Shown: positions 1 through 64,000, numbered from the stretch's first letter. The stretch: DNA of 64,000 nt from Macrostomum lignano (GCA_002269645.1 NIVC01001226.1:87835-151834), one strand, 5' to 3'. Translations and numbers: made by a program. The notes: generated from the letters alone by a model not told the origin.

Positions 1-152
1 ATACCGATTGGAGATGTTAGATACTGATTGGAGATGTTAGATACTGATTGGAGATGTTAGACACTGATTGGAGATGCTAGACACTGATTAGAGATGCTAG
101 ACACTGATTGGAGATGCTAGACACTGATTAGAGATGTTAGACACTGATTAGA
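1..152. repeat. 20-bp minisatellite (ACTGATTGGAGATGTTAGAT), ~7.5 copies, runs off the left edge
   Basis: Period of 20 directly visible in 1-150. Confidence 0.9.
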
Positions 153-639
153 CAGTGGGTGTACAGCGGCCGTGACTTTTTATCTATATAGCAATAGATA
201 GAAGGGAGAATCAGGCAGGTTTAACATCGTGAGCTCTGCCCCCCCTCCTACCCCCTGATCGAAACTGTACGATAGCGATCGGAACCGTTTGCTTATAAAA
301 TAAGGTTTCTAAACACCTTTGTGACTTGTCACCTGCTGATCTTCATATGTTTATAAATGTCTGTGATTGGAACTGTTAGTTCAGTTCCAGCTTTTCTTTG
401 GCTACATTTTTTTCGACAGAAAAATCCAAAGTTATGATTTCTGTTTGTAATTTTATGACTCGATGGGAAGTCGCGATGTGCGTCAATATGTCGCGTTTCA
501 CGAAATGTTTCGCGTAACAGTTTCCAGTCTGTGTAGCTGCACTGAAGCCTCTCAAGTGCTCAGGCTCCCTAGCATATTTGTTCCCAGAATTCTGCCAAAG
601 ATTCAATTGCAATACGCTGGTTAAATATGCTCAACATTG

Positions 640-1300
640 AGTGAGATGTGATGGAGACTGAGATTAGATTAGCTTTGATAGATTAAATTAGCTGAGATAA
701 AATAAAGACTGAGATGGGACGCATATTGAGTGAGACGAGATGGACATTGAGTTTTAGACGAGACGGAGACTGGATGAGATGAGATGAATATTGAATGAGA
801 TGAGATGGAGATCAGATGAGATGAGATAGAGACTGGGTGAGCAGATAGAGACTGAGTGAGATCAGATAAAGATTAAAGGTTGAGTGAGATGAGACTGAGT
901 GTGATATTACGCTCGTAGATTGGATTACCACGTAGAATAGATTAACTGAGTTCAGATAGAGTCTGAGTGAGAACAGATGAAGACTGAAAGAGATGGGATG
1001 AAATTGTGTGAGATGAGATTGGGTGAGATGAGATTAAGTGAGATGAGACGGATATTGAGTGAGATGAAGGAGATTGAGTGAGATGAGATAGAGTAAGATA
1101 AGATTGACTGAGATGTCTTTGAGTGAGATGAGATAGAGACTGAGTGAGAAAAGATGAAGACTGAATGAGATAGGATGAGATTGAGCGAGATGAGATCGAG
1201 ATTGAGTGAGATGAGATTGAATAAGATGAGATTGACTGAGATGTCCTTGAGTGAGATAAGATAGAGACTAAATGAGATCAGGTAAAGAGGGTCCGGATTT
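640..1300. repeat. Degenerate purine-rich (TGAGA/GAGAT-type) satellite
   Basis: Dense TGAGAT/GAGTGAGAT words; explains the Ser/Leu/Ile-rich minus-strand ORF 952-1350. Confidence 0.75.
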
Positions 1301-1934
1301 AGAGAGACCATAAATGATATTGCAAATAGTGAAAGCAATTGTTTATGCATACGAGTATTACGAACGCTATTAAAAATTAGCCCTGCTAGCAGAACCTACG
1401 TCGCGCTACTTACAGTAGTTCTCTTTAGACAAAAACTCGACTGCATCCTCAACAGCAATACACTTTGATCTGTATTCCGGCTATCGTTTAGCCCGACTGG
1501 CATAAAAATTCTCTCTGATTGAATTCGCGCTTACTGACTGGAATATCGTTATAAATTTTATTTGCGGACACGCGCATCCCGGCTCCTTTCTCTTGGACTT
1601 CTCACACCCGGAATCTCGTGCTCAGAGGCACAAGATCTCAAGGCACTTGCTCAGCTACTGCAGCTAAGGCCACTTGCAGTAATGAATGAAGGTCTCCCGA
1701 CACTGTCCTTGGAGCTGTTATGAGTAATATGCAGTTTATGCGTGTGTGTGTGTATGGCTATATGCTTACCAGATAAATGAGTAACTAACTCTAACTCTCC
1801 TCCCTTTCTTTCTATCTGTCTCTTCTTTTAGAAGAGCAAATAAAATTTGCCTAAAATATATATATGCTATCGATTCCTGTTTTCCGTATATATTAATGGA
1901 GACTAGAGAGAGTCGTGTAAGAGGAAAAATGATT

Positions 1935-2525
1935 GGAGTGCTGAGATTAGATTAAGAATGAGCAAGATTAGATTGAGGATGGGTGAGATTTAGATTAGAC
2001 TGGGTGAGATTAGATCAGGAAGAGGGAGAAAAGATTAGTAAGGCTGAGATCAGATTAGGGAAGGTGAGATCAGATTAGGGAAGGTGAGATCAGATTAGGG
2101 AGAGCGGAGGTCAGATTAATAAGGCTGAGATCAGATTAGGGAGAGGTGAGATCAGATTAGAGAGAGGTGAGATCAGATTAGGGAGAGGTGAGATCAGATT
2201 AGGGAGAGGTGAGATCAGATTAGGGAGAGGTGAGATCAGATTAGAGAGAGGTGAGATCAGATTAGGGAGAGGTGATATCAGATTAGTAAGGCTGAGATCA
2301 GATTAGGGAAAGGTGAGATCAGATCAGTAAGGCTGGGATCAGATTAGGGAGTGGTGAGATCAGATTAGTAAGGCTGAGATCAGATTAATAAGGCTGAGAT
2401 CCTGGATTAGTAAGGCTGAGATCAGATTAGTAAGGCTGAGATCAGATTAATAAGGCTGAGATCAAATTAGTAAGGCTGAGATCAGATTAGTAAGGCTGAG
2501 ATCAAATAGGAGAGAGATGAGATAA
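1935..2525. repeat. 20/21-bp minisatellite (GAGATCAGATTAGGGAGAGGT / GAGATCAGATTAGTAAGGCT)
   Basis: GAGATC recurs at 21-bp spacing (e.g. 2169, 2190); a 20-bp variant dominates the right half. Edges approximate. Confidence 0.9.
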
Positions 2526-3065
2526 GGTTCTTTTAAGAGAACAAAGCATACATGTGAGCAGTATGCGAGTACATTGGATAATCTGACCGAGTGAGCTCAT
2601 AAGCAGCCTATGAGCATAAGCTGTAAGATGAGCTGCAGAAAAGATGTTTCAAACGGTTGATCTCAAATTTGGAAATCTCAAATTTCCACGGCTAGCTACA
2701 TGTACATATAATGGCAAACAGAGCCAATCCATTTTTCAATCGGTTTTGAGAGACAATCTTCTTTTCTAACAAAAAAACCGCGGAGCTCTGGGCGAGAGAA
2801 GCCAGGTACCCTGCATATGCAGAAGTACCGGAGCCTGGAGTTTTGTCAACGTTTGCAGAGAAAAACTTTAGAGGCACTGATTAGCATAAACCATCATTTT
2901 CACTGCTTGTCAAGGAGTCTCCTCGATTTCATTCGCCAACTTTACATTTGTTTGCCAATGACAAACCAAAGTACCGAAACTCTTCACCCTGATTTGGGCT
3001 GCAGCTTGAGAACTGCTCTCAGATTTCATTGCACATGCTGGAGAATATTCATCTATCATCTCCAG

Positions 3066-3496
<431 letters not shown>

Positions 3497-4074
3497 ACAG
3501 AGTTGAGCAAAGCAAGCTCATAAGCCTACTAGTTTCAATCAACTACTATCGACAAAGCTAAACAAGGCATCAACTGCGTCATTCTCGCTTTCCTCAGACG
3601 CTGACTGACCGCTGAACTTCCGGGTTATTCATTCACAATGCCAGGCTGAATGAAACTGAAGCAGTGCCAATCAAATTTACTGGATTATCAGCTGATTGAA
3701 ACTTCCTGAAACGAAAATTATGTGCTGCTACAATTTCCTTTGACTACACCTTTCATAAGGCGGCTTAGCCAGAAGGTTTCAAAGGCTTCCACCCTTATGA
3801 TTTATAAGCAATAATTCAAACAATATTACATGTAGGTCACTTCTAAGGAATCCGCTGACACCTCGCATGACACAATAGGAGCATACAGTCTCCTGACACA
3901 ATCCTGACAAATTTTAAGGTATTGAGAGTGATTTTTATCTTTACTGACACACTTTCTGACACATTTGGAATCCTGACTGTAATCTGTACAAATGAACTGA
4001 CACATTCAGAGACAACTCCTGACTCATTTTGAAGTTTTCAAAATTTCACTAATTTCTAATTAAGTTCCGACACC

Positions 4075-4612
4075 TGCAATAACCGCAAGAGGCTGTCGAA
4101 CCGCTCACATCCTTGATGGCCAACCCCCAGCAATAACCGCAAGAGGCTGTCGAACGGCTCACATCCTTGATGGCCAACCCCCAGCAATAACCGCAAGAGG
4201 CTGTCGAACGGCTCACATCCTTGATGGCCAACCCCCAGCAATAACCGCAAGAGGCTGTCGAACGGCTCACATCCTTGATGGCCAACCCCCAGCAATAACC
4301 GCAAGAGGCTGTCGAACGGCTCACATCCTTGATGGCCAACCCCCAGCAATAACCGCAAGAGGCTGTCGAACGGCTCACATCCTTGATGGCCAACCCCCAG
4401 CAATAACCGCAAGAGGCTGTCGAACGGCTCACATCCTTGATGGCCAACCCCAGCAATAACCGCAAGAGGCTGTCGAACGGCTCACATCCTTGATGGCCAA
4501 CCCCCAGCAATAACCGCAAGAGGCTGTCGAACGGCTCACATCCTTGATGGCCAACCCCCAGCAATAACCGCAAGAGGCTGTCAAACGGCTCACATCCTTG
4601 ATGGCCAACCCA
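4075..4612. repeat. 54-bp minisatellite, ~10 copies, in the intron following the GPCR exon
   Basis: Unit GCAATAACCGCAAGAGGCTGTCGAACGGCTCACATCCTTGATGGCCAACCCCCA, near identical copies, no spacers. Confidence 0.95.
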
Positions 4613-4651
4613 GGAGTCAGCGGAATGCGCCAAGGGTGCAATTAACCTCAC

Positions 4652-5068
4652 CTGTATCCATGGAGACAACCAGTAGCCAATGGCCTCCAAATACGGCACG
4701 GCATAGCAACCGACGGGCCCCAGCTTCATCGGGTCCAGGTCCCAATAGACAGACACGTACAGATAGGTGGCAGCGAACACCAGGTTGATGAGATCGGCAA
4801 TGGCCAACGCTGAGAACAGAATCGAGGTTGTCTTCTGGAACACTCGGTACCGGATGATGATGAGCAAGTTCATAGCCGTGCCGCAGAATCCCATGAGCAA
4901 TAGCAGCGGCATGAACCAGGACATGAAGTACCTCTTGAACTGGTAAAATGAGTCCCTTGGCGGCGCTTCTGACATTCTAATATCTCTCAGGTTAAACAAG
5001 CTGCTGTAGCGATATGAATTTTCTGTCTTTTCTTTTGGCCGAATGAATTTCCGAACGCACTGATCCAT
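4652..5068 (-). CDS. Class A (rhodopsin-like, probably peptide) GPCR, first coding exon covering TM1-TM3; the remainder was not found in the window
   Basis: Translation shows TM1 (MPLLLLMGFCGTAMNLLIII), TM2 with LAxAD (SALAIADL) and the Cys at the start of TM3 (GPVGC...GYWLSPWIQ). It ends at a CAG|GTGAG donor at 4652/4651. The start Met is uncertain, and downstream exons probably lie left of position 1. Confidence 0.75.
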
Positions 5069-5184
5069 ATTATCTGGGAAATGGCTGAATGTGAGCGCAT
5101 TTGGATGCTTATTGGTTAGTTGCTAATCGGCAAATCAGAGGCGATGAGATCTGCCTGCAACTTGAAGCTTCTGTGGGAAAAGCG

Positions 5185-5885
5185 CTAAGGATAAGCTCCG
5201 AGGGTAAGCTACAGTGGTAAGCTCCGAGGGTAAGCTAACAGTGGTAAGCTCCGAGGGTAAGCTCTGAGGGTAAGCTCCGAGGGTAAGCTCCGAGGGTAAG
5301 CTCCGAGGGTAAGCTACAGTGGTAAGCTCCGAGGGTAAGCTAACAGTGGTAAGCTCCGAGGGTAAGCTAACAGTGGTAAGCTCCGAGGGTAAGCTCTGAG
5401 GGTAAGCTCCGAGGGTAAGCTCCGAGGGTAAGCTACAGTGGTAAGCTCCGAGGGTAAGCTACAGTGGTAAGCTCCGAGGGTAAGCTAACAGTGGTAAGCT
5501 CCGAGGGTAAGCTCTGAGGGTAAGCTCCGAGGGTAAGCTCCGAGGGTAAGCTACAGTGGTAAGCTCCGAGGGTAAGCTACAGTGGTAAGCTCCGAGGGTA
5601 AGCTCCGAGGGTAAGCTCCGAGGGTAAGCTCCGAGGGTAAGCTACAGTGGTAAGCTCCGAGGGTAAGCTCCGAGGGTAAGCTACAGTGGTAAGCTCCGAG
5701 GGTAAGCTCTGAGGGTAAGCTCCGAGGGTAAGCTCCGAGGGTAAGCTCTGAGGGTAAGCTCCGAGGGTAAGCTCCGAGGGTAAGCTCCGAGGGTAAGCTC
5801 CGAGGGTAAGCTCCGAGGGTAAGCTCCGAGGGTAAGCTCCGAGGGTAAGCTCCGAGGGTAAGCTCCGAGGGTAAGCTCCGAGGGT
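5185..5885. repeat. 13-bp minisatellite (GGGTAAGCTCCGA, with GTGGTAAGCTACA variants), ~50 copies
   Basis: CCGAGG recurs at 5761, 5774, 5787. Confidence 0.95.
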
Positions 5886-5929
5886 AAACTCCAAGGGCAA
5901 GCGCCGAGGGTAAGCGGTAGGGGTAAATG

Positions 5930-6160
5930 CCGAGGAGACAGTAGAGTCGCCAAGGAGGCAGGGTTGTCGCCAAGGAGATAGGGTTGTCGCCAAGGAGACA
6001 GGGTTGTCGCCAAGGAGACAATGTTGTCGTCAAGGAGACAGGGTTGTCGCCAAGGAGACAATGTTGTCGTCAAGGAGACAGGGTTGTCGCCAAGGAGACA
6101 ATGTTGTCGTCAAGGAGACAGGGTTGTCGCCAAGGAGACAGGATTGTCGCCAAGGAGGAC
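5930..6160. repeat. 20-bp minisatellite (GTTGTCGCCAAGGAGACAGG), ~11 copies
   Basis: Period of 20 visible; abuts the 13-bp array. Confidence 0.9.
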
Positions 6161-6774
6161 AATGCATATTCCAGTCAATACAATAAGTGCCACAATGAAA
6201 TCTACGTGTTTTATCAAAGCTTAAACTGAACCCACTCTTCCAATAGATGTCTTTTTAACAAAAAGGGGCTCATTCAACAGTCCAATTACGCTGAATCGAA
6301 TGGGACTCAAAAATTGCTCAAAAAGATCAATGGAAGGCTTCCTTTTATTCTTCGTAAGTTAAAGCAATTTACAAAAAGGCGAAGGAAAAAAAGGAGGGCT
6401 GAGAGAGCCACTTCAGTGAAAAAAATTCCTGCACGAACTTGACCTTTTTTATGACCGATGAAGGAGAAAGAGCCGCTGGTGCAGGTGTGGGATCCAGGAT
6501 TTCGAGGTCAGTCGAGTTTGAGGGCTCTCCAGTCAGCCGGTCCCTGCAGTCTTGAGCAACTTTGAGTCTTGAGCTCGAATGTCTCATTACTTCCATCGTA
6601 ACCGAAGCCGCGATTCCATTAATTGATTTTTGCAGCTCCTTTTTTCTTCATCTCTTCAGCTTTCAATTTTTCCCAATTATTGAGCCCCAACAGCCTCTGC
6701 AGCGTCTGCATGAGATTTTGCGCTTTCTTCTGGCTCGCCTGGTGGAATCTTATTCGAAACTCTCTCACTGAGAC

Positions 6775-7990
6775 TCACTGATAATCTCCCCGAATCTCGC
6801 TGAGAATCTCCTTGAATCTCAGCTTAATTTCTTCCTGAATCTCAGCTAAGGTTTGAATATCACTGTTAATCTCTCTCTGAATCTCACTGATAATCTCTCA
6901 CTGTTAATCTCTCTCTGAATCTCACTGATAATCTCTCACTGTTAATCTCTCTCTGAATCTCACTGATAATCTCTCACTGTTAATCTCTCTCTGAATCTCA
7001 CTGATAATCTCTCTCTGAATCTCACTGATAATCTCTCACTGTTAATCTCTCTCTGAATCTCACTGATAATCTCTCACTGTTAATCTCTCTCTGAATCTCA
7101 CTGATAATCTCTCTCTGAATCTCACTGATAATCTCTCACTGTTAATCTCTCTCTGAATCTCACTGATAATCTCTCACTGTTAATCTCTCTCTGAATCTCA
7201 CTGATAATCTCTCACTGTTAATCTCTCTCTGAATCTCACTGATAATCTCCTTGAATCTCAGCTTAATTTCTTCCTGAATCTCAGCTAAGGTTTGAATATC
7301 ACTGTTAATCTCTCTCTGAATCTCACTGATAATCTCTCTCTGAATCTCACTGATAATCTCTCTCTGAATCTCACTGATAATCTCTCACTGTTAATCTCTC
7401 TCTGAATCTCACTGATAATCTCTCACTGTTAATCTCTCTCTGAATCTCACTGATAATCTCTCACTGTTAATCTCTCTCTGAATCTCACTGATAATCTCTC
7501 TCTGAATCTCACTGATAATCTCTCACTGTTAATCTCTCTCTGAATCTCACTGATAATCTCTCTCTGAATCTCACTGATAATCTCTCACTGTTAATCTCTC
7601 TCTGAATCTCACTGATAATCTCTCACTGTTAATCTCTCTCTGAATCTCACTGATAATCTCTCACTGTTAATCTCTCTCTGAATCTCACTGATAATCTCTT
7701 TCTGAATCTCAAAGATAATTTTTCTCTGAATCTCTAAGACAATCTTTTTCTGAATCTCACTGACAATCTTTTTGAATCTCACTGAGAGTCTCTCTGAATC
7801 TCGCTGAGAATCTTTCTGAGAATCTCACTGACAATATTTCTGAATTCCACTGAGAATTTCACTGAAAATCTTCCTGAATCTTACTGAGAATCTCTCTGAT
7901 CTATCGGAATCTCACAGAGAATCTCTCTGATCTATCTGAATCTCACTAACAATCTCTCTGATCTAGCAGAATCTCACTGAGAATTTGTCT
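6775..7990. repeat. Composite 24/38-bp minisatellite (CTGAATCTCACTGATAATCTCTCT plus a 14-bp subunit) with an internal higher-order duplication
   Basis: CTGTTA at 6901 and 6939; a ~60-bp variant block occurs at ~6810-6870 and again at ~7250-7310. Confidence 0.9.
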
Positions 7991-9030
7991 GAATTTCAAA
8001 ATACCTCTGCCAACACCTCTGCCAAAATTCATGTCAAACATACATTACAAGCAGCCTCAACCGATGGGGTTCAGTGTAATTTTTTCCACACCTCAACTGT
8101 GTCATTACCGCAGCGAAGCGCACGACCCACCTAAAACTGGAACCAGCGAATTGCCCTCGAGCTGGTCGCGTGTGAATTCCCAATTGGCTCTCTCTCTACA
8201 ACGCAACAACTCAAATTTGTCCCCCCATATATTTTCCGCGTAAAACTTCGGAACTCTCTAGCTATAGACACGAGATAAATTTATAGATATATAAAACAGG
8301 TTTTTTTCTGGATAACACACTTTGTTGGGAATTTCTGTGCCATGTTACTGTGCATATATGTGTGTATCTACATGTAGCTATTGAATTTGCTGCTGTTAGG
8401 AGAAGAGGAAGAGAATCTGTGACTACATGTGTATAAGGTGTGAGACCGCCCCTACTCAGTGAAGTAATTGAGTAAATTAGATGAGGAAAGTTGGCGCATT
8501 TGCAGGGGGACCTGATCGAGGGGCTTCCAGCTGCATCTTGCAGAGCTGACCTGACGTGCTTAACTGCGTGTTTTCGGTCCAAATGTTGGAGCACATTTGA
8601 TAAAAGGATTCATCATGCACACATGTTAATTGTACATGTACAGACGTATACAGTATATATGTGACAGCACATATATATGTACTGAGGGAGCTCTCGATCC
8701 TTCCCCCTTACTTTACATGTACTTCGATCCTATACTGTCAGTAGTATAGCCATTGCATTTTCTTCTATCTTAACCATTCTTTCCTTTCCTCTCTCCTATT
8801 TATACCTGCTCTACTGAATTTTCCTCTGTCTTGATGCAATTTTTATTTTCCAATTGGGATTGATCCATACTTGCAGCATACTTTTATTTAGAGGTAATTC
8901 CAGGACATTTGATCGTTGCAATTGCGACATTTCGTAGCTAGTGTACGTCACCGGCATTCTCGTCAACCCACGCCAGTCAAAACTCTCGTCAAACATTACG
9001 GCAATTCTCAGCAAATTGATTTTACATGAA

Positions 9031-9206
9031 TGTATGGGTATTTTGTTGTACTTTTTATTTGCAACTCAGTTTGTCATAAATTACCATAGACTAATTTCCT
9101 TTTACAGTTCTTTCTCGTAGTTAAGTTTCTCGCCCCAAGCCCTCTCGTCTTTAACTCATAAAATATATTGCAATTCAAATCTAAGTTAAGTTGTAGTTTC
9201 ACTACA
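9031..9206 (+). repeat. 5' LTR (TGTA...TACA), 176 bp
   Basis: Identical to 13573-13748 except the first base. Confidence 0.93.
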
Positions 9207-9209
9207 AAT

Positions 9210-9225
9210 TGGTCCGGTGAGGCGG
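9210..9225 (+). promoter_or_regulatory. Primer-binding site TGGTCCGGTGAGGCGG (probably tRNA-Tyr)
   Basis: Starts with TGG 3 nt after the LTR. The implied tRNA 3' end has A73 and G72, the eukaryotic tRNA-Tyr identity pattern (inference). Confidence 0.6.
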
Positions 9226-9271
9226 CGAAAGATATTACTCGCATACTCAATACTAACAGAAGACAAATCCA

Positions 9272-10177
9272 ATGACGGACAGTGCAAGCAACAATTCCGC
9301 TCCTACACCACCTACAACCACGCAAGCCGCACCAAGTTCGGCCGCACCAGTGGTTACAACTGCAGTAGGAAACGCCGCCGACACCGCTATAGTCTCCCTG
9401 GCCCACCTGAAGCTGCCAATCTTCTATCGCAACAACCCGGAAGCATGGTTCCTCACGCTGGAGGCCCAGTTTATGCTCAACAGGGTGACCAACGAGACCG
9501 CCAAATTTTACCACCTAGTCTCTCATCTACCGGAGGATATCGCGGCTCTGCACTTGTCCGCTCAGACTCCAAAACAGTACGAACAACTGAAATCAGCGAT
9601 TACATCGACTCTGCAAAAGTCCAAGCAGGAGAAGGTTTCGGAAGTATTGCAAGTCTCGGACCTCGGAGGAGACAAGCCATCAATCTTCATGCGCAAACTC
9701 CGGAGCAAGATGGAGCAGTGCCAGATACAGCCCGACGAGGAACTCCTCAAGGCCACTCTGATGCGCTGTCTTCCACAGGACCTTCGTATCGCACTGTCGG
9801 GATTCCAACAGCAGTCATCCCAGCAAATTTCCGAGATTGCTGACTCGATGTTGGTCGTCAGAGGCCTTAGCTCTCCACCGCCAGCGACAGTTTGCCCAAT
9901 TCAGCAGGCCGGTGCAGATCGGACACCCCAACAGCGCTTTGAGCAAGCTCCACACCGACAAGCACCTGGTAAGCCCACTGGAACAGACCCATTTAAGCCT
10001 GGCCAACGCCCCGTCGTTTGCCGCTCACACCTCTACTATGGCCGCCGTGCTCGGTCGTGTCGCCCGTGGTGCCAGTTTCCCAAGGACAGCTCGCGTCCGA
10101 TCCGAGTGCTGCATCCCAATGAAAAAACGCCATCTCAGTCGCGTTCATCATCACCTTCTCGACAGCCGGAAAACTAA
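9272..10177 (+). CDS. gag: Gag, 301 aa
   Basis: [21 protein letters not shown] capsid motif; [18 protein letters not shown] knuckle. Confidence 0.92.
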
Positions 10178-10211
10178 ATCGCACTGCGACCGAGGTCGCG
10201 GTGCGCAGTGC
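10168..10211 (+). promoter_or_regulatory. Putative -1 ribosomal frameshift signal: G_GAA_AAC, 6-nt spacer, 10-bp stem-loop
   Basis: Pol lies in the -1 frame and is open across the gag stop. GCACTGCGAC (10181-10190) pairs with GTCGCGGTGC (10195-10204), with one G-U pair. Confidence 0.65.
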
Positions 10212-13200
10212 CGAGATACCATCGACCACCTGTTTGGAGTTAGATGTTAAAATCAACAATACCTACAGCAAGTTTCTTGTGGATACCGGAGCCTCGGTTT
10301 CCATTGTTCCACCTCACCTCGTTAACGCACTCGTTCAAGATACAAACGTTCGTTTAATTACTGCTACCGGAGCCGCCATACCAGTTCGCGGGTCGGTCCT
10401 ACTGGATGTCTCAATCCGCGGTTTGCGTCGCGCCTTCCAGTGGACCTTCCTCGTGGCGTCAGTGGTGAAACCCATAATTGGTTACGATTTCTTGGCTCAC
10501 CATGGGTTAGTTGTCGATTGTCAGCGCAAACACGTTCGAGACTCAGAAACAGGACTGTCTACTGTTACCTTGTCAATTTCAAATGTTCATTGTGGCCCAT
10601 TCACTGTGTCGGTAGAACTGCCACCCAACCTGGATTCTCGGACGAGTACGCTGTTGACAAAGTTTGCAGATTGTTTTTCTTTCGTTGAAGGCGGAGCCCT
10701 TCCGCCAGCTTCAGAGGTCAAGCATGACACTGTTCACCGGCTAGACACTGGTAGTGGACAACCAATTCACTTGCGACCCCGGCAACTGCACCCTGCAAAA
10801 CTACAGGCTGCAAAGCAGGAGTTTCAGCAGCTAATCGATGCTGGCTACCTCAGACCTTCCTCAAGCGCTTGGGCGTCACCCCTCCACATGGCACCCAAGG
10901 GAGCTGGCTGGCGTCCGTGCGGTGACTATCGCGAATTGAACAAACGAACAAAGCCGGACAACTATCCGGTTCCACACATTCAAACATTCACTCGGTACCT
11001 ACACGGAAGCACTGTGTTTTCAAAGTTAGACCTTGTTCGCGCCTTTCATCAAATTCCAGTCGCCGAAGAGGATATTTGCAAAACCGCTATCACCACACCG
11101 TTTGGATTGTTCGAGTACACACGCATGCCCTTCGGCCTGAGGAATGCAGCACAAACATTTCAACGCTTCATCGACTCTGTTTTTCACGGACTGTCATTCG
11201 TCATCTCTTACATCGATGATGTCCTGATATTCTCAAAGACTCGTGAGGACCACTACTCGCATTTGGAACAAGTTTTGGACCGCCTATGAACACACGGCCT
11301 ACAGGTTCATTTGAAGAAGTGCGAATTCTTTCAGTCCGAGGTAGATTTCCTTGGCCATCGCGTGACTCCTGAAGGAATAAAACCTCTCCAGAAGAAGATC
11401 CAAATAATCACTGACTGGCCGACACCCATGGATTCGAATGCACTTCGGCGCTTCCTCGGTGTCGTCGGTTTCTACCGTCGATTCGTTCCCAACTTTGCCG
11501 ACCGCATCTGTCCGCTGCAAGACCTACTCACTGCATCACTACAGTCAGCAGGAAACTTCCAATGGACAGAGCAGCATCAGAAATCTTTCGAAAACATCAA
11601 ACAAGCTCTCTCAGAGAGACTACTGCTGCATCATCCGGACCCCAACTGTACTGCGTACCACCTGTACACTGATGCCTCAGCCGACTGTGTTGGTGCCGTT
11701 CTTCATCAATTCTCTTCAACCGGAACGTCACCTCTTGGCATGTTCAGCAAGAAGTTGTCGTCATCTCAAAGGATGTACAGCACGTTCGACCGAGAACTAC
11801 TCGCGGCGTACCTGGCAGTGTTGCACTTCCGCAGCCTCATTGAAGGACTGAGCGTGACCTTGTTCACCGATCATAAACCACTAGCTCAGGCCTTCCACGC
11901 CAATCGCACCACTACGTCAGATCGCAATCAGCGCTACTTGACCGTCTTGTCCGAGTACGTGGCAGATGTCCAGTACATTCGCGGTGCAGACAACGTAATA
12001 GCTGATGCCCTTTCTCGACTGCCTGACTTCCCAGTGAATGATCACGTGTCCAACATCGCAACAGTCGCTGTAGTCGCTGCCCCATCAAGCCAATTCCCTG
12101 TTGATCTGCCCAGTATCGCTGAAGCACAACGACCGGAGTCGTTCTCAGCTGCACCAAATATTCGATCGTATTCTCTGGACAAAGACGTCGTCGTTTGGTG
12201 TGAGACGTCAACGCCGTATCCTCGCCCGATCATTCCGCCGTCCCTCCGCGACGCCGTGATTGCCTCCTTCCATCGACTTGGTCATTTCGGCTACCGTAAA
12301 ACAGCAAAACTCATCACAGAACGTTACTTTTGGCCCGGAATGCGCAAGTCCATCAAGACCTACTGCTGGAACTGCCAGGACTGCCAACGGAGTAAAGTCA
12401 CTCGCCACACTGTCTCCCCGCAACAGGCCTTCGCACTACCATCAAATCGCTTTGAGGCGGTACACATTGATATTGTGGGACCACTTCCACCAGCTAATGC
12501 TACCACCTTTGGCCACCAGTCTGCCCGCTACCTTCTCACGATGGTCGACCGCTCGACTGGCTGGCTAGAAGCTACACCACTGGAATCAATAACCGCGGAA
12601 GTAGTCGCCCATGCATTCGTCTCATCTTGGGTCTCGCGCTACGGAGTGCCACTGTATGTAATCACTGATCGGGGGCGCCAGTTCGAATCAGAATTCTTTC
12701 ACTCGGTCTCGTCATCAATTGGTTTTCATCGATTACGCACAACGGCCTACCACCCTCAAACCAATGGCAAGGTCGAGCGAGCCCATCGCACCCTGAAGAC
12801 GATGCTACGTGCTCGAGGCAATGACTGGCTGACAGACCTACCTGTGGCTCTCCTCGCGATGCACGTCGCACCTGACGACCAAGGAATATCACCGTTCACC
12901 AGGGTTACGGGCGAGCTTCCGATGGTTCCGCGCATTCTAACTTCTGAACCACTCGCCCCAACGGACATTCGGACACGGCTGCAGGAACTGCTGACAGAGT
13001 TACCGAGTCCACACGCGAAGACGCACGAACCACGGAGCTACGTACCCAAGGACCTGGAAATGGCTGAATTCGTCTGGGTTCGGGTCGATCGCGTGCGGTC
13101 GCCGCTCGAGGCGCCGTACTCAGGGCCGTATCGCGTGAAACAGCGAACTGACAAGTTCTTCGTTATTTTCCTACCGTCAGGCAACACCGAATCTGTCTCT

Positions 13201-13380
13201 ATCGATCGCCTCAAGCCGGCGCGACTTTCGCTTCCGAAGTCGGCTGTTCAGCCGGCCGCGAACTCGCTGCCGGAAAAAGCCGCCAAACCAAAGGAACCGG
13301 TGGACTCATCACCTCCTAGAGCGACCTCTAGCGGCCGCCGAGTCCAATTCCGACGCCATAATGATTACATTTATTATTAA
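10168..13380 (+). pseudogene. pol: Pol (protease-RT-RNaseH-integrase) interrupted by a single in-frame TGA at 11287-11289
   Basis: [10 protein letters not shown] protease, YIDD RT, TDAS/FDRELLA RNaseH, H..H..C..C and D-D-E integrase, GPY/F motif. ORFs 10201-11289 and 11311-13380 are in the same frame (DRL*THGL). Confidence 0.9.
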
Positions 13381-13560
13381 CCTTGTAATGTATAACGTCT
13401 ACTGACTGCTGTTCCAATGTTCTCAATATTTCTCAATGTTCAACCCTTCATATAAAATTTAGCTCGTATTTCAACTGTATAACCGCTTCGTTTCAATAAT
13501 TTAAGCCATTCCACCATTTTATAATTCAGTTACAGTCTCTTTTCCCCGTGCTCCGCAATT

Positions 13561-13571
13561 GGAGGGGGGAG
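13561..13571 (+). promoter_or_regulatory. Polypurine tract GGAGGGGGGAG
   Basis: Immediately upstream of the 3' LTR. Confidence 0.85.
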
Positions 13572-13572
13572 T

Positions 13573-13748
13573 CGTATGGGTATTTTGTTGTACTTTTTAT
13601 TTGCAACTCAGTTTGTCATAAATTACCATAGACTAATTTCCTTTTACAGTTCTTTCTCGTAGTTAAGTTTCTCGCCCCAAGCCCTCTCGTCTTTAACTCA
13701 TAAAATATATTGCAATTCAAATCTAAGTTAAGTTGTAGTTTCACTACA
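13573..13748 (+). repeat. 3' LTR (CGTA...TACA), 176 bp
   Basis: Direct repeat of 9031-9206. Confidence 0.93.
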
Positions 13749-14670
13749 AATGCATGCTGCACACTGCACCATAGCAAGAGAAGTGTGTGGTCCAATTTTG
13801 GACCAACGCACCGTTTGTGGTCCAACGCACCCATGTGATCAAATTTAAAACGTGTACATACACTCCCTGGGGCTGGATCAATTAACTTTTGTGATAACGA
13901 TCGGTCATCATGGGTCGTCGATTTGCGCCATAATTACTGGGTATGCTAATTAACAAAATAAATTATTTAAATTGTACCCAGTTGCTTAAAAGTAAACTAA
14001 TGTAGCTTTTGCTGTTTTTAAATATTTAATTATAAGTGAGTATACGAGTCGAAAGCATTTTCTATTTTTTGCAATACAAAATATAAAATCACACACAAGA
14101 CCGTTAATCGAAAATGTCGTCGAAACAAGAACAGAGTTCCAAAATGGGGTTTTTGGTAGTTTCTGCATAGGCCTGAAGCCTGGTTAGTGGCTAATGGCTA
14201 ACTGGCTTCATTTAATTCCAATCCTGTCGTGGCTCAACCACCAGATTTTTTTTTACTGATTATATTATTTAGTAGGGCCTATATAGTCCTAGAGCCTAGT
14301 CAATTAGTCATTAGTCTGTAAGTGTAAGTCTGATAATAAATTAATATTAATATATTAATAATAAGTGCTTTGGCAGCTTGGCTTTGCTTTGGCTTTATTT
14401 GTTCCTGACCTTAGCTTGTTTTCGTGATTGTGCCTAATTTTAAAGTAGGCTGGATAGCCCTAGACAGGCCCTAGTACCTAGTGCCGTGGCCTATAGCCCT
14501 ACCCCCTAGGTAGGTAGGTCTAGAAAATTTAATTTCTTAGAAAAAAACTCGAATCAGGCGGCTTAGACATAGCCTAGCCAAAAAGTTCAAAATAGTTTTT
14601 TGCGATTCAAAATAAAAAAATTCAAAGGACCTTCCTAGTATTCTACAACTAAGACTAGGCTAGGAATAAG

Positions 14671-15365
14671 CCATACTCAGGAAGGTGGCCTGCACGCGGG
14701 AATTTTCCCGCGTGCACAAGCCACGCTAAAATTTTGGCGTGCAAAGTTGGCGTGCAAATAGGGGTCTCAAGCCATGCCTAAATTTTCAGTGTACAAGTTT
14801 TTTACTTGGCGTGTAACCTTGGCGTGCAATTACAAACTGATAGTAGGCCTATATCAACAAGTCAGATATAGATGTATACACTATATATATACAATATATA
14901 AAGTTAAACGTGAACAATTGATTTTGAATATTGATTAAACCAACTAGTTGAGGCTACAGCCTAGCCTACAGCCAGGCCTATACTCTACAGCCTACATTAA
15001 AATTAAAATATCCAATAACTTTTAAACGCTCTTATTTTGTGACTCTTGTAGACTTTTAGTTTATTTGTTTCTTGAAATGTGAAAAAAAAGTTTTTGATAC
15101 TCACTATGTTCTTTGTAGCGAATTTTCTTTTTTTATATAAACTTTGTTTAATGTAAGTAGAAAATTTATTTAAAAATAGTATCTAATACGGTTAATATTC
15201 AAATCACACGTACATGAGGCGTACATGATTTTTGGTGTTCAAGATTTTTGGCGTGCAACAGAAACGTCATGTTAAGGGTTTTTAAAAATTGGCGTACATT
15301 GGCATGCACCAAGGATTTTTCCATAAATTGATTCCCGCGTGCACTTGCCACCTTCCTGACTATGG
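14671..15365. mobile_element. 695-bp MITE with ~33-bp imperfect TIRs (CCATAC/GTCAGGAAGGTGGC...GCACGCGGGAAT) and a 7/8 TSD
   Basis: TIRs at 14671-14703 and 15331-15365; flanks GGAATAAG and GGAATTAG; repeated TTGGCGTGCA subterminal motifs. Confidence 0.75.
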
Positions 15366-16046
15366 GGAATTAGAATAGGGGCCTAGGACCCAACCTTTAT
15401 GGGACCTCTATAAGACCTCTGAATCTAATGCCAATGGGCTTTAGGTAGGCCTCTCAAGTCTAAATAAATCTTTGATACTAGGCCTAGGCTACCATTCAGT
15501 TTGGCAACAAGACATTTTGGTGATAGACACTGGTAACAAGATGTTTCAGCAAAAATTTTAGGCCATTTTAGCAAATCTTATTGTTATAACTAATTTTTAG
15601 ACTTCAACTTGGACTTGGACTATCCTGAACTAGGCCTAATGTATTTTTGGTATTTTCTAATTTACAGACTCAGACTACTTATTTATAGACTAGTCTATAA
15701 TAAAACTTGAAATTTAACATGTTAAAATCAATAAACAGTCCTAAATAGGATATTGGTCTTGAATTCCAGTGTATTTCGATGACACGGAAAATGGTGACTT
15801 TGGCAACAAGCAATGTTAAATTTGGCAAAAAGTTTCTCTTTCACTTTCACAAATCAGTTTCTATGGCTATTTATTTAGTCTTTTTATTATATTCTTACTA
15901 ACATAAACAATGCGTCTATATCCTATCGTAACTGTCTACAGCCTATGAAATACTTTCCCTTTTTGTTAAATGTAATGAACACGTGTGTTTTAACAAGCAA
16001 TCCTATGACATGCTGATTGTTTGTTGGGATAAGAAGCTTTGATAAA

Positions 16047-16218
16047 CATGCTTGGGCGCAACCTTGGGATTTACTCGGCTATTTCTATTGGCAACACACA
16101 CACATAAGTTGCTATTGGATGTAGTAGTAGTCACGTGACTGCTCTCAGCCAATAGTGACTTACATGTGTGTGTTGCCAATAGAAATAGCCAGGTGATTCC
16201 CAAAGTTGCGCATATATG
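16047..16218. mobile_element. 172-bp fold-back MITE (CATG...ATATG) with 9-bp TSD TTTGATAAA
   Basis: ~65-bp imperfect inverted arms; TSD at 16038-16046 and 16219-16227; related copies at 30545-30654 and 48264-48433. Confidence 0.8.
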
Positions 16219-16739
16219 TTTGATAAATATCCACACTCTGACTTTGTACCCACCAACTTGAAGAGCACAACCAAGTATGTGAGTGAGCCCCATCACCAAG
16301 GCGGCTTCGTCACAGTATGATCAGCAACTCCAATCCTATGAAAAACATTTGCATGTACTGTGGTTTTTATGTCTATTGAATCGAAATTTCAATTTTATCA
16401 TATAGCTATATCTTAAGTACCATGCATGCAAATACAAATGTTTCATGTAATTTGTTGTAAAATGTAGTACATGACTGTACCACAAAGCTAAAATTCACAA
16501 AGTTAAAATGCTCAACATTAAGACATGACTGTGTGGAGATAGACACACATCAAAAGAGTGTAGTCTCAGTTTTGAAAGGAAAAGTTAGCATAAGATTCAC
16601 ATCAAAAAGAACAAACAGCATTGCATTATGTTAAAAGCATTAAAGGGCATTTAGCCATGGAACTTTTAGCCGATTACAGGCTTCCAGCAGTGCCTCCTCA
16701 GATTGTAGTCCTTCAGAAAATTCTTGCCAAAGCTTTTGT

Positions 16740-18150
16740 GACAAGGGGGGCATCCAGAATGGCCTGACAAGCTTTATCATGCAGGAGTTGGGTTAGCAAG
16801 TAAAACTGCAAGTCGTTCCTCTGTGCTCTGCTGTTAAGCTGGTGGTGCCAGCCTTCAAGGTCATTATTTGTTCTAATCGGCTGCTTTTAGACTTAGAGGC
16901 ACTCTGGTCTCCATAGCGAGCTGTTAATCCACGTGACCTAGCGTGCAAGAATAAAAAATGGCCCTTTTAAGAGTGCAAGAGAATATGAAGGCACAAGACG
17001 CAACCAATTTGCTCCACAATATCCATTTGCACCTACTTGGATGTAGTTAGCAAACAATGCTAATAGAGGCTTATCATGACAATCAATACTTGCACAAAAA
17101 ATGTAAAAGCCATGCTCAATTAGGTTCACTGGCAGAAATGGAAACACCATGAACTTCCTACAGACCCGCTGTGTTTCAATGTTGTTCACATACTCGCCTT
17201 GCAGGCCAATTTGTTGAACGTTGCGCCATAATGCTTGAGTATAGTGGAACAGGCAGCCTATAAAGTCGGCCTCAGGAAAGGCTGCTCTAAGAGCCTGCCA
17301 CACTGCAGCCTCAAAGTCAAGCAGAAATCAAGTGGGCCTGTGGTGAAAATGATATAATTTTTTCTATTGGTTCTGTAATCCCATATCTACATGCATATCC
17401 GCATATACCTTGCAAGCGCAATGAGTTCCTTGATAGCGTTTAATACAGGGGGGGCATAGCCCAGCGGTAGCGCAGCTGCTCTGGTGTGCCGCAACCCAGG
17501 CTCAATTCCAAGTGCAGCCACATTAATTTGGGGCTGAATTGGAATTTCGGCTTGGCTCGCTTGTGCAATTAACGGCCTTAAGAGCCAACCCCCCAAGGTG
17601 CAATGAAGTGTATATGCCTAACAATTGATAAAGTTAGGGCCGCTATACACTCCTGTGTGAGTGTGTGCCTGCGTAATGTATCTGCACGCTTGTATGCCTC
17701 CTCAGGGGAGTCGGCAAAATGGGCAGTAATGCCTCTCGCCGGTTGTGTGCCAATGTCGCTTAAAGTGCGCCAGGGTGCACACAACCCCCCTGCCTCTAAT
17801 AAAAAATAGCGTTGAATATGGCTGCATAGTCACTTTGCTGCTTTCTAGTCATTAGTGCAAAGAACACCAGCACCTGCTTCAGCGCATCGTCTGGTCCAAT
17901 AATGAATATGTGAATTGAGAAGAGCTGGACAAACAGGTGACGCACCACCTTGAAAGTGCCGTCCATGTACCAGGTAGTCGCGATAGACAGAAGGTCCAGC
18001 TGGCTGTCCAGTGCAAACAAAATAATGCAGTTCTCCTCAGAACAAATGTCCGCTTTTAGGAATCCTGGTGCAATGAAAGTGTCACACAACTCGAAATCTG
18101 CACTCTGTGGTTCAGGTGCCCTATTGTGGCGTCGGCTGCGATTGGCACTG
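16740..18150 (-). pseudogene. MULE DDE transposase pseudogene with intron-like interruptions
   Basis: WYMDGTF, LLDFEAA, GCLFHYTQA and RTNNDLEGWH motifs in the correct order, with in-frame stops. A 99-bp GT-AG intron at 17036-16938 joins YIQ to VTWIN. Confidence 0.85.
17450..17520 (+). mobile_element. tRNA-derived SINE head or tRNA pseudogene
   Basis: A-box TAGCCCAGCGG (17457-17467) and B-box-like GGCTCAATTCC (17499-17509); cloverleaf stems are degenerate. Confidence 0.4.
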
Positions 18151-19489
18151 GGCCAACTTCTTGGGAACCGGAATTGATGGCGCACTCTGTAGACAATGCG
18201 CAACAGCAGAGTACAATAGAGTACGCTGTCAGTTTGCAAGAGCAGCATCAGATAGCGCGCTTCAAAGCTTAGGCGCAAACAAAGGCCACACCGCCGGCAG
18301 AGTCTGGGGTGCCAGCGTCAGCCAGCAGACAGTCGATGTAGTGCCGAGTCCTTGCCTGTCCCTGCCAGTAGGATGCCTGCAACGTAAGTAGCAGCACCTC
18401 CTGTACCGGCTCTAGACAGTAGGCCTCAGCGCGGATGACGTGGCCTGCCAGCTAGAGTTGCCGACGTCGCAGCAGATCGCTAGGACAGGCCAGGCCGGCG
18501 CAATGACAATGCGCAATTGATAGCAATAAGCCTAAATTAGTCTCTTTCTACTGTTCTGTATTGTCTGTACTTAAAAAGAATCCTATAGCCTATTGTCAAG
18601 ACTATTACATGGTGGGTAGTACTGTACATTATAGCCCATTGCCGATGTAACAAATTGCACGGATTGAGTTAGAACACTCTTTGAAACACACAGTTGTACT
18701 TAGACAATAAGCATTGTTGACAAAACATACTTGTCGCCATATTTAACATAGCTTGTTGCCAAAGTCACAATTTTTCATGTTGCCAAAATCAACTATTGCC
18801 AAAAAGCCTGGCACCCATTGGTCCTATATCTAATATAATATAGGATATTGGATATAAGTAGGGCCTATGATAGATAAGATAGGTAATGTTATTCATTGTC
18901 ATAAATCAATATATAGACATAGTATAGGCCTAGATTTTACATAGGCCCTCTATAAGTAATATGTCTAAATAGATTAATAGAGTCATAAAAACTATATAAT
19001 GATCCTATGGCTATAAGCCTAGGCCCTTATTGATATATTAATCTAGTCTAAGCCTAGTCTGATCTAGGTATATTAATAGTAAAAATATATAATATATATT
19101 TAATAATAATAAAAACTGTATTAATAACTAAAAAAGTAAGACAAGGCCTAAAAGTAAGATAACAATAAATTAAACAATATTTATCAATGTCAACTTTTCT
19201 TTTAAAAGCCTATATAGTTTTGCTCATTAAATTATTTTTGTTAAAAATAATAATTGTTAAGCCATAGTCTGGATCATGTTGGTTGCACATCTAAACAAAA
19301 ATCCAATAATTATAAATGCATGCCAAAAAATAGAGTGCATATCCATTCTCATAACTATGCTAGTGTTGCAACAATAAATGACCTTTACATTGTGAAAGTA
19401 AATTACTTTTTTAAATTGCATAATGGACCCTTTTTAGCAAATAATTTGGTTAATTTTTATGCTTTTTCGATAATACTAGGCCTATTCAC

Positions 19490-20430
19490 AGTAAAAAATC
19501 AATACATGCAAAGATTAGTTTAACTGTTTTTTATAAGCTTTAAAAACCCTAAAAGCCTAAAATTTACGCTTAAAAATGAACGTAAACATTAACAATGTAC
19601 TTTTTTTCTATTTTACAATAACTCTTTTGCATGATTCTATGAAGTGCATGCCAGGTATGTATGCATACTATTTTCTTAAGAGTGATGCATGCCAATTGTG
19701 CATGCCTACTTTTGGTATGCAAGGCCAATGCACATCTAAATTTTTGGGCCTAGAGGTAAAAGGTAAAATGGATAAAGGGTAATAAGGAATCAACTATTTA
19801 GTTTTGTTAGTCTACAATGGATAATAATGTGACACCCAATAGAAGTTCCCAAAGGTCTTGTTTGGGAAGGGGCACCAGTAAAAATAGGGCCTAACTCCTG
19901 TAGGTGTGACTGGCATAGAAAATGATAATAGAATGGTTGTAATATGCACATTTAAACAAAAGTAGTTACTTAATAATATGTTACATTTGTTCCTTATTCT
20001 TTATTCTACTATTTCTTAAGCCTAAAGTTACTTAAAAGTTTATTATTCTTAACAAAAATAATTTAACATGCAAAACTACAAGATAGTCAGCTAGGCCTAG
20101 GCCTATAATAAAGTTTTAACTAACTAATGGTAAACCAAACTCCAGATCAATGCGATCATGTGATATATCCTTGGCCTTAAATCTATTAGCCCTGTATGCC
20201 AAAAGCTAGGTATACACAATTGGCATGCATTACTTCTAAGAAAAAAAATATATATGCATACAGTATACCTAGTGTGCACTTTATAAAATCATGCAAAAGA
20301 GTTAATTTTAAGTAGAAAAAAGATTGAAAACTTCATTTTTAAGCATTAAATTCAAGTTTTCTAGTTTTTTAATCTTATTATAAGGCATTAAAACTAATGT
20401 TTGTATATATTGATTTTCTGCTATAAATAT
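19490..20430. repeat. Old inverted repeat pair with ~240-bp arms (19490-19730 and 20190-20430)
   Basis: For example TAACTCTTTTGCATGATT at ~19620 matches the reverse complement at ~20300; the arms are visibly diverged. Confidence 0.55.
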
Positions 20431-22016
20431 TGTAATATAGGCAAGAAAGGAAAGTAATGAACGAAAATAATAAGTCAAGCAAATGACCCTCTTAATATAG
20501 TCTATCTTGTTTTGCAATGAAGGTGATACAAGATCTCTAAAACCAAGATCTCTAAAGCTTGTTTCTCCAAAACACAGACATCCTAGGTAGATGCCTGTGG
20601 GCTTGTGATAGGTCAAACAAGTCAGAGTAATTGTATTCTATAAAACTAGTAAACAACAATATGAGGAGTAAGCAATGTATATAGGCGAGTATATTGTTAG
20701 TTTATAATCTCATAGCACATAATACAATATACTATATACCATATATAACTTTATATCAATATAGTATCTTATATTATATGCTATAACATTTTTCAGCCAG
20801 AAATTTCCAAGAAGACTTATTACCTTTGTATTGAAATTTAATATTTTTTAGGGATTCATTCATTTTGTTTGCTATTAGTTTGTTGGCTAAAATACGAAAT
20901 AACTTTTTAGTAGTGCAATTTATGCAATTTATGCAATTTAAATCTGTAATTATTAACTTTGGAATTAACTAATCTAATAAGTTAGTATTTTATTATTAAT
21001 AATATTTGGTAGATTGCCATCCCTGATATTAATTAGTAGTAAGAAAAGCAACTTGATCATTATTTGCTATATCAAAGGCACTAGTGTACATGTATATATA
21101 TATACAATTTATAACAGAAATATAATAAAAAATTATTTGTATTATTATATAACTAATGTATTTTCAAAAAAAATATTTTAAAAATGGATTTTTTTGAAAA
21201 TTGTATATGGGTCTTGAAAATACTTTCAGACAATACTTTTAAAAATGTTGTATTGCTCACTATTCACATTCATCTTAACAAAAGTAGTATTAATTTTTTA
21301 ATTTTACTATACATTTTTTCTTTTCTATTTTCTAATTGCACTAAACAACCTGCATTGAACACTACACAGCCTATGTTATGCTACAATATTGTGCTATGCC
21401 ATATGTGCCAATATATTAACTTTAGAAAGCTTCTGTCCATTGGAATTTTCTAGACAAAAAGAATTCATTCTAAGTGTAGAGTGTGCACTACGACTATATA
21501 CCAAATGCAGTAGGGACCCTTTGTGTATACCAGAATTTTGTTTGGCAAAGGCGATTTTCATTTTAGCTATAAGTTTTATATTGCTATACAATGCAATACA
21601 AGTTCTGCAATACAAGTACAATGCAATACAACAGGAAGTGAAACATAGCTACTGACTGATACTACTTAATAGTAGTATTAAAGTAATACTCGCTCTGAAA
21701 TTTCTTTGTTTTGTTGAATCTTTAAAATTCCTAATTTTGAGCAACTCGTGCTAAAATTAGTCCAGTTAAGCTCTAGACAATTTTGTCTGCAATGTGAAAT
21801 GCAAATTAATTATTAATGTAGGCATATAAAATGTCTCCATTTCTTATAAATTTCTTTAGAGTGTCTTATCAAAATATTTTGAGCATGGCACCTTCAACAT
21901 TATCCCACGATTAAAGTTTCACAGGGAGGAAATTGGCAGACTAGTTTTATCAAGAAAATCTCAATAGACTTCAATTCCAGCATTCAACTTTCCTATCTTA
22001 ACTTCTGCAGACAGTT

Positions 22017-25000
22017 ATGTCTCACTTCCTGTCAAAGCAGGCGGTGGAGTCAAGCGATGAAGACAGCAGCAGCGATAGTCTGAGCAGCAGCAGCAGTATT
22101 AGTGGCCGGGGCGGCGGTGGAGCTGAGGAAGCCAGCGACAAGCCCGACCAGTCTCCAGTGCCTTCAAAGAAGCGCAAAATCGATCCGAAATCCTCGTCAA
22201 AGCCGCAGAAGAAATCGCCTGAGCAGCACAAGAAAAAGAAGAAGAAAGATAAAAAGCAATTGGCCAAGAAAGACAAACAAAAGAAGAAGACTAATAAAGC
22301 CGCTATAGCGAGTGACAGCGATGGCGAAGACGGTGATGCGAACAACGATGTCGACAGCGAGGACAGCGAAGATGACGATGACAGCGAAGATGACGTTGAA
22401 GAGCTGCGCAAAGTGCAGCAGGGCTTCATAGTCGATAGCGAAGAGGACGAAGACAATGATAATGGGGAAAATGAAAGCGGCGGCGTCGGCGGAGGCAAAG
22501 CTGTTGCCGAGAAGCGCGGCGCTGGCGGCGGCGAAGGGGGCCACGGCGAAGGCGGCTTGAGCTCCGGCTCGGACTCTGAGCTGTCTGAAGATCTCGACGA
22601 AGAGGACCACGCCCTGATCGAGGAGAACACCGGCATCCGGCGTCGAGCTAAAAAACCAAAACGCGTAGTCGGCGTGGTTGATTCGGACGAAGACTCCGAC
22701 GCTCGAAGCGGCGACTCCGGCGCAGCGACGGCGCCAGCCGGTGGGGCTAGCGCCGCTGCCGGCGCCGACGAAGCGATCCGGCGGGACATCTTCGGCGAGG
22801 ACGACGACGACGACGAGGATGTCGATGGCAACGACCGCTCCGCGCTGCCTGCGAGCGCCGCCGCCTCCGCTGCTCTGCTGACTCGGCGGCCGGGTGAGTG
22901 GCAGAGACTGACAGGCACTGGGGGCTGGGGCAGACAGACACTGAGACTGACAGGCACTGGGGGCTGGGGCAGACAGACACTGAGACTGACAGGCACTGGG
23001 GGCTGGGGCAGACAGACACTGAGACTGACAGGCACTGGGGGCTGGGGCAGACAGACACTGAGACTGACAGGCACTGGGGGCTGGGGCAGACAGACACTGA
23101 GACTGACAGGCACTGGGGGCTGGGGCAGACAGACACTGAGACTGACAGGCACTGGGGGCTGGGGCAGACAGACACTGAGACTGACAGGCACTGGGGGCTG
23201 GGGCAGACAGACACTGAGACTGACAGGCACTGGGGGCTGGGGCAGACAGACACTGAGACTGACAGGCACTGGGGGCTGGGGCAGACAGACACTGAGACTG
23301 ACAGGCACTGGGGGCTGGGGCAGACAGACACTGAGACTGACAGGCACTGGGGGCTGGGGCAGACAGACACTGAGACTGACAGGCACTGGGGGCTGGGGCA
23401 GACAGACACTGAGACTGACAGGCACTGGGGGCTGGGGCAGACAGACACTGAGACAGAGAAGCACTGAGACAGACAGGCACTGGGACAGACAGACACTGGG
23501 GCAGACAGACACTGGGACAGACAGACACTGGAACAGACAGACACCGATACAGACAGACACTGGAACAGACAGACACCGATACAGACAGGCACTGGGCAGA
23601 CACATTGATGTTGACAGACAAACGCAAGGGCGCAGGCAGTCACGTGACTAATTACGTCTATCGACATTGTCAGGCCACAGCGACGACGACGACGAAGAGG
23701 ACGACGATGACGACGACGACGGCATGGCGCATTTTATTGTCGACGAGACTCGAGAAGGCGCGGCTGCCGGCGGCCCGTCGACATCGTCTGCCGGCCAGCG
23801 GCGTCCCGGCGGCGGCGGCGGCAGTCGGGCGCTCCGACACGCGCAGGAAATTTTCGGCGTCGATTTCGACCGGGACGAATTTAAACAGTACGGAGAGGAC
23901 AGCGCCGACGAGGACGAAGATGAAGACGAAGATGATGATGAAGAGGAAGACCTCGATGACGAGGAAGCTGAGGATGAGGAAGGTGCCGTTGCCAGGCGGA
24001 AGCGTCGGAAAGCCGCGGCCTCGCTGGCCGCACGCGCCGGTCCACGCGCCGCTGAAGAAGTTTTCGACCCCTCCGAATTGGAACGATTCCATCTGACTAA
24101 GGAGGACGCCGAGATTCGAGCCACGGACCTGCCGGAGAGATTTCAAACAATGCGGCAGGTAGCAGTGAAACAGGCAGCTGACAATGACGAATTGCAGGAG
24201 GAAGCCGAATGGATTTACAATAACTGCTTTAGCAGCAGGACTATCATTAATCAGGTTTGGATTTGGGGCGCGTTTGCCGATATGTTGAGTTAATCAGCGT
24301 TTGGTTTTTCATTTATTTGCCATGAGCCAGTGGCAACCAGTGATCACTCTCTCTGGGCAATTCCCTATGACCCACTCTTATCTATCTGAGCGATTCCCTA
24401 TGACCTATTCTTATCTATCTGAGCAATTCCCTATGACCCATTTTTATCTATCTGAGGGATTCCCTCTGACCCACTCTTATCTATCTGAGCGATTCCCTAT
24501 GACCCACTCTTATCTATCTGAGCAATTCCCTATGACCAATTCTTATCTATCTAAGCGATGCAGTTCAAGTTACGCACTTAAAATTACTATAAAAAGCGCG
24601 ATTGCCGATATGTATCGTAAAAAAACTTTCCTAATGACTGCTAAATCGAAAAAATCCCCAGCTAATACCCGGTGACGAAGCTTACGAGCACGGACTTAGC
24701 CGACGCCGCGGCGAAACTGTCGCCAAAATCTTCGCCGCCCTCGCCCTGATGCGCAACAAACTTTACGAAGTTCCCTTCATTGCCTTCTACCGGAAAGAGT
24801 TCGTAGAAAAAGAGCTGAACCTCACCGACCTGTGGCGAATTTGGCAAGCCGATGAGAAGTGGACTCAGTTGTGGCTTCGCAGGCGGCGGCTGCACGCTCT
24901 GCTCTCTCGGATGCAAAAGTACAAAGTTGAACGAGAATTCGCGCGCTATGAAGGCGCCCTGCCGGACAATTATAGGCCACTTAGTGACGAGGATGTGGCC

Positions 25001-28000
25001 AGGGCCTTGAAAGTGAGTGAAAGATTTTCTAAATGTTTACATGGTATTGTATTAGATCTGAATCTCAGCTCAGGATCTGAATCTTATAGCTCAGGATCTG
25101 AATTTCAAAGCTCAGGGTCTGAGCCTCATAGCTTGGGATCTGAATCTCATAGCTTAGGATCTGAATCTCATAGCTTAGGATCTGAATCTCATAGCTTGGA
25201 TCTTTAAAATCTCATAGCTTAGGATCTGAATCTCGTAGCTTAGGATCTGAATCTCATAGTTCAGGATCTGCATCTCATAGCTCAGGATCTGCATCTCATA
25301 GCTTGGGATCTGAATCTCATAGCTTGGGATCTGAATCTCATAGCTTGGAATCTGAGTCTCATAGCTTAGGATCTGAATCTCATAGCTTAGGATCTGAATC
25401 TCATAGCTTGGGATCTGTAAAATCTCATAGCTTAGGATCTGAATCTCGTAGCTTAGGATCTGAATCTCATGGCTTAGGATCTGAATCTCGTAGCTTAGGA
25501 TCTGAATCTCATAGCTTAGGATCTGAGTCTCATAGCTCAGGATCTGCATCCCATAACTTGGGATCTGAATCTCATAGCTTAGGATCTGAGTCTCATAGCT
25601 TAGGATCTGAATCTCATAACTTGGGATCTGAATCTCATAGCTTAGAATCTAAATCTCAGCTCAGGATCTGAATCTCATAGCTTGGGATCTGAATCTCATA
25701 GCTTGGGATCTGAATCTCATAGCTTGGGATCTGAATCTCATAGCTCAGTATCTGAATATCATAGCTCAGGATCTGAATCTCATAGCTCAGGTTCTGAATC
25801 TCATAGCCCAGGGTCTGAATCTCATAGCTCAGGGTCTAAATCTCATAGCTCAGGATCTGAGTCTCATAGCTCAGGATCTGAATCTCATAGCTCAGGTTCT
25901 GAATCTCATAGCCCAGGGTCTGAATCTCATAGCTTTTGGTCTGAATTTCATAGCTCAGGATCTGAATCTCATAGCTTTTGGTCTGAATCTCATAGCTCAG
26001 GATCTGAATCTCATAGCTTTTGGTCTGAATCTCATAGCTCAGGATCTGAATCTCATAGCTTTTGGTCTGAATCTTATAGCTCAGGATCTGAATCTCATAG
26101 CTTTTGGTCTGAATCTCATAGCTCAGGATCTGAATTTCATAGCTTAGGATTTGAATCTCATAGCTCAGGATCTGAATCTCATAGCTCAGGATCTGAATCT
26201 CATAGCTCAGGATCTGAATCTCAGCTCAGAATCTGGATCTCATAGCTCAGGATCTGAATCTCATAGTTTAGGATCTGAATCTCTTGGCTCAGGATCTGAA
26301 TCTCATAGCTTAGGGTTATAATTAAACTAGGCAGCTATGGCACGTGATATTCCAATTATGTATCAATCTGAACTCTCACAGGTGACCAGCCTAGAAGAGC
26401 TTGATGACGTCTATCAGCATTTTCTATTATACTACGGCCGCGACATGCAGGCTATGCACGAATACTTTGACGAGCTGCAGCAGCAGCAGGCTACTCAACA
26501 GCAGCAGCAGGCTCGGCGCAATCAATTACGTCGTCAGGCCAATACTAGGCCTCAGTATCGGCTGTGTCTGGAGGCTAGGTAATTGAAATGCCCATTTTTA
26601 TAGTTGTATTGGCACCCCTGTACGAAGCATGAAATAATCGCCCTTGAAATAGGCATTGAAACCCTGTATATACCTTGAACTAATCGCCCTGTACATACAT
26701 TGAGCTCATCGCCTCGTACATTCATTGAAATAATCTCTCTGTACATACATTGAACTGATCGCCCTGTACACATTTCACCTGTACGAGCTACTTATCGCGT
26801 ACACACGAAAGAATTTCTATGTAAACGCATTAAAATAATCTTGCATGTGCTCGCCTTAAGTACCTTACCTCATATCCCTTAATTCCTAGACTCGTTGGCC
26901 TTGCCCGTCGCTGGGGCCTCACTCCGGAACAATTTGCCGACAATCTCAAGGAGCAATTCTCTCGACACGAGGTCGATCAGTGCATGCTGGATCCCCTGGA
27001 AGCTGCCAGGGAATTTGTGTCCGAACGATTCCCAACGCCTGAGGACGCACTTGACGGGGCTCGGCTTGTTGTGGCCACTCAGATTGCCGCGGACCCTACG
27101 GTGCGCTCTGTTTTAACTTTAGGGTGTTCTGAGTTTGTGTCTAACACTTAAGGGGGTTCTGAGTTTGTGTCTAACACTTAAGGGGGTTCTGAGTTTGTGT
27201 CTAACACTTTATAGTGCTTTGAGTTGGTGTCTAACACTTTAGGGTGTTCTGAGTTTGTGTCTAACACTTTATAGTGCTTTGAGTTGGTGTCTAACACTTT
27301 AGGGTATTCTGAGTTTGTGTCTAACACTTTATGGTGCTTTGAGTTGGTGTCTAGCACATTCTATAGTGTTCTGAGTTGGTATCTAACACATTCTATTGTA
27401 TAATGTTTTGAGTTGATGTCTAACGCATTCTATAATGTTTTGAGTTGATGTCTAACGCATTCTATAATGTTCTGAGTTGGTGTCTAACACATTCTATAAT
27501 GTTTTGAGTTGGTTTCTAACACATTCTATAATCTAAAGTGTTCTGAGTTGGTGTCTAACACTTTAGGGTGTTCTGAGTTGGTGTCTAACACTTTAGGGTG
27601 TTCTGAGTTTGTGTCTAACACTTTATGGTGCTTTGAGTTGGTGTCTAGCACATTCTATAATGTTTTGAGTTGATGTCTAACGCATTCTATAATGTTTTGA
27701 GTTGATGTCTAACGCATTCTATAATGTTCTGAGTTGGTGTCTAACACATTCTATAATGTTTTGAGTTGGTGTCTAACACATTCTATAGTGTTCTGAGTTG
27801 GTGTCTAACACATTCTATAGTGTTCTGAGTTGGTGTCTAACACTTTAGGGTGTTCTGAGTTTGTGTCTAACACTTTATGGTGCTTTGAGTTGGTGTCTAG
27901 CACATTCTATAATGTTTTGAGTTGATGTCTAACGCATTCTATAATGTTCTGAGTTGGTGTCTAACACATTCTATAATGTTTTGAGTTGGTGTCTAACACA

Positions 28001-31000
28001 TTCTATAGTGTTCTGAGTTGGTGTCTAACACATTCTATAGTGTTCTGAGTTGGTGTCTAACACTTTAGGGTGTTCTGAGTTTGTGTCTAACACTTTATGG
28101 TGCTTTGAGTTGGTGTCTAACACATTCTATAATGTTTTGAGTTGATGTCTAACGCATTCTATAATGTTCTGAGTTGATGTCTAACGCATTCTATAATGTT
28201 CTGAGTTGATGTCTAACGCATTCTATAATGTTCTGAGTTGGTGTCTAACGCATTCTATAATGTTCTGAGTTGATGTCTAACGCATTCTATAATGTTTTGA
28301 GTTGGTGTCTAACACATTCTATAGTGTTCTGAGTTGGTGTCTAACACATTCTATAATGTTCTGAGTTGGTGTCTAACGCATCCCGCATTCAATTTTACAG
28401 GTGAGACAGATCGTACGCAGGCGCTTCTTCTCATCCGCCAAGTTGACCGTGCGGCCAACTAAAAAAGGCCAACGGGAAATAGACGAAAGCCACCATTTAT
28501 ATCCGTACAAGTACCTAACCAACAAGGAGGTTGATAGTATCCATGGCGACGCGTTTCTAAGAATTCAACAAGGCCAAAAAGATGGGTTAGTGACCTACGA
28601 GCTGCATATGGACGATAAGCCTACTAGGCGACAGCGAGTGGACATTGTCACCTATTCGTCCGAGGCCAAGCAGTACTTCTATCGGGACGAGTACAGCGCC
28701 CTCGCTCGGGCCTGGAATGCTCAACGATTTCAAGCTTTAGATTATGCGCTCGAGAAACTGCTCTATCCCACTTTGCGCCGCCAACTGGAGGGAAGAATTA
28801 TTCAAGAGGCTAGAGATGGTTAGTCTTTATTGGCTTGATATTATTCTCCACGTCTGCGTGTTCCTGGCATCTAAGTGTTCTTTCTTAGAATTATAAAGTT
28901 CTTTCTTAGAATTTGGGTGTTCTTTCTTAGAATTTGAGTGTTCTTTCTTAGAATTTAAGTGTTCTTTCTTAGAATTTGAGTGTTCTTTCTTAGAATTTGA
29001 GTGTTCTTTCTTAGAATTTGAGTGTTCCTTCTTAGAATTTAAGTGTTCTTTCTTAGAATCCTGAAGTTATTTCTTAGAATTTAAGTGCTCTTGCTTAGAA
29101 TTCGAGGGTTTTTTCTTAGAATCGAAGTGTTGCTTCTTACAATTTAAGTGTTATTTATTATAATTTTAGCGTTCTTTCTTACCATTTAAGTGTTCTTTTT
29201 TAGAATTTGTGGTTTTTTCTTGGAATTATAGTGCTCTTCTTAGAATTTTAGTGTTCTTTTTTAAAAAAGTCAGCTTTCTTAGAATATAAGTTTAAGAGTA
29301 CTCGTATAAGTTCTTACAACCTATTTCTCATTTCTTGAAATTCACTTGTACTTTCTTAGAATCAAAGTGTAATTTTTTAGAATACATGTGCTCTATCTTA
29401 GAATTTGAATCAATTTTTTCATCAAGCCAATCCTCATTACACAAAAGAGCTTTCCCAAACACCAATCCACAGGCATCAGCCGGTCGTGCAGCCTAAAGAT
29501 TAGCAATTGGCTCAAGTTCGCGCCCTACCCGGCTGGCGGCCTGGACGGCGCCGGCGGCGAGCACAGGCATCGAGCCGACTCGTCGAGTCGTAGACGCGAC
29601 AGGCTCGCTAGAGTTATGGGCGTAGCCTACAGCACAGATAGAGAGATTGCCGCCTACGCTTCGGTTATTAATTCAAACGGTGAAGTGCTGGATTTCTTAA
29701 GGCTGCCGTTCCTGCTGGCTAGTAAGAAATCGCAACGCGAGGAAACTGCGAAGAATAAGGTATGAACTAGACAGAAATTATGTACTTGTTTATAGTATTC
29801 CGCATTATTTAAATTAATTTTTTTTTAAATAACACAATGTTCGTTATAGTCTATTGTTTTGGTCATCATGTAAGTAGTCAAGAAGCGAATTTTAAAGCTA
29901 TAATTTAACAAAAAAGTGATCTTTCACTGCCAGGCTCGCGAGCTTCACCTCATCAAGAAGCTAATCGCCAAGCATCGCCCAGACGTTATCGCTGTTGGCA
30001 CCGAGTCCAAAGAGGCCCTGACTATTCAGCAGGAGCTTCGCGAACTCGCCCAGGAACTCCTAGCCGAGGGCTTAGCAACTAACTCGAGCGTCCATCTGGT
30101 TGACAACGAGCCGGCCCGAGTGTTTGAGAAATCCCGGCGCGCCGAGAAAGAATTGCCAACTTATCCAGAAATTCTGCGACAGAGCGTCTCGGTTGCTAGG
30201 CGACTGCAGGATCCCCTAGTGGAGCTGGCCGGCTTGGTTAATGCCGATGAGGATATCCTGTGCTTGAGGATGCATCCTATGCAGGTTGGTTGCTATAAAG
30301 CTTTGCTCTTATGCCCCCAGTTGCTGGGCCAGCCTCCCAGCTCCCCAGTTGCTGGGCCAGCCTCCCAGATCCTCAGTTGCTGGGCCAGCCTCCCAGCTCC
30401 CCAGTTGCTGGGCCAGCCTCCCAGCTCCCCAGTTGCTGGGCCAGCCTCCCAGATCCTCAGTTGCTGGGCCAGCCTCCCAGCTCCCCAATTGCTGGGCCAG
30501 CCTTCCAGCTCCCCAGTTGCTGAGCCAGCCTTCCAGATCCAGGTAAGTTATTGGACAGAATAGAAGTCACGTGACTGCTCTCAGCCAATAGCGACTTACA
30601 TGTGTGTGTTGCCAATAGAAACGGTCGGGTGATTACCAAGGTTGCGCTTGTATGGCCATTGCCATCCCTACATCTCACTCACATTTCTGTCCTTTTGGCT
30701 CCATTCTCAAAACGACCTCTATATATTTTAGATTCTGAGATTCCCTTCGGTTGTTTAGACTGCACCACAAGATTTCCCATAATTACACCTTATTGGAACC
30801 TCAGGTCAGCTGAAATCCTCAATCCATTCAATCCCAGGACGCGGTGCCCCGCGACCAGCTGCTATCGGCTCTGACCCTGGAATTCGTCAACAAAGTAAAC
30901 GAAGTCGGCGTTGACGTGAACCGCTGCGTAGACTTGCCAAACTACGCCGCCCTGCTGCAATTCGTATGCGGACTGGGGCCTCGCAAAGCTGGCGATATTG

Positions 31001-34000
31001 TTAGCAAGCTGCGCTACTCCGGCCAGCGGCTGCACAATCGGGTGCCGCAGATTATCGACCTACTGCGGATGGGTCCCGTTGTGTTCATCAACAGCGCCGG
31101 TTTCATACGCATCGACACTGAGGCGGTTGAGAACGAAGCGCCGCACGCTCAGACAGACATACTCGACGCTACCCGAGTGCATCCGGAGTCCTACGAGCTG
31201 GCTAGGAAGATCGCTATGGATGCCGTTGATGCCGACGATGCTGCTGACGACGAGGAGGCTGCCAAATCTGCTCTGCTGGAAGTGATGGAGCATCCGGACA
31301 GGCTGAAGGAGCTGGATATTGATGCGTTTGCCGAGGAGTTGAAGCGACAGGTTGGAAACTTGTTTTCTGGTTGGACTTTCGGGGTCATCTGGTTCAGGGT
31401 TTGGGTCAGCTGGTTCAGCGTTTAGGTCAGCTGGTTCAGCGTTTGGGTCAGCTGGTTTAGGGTTTGGGTCAGCTGGTTCAGGGTTTGGGTCAGCTGGTTT
31501 AGGGTTTGGGTCAGCTGGTTCAGGGTTTGGGTCAGCTGGTTCAGGGTTTGGGTCAGCTGGTTCTAGGTTTGAGTCATATGGTTCAGGATTTGGACCATCT
31601 AATTCAAGTTTTGATCAGCTGGTTTAGGGTTTGGGTCATCTAGTTCTAGGTTTGGGTGAGCTGGTTCAGGGTTTGGGGCAGCTGGTTCAGGGTTTGGGTC
31701 AGCTAATTCAGGGTTTAAGTCATCTGGTTCAGGAGTTGGGTCAACTGGTTATTTTCAGCCGGTTAAATGGTTAGGCAAGATTCGGGTCACCTGTGCACAA
31801 ATCAAGGTCAACTATTTCTCGCCCACCGTAGGAGTACGGCGAGAAGCACATAACCCTGTACGACATTCGCAACGAGCTGTGCCAACCCTACAAAGATCTT
31901 CGAATTGAATATTCTCCGCCAAATTCCGAGGAGCGTTTCAACCTGGTCACCAGGGAGACTCCAGACACGTTCTACATCGGCAAGCTGGTAGACTGCACCG
32001 TGATGGGGTTCGCGCGCAGGCGGCCGAAACCGGACCAATTGGAAAATGCCAACCCTATTCGCAATGAGGAGACGGGCAATTGGGTCTGCCCGTTCTGCGG
32101 CCTGTCCAATTTTGTGGAAGTCAACCAAGTCTGGTCGCATTTCGATGGTCAGTCGTGTGAGGGCGAACCAGTAGGAGTTCGAGTGCAGCTCGACAATGGA
32201 TTGTCTGGATTCATTGGCACTAGGAATCTATCGGATAAGTCGGTTGTTAATCCTACCGAGCGAGTGGCCGTGGGCCAGCAACTGCACGCCAGGATTATGA
32301 AGATTGATATTGAAAATTTTCGAGTAGATTTAACTAGTAGAAGCTCGGATCTGAAGGATACGGCGTTTAAGTGGAAACCGCCTAGGGACGCTTGCTTTGA
32401 TGAAGATGCTGAGGCTGTCGACCTGCAGGTGAGTTGCGGGCGCTGAAACCCGTGGAAATGTCCTTTCAGATATTTATTCCCAAATACCCCAATAAATTTC
32501 TCGAAGATACCAATAAGCTCGTGGACTTGTTTAAAATACCCAATTAGATTCCTTTAAAATACCCCATCAGATTCCTTTAAAATGGCCAATTAGATTCCTT
32601 TAAAATAGCCAATTAGATTCCTTTAAAATACCCCATCAGATTCCTTTAAAATAGCCAATTAGATTCCTTTAAAATACCTTTTTAGCCTCCTATAAAATAC
32701 CTCATTAGATTCATTTAAAATACCCAATTAGATTCCTTTAAAATACCCAATTAGATTCCTTTAAAATACCCAATTAGATTCCTATTAAAGACCTATCAGA
32801 TTCTTTTAAAATAATTATATACTATATTAAAGAATCCTCTATAATACACTATTCGATCACTGTAAGTATGTTGGCAATAACCATGCAAAGTTAAGCACAA
32901 TTGGCTGCGGTTAGTACACAGGTTCTACAATACCATCTCAATTTAGCTTCACAATAATCCTACAAAATATTTTCAGTCCGAGGAGGACAAGCGCAAGGAG
33001 ACCAGGCCAACCTACGTGAAACGGGTGATCGATCATCCGAATTTTCACAACGTCACGTATCGCGACTGCGCCAAACTGATGCACAGCTTGGACCTTGGCG
33101 ACGCCGTGTTCCGGCCCAGTTCTAAAGGCACCGATCGGCTGACGCTGACCTGGAAGATTGAAGACGGCATTATTCAACACGTTGAAGTGCAAGAACGAAA
33201 TAAGCAGAACGATTTCTCTTTGGGCAAGACGCTCCTTATTGAGGTTGGTGCTTCATTTTAAATGAACTGTGACTGTTGGTGACTGTTGGGTCACTGTTGA
33301 GTCACTAGCGCATCATGAGTTGCAGAATCGTAAAATAGTCTCGGAAAGAGTTGTCCAGATTGACGCAGATTCGCTTTAGACGCAACTCAGTGATTCTAAG
33401 AGTCTAGAGTCACTTCTTTTCTATTTTACCTGTGCTACCTGCCACGACTCTGAAACTACTATGGAACGCTTCTTGGCTTCTACCCCTTTACCTACCTCTC
33501 TACCTACCCCTTTACCTACCTCTCTTCCTACCCCTTTGCCTACCTCTTTACCTATCCCTTTACCTACCTCTCTACCTACCCCTTTACCTACCTCTCTACC
33601 TACCCCTTTACCTACCTCTATTCCTACCCCTTTGCCTACCTCTTTACCTATCCCTTTACCTACCTCTCTACCTACCCCTTTACCTACCTCTCTACCTACC
33701 CCTTTACCTACCTCTCTACCTACCCCTTTACCTACCTCTCTACCTACCCCTTTACCTACCTCTTTACCTATCCCTTTACCTACCTCTCTACCTACCCCTT
33801 TACCTACCTCTCTACCTACCCCTTTACCTACCTCTCTACCTACCCCTTTACCTACCTCTCTACCTACCCCTTTACCTACCTCTCTACCTACCCCTTTACC
33901 TACCTCTCTACCTATCCCTTTACCTACATCTCTACCTATCCCTTTACCTACATCTCTACCTACCCCTTTACCTACCTCTCTACCTACCCCTTTACCTACC

Positions 34001-34748
34001 TCTTTACCTATCCCTTTACCTACCCATTTATCTACCCCTTTACCTTCCTATTTACCTACCCCTTTGCCTACCTCTTTACCTATCCCTTTACCTACCCATT
34101 TATCTACCCCTTTACCTTCCTATTTACCTACCCCTTTGCCTACCTATTTACCTACCCCTTTGCCTACCTCTTTACCTATCCCTTTACCTACCCATTTATC
34201 TACCCCTTTACCTTCCTATTTACCTACCCCTTTGCCTACCTCTTTACCTATCCCTTTACCTACCCATTTATCTACCCCTTTACCTTCCTATTTACCCACC
34301 CCTTTGCCTACTACAGGGCGAAGAATTCGAAGATCTAGACGAAATAATCGCCCGCTATGTGCAGCCAATGGCGGCCTACATTCGCGACATCAGCATGCAC
34401 AAGTATTACGTCAGGCCGGCGCCTGGCGCCTCCGGCGTCGCAGCTATCGACGACAGTTTGCGCCAAGCTAAACAGGCCAGGCCAACTACCATTCCCTACA
34501 GTCTGTCGGCTGTGACCAATATGCCTGGCAAATTTCTATTGGCCTACCTGCCTAGGAGTAATGTACACCGCGAGTACATCACTGTGCGGCCTGGCGGGCT
34601 GCGCTATAGGGGCAGGCAGTTTGCCAGCTTGAATCAGCTGCTAGCCTGGTTTAAGCAGCACTATAGAGAGCCGCCGCCTAGCGCTGCTAATGTGCCCGGT
34701 TCGGCCCTGATGACCCCGGCTGGCTCTGTGATTTCGGCTAGAATGTGA
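22017..34748 (+). CDS. SPT6: Transcription elongation factor / histone chaperone SPT6, 12 coding exons, 1693 aa. Exons: 22017-22893, 23674-24254, 24662-25012, 26382-26578, 26890-27100, 28401-28818, 29473-29759, 29934-30284, 30838-31350, 31832-32428, 32977-33243, 34317-34748
   Basis: All introns are GT-AG and phases join into one 5082-nt ORF. Recognisable SPT6 segments: acidic N-terminus, [22 protein letters not shown], YqgF-like region, [10 protein letters not shown] Hh[15 protein letters not shown]1 ([11 protein letters not shown]) and tandem SH2 ([10 protein letters not shown]...[15 protein letters not shown]). Confidence 0.95.
22905..23455. repeat. 39-bp minisatellite, ~14 copies, SPT6 intron 1
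   Basis: Unit CTGAGACTGACAGGCACTGGGGGCTGGGGCAGACAGACA; decays into AGAC-rich sequence up to ~23620. Confidence 0.95.
24350..24555. repeat. 33-bp minisatellite, ~6 copies, SPT6 intron 2
   Basis: Unit TCTGAGCGATTCCCTATGACCCACTCTTATCTA. Confidence 0.9.
25055..26312. repeat. 21-bp minisatellite, ~58 copies, SPT6 intron 3
   Basis: Unit GGATCTGAATCTCATAGCTCA. Confidence 0.95.
27110..28380. repeat. 30/32-bp minisatellite, SPT6 intron 5
   Basis: Core GTTCTGAGTTGGTGTCTAAC; period 30 at 27121-27180 and 32 at 28141/28173. Confidence 0.95.
28875..29400. repeat. 21-bp minisatellite decaying 3', SPT6 intron 6
   Basis: Unit TTCTTTCTTAGAATTTGAGTG. Confidence 0.85.
30315..30543. repeat. 28-bp minisatellite, ~8 copies, SPT6 intron 8
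   Basis: Unit CAGTTGCTGGGCCAGCCTCCCAGCTCCC; CAGTTG at 30318 and 30346. Confidence 0.9.
30545..30654. mobile_element. Truncated (right-half) copy of the 172-bp fold-back MITE, SPT6 intron 8
   Basis: GTCACGTGACTGCTCTCAGCCAATAG...GTTGCGCTTGTATG matches 16130-16218. Confidence 0.75.
31380..31750. repeat. 21-bp minisatellite, SPT6 intron 9
   Basis: Unit GGTTTGGGTCAGCTGGTTCAG; AGGGTTT at 31501, 31522, 31543. Confidence 0.9.
32530..32815. repeat. 23-bp minisatellite, SPT6 intron 10
   Basis: Unit AAAATACCCAATTAGATTCCTTT; ATTAGATT at 32704, 32727, 32750. Confidence 0.85.
33480..34310. repeat. 12/24-bp pyrimidine-rich minisatellite reaching the acceptor, SPT6 intron 11
   Basis: Unit CCTACCTCTCTACCTACCCCTTTA; TACCTCTC at 33661, 33685, 33709. 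Confidence 0.95.
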
Positions 34749-34983
34749 CACCTGTTTAATTCATTAATAAACTTAACTAAATTGTACTTTGTTTAGCGTT
34801 CATCAATCTGAGGATTTATTTGTTGCTGCCTGTGTGTGTTTTTTAATTTTTTTTTATAGTCGTAGTTTGGTTGTACTTTTGTTGCCCTTTTTTATACAGA
34901 AGCTTTGGGAGCATTGAATCAAACAATTCACCTTTATTGTTTGTAACAAGGTTCCGACCTTGAAATCATCTAGGGTCCTTGGG

Positions 34984-35805
34984 TCATTCAAGGTCAAGTA
35001 AAGTGGGAGATTTAGTGTATGATTTGAGAGTGGGGTCATCAAGTGGGGTCATTCAAGGTCAAGTCAAGTGCCAGGTCTAGGTGTATGCTTTGAGAACGGG
35101 GTCATTCAAGGTCAAGTCAAGTGGCAGGTCTAGGTGTATGATTTGAGAACGGGGTCATTCAAGGTCAAGTCAAATGGCAGGTCTAGGTGTATGATTTAAG
35201 AACGGGGTCATTCAAGGTCAAGTCAAGTGGCAGGTCTAGGTGTATGATTTGAGAACGGGGTCATTCAAGGTCAAGTCAAGTGGAAGGTCTAGGTGTATGA
35301 TTTGAGAACGGGGTCATTCAAGGTCAAGTCAAATGGCAGGTCTAGGTGTATGCTTTGAGAACGGGGTCATTCAAGGTCAAGTCAAGTGGCAGGTCTAGGT
35401 GTATGATTTAAGAACGGGGTCATTCAAGGTCAAGTCAAATGGCAGGTCTAGGTGTATGATTTGAGAACGGGGTCATTCAAGGACAAGTCAAGTGGCAGGT
35501 CTAGGTGCATGCTTTGAGAACGGGGTCATTCAAGGTCAAGTCAAGTGGCAGGTCTAGGTGTATGATTTGAGAACGGGGTCATTCAAGGACAAGCCAAGTG
35601 GCAGGTCTAGGTGTATGATTTGAGAACGGGGTCATTCAAGGACAAGTCAAGTGGCAGGTCTAGGTGTATGATTTGAGAACGGGGTCATTCAAGGACAAGT
35701 CAAGTGGCAGGTCTAGGTGTATGATTTGAGAACGGGGTCATTCAAGGACAAGTCAAGTGGCAGGTCTAGGTGTATGATTTGAGAACGGGGTCATTCAAGG
35801 TCAGG
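34984..35805. repeat. 53-bp minisatellite, ~15 copies, just 3' of SPT6
   Basis: GGGGTCATTCAAGG at 35045, 35098, 35151. Confidence 0.95.
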
Positions 35806-36481
35806 TCTAAATCGAAATTTTCCGAATGCAAAAATTTCCAATCCCAAATGTCAATGGGTCATTTAAGGTCAAATGACTTTTTATTTTAACCACGTTGCCT
35901 GCCTTAACTCTTCAAATAGAATTACAAAAAATCAATAAACCTCGCTGCGTCCTTATTGGTGGGCAAAGTGTAACATTTCCTTTATACGCCGTATTTGTAC
36001 TTTTCTCTTCCTAATTAATAAATTTGGCCAGCATTTGCGCTCATTCAATTCTACTAGAATCCTTATTACTATAAGCATGAAAAATTCAATATGAAAGCAA
36101 AACTTGAGCTCTGTTAAAGCAAGTTCCCTATTAAAGTGCATTACAACAGTACAACACTGAAAGTAATTATAAATTTGTGTAATTTTGTATGCCTTGCGTC
36201 ATTCTTTCTCGATTTGGTGTTCTGTACAAAAAACTCGATAAAATAAAAAACTAAAGTTTTCTGCTGCTATTCTAATTACAAGGAATTTTGAGTATTCGGT
36301 GGTTTTCATTTTTTATGCTATCAGTGTACGAGCATAAGTTTATTCGGGCAACTATTATATTTAATAAACCGTTTATCACATGCTTCTACTTCTACTTGGC
36401 TTTCAGTTATCAGTAGCAAGTTTCGAACATTTCAAGTATATTTTGGACGGTTCATCCGTACATAATCTTCAGGTTCATCTC

Positions 36482-37710
36482 TATGCTATGGTGTGGGGCT
36501 GATGCTATGGTGTGGGGCTGATGCTATGGTGTGGGGCTGATGCTATGGTGTGGGGCTGATGCTATGGTGTGGGGCTGATGCTATGGTGTGGGGCTGATGC
36601 TATGGTGTGGGGCTGATGCTATGGTGTGGGGCTGATGCTATGGTGTGGGGCTGATGCTATGGTGTGGGGCTGATGCTATGGTGTGGGGCTGATGCTATGG
36701 TGTGGGGCTGATGCTATGGTGTGGGGCTGATGCTGTGGTGCGGGACTTCTGTGGTGCGGGACTGCTTATGTGGTGCGGGACTGCTTCTGTGGTGCGGGAC
36801 TGCTTCTGTGGTGCGGGACTGCTTCTGTGGTGCGGGACTGCTTCTGTGGTGCGGGACTGCTGTGGTGTGGGACTGCTGTGGTGTGGGACTGCTGTGGTGC
36901 GGGACTGCTGTGGTGTGGGACTGCTGTGGTGCGGGACTGCTGTGGTGCGGGACTGCTTACTGTGGTGCGGGACTTCTGTGGTGCGGGACTGCTTCTGTGG
37001 TGCGGGACTGCTGTGGTGCGGGACTTCTGTGGTGTGGGACTGCTGTGGTGTGGGACTGCTGTGGTGCGGGACTGCTGTGGTGCGGCACTGCTGTGGTGCG
37101 GGACTGCTTCTGTGGTGCGGGACTTCTGTGGTGCGGGACTGCTGTGGTGTGGGACTGCTGTGGTGCGGGACTGCTGTGGTGCGGGACTGCTTACTGTTGT
37201 GCGGGACTTCTGTGGTGCGGGACTGCTTCTGTGGTGCGGGACTGCTGTGGTGCGGGACTGTTTCTGTGGTGCGGGACTGTTGTGGTGCGGGACTGCTTCT
37301 GTGGTGCGGGACTGCTTCTGTGGTGCGGGACTGCTGTGGTGCGGGACTGCTGTGGTGCGGGACTGCTGTGGTGCGGGACTGCTTCTGTGGTGCGGGACTG
37401 CTTCTGTGGTGCGGGACTGCTGTGGTGCGGGACTGCTGTGGTATGGGACTGCTGTGGTGCGGGACTTCTGTGGTGCGGGACTGCTGTGGTGTGGGACTGC
37501 TGTGGTGCGGGACTGCTGTGGTGCGGGACTGCTTACTGTGGTGCGGGACTTCTGTGGTGCGGGACTGCTGTGGTGCGGGACTGTTTCTGTGATGCGGGAC
37601 TATTGTGGTGCGGGACTGCTTTTGTGGTGCGGGACTGCTTCTGTGGTGCGGGACTGCTTCTGTGGTGCGGGACTGCTGTGGTGCGGGACTGCTATGGTGC
37701 GGGACTGCTA
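36482..37710. repeat. Compound minisatellite: perfect 19-bp ATGCTATGGTGTGGGGCTG (36482-36735) grading into 16/19-bp CTGTGGTGCGGGACTG(CTT)
   Basis: Directly visible; source of the Cys/Gly/Val-rich spurious ORFs. Confidence 0.95.
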
Positions 37711-38438
37711 ACCTGTGGGGGGGGGGTAAGCATATGTCTGATGCGGATATCTCTACTTATAAAAATCAAAATAATATATAAAGTAGATGTGACACTTCCA
37801 ATAAAAGTTCAATTGGAACTTTTCAAAGTTCGGTTTGTTTAAGCGGTTTTGTGCGCTGCGGGGGGAGGGGTGGGCGGCAGCCGTCACGATTACGTCTCGC
37901 ACCACCTCGAACTCGTCTTGCTGGCTTCCTTTACTTTGTCCCTAGTCTTATCTTGTCTTACTCATTTGTGTCTATTGTTGCTTTGAAAGGTTAGGCGGTA
38001 GAAGCAGCCAATTAGAAGTGGACCTGCCCAGCCAGTTTCAAGTCGGATCAAGGACACCCTAAACCTGTATTTGGATTGGAATACTTTCGTGTTTTTCAGT
38101 TTTTGTTTTACTTTACTAGATTTATTATAACGGTAAACTTTGTTAGGTTTTAGAAGTGTTATTTTAAGTACTAGTACGAGTACGATTTCTATAAATTTAT
38201 GAACTTGGAATTCAAAATAGGCCTTTCGTGTACGTGTAGTAATTGTTGTCCATTCCAGAGTTCTAGAATTTTTTATGGGTCTCCATGGTCGACCACACCC
38301 CCTTTAAATGCCCGTACTAGTTTTGCTGTCTGCTTTTCTCTCCTTAAGAGCCAGAGCCTCAGGCCACGCCTCCAATTTCATATATCATTCAATCGTACCA
38401 ACTTTTTTATTCTCAGCCAAGCCGGCCAACCAACAGTC

Positions 38439-41400
38439 ATGCGTTCAAGCATTAGAAACATACTATCGTTAAATACGACAAAATTATCTATTCGGCGTTG
38501 CTTAGCAACAACTGACGCCTCAGCCGCGTCGTCTAGTTCGAATTGTTCAACGTCTTCGCCAAGTGCTGTCGCTGCTGGAAGCTTCCGTTTCGCTGATCTG
38601 TCAATCGAGCGAACCGAACAGCCCAAGCCGAAGCCGCCCAATGACAGTCTGGTGTTTGGCAGCCAGTTCTCCGATCACATGCTGTTGGCCAGGCATTCCA
38701 AGTCTGCCGCTGGTTGGATGGCGCCTCGCATTCAACCCTTGCAGAGTCTGCCGTTGCATCCGGCGTCCAAGTGCTTGCACTACGCTTTGGAGTGCTTCGA
38801 AGGATTGAAGGTTATAAATTTGTGACTGGGATGCTCAGTTTGATTGTATCAACTTGTAATGGGATTTTGATGTTGTAGGGATGAGATTCTGATGCTGTAG
38901 GGGTGAGATTTTGATGCTGTAGGGGTGAGATTCTGATGCTGTAGGGGTGAGATTCTGATGCTGTCGGGGTGAGATTCTGATGCTGTAGGGGTGAGATTCT
39001 GATGCTGTAGGGGTGAGATTCTGATGCTGTAGGGGTGAGATTCTGATGCTGTAGGGGTGAGATTCTGATGCTGTATGGGTGAGACTTTGATTCTGTATGG
39101 GTTAGATTTTGATGCTGTATGGGTGAGATTCTGATGCTGTAGGAGTGAGATTCTGATGCTGTAGGAGTGAGATTTTGATGCTATAGGGGTGAGATTCTAA
39201 TGCTGTATGGGTGCGATTCTGATGCTGTAGGGATGAGATTCTGATACTGTAGGGGTGAGATTCTGATGCTGTAGGGGTGAGATTCTGATGCTGTAGGGAT
39301 GAGATTTTGATGCTGTAGGTGAGATTCGATGCTGTTGGGGTGAGATTCGATGCTGTTGGGGTGAGATTCGATGCTGTAGGGGTGAGATTCGATGCTGTAG
39401 GGGTGAGATTCGATGCTGTAGGGGTGAGATTCGATGCTGTAGGGGTGAGATTTAGATACTGTAGGGATGAGATTCGGATGATGTAAGAGTGGTTTTAATG
39501 CTCTAGGAGAAGATTTTGGGACACTGTATGGGATAAGATTTTGGTGATGGACGAAGTTCCAACCCCAACCCCACAGGCTTTCCGTGGCGTTGACGGCCGG
39601 GTCCGCCTGTTCCGCCCCATGGAGAACTGCAAGCGGATGCTGCGCAGCGCCGAACGCTCAACCCTGGCCTCGTTCGACCCCGCCGAGCTGCACCGATGTC
39701 TGCGCGAGCTGATTCGGCTGGACGCCGACTGGGTGCCGGATTCGCGCGACTGCTCGCTGTACATCCGGCCTACCATGATCGCCGCCGAGCCGCGCATCTC
39801 CGTCGGGCCCGCCGAGGAGACCCTGCTGTGAGCCGCTCGTGTGTCCTGCTGCCCTCACGAACTCATTTATGAACTCACTTATGAACTCATTTATGAGCTC
39901 ATTCATGAACTCATTCATGAACTCACTCATGAACTCATTTATGAACTCACTCATGAACTCATTTATGAACTCATTCATGAACTCATTTATGAACTTACTC
40001 ATGAACTCATTTATGAGCTCATTCATGAACTCATTTATGAGCTCATTCATGAACTCATTCATAAACTCATTCATGAACTCTCTCATGAACTCACTCATGG
40101 ACTCACTCATAAACTCACTTATAAACTCAACTCATGAATTCACTCGACTGTTTACTTAATCACCCACGCAACCGTCACGGTTTCCTCCTGCGCTTTTTAT
40201 TACTCAGTTTCTTACGCAAAATCTTTCGCTAACCATTGGTTATAATTCAACTCCTAAGATGATAAATTCTATTACTATTCTGTTACCTCCCGCCACGAAA
40301 AATTCACTTACAGGTACGTGATCACGGGGCCGGTGGGGCCCTATTATCCAACCGGGTTCAAGCCCGTAACGCTGCTAGCCGATCCAACTTATTGCCGAGC
40401 TTGGCCGGGTAAATTTTATGACTAACTGATTCTAATGCTTTTATACTACTTGTTGATTGGAGTAGTATCAGCTAGGAATATGAATAAAGTGTCTTATCTT
40501 TTAGCGTGTTGTAATATGCGTTTTAGTTGATTTTGCGGCTGGCTGTTACAGTAGGTGGTACACTTGAATGTTAGAACTCACTGGCTGTTTAATACGGGTT
40601 ATATTGTGTTACAGAACTTACAGCACAGTATGTTTAATGTTGGGTCTCACAGGTGTTATGTGTTATAGCTGGTGTTACACATGTCATTATTTAGTGTTAC
40701 AGGTGTTGTTATTGGTGTTACAGGTGTTCTGAATAGTGTTACATGTGTTATAAACGGTGTTACAGGTGTTCTGAATAGTGTTACATGTGTTACGAATGGT
40801 GTTACAGGTGTTATGATTGGTGTTATGATTAGTGTTACGAATGGTGTTACAGTTGTTATGTTGGTGTTATGATTAGTGTTACAGGTGTTTGAGCATAAGG
40901 ATAAACCTCTCCCTAACCTGCCCCTATTCTCCTCACCCAACCACCAGGCGGCGTTGGCAACAACAAAATGGGCGCGAACTACGGACCTACCTGCTACGTA
41001 CAGTTGCAGGCCGCCGCCCAGGGCTGCCAACAGGTGCTGTGGCTATACGGGCCCGAGCACCGGCTAACAGAGGTTGGCACCATGAATTTGTTCATATTCT
41101 GGCGCAGCAAAGACACTGGCAAGCCTCAGCTGGTGACGCCGCCGTTAAACAGCGGATTAATCCTACCCGGCATTGTTCGGGACAGCCTATTGCGTCTAGC
41201 TCGCGAATGGAACGAATGGGAAGTATTAGAACGGGACATCACTATGGGCGAACTAATTGAAGCTATCGATAGCGGCCGGCTAATGGAAATGTTCGGCTCT
41301 GGCACCGCTTGCATTGTTAGCCCGGTTAGCGGAATTAAATACGACGGCAAAGTAATCCAGGTGCCCACTATGAGCCAGGGCGCCCCGGTTACTATGCGTT

Positions 41401-41471
41401 TCTTTAAGACGCTGACGGATGTTCAGTACGGCCGGATCAAGGATCACCCCTGGGCTGAGATTGTCGCCTGA
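38439..41471 (+). CDS. BCAT: Branched-chain amino acid aminotransferase, 4 coding exons (38439-38810, 39577-39827, 40314-40408, 40948-41471), 413 aa, probable mitochondrial presequence
   Basis: GT-AG introns and consistent phases. Motifs [28 protein letters not shown] (PLP lysine), EVGTMN, ILPGIVR and FGSGTAC. The N-terminus is Arg/Ser-rich and acid-poor. Confidence 0.95.
38870..39480. repeat. 22-bp minisatellite, BCAT intron 1
   Basis: Unit GTGAGATTCTGATGCTGTAGGG. Confidence 0.93.
39855..40140. repeat. 12-bp minisatellite, BCAT intron 2
   Basis: Unit (C/T)ATGAACTCA(T/C)T. Confidence 0.93.
40640..40890. repeat. Degenerate GTGTTA/GGTGTTACA satellite, BCAT intron 3
   Basis: Repeated GGTGTTAC words. 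Confidence 0.7.
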
Positions 41472-44211
41472 ACGTTTTTTTTCGTTTCTAAGAAATCATC
41501 ACACAATAAAATCTCTTTATTTCGTTCATATTTGCTACTTAATAAACAGCTGATAGTAGACTGTCGAGCATTTTGTGTTGCTTTTTTCATCTACATTCTA
41601 CATCATTCGGGAAAAGTTACATTTCGGATTTAATATTGTCGGTCACAATTATTTTGTCATCGCATTAAAGACAACTACTGAACTACGATTATGCTAAGCA
41701 AACATTTGCTACAAAGCACTCCTACTCATTCCCGTGTAAAGCAAGCACAAGTACAATTGTCTTTTTTTGTTGCTGCACTTTTTGCAAAGCACTGCCTGCC
41801 CGCTGAATCAAACTGGTTTCGAGTGGTTGGGTTGCTTACTTTGTTGCTTTTTCTGTCTTTGCTTCTTTTTAATACAATATTTTTATTTAATCTTGCCCAT
41901 TTGATTGTAGATCATCGCGTACTGGCTTGGTTTCTGGTCCATTGTGTGCATAAATTCTAAAATATTCCGTTTATACTACTAAATTTTTCTTTGAGAAAGT
42001 AGCCGACGCAGCTTTTGTTGTCAATTTTCTTTCTGGTCTGTATTTAGTATCTTAGACAACTTATTTCACAATTGGTAGTCTATATGATCTTTCTTTGTTA
42101 ATCTCTAATAGAGATAATTAGGGATTAATGCATACTCTGGGATTTGGGAAAACTGTTTATTCCCGCCTTTGATCCCCGGATATTACATCCTCAATCTTTA
42201 ATCAACAGGTAAAACTGCCTTGAATTTTGATGCTGATGGACTTGTCCCCCTATCAGTGGCGTTAGCGTTTATCTAGGGATTTCAATTGATCGGACTTTTT
42301 GCAATCCCGATCCCCGAGATTCTTGGCATCTTAATTTCCCGGTGTTTTTCTTATCCCGTGATCCCAAATCCCTGGTCCTGACTCCTAACTCCTAATAATG
42401 CCGGGTACTTTTGATTCAGAGAAATTAGGCTTTTGTATTGATTCAGAGAAATTAGGCTTTTGTATAATACCGGTATTGGATTCCTACGTTCTGGGACTGG
42501 CATTAACGACTTTAATTAAGCATCTAGAAGTCTAGGTCTAGGAGTCCATGGACTGGGACGGCTGGGTAGGAATGTATGTAATGTGGGTAAGTTGTAAAAC
42601 TTGGATCGACAGGTCTAGCTAGACTCTAGAGAGAAAAGAAAGGGCTTGGAAAGCCAGTCGGGTCGGGTGGGTCGGGTTGTTTTTCGCTTCGGCTGTTGGT
42701 TGGCCCATAGGCCATTGGGACCATGGGGTTTGAAGTTGGTGAGCCGAGGCGGGCCTAGACTGGATTTTAGCTTCGGAAAAAATCCGGTTCTAGCCGGGGT
42801 TTTGCGCGCCTAAGCTTCTCATTCCTTTTTTCTCCAGCCTTCTTTCTCTTTGCCTCGGACCTCCCCCTCAGTCAACCCCGCTTGAACTATTTTTATCAGC
42901 ATTCCGTCCCCCGCTCGCATCCCTCCGCCCATTGGGTTATGTACATTCCCTCACTGTGACTGTACGTTAGAGCCATGAGGGTGGGGGTTTTGTATGCCGC
43001 AATTACACATAATTCAGACCACGTGACGTTTTTCAAGCCCTTACCCGGCCCCCCACTTTTCCAACCTATTAGTATTAATGCGATAGCCAACTTCGCGTCA
43101 AGTCGTTGGTCCCGCTGGCGTCCATTGAGTACTTAGCTTTTCCGGTTAAATGCTATCGATAGGCGAACGAATTGTTGATTATAATTGTCTGAACTCTGGA
43201 GTTTATACTGAACTTGATACACCAAAATACTTTAGAAAAACAGTTTTGGTTCAAGAATAAATATTTTTATGATAATTATATGCGGGAGGTTTTATCTCCA
43301 CTCTCTTCTCGGCTAAGCTGCACTCACAGTCAGTGTCAGTACCAGTAGAATATGATATTCTCAATTGGCCTCACACCATAGTTAGTCCCAACCTGAAATA
43401 TCAGCAATATCTATCTGCTTTAGTAGCCTTTTAATTTTATAAAAAGGTTAAAAATATTTCTTGTTTTTGTAGCAAGCACAGATTGTACTAAATTATATTT
43501 AGGCGTCGACTTTGCTAAAGCTTTTTCACTGCGAACTTTTTTGCGATTTGTTTTGCTTTTTCCCAGCAGATTTGAGTTTATCTACTTTTTACTAACTATA
43601 TATTCTTTGAAAGTGGCAATTCTAGTGGAAAGAAGAATATATAAATAATGGCATTATTTCTTCTGTTTTTAATTCCATGTGAATATTGATATAATAAGTT
43701 TAGTAAATAACCATTCTAATTTCTAACCATTCTAATTAACTCGTGCGTTTTTACATACTGCCCAGTGCGTTTCCTTAAGCAGGTGTTGTTGAACAATAAT
43801 AATTATCATCCTTAATTCAAGACATCCTTTATTTTGAGAAAATATTTCCATTCTATAATAGTAGGAGCTATAATAGTTCTAGCTGACGCTAGTGCGCATT
43901 TTTTTCTCTTTCTCGAGTCACCTCACATCACATTGCTAGACAGGCCAGTTTTTATTTACGAGTATTTGGGTTTTTTGTCGAATTCCAATCACAACTCAAC
44001 TCAACAAGCTCTTACAATTACAAAACACGTTTAAATACGCAAAATACAAAGACATCCACGCTTTAATTTGTTGTCAGCCAGTCTTAATCTAGATTTTTCA
44101 ATCTACTATTGATAAGTCATGGATATTCTTGTATAGATCCTGTTTGTGTTGTTTTCTTAGCTCGTAGCACTTAATTATTGACCTGTAAAAGACAAGTTTA
44201 ATGGGTTACAT

Positions 44212-45232
44212 CAGCGGTCGGCAAACTCCGGCCTTTCTTCAACTTGGCCTGAACTTCTTGAACTTCTCTGAACTTCTTGAACTTCTTCTTCAACTTCTCA
44301 ATAGCAATCCGGCCCCGCCTAAAGTTTGTGTCTCTTCTCAGCCTTCTTCTCCTTTCTCTCCTCTCCCTTCTCTCCTCTCCCTCTCCTGTCCTCTCCCTTC
44401 TCCCATCTTCCTTCTCTCCTCTCCTTTCTCTTATTGGGGGACAAAGCCAAGAATTCAACATGTACATGACTAAATTCCTACATTTTTATTATTTTGAGAA
44501 TTCGTATTGTCAGCGCTCATTTTGGCGCGGCAGCCATTCCTTTTGGCGCCGCAGGCATTCTTTTAGCGCCGCAGGCACTCATGTGGCGCCGAATGCGCTA
44601 TATTTTGGCGCCCTGAAGAAAAATTATTGGTTACCACAACAGGTCACAAGGGGGTTGGGGGGACATAGCATTGGCATGTCCCCATAGCTTTTACTGGGGG
44701 GGGCATGTCCCCCCTGTCCCCCCGTAGCGATGCGCCTGCTGTACACTGTACAGTCTAAACAAGGGGTCGGTAAAAGTTTTTACCTTATAGGCCAGATAAA
44801 GAATCCAGATCGTGGCTGCGGGCCTGATGAGAGAGGCAAGGAGAGAGAAGAGAGGAGAGGCTATAGAGATGAGGATGAAGAGAGGAGAGGCTATAGAGAT
44901 GAGGATGAAGAGAGGAGCTGAGAGGTGAGGCTAAAGAGGGTTGCGAAGAGAGGGGAGAGGCTAGATAGGGGTGTGATAGAGGAGAGGGGCGCTATAGAGA
45001 GTAAAGATGAGAGGGGAGAGGCCAAAGAGGCATTTATTAGATGTGTTAAGTTGGGAGATGACAGGCAAGAATATGAGTGTAAATGAAATGAGAGGAAGGA
45101 AGATTGAGGGGAGATAAAGAGAATTAGAGAGTTGAGAAGAGAAACCCTCGGAGGGCCGGATTGCTATTGTGAAGTTTCAAAGGGTCCGAGGGCTGAATAA
45201 GAGAGGCTTGAGCCGGAGTTTTCCGACCCCAG
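44212..45232. mobile_element. Possible hAT-family relic(s) with a purine-rich interior
   Basis: CAGCGGTCGGCAAACTCCGGC at 44212 and inverted GCCGGAGTTTTCCGACCCCAG ending 45232. The flanking 8-mers do not match. A further hAT-like end (...GTAGCGATGCGCCTG) lies at ~44738. Confidence 0.4.
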
Positions 45233-45904
45233 GTCTAAGCCGTACATATGTATAATACCTTAGGTAGTTTAATGAAAAAAAAAATCCTTTCTTTGTTTGC
45301 CTCGCCAACGGGAGTGGGGCGCAGATGCTATAGTGATCAGCTAAAATTATTTTTCTTGAGTTTTTTATTTCACCCAGAACTTTTCATTCTTAGATTTTCA
45401 ATATTTAAAAAAATGACCGAAAAAATCCTTTTTGAACCATAATGTATACGATGTACTCGTACAATTACACATTTGCACGTACATGTACATGTTTAAGTTC
45501 TATATAAAGCGCAATTTTTCAAGTTTAAAAAAACTGCGGAATGGTTTTTCGATCAAATAATGATATAAAAATATTTCCTCCTGAATACAGTGTGAGTTAA
45601 AGCTGCATGGATTTTATGGTTTTTTCTATAGACAGTGGGAACTGGCGGTAAAAAAAATTACTGTGCGCATGCACATATACATCAGAATAAATTATGACTC
45701 AAATACGTGAAATTTCTCTGGAGAGCTCAGTAATTTCACGCAATTCTCTGTTAAGTATTCTAATCAAAGTACTTTAGGTGACAAAAATATAGTAAACACG
45801 TGTGACATGTACGAAATATATTCATGCAGCTTTAAAATTTAATTTTCTCATCTCTGTGCAAATTTATAAATGTATGTGTGCATCTAGAAATGGACGCTCG
45901 ACCA

Positions 45905-45944
45905 CAGGGACAACTGAAACCCTAAAGGGTTTTAGTTGTCCCTG
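45905..45944. mobile_element. 40-bp TIR-only element (19-bp arms, 2-bp spacer) with perfect 8-bp TSD CTCGACCA
   Basis: CAGGGACAACTGAAACCCT-AA-AGGGTTTTAGTTGTCCCTG, one mismatch; TSD at 45897-45904 and 45945-45952. Confidence 0.85.
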
Positions 45945-47439
45945 CTCGACCATTTAGTGTCGATCTTTCAAATGGGCTAGACTTGCAAGGCTTAAAATCG
46001 GTTAAAATATATTTTTGTACAGCCTACTGTAAATATGCACAAACGTACATTACAGATTCGTATTCAAAGCCGCGTGCAATATCTTAAAATGTAAAAAACA
46101 AACAACATGTTCATGTAGTGTACATGTCATGTACCGATATTCATGATTTACAATTTACATGTAGGAAATGAATACTTTACAGTAAAATATACGCAATAGA
46201 TTCCTTCATTACACGAGTGCGTAGGGCGTATATCGTGCGATAAAAATAGCTGTTGAGGATGCATGCATATTTAAATTATTTTTTAGAGTTTTCTGGAGCA
46301 AACAACATGCAATATAATGAATTTAATATACAACTGCATGTACATACACCTAGGTCTATTCCAATTCTGAATGCATTTTAGTTGTTCTTTAACATGTAAG
46401 AATTCAAGTTTGTTGACAAGATGAAAATTCTTAAAATAATGATTCCGGTAAAATAGAAAGTACTTTATAATAACAAACAGTACAGTAAAATTATGTTAGT
46501 TTATTTTTTTGTCTCTACTAATGTTGGAAATGCGTTAAGAAATAAATTGTATACAGTTTCTGAAAATATCAATGTACTTGCAAATTTTCCCGTAGCCACG
46601 CTGCTACCTATAAGTAGTTGACGAACTGGTTCCAACCGGTTTCGGCTGGTTTTAGCCACATTTTTGGGAGGACCATTAGAGCTGTATATGAGACAACATT
46701 ATTGTAGTTCTGCTTAGTTTATACTGGTATAACAGGGCTGTGGCCTTAAGCCAAGCACATCTAATATTTGGCTTCTACCTGCAACCGTGAGTCTGCGTGT
46801 AGTAAGGTCGCAGTTTTCACAGGTCGTAACTTGGGCCTTTGTGTAGGCCTAGGCCTAGTCCTAGCCAAAAAGCTGGACTAAACTAAAGACAAAGCGAGCC
46901 GAGCTTCATACTTACAGCCTAATTAAATTTTTGTTTTTTAGCTTAGCTATTTTTATGTATTTTTGTTAGATCCAGTAGGTTAACATATTACACAATTGTG
47001 ACATTGTCAATATTAACTAAAAATTGCTCATCTTGAGCTGTTGTCATTGACATTGTCATTAACTGTTTAGAATAGGCCTAAGCCCTAAGTCTAAGTGGTA
47101 TTCAACAATTTATTTGTAAGAATAGTAAAAAAGACTAATGTTATCATTGTTAGGCTATGGTAGTCCTACCATGTACAAGCAGTGTTTTACTGCTACACCT
47201 CTATAGGCCTACCTCTGGTTTCCATGCTTATTTGGTACCTAGCATGTCTCAATTTATGATTTCTAAATTAAAAAAGTAGGCCTGGCCTTCTTGAACTTTA
47301 GGGAGATAAAAGTTGCAGTTTCAATAAGATCATAATTTTGTTTCTATAGAGGTTTTTGATGGTGCTGATTTCAAATTTGAACTTCATTTTTTGTAGCTTA
47401 AAGCCAACCACTAGGGTATGGGAATAAGGGTTTTAAGTA

Positions 47440-49570
47440 GTGTTCCGCCGTAGCCATAGCTATGGCTACGGGATCTTACACTATGGCAAATATGGTAAAA
47501 TAAGTGCCTATGGCAGCTACGGATACACCTACAGTAGCTAGCTGCTCTTATAGCTAGGACTACAGAAATATGGTAGTTGCTGTCACATTCCATAGATTCC
47601 CATAGCCATAGGCCCTAGTTATTAATGTTAAAAATTGAAAAAATATTAGAAATAGGTAGAGTAAAACAAATATATTTTTAGTAAACTGTATTATCAACCT
47701 AGAAACTTATAAAATATACTCTTAAAAAAAACAATAAAACACTAGCAAACTCTAATTTTTATTAATGTGAAAAAGTTTAGCGTTAGTACTTTCAATAACG
47801 ATTAAGTATTTTTGCTCTGAAAAAAGACAAAATATAATCTTACAAAAACAATCAAGTGTTTTTTTATTTTCTAATTTAATTTGCAGTTGTTAAAGCACTA
47901 GGTTATCTTCTTGATTCAAAGTATTTTGTTTTTTAGACTTTTTGTTAAAACTACGACTATGGGAACTACAGGAATATGGTAATTTTAGGGTCCCTATGGC
48001 TATGGAATACAGAGAATTCGAGTAAGCCATAGTTTTGCTAACGGCTACAGCTATGGTACATGGACCCTCCTTATAGTGAAACACTAGTTTTAGGGTAGAG
48101 AGATTCTTCATGGGGATTTATTTTATATATCTAAATTTCAATAGAGTTATAGGGGTCTATTGAAGATTAGGTAGATAAATTTAGAGACTAAGGGGGTAAG
48201 GGGGCAAGTCTCAAGGGAAGGGGGCTGACAACTACCAACAACCAAGGCATAAGAAAAGGAGGTCATGCTTGGGCGCAACCTTGGGATTCACCTAGCTGTT
48301 TCTATTGGCAACACATATATAAGTCGTTATTGGCGGAGAGCAGTCATATGACCACTATTTTGTCCGATAGCAACTTATATGTGTGTGTTGCTAATAGAAA
48401 CAGCCAGGTGATTCCCAAAGTTGCGCATATATGATGGGGGTATTAGTGTGGGGAGAATCTTCATGGGGATTTATTTTATGTACCTAAACTTCAATAGAGG
48501 CATAGAAGTCTATTGAAGATTAGGTAGATAATTTCAGAGACTGAGGGGGGGGGTTCTAGGGGGTAAATTGAAATAAAGCTTTAAAATAATTAAAAATTTA
48601 ACAATTTATCAAAAATACAACCATAGAGAAAAAAATTATAATCCTATCAAAATTAATAGTTATTAGCAGCTGTAGTGACCTTCAGAATGGAGACAACCCA
48701 GATTAGTAGAAATTAGTATAGGTAAACAAGTAAAGAATATATGGCTATAGTAATCAACAATAAGAAATCAACAGCGAATCAAAAAGTGGGTGGTGAGGGG
48801 CAGGTAGCAAACTGTTAGTCAACATTTTCTAAAAAAGTAAACTGATGTGGCACTCTCGCTGCACTATAACAAATTGAAAAAAAGTAGAATAGACACAATT
48901 TTTTTCAAAGATAAAATTCAAACCCTCTAAATGTTTTTTTAGAATAAGTTCATCAAGTTTTGGAAAATATTTATGTTAGAAAGTTATTGATTCTAAAAAA
49001 GTTCAACTTTCAAACTCCAAATTCTCCAAAACTGCTTGGATCAAATTAGCATTAGTTACATAGGAGATTAACAAATCAAGCTCCCATTACCTCTGAAAGT
49101 AATTTTTGCAGTTTTTTTGCTTTATTATAAATTTGGACAGCCTTTAAGACTCTGCAAAAGTTTTAAAAAAATCTGAAAATTAGAAATAGGCCCAACTTTT
49201 AATCTTGCAAAAATAGAATAAGTGTTCTAGTGTTTTGCTATAGCTACAGCTATAGCTATGGGATCTTATGTCAAATATAGTAAAATAGGTTGCCTGTGGC
49301 AACTACAGATATGCCTACGGTAGATAGCTGTTGTTATGGCTACAACCACAAAAATATAGTAGTTGCTGTCATATTCCATAGATCTCATAGCCATAGCCCA
49401 TGGTTATAAATTTAAAAAATAAAAAAATATTAGAAATAGGTAAAGTAAAACAAAGATACTTGAACTATATTATGGATTTAAAACCTTTAAATTATACCTA
49501 ATAGAGTACAATAAAACACAAGGACTAACAAATTCTAACTTTAATATTAATATGAAAAAGTTCAGTTGGT
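47440..49570. repeat. Dispersed diverged direct repeats (~47440-47830 vs ~49235-49570; ~48100-48197 vs ~48454-48548)
   Basis: Shared blocks such as TAGTTGCTGTCA.ATTCCATAGAT and CTTCATGGGGATTTATTTTAT. Confidence 0.55.
48264..48433. mobile_element. Second full copy of the ~170-bp fold-back MITE, no TSD visible
   Basis: Same CATGCTTGGGCGCAACC...GTTGCGCATATATG termini as 16047-16218. Confidence 0.8.
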
Positions 49571-49789
49571 CTTTCATTTAATTAATTAGAAATGTGAATG
49601 TATTACCAAATAAAATATACTTTACAAAATTTATTAAAATTATGGTAGCAATTATTATGGTGGTATCACTGGTAACAATAAGCGTGGTATCCTAAAGTAT
49701 GAGTACACTTAGAAGACTTGAAACATTTATAAAATTGCTAATCCACATTGCAGAATTAGTGTCTAAGAATGTACCAATAATTCCCCAAT

Positions 49790-50770
49790 CAGGTTTGCTA
49801 TAATCCCAAGTCAAGCTTGCAATGATCCCAGTCAAGTTTGAAATGATCTCCTAATCAGGTTTAAAATGATCCCAATCAGGTTTGCAATGATCCTCCCAGT
49901 CAGGTTAGCAACAATCCCCAGTTAAGTGGTATAATAATCCCACAAAAAGGTTTGAAATGATATCCCAATCAGGTTTGCAATGATCCCAGCCAGGTTTAAA
50001 ATCATACATGCGCAACAGTCAGCAAAGTCAACCAATTTGATGGCCAACCAAGGAAGTCACAAAAATACCCACCCAAAAAATTACCCAAGTAGTAGTACTA
50101 AGTAGCTGACAAGGCATTTTGGCTTTATAAGACAGTCATAGTTACTCCTGTCATTTATCCAAAATTGCATTAATTTTGCTTTAGGGTTTTTTTACATGTA
50201 AGTTGTATTTTGGCCAAAAACTATGTCGCATTTTTGTTAAAACTAAGTTGCATGGCCGACCAAATTTTGGAGGTTGTGCATGCATGTTTAAAATGATCCC
50301 CCAGTCAGGTTTAAATTGATCCCTAGTCAGGTTTGCAATGATCCCCTAGTCATTTTTGCAATAATCCCAGTCAGGTTTGAAATGATCTTACAGTCAGGTT
50401 TGAAATGATCTTCTAGTCAGGTTTGCAATGATCCCAGTTGGGTTTGCAATAATCCCCTAAGCAAGTTTAAAATGATCCTAGTCAGGTTTGCAATTATCCC
50501 CTAATCATTTTTGCAATAGTCCCAGTCAGTTTCGAAATGATCCAAGTCTGGGTTATAATGATCCCCTAGTCAGGTTTGTAATAATCTCATAAAAAGATTT
50601 AAAATGATCTCCCAGTCGGGTTTGTAATGATCCTAGTCAGGTTTACAATGATCCTAGTCAAGTTTAAAATAATCCCCCAATCAGGTTTAAAATGATCCCA
50701 GTCAGGTTTACAATGATCCTAGTCAGGTTTAAAATGATCCCTCAATCAGGTTTGAAATGATCCTAGTCAA
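49790..50770. repeat. Degenerate ~22-24-bp satellite (ATGATCCCAGTCAGGTTTGCA) in two blocks
   Basis: Blocks at ~49790-50000 and ~50290-50770. Confidence 0.8.
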
Positions 50771-53766
50771 TCAATGGGAAATGATCCCATTAATTGTTAT
50801 TTCATTTGATATTTTGCTTTTAATTGTTGTTTCTATGATTCATTGGAATAAATTTGTTATATAACATATTTTACCATGTGGCAATTTTGTTATATTGCTA
50901 TTTTGACATGTCACTTTTCTATGCATGGCTGTTTTGATATATATTTCAAGCATTGCATTGTTACACTGCACTATGTTGCACTAAAGGCCGCTTCACAGAA
51001 AATGTGCTATGCCACAGGGTCATTTTGAAAACATGCCAGATAGCCATCTGCGATTTAGCAACTTTTTCCAATAAGGCCAAAGTGAAGGCAATCAATCAAA
51101 AAGCAAAAACTCTTTCAAACCTAGTGATTTGTTTACTTTGATACAATAAATATAGAAGCACTCTATATATGATAGATGATAATGTATCTGTTTATTTAGC
51201 CAAGAATATAAACCACCATTAGGCAAGATCTCTGTAGCTGTAATCTATAACCAAATACAGATAAAATTGATATAGGAATGATAGGATAAAAGCTAATTTT
51301 ACTTTTGTTGCATAGTAATAGTGCTATGGGGTTTTTTTTCGTCCATAACTTGGGTGCGATTTCGCACCCTGTGCTAGATTTCAGGGTGCGATTTTCAAGA
51401 CCAGGATGCGCTGCACTTAGATGTCCATAACAGTAAAACACTAAATTGTAAAACCTGCATCACATCCTTGCAAAAATTTGGGTGCACTTTTCGCACCCTG
51501 AGTCAAATTTCAGGGTGCGATTTTTAAGACCAGGATGCTAAATGCTATTTGCACCCATTTGCACAAAAAAACCTAGAATAGTGCTGTGGGTCAGACTTGT
51601 AGATGTTGCAAGCCAGATCTGGTCCATGTGCCAGTTTTCTAACCCCTGGTCTAAAGCATATGCTAGCAAACTCTGGCCTTTGCCTCTTTCTCTCTGTCCC
51701 TTTGAAATTTCTCTCTTCTTTCTTTCTCCTTTCTTTTCTTATCTATCATCTCATTTCTTTGTCATTTATTCATTCCTCTCTCTTCCCTCATCTCCTTTCT
51801 CTCTCCTCTCTTTTGGTGTCTCTTTCCCTCTTCTCTTTCTCTTCTCCCTCTCTTTACTTAGGAGTCCATAGCAAACAAATTTGTACATACCCAGACACAC
51901 AGAGTTTCCATTTTTTAAAGTTAAGATCTATAGCCTCTTAGAATCTATTTTGACTACTTATATAGTCACCATATCAATAACAGCTGCCTATTTAAGAGTC
52001 AACCTTAGGCTTAGAGGGCATAAGAAAACTGCAGTTAATATTTTTCTCAAGTTTTTTATTATAGTCAATGTCTAACTTTTTCCTCTGATAATAAACATAG
52101 TTTCTATATATTAAATGTTTTTTATTGGGAAACAAAGCTAACCTGTTAAAAAGTAAAAAAGAAAGAATTTTATCATAATTTAAGTGTATTTACTTAAATA
52201 TATAGGTTAAGTCTTCAAAAAATGTTTATTGTCAAAATTTGTACAAATATCAAAAAAAAATTTATAGTGCTTATAAACCATCTAATGTATTGCCTATGTC
52301 TATGACTAGTAAGCAAAGACTTAATCTTTAGAACATTCAACTTAGTCTATTTCCTGCTTTTGGATCTAGATTTTATTCTTATTATTGTAAAGCAATGTAA
52401 TACAATAACACAAACTAAAGATAAAGATTGAACATAAGAAATATATATGAGCAAAAAATTTATTCATATAGGTTATCTTTAAGACTAGAAATGTATGCCA
52501 GTGTACACGTCAGTCAAAATAAACCATTATTATTTAGAAAACAGCCCTATAAGGTAATTAAAACAAAACCTTAAGCATATACTAGTATAATTTTTTTGAA
52601 AATATTTTTCTAAAAAATTTCTATAATAAAGTACTAGTTTAGTATGTTTTATGTAGTGGCATACCTAAGATTTTAAAATAATAGGATGTATCTAAAAAAA
52701 TTTCTGTCAAAGAAAGTAGTTTTTTATGATCTTTTGCTTTATATATATAGTAAAAAAAGTACCTATACCATTAATAAGTTGTTCAGACATATTAGTAGCA
52801 ATATGCCATATATGTGTAGTGTCTAGATGTGTTTTAATTGTGCCTACTTATATGTAAAAATGTCTTTATGGTGCACAAATATAAAAAACAATAAAAAGTT
52901 AGATAAATTAACTGTTGCATTTTAATGGTAAAGCAGTTGTCATTTATTTGTATAGTTTTTGTTTTATGTAACATTTGAGCAATATATATAAAAAAATATT
53001 TGGTTAACTATATAGACTTTAGTGAGTCCTTTGAAAAAAACATTTCTTAGAGAGCTAGATGCTTCATATCTTTATCAAATCTCTATAAAGCTGCAAGTAT
53101 TATTTAAAATAAATAAAGTTTTGAGCATAAAAAAAATTACAAGTAGTAAAATGGTCATTGGTCATCAAAGGCATTGCATTTAGGCTAATAGAAGACAAAA
53201 AATGTCATATAAAATAATTGTTATATGACATCTTGTATGATAAAAAGTGTTTTTATTTTTTAATGTTAATTTCTAAATAAAGTAAATTTAGCAAATCTAT
53301 TGAGCCATTCATATATGTATTTTCAAACATTTAATAGAAAAGATTAATATTCTTGAAGATAAGATTCTTTTCTGTCAGTTAGATTATTAAAACTATATTC
53401 TGACAGATATTTTAACTAACAGGTTTTTCTTAACTGTTAGTATTACCCTTTTTATTGTCATAATGTTGTTTTAAATATAAATTTTGGAACTTTACAAAAA
53501 TTAAAATGCTCTAGTTGGAAGCAGCTAATAAATGAATAATGTAGTGTCTGCTTTGTTATATTTTATTTATGCTACCAGTTGACACGTGGATATTTAAAAT
53601 TGTAATGTTTAGTTTATTTATAAGTGAAGGCTGATTAAAATATAAAAAATTAATGCTACTGGTTTTAAACGTTAAATGCACAGAAAAATGCATCTAAATA
53701 CATCCGTTGTTTGCTATGTTTCCTTAAACATTTTATTATTTTTTATGTGCTACTTTTAGTAGTTAA

Positions 53767-54018
<252 letters not shown>

Positions 54019-55455
54019 TCCCGGCTTGATCTAATGCTCATTGCTTGTTGCTTTTTTTTCCTATGTATCTTTTGCGTCTGAATAAATACTATATTACTGC
54101 CATTGTGACAACAACTGTAATATGAGTACCCAACTGAAATTGGCAAGTTTATTGGTGTCAATACTGCCAATTAATAACATTTTAATATTACCATTAATAT
54201 TGCATTCTAACTCAAATTCGTTTTTGTTTGACTTTTGTGTAAACTTCTTGTCAATGTTAAGCATTGCTTTTATTTTAATTTTAAAAATAAAAATAAACTT
54301 TGTTTTAACTAAGCAAAAGGGAGAAAAAAAATCAAACGTTTTCGACTTCGAATTGGGACACTAGGATTGTCTGCCTAGCTTAGAGAACAGCAAATAATAC
54401 TAAATTTATAATACATCAACTTTAATAGCTATGAAGACAAAAAAAGGTTTATTTTATTTATTTATCAACATCCGGTTTAGTGGTTGGTTATTAAATTGGA
54501 AATAAACTATTGGTGTGCTTTAGTCGTCGTTTTTTTAAATAATTTTTTTAATAATGCTTTCCTTGGTTAAGTGGCCAAACTATCAATTAGCTTTCCAACC
54601 GAACATTTGACCGAATTTCTAAACTAGGCCAGCCTAACTGCCCTCGCTCTGTCCTGCCTGTGTCGTCGGGGCTTGACCCTGTCGTCGCTGCCGCAAGGTC
54701 AGTGCAGTACTGGCTACGTCAGTGTGACTGCTACGCTTCTGGCCAAGCCATGTAAGTCGAATCATTAATTTAATATTTTGTTCAAAAGCTCTTACTCACA
54801 ATTTCTTCTTTCGCACGCCTTGGTCGTAAAATTCCGTGTTAAAAGTACATGCCATCATTGCACGGTATTGGGTAGCTTACAGTTTCAATGCGGCCTACAA
54901 GGTAACGGCTTGTGCTGTATAAGAAGTATGATACGCTGCGGCTTCTCGGGTACACTCGTTCATCAGTCGGCAGTCATAGAATACTGTACAGTGTACATGT
55001 ACAAACAAGTGAAATCCATCTTGTCCGTCTCCTATTGTCGGCGTTCGCACATTCACTAGGCCGCGTACAAGTCAATGTACTGTACAACTCTAACCATCGA
55101 CTTCTTGGACTCCTTGGATCGACTCGGGCTGTCTGTGCATAGCAGATTTCAACAAATTGTAGGTTTGCGGTCATCCTTGTCTGTCACATACCGAGTTGCC
55201 TTTGTCTGTGCTGTGCCTCTTTCTAGCGTTTATGTCGTGCAGAATTTAAACTTCTGATGTCGTGTTACACGTGCATGTACGAAATCGCCTGTGGAAGCCG
55301 CGTTACACATATGTACGGAAAATCGCCCTTGGTTCTATGTGCATGTACATATGTATGTCGGGATACACGTACGAAATCGCCCTTAGTTGGATGTCGTGTT
55401 ACACACTTGCACACGTGTCTGTACATCTTGACTGCACGTAACTATAATTAAGTAC

Positions 55456-55671
55456 ATGTACGCCTTCAACCCATCGACCTACAAAACAGCAAAGAGCACA
55501 AAGAAAAAGTCGTCTGCAACAAGGACATCACCGGAGACCGACGAAACACAATCAGCTGCAGCCAACAATGACACCGCAAAACATGTGAATCAGCCCGCGT
55601 CACCTACTGCGTCAGCAAGCGGCATGAAATCTGCTACTGATAAGCCAGCTGCCAGAAAGAGGAGGCACTGA
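55456..55671 (+). CDS. Possible small low-complexity basic ORF (71 aa)
   Basis: A/S/T/K-rich, ends KPAARKRRH, and is more GC-rich than its flanks. No homology recognised. Confidence 0.2.
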   Translation: MYAFNPSTYKTAKSTKKKSSATRTSPETDETQSAAANNDTAKHVNQPASPTASASGMKSATDKPAARKRRH

Positions 55672-56337
55672 TTCGAAAGCAAGTGATGTCAAGTTAACTA
55701 TTCTTAAAAATTGGCATTCAAAAGTAACCATACACTACTACTACCACCCATACTACACGAGACTGTATATGTTCCATCCAGTCATTTATGCAGTACATAC
55801 ATGTATCCTATAATTAGCTAAAGCCAACTTTACTTACGTTAGCATACGTAATTGCAGTTAGACTGCTCATATGCGCATCATCTCTGTATTATTACATAGA
55901 AAATTGCAATAAATTTTGAATAGATTAGACTGACAGTGGGGCTGTTTCAGTTTATGTATAAGAGTTAGACATTTTGTAGTGCAATAACTAGCTACTGGGC
56001 TTTTGTGTTCTAATCTGTGGAAATGGAGTGTACGGCTCGTAAATGTATAATTTCTAGGGATCCCTTGCGAGCTGGTCAGGTCATCAGGTTTATCAATGCA
56101 ACCAGCGTCGATCATTAGTTGTATGAGTAGAAAGAGTGAAATTCCTTTGGTATAAAGTTAGCTAAGTTATACTCTGGTTGGTAGCACTTAAAAATTGTAG
56201 CTAGCTACTTGATTAAGATGCACACAGACTTCGTTCGCTGCTGTGTGTGTGTTGTTGTGTGAGCACTATATGACTTGCTTACTGTCGCCCCGATTGCAGC
56301 TCTAAGCAGCTCTCAAGCACAAAAAGCAAAACACAGA

Positions 56338-56478
56338 ATGCCAGCCAAGCAGAACCAGCAGCAGGGAGCCGGCAAGCAGCAGGCAGCCGATGCCAACAAG
56401 GACGCCAAGCAGCAAAAGCAGCAGCAACAACAACAGCAGGCTGGTGGCGCTGCCGCCAAGGCCGGTCAGAAGAAGTGA
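56338..56478 (+). CDS. Microprotein A copy 1, 46 aa: MPAKQNQQQGAGKQQAADANKDAKQQKQQQQQQQAGGAAAKAGQKK
   Basis: Acceptor-like TTGCAG at 56294-56299, A at -3, GC3-rich codons, paralogy to ORF B. Confidence 0.7.
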   Translation: MPAKQNQQQGAGKQQAADANKDAKQQKQQQQQQQAGGAAAKAGQKK

Positions 56479-57202
56479 TGCGATTTCAGAGAGATCAATT
56501 GTTAGGTGTGCTCTGCACCGCATGACAGCCAGGCCTACTATTGGCGTGACTGAGTGGAACTCTGAGCTATCTCTATACCTGTACATACAGTATACTATAA
56601 TCTGTCCGCATTAGCGTATCGTCTTTGTTGGGGCTAAAGAGTCGCAGCACCCAGCTCTGAAACTGCAAGGTTACTTACTGTATTCTGTACTGTACTAACC
56701 TTACTCACGTGCTGACGAAAGCTTATAGTTGTAAATTGATCCATTGAAAAAAGTTGTTTGATTGTAGAATAATTACAGTAGCATTTCCAAATTACATATT
56801 GGACAGTATTTTTAAAGCAAGCAGGTGTTTTCGGCTCTCGTTCTTTAAATGCTCTCTGTTTCCCTATATGCTTAGCATGTTTTGTGTTAGATCAGCAGTT
56901 GCAGACAGAGAAAGGGGGCATTACTTGTATTTGGCTTGATATAGCATCCTCTAGATTTCGTTGTCCAGCACATCCAACTAGAGGCTAGATATGCACCAAT
57001 GGTCCTTGTAGAGCTGCACTGCTCCAATAAGCGGTTAAAGAAGAAGAAGTGCCCGTGAGAATATATCTAGATAGTTTTTCTAATGAGGATGTACAGCCAG
57101 CTAGCTATACTTGAAGTTGACGTTGGTCACGTTGCAAACCTCAGCTGCTCGCTTCTCAAATTGCAGCTCCAAGCATCAGCTTCCTAATCTCAACAGACAA
57201 AC

Positions 57203-57325
57203 ATGCCTGCCAAGAAAGCCGCCGCCGACAAGAAGGCCGCCTATGCCAGCAAGGACGCCAAGCAGCAGCCGGAAAAAGCCGAGGGCGAGCAGGCCGCTGC
57301 CAAGGGCGGTCATAAGAAGAAGTGA
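57203..57325 (+). CDS. Microprotein B copy 1, 40 aa: MPAKKAAADKKAAYASKDAKQQPEKAEGEQAAAKGGHKKK (Y14; D in the other copies)
   Basis: Acceptor-like TTGCAG at 57161-57166, A at -3, GC3-rich codons. Confidence 0.7.
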   Translation: MPAKKAAADKKAAYASKDAKQQPEKAEGEQAAAKGGHKKK

Positions 57326-58205
57326 TCGATGTGCGTTGCGGATCGCGCTATACCAACCTGTATGCTGGCTTGATCGCGGCGCTCCTACCGACCTGTACGA
57401 GTTGCTGGATGCCTGCTGATCAAACTGCAACTTATAGTGAACTGTAATTACATGTGCTGGCCGTTTACTAATCAATGTTGCATCATACTCAGTTACATAC
57501 TACACAACTGCAGTCTCTACAGCTCTGCACTGTAAAGCGCAGACGCATTTTATACAGTACGTAAATCGTAGCCTGTCAGCCATGCTCTATACTATGGTAC
57601 CAGCTGCTCTGTTCTGATGGGCAGTCATGTACTTGTCGTAAATTACATTGTTGTACTGGGTGCATCAGTTACTTACAAAGTTGTTGCAACAACCAACAAT
57701 CGTTTTTCGGCTTGAGCTCTACTTTTACCAATATTTTTGCTGCTTCCTAGTCACGTATATAGTTTCATGCTCCTCAAGGCTTAGGGGCCTCTCGCTCACA
57801 GGCTGACAGTGGGGCTGTTTCAGTTTATGTATAAGAGTTAGACATTTTGTAGTGCAATAACTAGCTACTGGGCTTTTGTGTTCTAATCTGTGGAAATGGA
57901 GTGTACGGCTCGTAAATGTATAATTTCTAGGCATCCCTTGCGAGCTGGTCAGGTTTATCAGGTTTATCAATGCAACCAGCGTCGATCATTAGTTGTATGA
58001 GTAGAAAGAGTGAAATTCCTTTGGTAGTTAGCTAAGTTATACTCTGGTTGGTAGCACTTAAAAATTGTAGCTAGCTACTTGATTAAGATGCACACAGACT
58101 TCGTTCGCTGCTGTGTGTGTTGTTGTGTGAGCACTATATGACTTGCTTACTGTCGCCCCGATTGCAGCTCTAAGCAGCTCTCAAGCACAAAAAGCAAAAC
58201 ACAGA

Positions 58206-58346
58206 ATGCCAGCCAAGCAGAACCAGCAGCAGGGAGCCGGCAAGCAGCAGGCTGCCGATGCCAACAAGGACGCCAAGCAGCAAAAGCAGCAGCAACAACA
58301 ACAGCAGGCTGGTGGCGCTGCCGCCAAGGCCGGTCAGAAGAAGTGA
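58206..58346 (+). CDS. Microprotein A copy 2
   Basis: Same protein; synonymous GCA>GCT change at an Ala codon. Confidence 0.7.
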   Translation: MPAKQNQQQGAGKQQAADANKDAKQQKQQQQQQQAGGAAAKAGQKK

Positions 58347-59070
58347 TGCGATTTCAGAGAGATCAATTGTTAGGTGTGCTCTGCACCGCATGACAGCCAG
58401 GCCTACTATTGGCGTGACTGAGTGGAACTCTGAGCTATCTCTATACCTGTACATACAGTATACTATAATCTGTCCGCATTAGCGTATCGTCTTTGTTGGG
58501 GCTAAAGAGTCGCAGCACCCAGCTCTGAAACTGCAAGGTTACTTACTGTATTCTGTACTGTACTAACCTTACTCACGTGCTGACGAAAGCTTATAGTTGT
58601 AAATTGATCCATTGAAAAAAGTTGTTTGATTGTAGAATAATTACAGTAGCATTTCCAAATTACATATTGGACAGTATTTTTAAAGCAAGCAGGTGTTTTC
58701 GGCTCTCGTTCTTTAAATGCTCTCTGTTTCCCTATATGCTTAGCATGTTTTGTGTTAGATCAGCAGTTGCAGACAGAGAAAGGGGGCATTACTTGTATTT
58801 GGCTTGATATAGCATCCTCTAGATTTCGTTGTCCAGCACATCCAACTAGAGGCTAGATATGCACCAATGTTCCTTGTAGAGCTGCACTGCTCCAATAAGC
58901 GGTTAAAGAAGAAGAAGTGCCCGTGAGAATATATCTAGATAGTTTTTCTAATGAGGATGTACAGCCAGCTAGCTATACTTGAAGTTGACGTTGGTCACGT
59001 TGCAAACCTCAGCTGCTCGCTTCTCAAATTGCAGCTCCAAGCATCAGCTTCCTAATCTCAACAGACAAAC

Positions 59071-59193
59071 ATGCCTGCCAAGAAAGCCGCCGCCGACAAG
59101 AAGGCCGCCGATGCCAGCAAGGACGCCAAGCAGCAGCCGGAAAAAGCCGAGGGCGAGCAGGCCGCTGCCAAGGGCGGTCATAAGAAGAAGTGA
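59071..59193 (+). CDS. Microprotein B copy 2
   Basis: Intact 123-nt ORF. Confidence 0.7.
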   Translation: MPAKKAAADKKAADASKDAKQQPEKAEGEQAAAKGGHKKK

Positions 59194-60078
59194 TCGATGT
59201 GCGTTGCGGATCGCGCTATACCAACCTGTATGCTGGCTTGATCGCGGCGCTCCTACCGACCTGTACGAGTTGCTGGATGCCTGCTGATCAAACTGCAACT
59301 TATAGTGAACTGTAATTACATGTGCTGGCCGTTTACTAATCAATGTTGCATCATACTCAGTTACATACTACACAACTGCAGTCTCTACAGCTCTGCACTG
59401 TAAAGCGCAGACGCATTTTATACAGTACGTAAATCGTAGCCTGTCAGCCATGCTCTATACTATGGTACCAGCTGCTCTGTTCTGATGGGCAGTCATGTAC
59501 TTGTCGTAAATTACATTGTTGTACTGGGTGCATCAGTTACTTACAAAGTTGTTGCAACAACCAACAATCGTTTTTCGGCTTGAGCTCTACTTTTACCAAT
59601 ATTTTTGCTGCTTCCTAGTCACGTATATAGTTTCATGCTCCTCAAGGCTTAGGGGCCTCTCGCTCACAGGCTGACAGTGGGGCTGTTTCAGTTTATGTAT
59701 AAGAGTTAGACATTTTGTAGTGCAATAACTAGCTACTGGGCTTTTGTAGACTAATCTGTGGAAATGGAGTGTACGGCTCGTAAATGTATAATTTCTAGGG
59801 ATCCCTTGCGAGCTGGTCAGGTCATCAGGTTTATCAATGCAACCAGCGTCGATCATTAGTTGTATGAGTAGAAAGAGTGAAATTCCTTTGGTATAAAGTT
59901 AGCTAAGTTATACTCTGGTTGGTAGCACTTAAAAATTGTAGCTAGCTACTTGATTAAGATGCACGCAGCTACATCGTTCGCTGCTGTGTGTGTTGTTGTG
60001 TGAACACTATATGACTTGCTTACTGTCGCCCCGATTGCAGCTCTAAGCAGCTCTCAAGCACAAAAAGCAAAACACAGA

Positions 60079-60219
60079 ATGCCAGCCAAGCAGAACCAGC
60101 AGCAGGGAGCCGGCAAGCAGCAGGCAGCCGATGCCAACAAGGACGCCAAGCAGCAAAAGCAGCAGCAACAACAACAGCAGGCTGGTGGCGCTGCCGCCAA
60201 GGCCGGTCAGAAGAAGTGA
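60079..60219 (+). CDS. Microprotein A copy 3
   Basis: Intact 141-nt ORF. Confidence 0.7.
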   Translation: MPAKQNQQQGAGKQQAADANKDAKQQKQQQQQQQAGGAAAKAGQKK

Positions 60220-60947
60220 TGCGATGCGATTTCAGAGAGATCAATTGTTAGGTGTGCTCTGCACCGCATGACAGCCAGGCCTACTATTGGCGTGACTGAG
60301 TGGAACTCTGAGCTATCTCTATACCTGTACATACAGTATACTATAATCTGTCCGCATTAGCGTATCGTCTTTGTTGGGGCTAAAGAGTCGCAGCACCCAG
60401 CTCTGAAACTGCAAGGTTACTTACTGTATTCTGTACTGTACTAACCTTACTCACGTGCTGACGAAAGCTTATAGTTGTAAATTGATCCATTGAAAAAAGT
60501 TGTTTGATTGTAGAATAATTACAGTAGCATTTCCAAATTACATATTGGACAGTATTTTTAAAGCAAGCAGGTGTTTTCGGCTCTCGTTCTTTAAATGCTC
60601 TCTGTTTCCCTATATGCTTAGCATGTTTTGTGTTAGATCAGCAGTTGCAGACAGAGAAAGGGGGCATTACTTGTATTTGGCTTGATATAGCATCCTCTAG
60701 ATTTCGTTGTCCAGCACATCCAACTAGAGGCTAGATATGCACCAATGTCCTTGTAGAGCTGCACTGCTCCAATAAGCGGTTAAAGAAGAAGAAGTGCCCG
60801 TGAGAATATATCTAGATAGTTTTTCTAATGAGGATGTACAGCCAGCTAGCTATACTTGAAGTTGACGTTGGTCACGTTGCAAACCTCAGCTGCTCGCTTC
60901 TCAAATTGCAGCTCCAAGCATCAGCTTCCTAATCTCAACAGACAAAC

Positions 60948-61070
60948 ATGCCTGCCAAGAAAGCCGCCGCCGACAAGAAGGCCGCCGATGCCAGCAAGGA
61001 CGCCAAGCAGCAGCCGGAAAAAGCCGAGGGCGAGCAGGCCGCTGCCAAGGGCGGTCATAAGAAGAAGTGA
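60948..61070 (+). CDS. Microprotein B copy 3
   Basis: Intact 123-nt ORF. Confidence 0.7.
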   Translation: MPAKKAAADKKAADASKDAKQQPEKAEGEQAAAKGGHKKK

Positions 61071-61955
61071 TCGATGTGCGTTGCGGATCGCGCTATACCA
61101 ACCTGTATGCTGGCTTGATCGCGGCGCTCCTACCGACCTGTACGAGTTGCTGGATGCCTGCTGATCAAACTGCAACTTATAGTGAACTGTAATTACATGT
61201 GCTGGCCGTTTACTAATCAATGTTGCATCATACTCAGTTACATACTACACAACTGCAGTCTCTACAGCTCTGCACTGTAAAGCGCAGACGCATTTTATAC
61301 AGTACGTAAATCGTAGCCTGTCAGCCATGCTCTATACTATGGTACCAGCTGCTCTGTTCTGATGGGCAGTCATGTACTTGTCGTAAATTACATTGTTGTA
61401 CTGGGTGCATCAGTTACTTACAAAGTTGTTGCAACAACCAACAATCGTTTTTCGGCTTGAGCTCTACTTTTACCAATATTTTTGCTGCTTCCTAGTCACG
61501 TATATAGTTTCATGCTCCTCAAGGCTTAGGGGCCTCTCGCTCACAGGCTGACAGTGGGGCTGTTTCAGTTTATGTATAAGAGTTAGACATTTTGTAGTGC
61601 AATAACTAGCTACTGGGCTTTTGTAGACTAATCTGTGGAAATGGAGTGTACGGCTCGTAAATGTATAATTTCTAGGGATCCCTTGCGAGCTGGTCAGGTC
61701 ATCAGGTTTATCAATGCAACCAGCGTCGATCATTAGTTGTATGAGTAGAAAGAGTGAAATTCCTTTGGTATAAAGTTAGCTAAGTTATACTCTGGTTGGT
61801 AGCACTTAAAAATTGTAGCTAGCTACTTGATTAAGATGCACGCAGCTACATCGTTCGCTGCTGTGTGTGTTGTTGTGTGAACACTATATGACTTGCTTAC
61901 TGTCGCCCCGATTGCAGCTCTAAGCAGCTCTCAAGCACAAAAAGCAAAACACAGA

Positions 61956-62096
61956 ATGCCAGCCAAGCAGAACCAGCAGCAGGGAGCCGGCAAGCAGCAG
62001 GCAGCCGATGCCAACAAGGACGCCAAGCAGCAAAAGCAGCAGCAACAACAACAGCAGGCTGGTGGCGCTGCCGCCAAGGCCGGTCAGAAGAAGTGA
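61956..62096 (+). CDS. Microprotein A copy 4
   Basis: Intact 141-nt ORF. Confidence 0.7.
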   Translation: MPAKQNQQQGAGKQQAADANKDAKQQKQQQQQQQAGGAAAKAGQKK

Positions 62097-62817
62097 TGCG
62101 ATGCGATTTCAGAGAGATCAATTGTTAGGTGTGCTCTGCACCGCATGACAGCCAGGCCTACTATTGGCGTGACTGAGTGGAACTCTGAGCTATCTCTATA
62201 CCTGTACATACAGTATACTATAATCTGTCCGCATTAGCGTATCGTCTTTGTTGGGGCTAAAGAGTCGCAGCCCAGCTCTGAAACTGCAAGGTTACTTACT
62301 GTATTCTGTACTGTACTAACCTTACTCACGTGCTGACGAAAGCTTATAGTTGTAAATTGATCCATTGAAAAAAGTTGTTTGATTGTAGAATAATTACAGT
62401 AGCATTTCCAAATTACATATTGGACAGTATTTTTAAAGCAAGCAGGTGTTTTCGGCTCTCGTTCTTTAAATGCTCTCTGTTTCCCTATATGCTTAGATGT
62501 TTTGTGTTAGATCAGCAGTTGCAGACAAGAAAGGGGGCATTACTTGTATTTGGCTTGATATAGCATCCTCTAGATTTCGTTGTCCAGCACATCCAACTAG
62601 AGGCTAGATATGCACCAATGTCCTTGTAGAGCTGCACTGCTCCAATAAGCGGTTAAAGAAGAAGAAGTGCCCGTGAGAATATATCTAGATAGTTTTTCTA
62701 ATGAGGATGTACAGCCAGCTAGCTATACTTGAAGTTGACGTTGGTCACTTGCAAACCTCAGCTGCTCGCTTCTCAAATTGCAGCCAAGCATCAGCTTCCT
62801 AATCTCAACAGACAAAC

Positions 62818-62938
62818 ATGCCTGCCAAGAAAGCCGCCGCCGACAAGAAGGCCGCCGATGCCAGCAAGGACGCAAGCAGCAGCCGGAAAAAGCGAGGGCG
62901 AGCAGGCCGCTGCCAAGGGCGGTCATAAGAAGAAGTGA
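62818..62938 (+). pseudogene. Microprotein B copy 4, with two 1-bp deletions (pseudogene or consensus error)
   Basis: GACGCAAGC vs GACGCCAAGC and AAAAGCGAG vs AAAAGCCGAG; lies in a stretch with many small deletions. Confidence 0.5.
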
Positions 62939-63813
62939 TCGATGTGCGTTGCGGATCGCGCTATACCAACCTGTATGCTGGCTTGATCGCGGCGCTCCTA
63001 CCGACCTGTACGAGTTGCTGGATGCCTGCTGATCAAACTGCAACTTATAGTGAACTGTAATTACATGTGCTGGCCGTTTACTAATCAATGTTGCATCATA
63101 CTCAGTTACATACTACACAACTGCAGTCTCTACAGCTCTGCACTGTAAAGCGCAGACGCATTTTATACAGTACGTAAATCGTAGCCTGTCAGCCATGCTC
63201 TATACTATGGTACCAGCTGCTCTGTTCTGATGGGCAGTCATGTACTTGTCGTAAATTACATTGTTGTACTGGGTGCATCAGTTACTTACAAAGTTGTTGC
63301 AACAACCAACAATCGTTTTTCGGCTTGAGCTCTACTTTTACCAATATTTTTGCTGCTTCCTAGTCACGTATATAGTTTCATGCTCCTCAAGGCTTAGGGG
63401 CCTCTCGCTCACAGGCTGACAGTGGGGCTGTTTCAGTTTATGTATAAGAGTTAGACATTTTGTAGTGCAATAACTAGCTACTGGGCTTTTGTCTAATCTG
63501 TGGAAATGGAGTGTACGGCTCGTAAATGTATAATTTCTAGGCATCCCTTGCGAGCTGGTCAGGTTCATCAGGTTTATCAATGCAACCAGCGTCGATCATT
63601 AGTTGTATGAGTAGAAAGAGTGAAATTCCTTTGGTAGTTAGCTAAGTTATACTGTGGTTGGTAGCACTTAAAATTCTAGCTAGCTACTTGATTAAGATGC
63701 ACAGACTTCGTTCGCTGCTGTGTGTGTGTTGTTGTGTGAGCACTATATGACTTGCTTACTGTCGCCCGATTGCAGCTCTAAGCAGCTCTCAAGCACAAAA
63801 AGCAAAACACAGA

Positions 63814-63954
63814 ATGCCAGCCAAGCAGAACCAGCAGCAGGGAGCCGGCAAGCAGCAGGCAGCCGATGCCAACAAGGACGCCAAGCAGCAAAAGCAGCAG
63901 CAACAACAACAGCAGGCTGGTGGCGCTGCCGCCAAGGCCGGTCAGAAGAAGTGA
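63814..63954 (+). CDS. Microprotein A copy 5
   Basis: Intact 141-nt ORF. Confidence 0.7.
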   Translation: MPAKQNQQQGAGKQQAADANKDAKQQKQQQQQQQAGGAAAKAGQKK

Positions 63955-64000
63955 TGCGATTTCAGAGAGATCAATTGTTAGGTGTGCTCTGCACCGCATG

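Follow-up and report, generated by a model that had tools for sequence, protein, structure and literature searches.

A tandem array in the Macrostomum lignano genome, built from a 1.87-kb cassette, appears on balance to be a polycistronic, dose-amplified source of two predicted orphan microproteins, both hydrophilic and basic. The cassettes are arranged head to tail on the plus strand at positions 55930..64000 of the window (the whole 64,000-nucleotide stretch of DNA analysed), which holds 4.3 units of 1868-1877 bp each with ~99% identity. Each unit contains two small ORFs, A and B, embedded in a recurrent exon and splice-site architecture.

Extent and units of the array

The units were delimited as follows.

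55930..64000, plus strand: tandem array, four full units followed by 585 bp of another before the window ends
55930-57802, plus strand: unit 1, 1873 bp
57803-59670, plus strand: unit 2, 1868 bp
59671-61547, plus strand: unit 3, 1877 bp
61548-63415, plus strand: unit 4, 1868 bp
63416-64000, plus strand: unit 5, partial, 585 bp, where the array exits the window

Direct-repeat families show start-to-start spacings of 1858-1877 bp, and the differences among units amount to only a few dozen alignment columns. Repeat spacing and unit cutting both agree with an earlier note on this DNA, which had described a ~1.87-kb unit repeated at least 4.3 times, and the flatworm origin that it had assumed is correct, the source being M. 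lignano. Unit 4 carries about ten 1-2-nt deletions across its whole length, which represent either assembly error or decay. A unit used as the blastn query had no match elsewhere in the 64-kb window. The tandem amplification is real, as three contigs of another, published assembly (Mlig_3_7) also carry the array, one of them with at least 11.5 units. Nearly all units on one Mlig_3_7 contig are identical, which may be a product of the assembly consensus rather than of biology. In 100-nt bins, GC content is 0.55-0.64 in the ORF bins versus 0.30-0.51 in the other bins, and the ORFs themselves have 62-63% GC, in line with the GC-rich ORFs in AT-richer spacer described previously.

ORFs A and B and their predicted products

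The two small ORFs per unit were recovered as previously described, i.e. A with 46 and B with 40 codons.

56338-56478, 58206-58346, 60079-60219, 61956-62096, 63814-63954, plus strand: ORF A copies (46 aa plus stop)
57203-57325 (B1, D14Y), 59071-59193, 60948-61070, plus strand: intact ORF B copies (40 aa plus stop)
62818-62938, plus strand: ORF B copy 4, frame broken by two 1-nt deletions

The product of A is MPAKQNQQQGAGKQQAADANKDAKQQKQQQQQQQAGGAAAKAGQKK, identical in all five copies, and that of B is MPAKKAAADKKAADASKDAKQQPEKAEGEQAAAKGGHKKK. The broken fourth copy of B was absent from the earlier note. An independent residue count gave 16 Q, 11 A, 8 K, and 2 D for A and 12 A, 11 K, 3 D, and 3 E for B, reproducing the counts reported before, including the lack of Cys, Leu, Ile, Val, Phe, and Trp in both; Arg and Thr are likewise missing, and Tyr occurs only in copy B1. 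Lys makes up 17% of A and 27.5% of B, and Ala 30% of B. The predicted masses are 4.8 kDa (A) and 4.1 kDa (B), the pI is ~10, and the net charge is +6 and +5, respectively, B having six acidic residues. Glycine content and GRAVY (10.9% and -1.81 for A; 7.5% and -1.48 for B) place both peptides within the physical definition of hydrophilins, which was reportedly given by Garay-Arroyo and colleagues in 2000 as >6% Gly with very high hydrophilicity. AlphaFold2 returned a single helix (residues 3-33, pLDDT 73). On these predictions, the peptides would be basic, very hydrophilic, and helix-prone, with no hydrophobic core. GC3 is 0.74 in A and 0.80 in B, compared with 0.77 in the neighbouring TMA7 gene and 0.56-0.68 in other exons of the window. 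The ORF regions are of low complexity (CAG/GCC), and several frames are open on both strands.

Exons, splice sites, and gene models

Splice junctions were obtained by exon mapping of GenBank gene models onto the array (a slash marks the splice site).

53824..54018, plus strand: TMA7, intact single-exon gene of 64 aa neighbouring the array, with AATAAA 64 nt past the stop
54628..54751, plus strand: E0, upstream non-coding exon of 124 nt with no AUG once spliced
56300..56337, plus strand: start of the A exon, with a 38-nt leader lacking AUG; the acceptor GATTGCAG immediately precedes it
58168, 60041, 61918, 63776, plus strand: A exon starts in the other units
57167..57202, plus strand: start of the B exon, with a 36-nt leader lacking AUG; the acceptor AAATTGCAG precedes it
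59035, 60912, ~62782 (damaged unit 4), plus strand: B exon starts in the other units
57326..57556, plus strand: B 3'UTR, ending at the 5' splice site TTATACA/GTACGT
59424, 61301, 63169, plus strand: last exon base of the B 3'UTR in later units
57557..58167, plus strand: intron of the B-3'UTR-to-A transcript, which would be an outron if A is trans-spliced

The E0 donor (CCAT/GTAAGT) is joined to the A acceptor in model PAA92363.1 (Mlig001540g3), and the B 3'UTR donor to the next A acceptor in PAA49765.1 (Mlig030344g1). According to these transcript-derived models, annotated as 'hypothetical protein', the array is transcribed and spliced. Mlig_3_7 gene models derive from RNA-seq and have their boundaries cut at spliced-leader (SL) and poly(A) read peaks; the level of expression required to accept a novel transcript was RPKM 0.5, and tandem repeats account for 15% of the M. 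lignano genome (PMC5730564). Given this cut-off, the abundance that the earlier note had attributed to the products is not borne out, and its reading as a whole holds only in part. The splice architecture and the TMA7 gene, which lies 1.9 kb upstream of the array on the same strand, were both absent from it.

Two 5'-partial GenBank models (58 and 56 aa) start at the A acceptor or at an AG 7 nt downstream, and a model start at this acceptor suggests SL trans-splicing. The trans-splice acceptor motif of M. lignano is [T/C]TNCAG (PMC8629364); TTGCAG, which fits it, precedes both the A and the B exon in every intact unit. From each stop codon to the next acceptor, the distance is 688 nt (A to B) or 842 nt (B to A), values that are not poly(A)-to-acceptor distances. 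Neither AATAAA nor ATTAAA occurs on the plus strand anywhere in the array. Translation from the AUG of the 35-nt SL itself would run for only 2 or 7 codons before a stop. To look for a donor following the A exon, the exon structure of a 153-aa gene model was reconstructed, giving no single-intron solution and 201 formal two-intron solutions. A long repetitive protein produced by splicing out the stops was rejected, as the frames do not continue open past the acceptors and the stop codon of A is where the annotated CDSs terminate.

The expectation that standard annotation would miss ORFs this short fails for A, which is present in GenBank at least four times ('hypothetical protein'), each entry carrying a spurious N-terminal extension from the UTR or an upstream exon. 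It mostly holds for B, which is essentially unannotated there, its single entry being a frameshifted 71-aa product.

Paralogy and sequence conservation

A and B are paralogues, as their sequences show. Their DNA similarity starts at ATTGCAG/CTCYAAGCA, which includes the TTGCAG acceptor, extends through the AUG-free leader and the ORF, and ends with AAGAAGTGAT at the stop codon, right after which it is gone. The protein alignment contains 23 identical columns and gaps of 4, 3, and 1 codons, all in frame, so that A and B retain a common start (ATGCCNGCCAAG), a common C-terminus, and a common stop despite three indels that are multiples of 3 nt. Synonymous changes are found at conserved residues (CCA/CCT, GCA/GCC, CAA/CAG, and GCT/GCC). 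Because no similarity extends beyond acceptor, leader, and ORF and every indel is in frame, coding is plausible. The pair of mini-genes would have been amplified afterwards as the 1.87-kb cassette.

Two diverged versions of the array, 97.2% identical, were compared. The ORFs contain 1 substitution in 264 nt versus 29 in 1611 nt elsewhere, a difference that is not significant (one-sided p = 0.06), and the exon parts supported by models contain 3 in 567 versus 27 in 1308 (p = 0.008), so that the exons are conserved across the versions. The sole indel within an ORF is 3 nt long and lies in B. For the TMA7 ORF, used as a benchmark, the count is 1 substitution in 195 nt, compared with 2.4-5.8% in its flanks; ORFs A and B thus differ between the versions about as little as TMA7. 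The B 3'UTR is conserved as much as the ORFs, and the comparison therefore does not separate coding from RNA-level constraint.

Homology and literature searches

A profile search of 1.84 billion protein representatives yielded three entries only, all from M. lignano. Neither A nor B matched any Pfam family at E <= 10, including LEA_4, linker-histone, and protamine families, or any PDB sequence, in agreement with the earlier statement that no known family is recognizable. Membership of LEA group 3 (LEA_4) was rejected because no 11-mer repeat profile match was obtained at that threshold. A word-indexed homologue search with B gave no candidates, probably owing to an index limit for low-complexity words, since the M. 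lignano entry P0003 shares 27 residues with B. A metagenome scan for relatives gave 600 pattern matches, of which none was confirmed, and an exact-product look-up had no record of A, B, two antisense ORFs, or TMA7. A and B are orphan peptides in that the profile, word-indexed, and metagenome searches found no homologue outside M. lignano.

No Rfam family was detected at the gathering threshold in the window or at E <= 1 in the 54.5-60.2 kb region, and the M. lignano SL sequence was absent at up to 3 mismatches; an array of known ncRNAs (SL RNA, snRNA, snoRNA, or 5S) was ruled out on these grounds. Eight longer unit ORFs (46-102 aa, both strands) had no credible Pfam match. A transposable-element fragment, which the earlier note had named as a finding that would overturn its reading, was examined and rejected: Pfam showed no TE domain in these ORFs, and no dispersed copy of the unit is present in the window. 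Papers and supplements searched contain no mention of Mlig001540, Mlig030344, or Mlig029044, and a search for Macrostomum microproteins returned nothing relevant.

Interpretation of the array

The array may be read as a single plus-strand transcription unit of two alternating paralogous mini-genes, each consisting of a TTGCAG acceptor, a 36-38-nt AUG-free leader, a 46- or 40-codon ORF, and a 3'UTR. Transcription would begin near E0, with RNA polymerase passing through numerous units. SL trans-splicing would be the main use of the A and B acceptors and would divide the precursor into numerous monocistronic mRNAs with A or B as the first real ORF, so that copy number would set dose. Because cis-spliced B-to-A and E0-to-A models exist, trans-splicing could not be the sole use of the acceptors. 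The likeliest candidate role of the peptides would be a bulk one, as soluble shields of the hydrophilin type or as coats of polyanions (RNA, ribosome, or chromatin), resembling Hero, LEA, SERF, and TMA7 in physical chemistry and not in ancestry. The roles suggested previously (Hero- or LEA-like protectant, sperm chromatin protein, and transglutaminase substrate) can be regarded as guesses from composition.

An alternative that we consider rather unlikely is a transcribed, spliced tandem repeat or lncRNA, in which A and B are fortuitous frames in CAG/GCC low-complexity DNA and no peptide is made. On both strands, overlapping open frames cover the same stretches, conservation of the UTR exon sequence equals that of the ORFs, neither the profile search nor the metagenome scan found orthologues, the unit has no canonical poly(A) signal, and the repeat content of the genome and the low expression cut-off fit as well. 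However, chance frames would not readily share the start ATGCCNGCCAAG, the C-terminus, and the stop across three in-frame indels, with similarity ending after the stop; the leaders and E0 have no upstream AUG, GC3 and codon choice are like those of the highly biased TMA7 gene, the only within-ORF indel between array versions is 3 nt, and no Rfam family appears even at E <= 1. Quite unlikely, in our view, is a long cis-spliced RNA (E0-A-B-A-B...) as the mature product, from which translation would reach no further than the first ORF, or a few ORFs given re-initiation; amplification would then add little dose and the expansion would be neutral. In favour, both documented junctions are cis (from E0 and from the B 3'UTR, each to an A acceptor), and AATAAA and ATTAAA are missing from the units, but two models start at the A acceptor or the adjacent AG in an annotation whose boundaries are set at SL-read peaks, the trans-splice motif fits both acceptors, and neither a donor after the A exon nor cis use of the B acceptor could be demonstrated.

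It is improbable that A and B are H1-tail-like or sperm nuclear basic proteins compacting chromatin, e.g. in the germline of this hermaphrodite. The Lys and Ala contents of B would suit such a protein, its stretch PAKKAAADKKAA presumably recalls histone H1 C-terminal tails, and histone and sperm-protein genes often form tandem arrays; against this, Pfam gave no linker-histone (H15) or protamine match, Arg is lacking, B contains six acidic residues and A 16 Gln, and the net charge is only +5/+6. Descent as fast-evolving duplicates of TMA7, acting on the ribosome as TMA7 does, is hardly credible. TMA7 and the array are neighbours on one strand, the three genes are similar in size, charge, and hydrophilicity and all end in AAGAAGTGAT, and there is a weak tblastn alignment (E ~6); yet neither A nor B was matched by Pfam TMA7 (PF09072) at a threshold as loose as E <= 10, the A/B profile aligned by hhalign to the TMA7 of the window with a probability of 0.4% and to a profile of 30 TMA7 sequences with 1.1% (4 aligned columns), and A and B lack the invariant GGKKKPLK and GP motifs. 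On sequence grounds, TMA7 ancestry is close to refuted.

Returning to the polycistronic microprotein reading, we tentatively extend it, as a possibility short of a probability, to a mega-operon in which more than 10 alternating copies of two orphan smORF cistrons form one precursor, resolved by SL trans-splicing, that mass-produces basic, hydrophilin-like microproteins of 4-5 kDa; such peptides, protective or polyanion-coating, would form a dose-amplified class specific to the lineage and undescribed in flatworms or elsewhere. If the peptides are made, the locus is a clean natural case of amplification combined with trans-splicing for mass-producing microproteins, in an animal that is RNAi-amenable and in which transgenesis is possible, and the few known abundant, disordered 'shield' proteins (Hero, LEA, SERF, and TMA7) gain an orphan family. 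If they are not made, the locus adds to the transcribed tandem repeats of a genome in which tandem repeats make up 15%. The gene models also illustrate how longest-ORF annotation misreports smORF genes, with false N-terminal extensions on A and B essentially unannotated.

Comparison with known systems

Winter flounder type I antifreeze peptides, short Ala-rich helical products of tandemly amplified genes, are a classic case of dose amplification; A and B, by contrast, have no Thr-based 11-residue ice-binding periodicity and no homology to them, and the host is a warm-water intertidal worm. Closer in physical chemistry are TMA7, SERF, Hero, and LEA group 3/hydrophilin proteins, which like A and B are 4-7 kDa in size, with a pI of ~10 and GRAVY below -1.4. 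Gly/Ala/Lys richness, a predicted lone helix or disorder, and the lack of a hydrophobic core are further features that A and B share with them, although Pfam and hhalign found no sequence relationship of A and B to TMA7 or LEA.

The arthropod gene tarsal-less/polished rice/mille-pattes similarly carries several repeated short ORFs for related peptides on one transcript, but its peptides, 11-32 aa long, have an LDPTGXY motif that A and B lack and are produced from a single mature mRNA, and no kilobase cassette is amplified at that locus. Trypanosomatid arrays share with this array identical small genes placed head to tail, with copy number setting dose (as would apply here), and each copy is freed by trans-splicing upstream of the ORF, as may be the case in the M. 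lignano array; they differ in belonging to another phylum, whereas in the present array introns and cis-splicing coexist and the products are far smaller.

The nearest parallel in organization is with SL trans-spliced operons of M. lignano and Caenorhabditis elegans, which share a long precursor, documented here by the cis-spliced models. In M. lignano, an annotated 'transcriptional unit' commonly contains several trans-splice sites (PMC5730564, PMC8629364), and its operons, like the array, have same-strand genes with a [T/C]TNCAG acceptor before each. The gene spacing of such operons, under ~1 kb, would also apply to the array if judged from stop to acceptor. These operons combine two to nine different, mostly conserved genes, whereas the array consists of two orphan smORF cistrons that alternate at least 11 times, each behind a putative SL site.

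Organization of the tandem array

The locus is a real, transcribed, orphan array of a two-smORF cassette, from which the production of peptides is itself putative. Direct-repeat analysis identified repeat families with a spacing of 1858-1877 bp from ~55.93 kb to the end of the window, and the tandem repeat claimed in the earlier note was borne out when the region was cut at a fixed anchor.

55930-57802, forward strand, unit 1
57803-59670, forward strand, unit 2
59671-61547, forward strand, unit 3
61548-63415, forward strand, unit 4
585-bp stub up to the window end, forward strand, partial fifth unit

Among the units in the window, no more than a few dozen alignment columns vary, and a blastn search using one unit as the query found no further copies elsewhere in the 64 kb. 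ORF A (46 aa) is present in five copies encoding an identical protein (5/5), and ORF B (40 aa) in three intact copies, one with a D14Y substitution, and a fourth broken by two 1-nt deletions. The latter belong to a set of ~10 deletions of 1-2 nt that distinguish unit 4 from its sister units and look like long-read assembly indel errors within a repeat. These deletions, and the 1-nt frameshift in the B copy annotated as PAA46468.1 (442-657 of contig L003), could instead reflect decay, i.e. pseudogenized copies. GC content is 62-63% in the ORFs and 0.30-0.51 per 100-nt bin in the surrounding spacer.

Array versions on other contigs

A profile built from A and B, run over 1.84 billion representative proteins, yielded only three matches, PAA49765.1, PAA92363.1, and PAA46468.1, all 'hypothetical proteins' of M. 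lignano GCA_002269645.1 (Mlig_3_7) and all encoded on contigs (L001, L002, and L003) bearing the same array. No orthologue of A or B was found in the homologue, 1.84-billion-protein profile, and metagenome searches, and no mention of the three gene identifiers (Mlig001540, Mlig030344, and Mlig029044) was found in the literature or supplements searched. Units on L003 share 99.1-99.7% identity with those in the window, and those on L001 and L002 share 97.2%. The L002 array contains at least 11.5 units, a lower bound, as the array reaches the contig end on every contig. Because the L001 and L002 flanks are collinear with 44.5-55.9 kb of the window (89-96% identity), their arrays are allelic or homeologous versions of the same locus, which fits the polyploidy and known redundancy of the M. 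lignano genome described in two reports (PMC5730564; PMC10468722).

The array versions are closer to each other (97.2%) than are their non-coding flanks at 53258-55929 (2.4-5.8% substitutions and many indels), and the sole difference among eleven units on L002 is a 2-nt deletion, a pattern suggestive of concerted evolution or of consensus collapse in the assembly.

Neighbouring genes

The window is eukaryotic in gene content, with no tRNA genes or Rfam matches.

9272-13380, forward strand, LTR retrotransposon (Pfam RT_RNaseH, Integrase_H2C2, and rve)
16938-18278, reverse strand, MULE-type transposase fragments (weak Pfam match, E = 1.4e-3)
22017-34750, forward strand, SPT6-like gene (Tex central region and HHH domains)
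38199-41471, forward strand, exons of a class IV (branched-chain amino acid) aminotransferase
53824-54018, forward strand, intact single-exon TMA7 gene, 64 aa (Pfam E = 5e-20; AATAAA 64 nt downstream)

The LTR retrotransposon looks recently active, and its ORFs (gag-like, protease/RT, and RNase H/integrase) are long and open. Perfect minisatellites occupy introns and parts of the long ORFs of the SPT6-like gene (e.g. 22898-23467, 25175-26245, and 33432-34300).

TMA7 lies 1.9 kb upstream of the array on the same strand, and its product is similar to A and B in size and charge; profile-profile comparison rejected A and B as detectable TMA7 homologues. This gene appears to be missing from the annotation of the published M. 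lignano proteome, and thus to be another overlooked short gene, since the protein collection lacks its exact product and the best match is only 75% identical. Upstream of it lies a degenerate 22-23-nt tandem repeat (50286-50769; 22 copies, 73% matches), which the homeologous contig shares.

Duplication origin of A and B

Alignment of the A and B regions placed the onset of DNA similarity at ATTGCAG/CTCYAAGCA, about 36-38 nt 5' of the ATG. The similarity spans the ORF and stops at AAGAAGTGAT, beyond which the 3' flanks are unrelated. The two proteins share 23 alignment columns, including the start MPAK, the middle KDAKQQ, and the end AAAKxGxKK, with gaps of 4, 3, and 1 codons, and several conserved residues are specified by different synonymous codons. 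The similarity is limited to the acceptor, leader, and ORF, and both leaders are free of AUG; A and B are thus duplicates of a single mini-gene that have retained its acceptor, leader, frame, start, and stop. The A-B pair was amplified after this duplication.

Transcription and splicing

RNA-seq data underlie the Mlig_3_7 gene models, which draw on StringTie, TACO, and a de novo transcriptome; model ends were set where reads containing the spliced leader (SL) or adjoining poly(A) peak, and TransDecoder selected the ORFs (PMC5730564). The decoded models of the array include two exon features.

54628-54751, forward strand, non-coding exon E0 (124 nt; donor CCAT/GTAAGT), spliced in PAA92363.1 to the A exon at 56300
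57556, forward strand, last exon base at the B 3'UTR donor (TTATACA/GTACGT) in PAA49765.1

PAA49765.1 begins in the B 3'UTR and is spliced to the next A exon, with 611 nt removed. Two further 5'-partial models, of 58 and 56 aa, start 2 nt past the A acceptor and just past the AG 7 nt downstream. Based on these models, we conclude that the forward strand of the array is transcribed, that the A acceptor genuinely serves as a 3' splice site, that the precursor covers at least B to the next A and the region upstream of the array to A, and that choosing the longest ORF gave the GenBank entries for A artefactual N-terminal extensions.

The top motif at M. lignano trans-splice sites is [T/C]TNCAG (PMC8629364), and TTGCAG at both the A and B acceptors fits it. 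This match, together with models starting at the A acceptor as SL trimming would give, suggests SL trans-splicing. The terminal AUG of the SL would then meet a stop after two codons when joined to the A exon and after seven when joined to the B exon, so that the first ORF of any substance in the mRNA would be A or B.

A called gene on L002 (17552-27111; 153-aa product), running from an A acceptor to the A stop five units later, may be a multi-mapping artefact. In the intron between E0 and the first A exon, just 5' of the array, lies a 71-aa Ser/Thr/Ala/Lys-rich ORF (55456-55671, forward strand) with no Pfam match.

Coding potential

Several features favour coding. Frame, start, and stop are kept between A and B over three in-frame indels, the leaders and E0 are AUG-free, and GC3 is 0.74-0.80 in the ORFs, compared with 0.77 in TMA7 and 0.56-0.68 in other exons of the window. 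Two array versions differ by 30 substitutions and 7 indels per 1875 nt, with 1 substitution/264 nt and one 3-nt indel in the ORFs versus 29/1611 elsewhere (one-sided Fisher p = 0.06); TMA7, a genuine neighbouring gene, follows the same pattern (1 substitution/195 nt; flanks 2.4-5.8%). However, the B 3'UTR is conserved as strongly as the ORFs, and therefore this test cannot part protein from RNA constraint; model-supported exon parts carry 3 substitutions/567 nt versus 27/1308 in the remainder (p = 0.008). Also counting against coding are the low complexity of the ORF DNA, in which several frames are open, the failure of the searches above to find an orthologue, and the lack of a canonical poly(A) hexamer within the unit. 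On balance, we lean towards genuine translation of A and B.

In a pattern noticed post hoc, substitutions between array versions are clustered into two blocks of ~3% and two of ~0.4%, the latter spanning 1-274 and 873-1555 of the unit (in the window, for example, 58168-58436 and 59035-59717). The low-divergence B block reaches ~300 nt beyond the documented donor, and its extent may correspond to the true length of unspliced B mRNA.

Predicted properties and role of the peptides

Peptides A and B have computed masses of 4.85 and 4.12 kDa, pI values of 10.2 and 9.8, and GRAVY scores of -1.81 and -1.48, respectively, and both fall within the physical definition of hydrophilins. An independent recount agreed with the residue counts in the earlier note; its description of both peptides as free of Cys and signal peptides also holds, and hydrophobic residues are likewise absent. 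AlphaFold2 modelled B as a single helix (residues 3-33, pLDDT 73) with no tertiary fold. Neither peptide matched LEA, TMA7, linker-histone, or any other Pfam profile, and the locus lies outside every protein and RNA family tested, in line with the initial reading, which recognized no known family. As a tentative guess, the peptides could serve as a bulk, dose-dependent hydrophilic shield or polyanion coating; roles in sperm chromatin or on the ribosome seem less likely.

In mechanism, the array comes closest to SL trans-spliced operons or trypanosomatid-style tandem arrays; conceptually, it recalls polycistronic smORF genes, among them tarsal-less.
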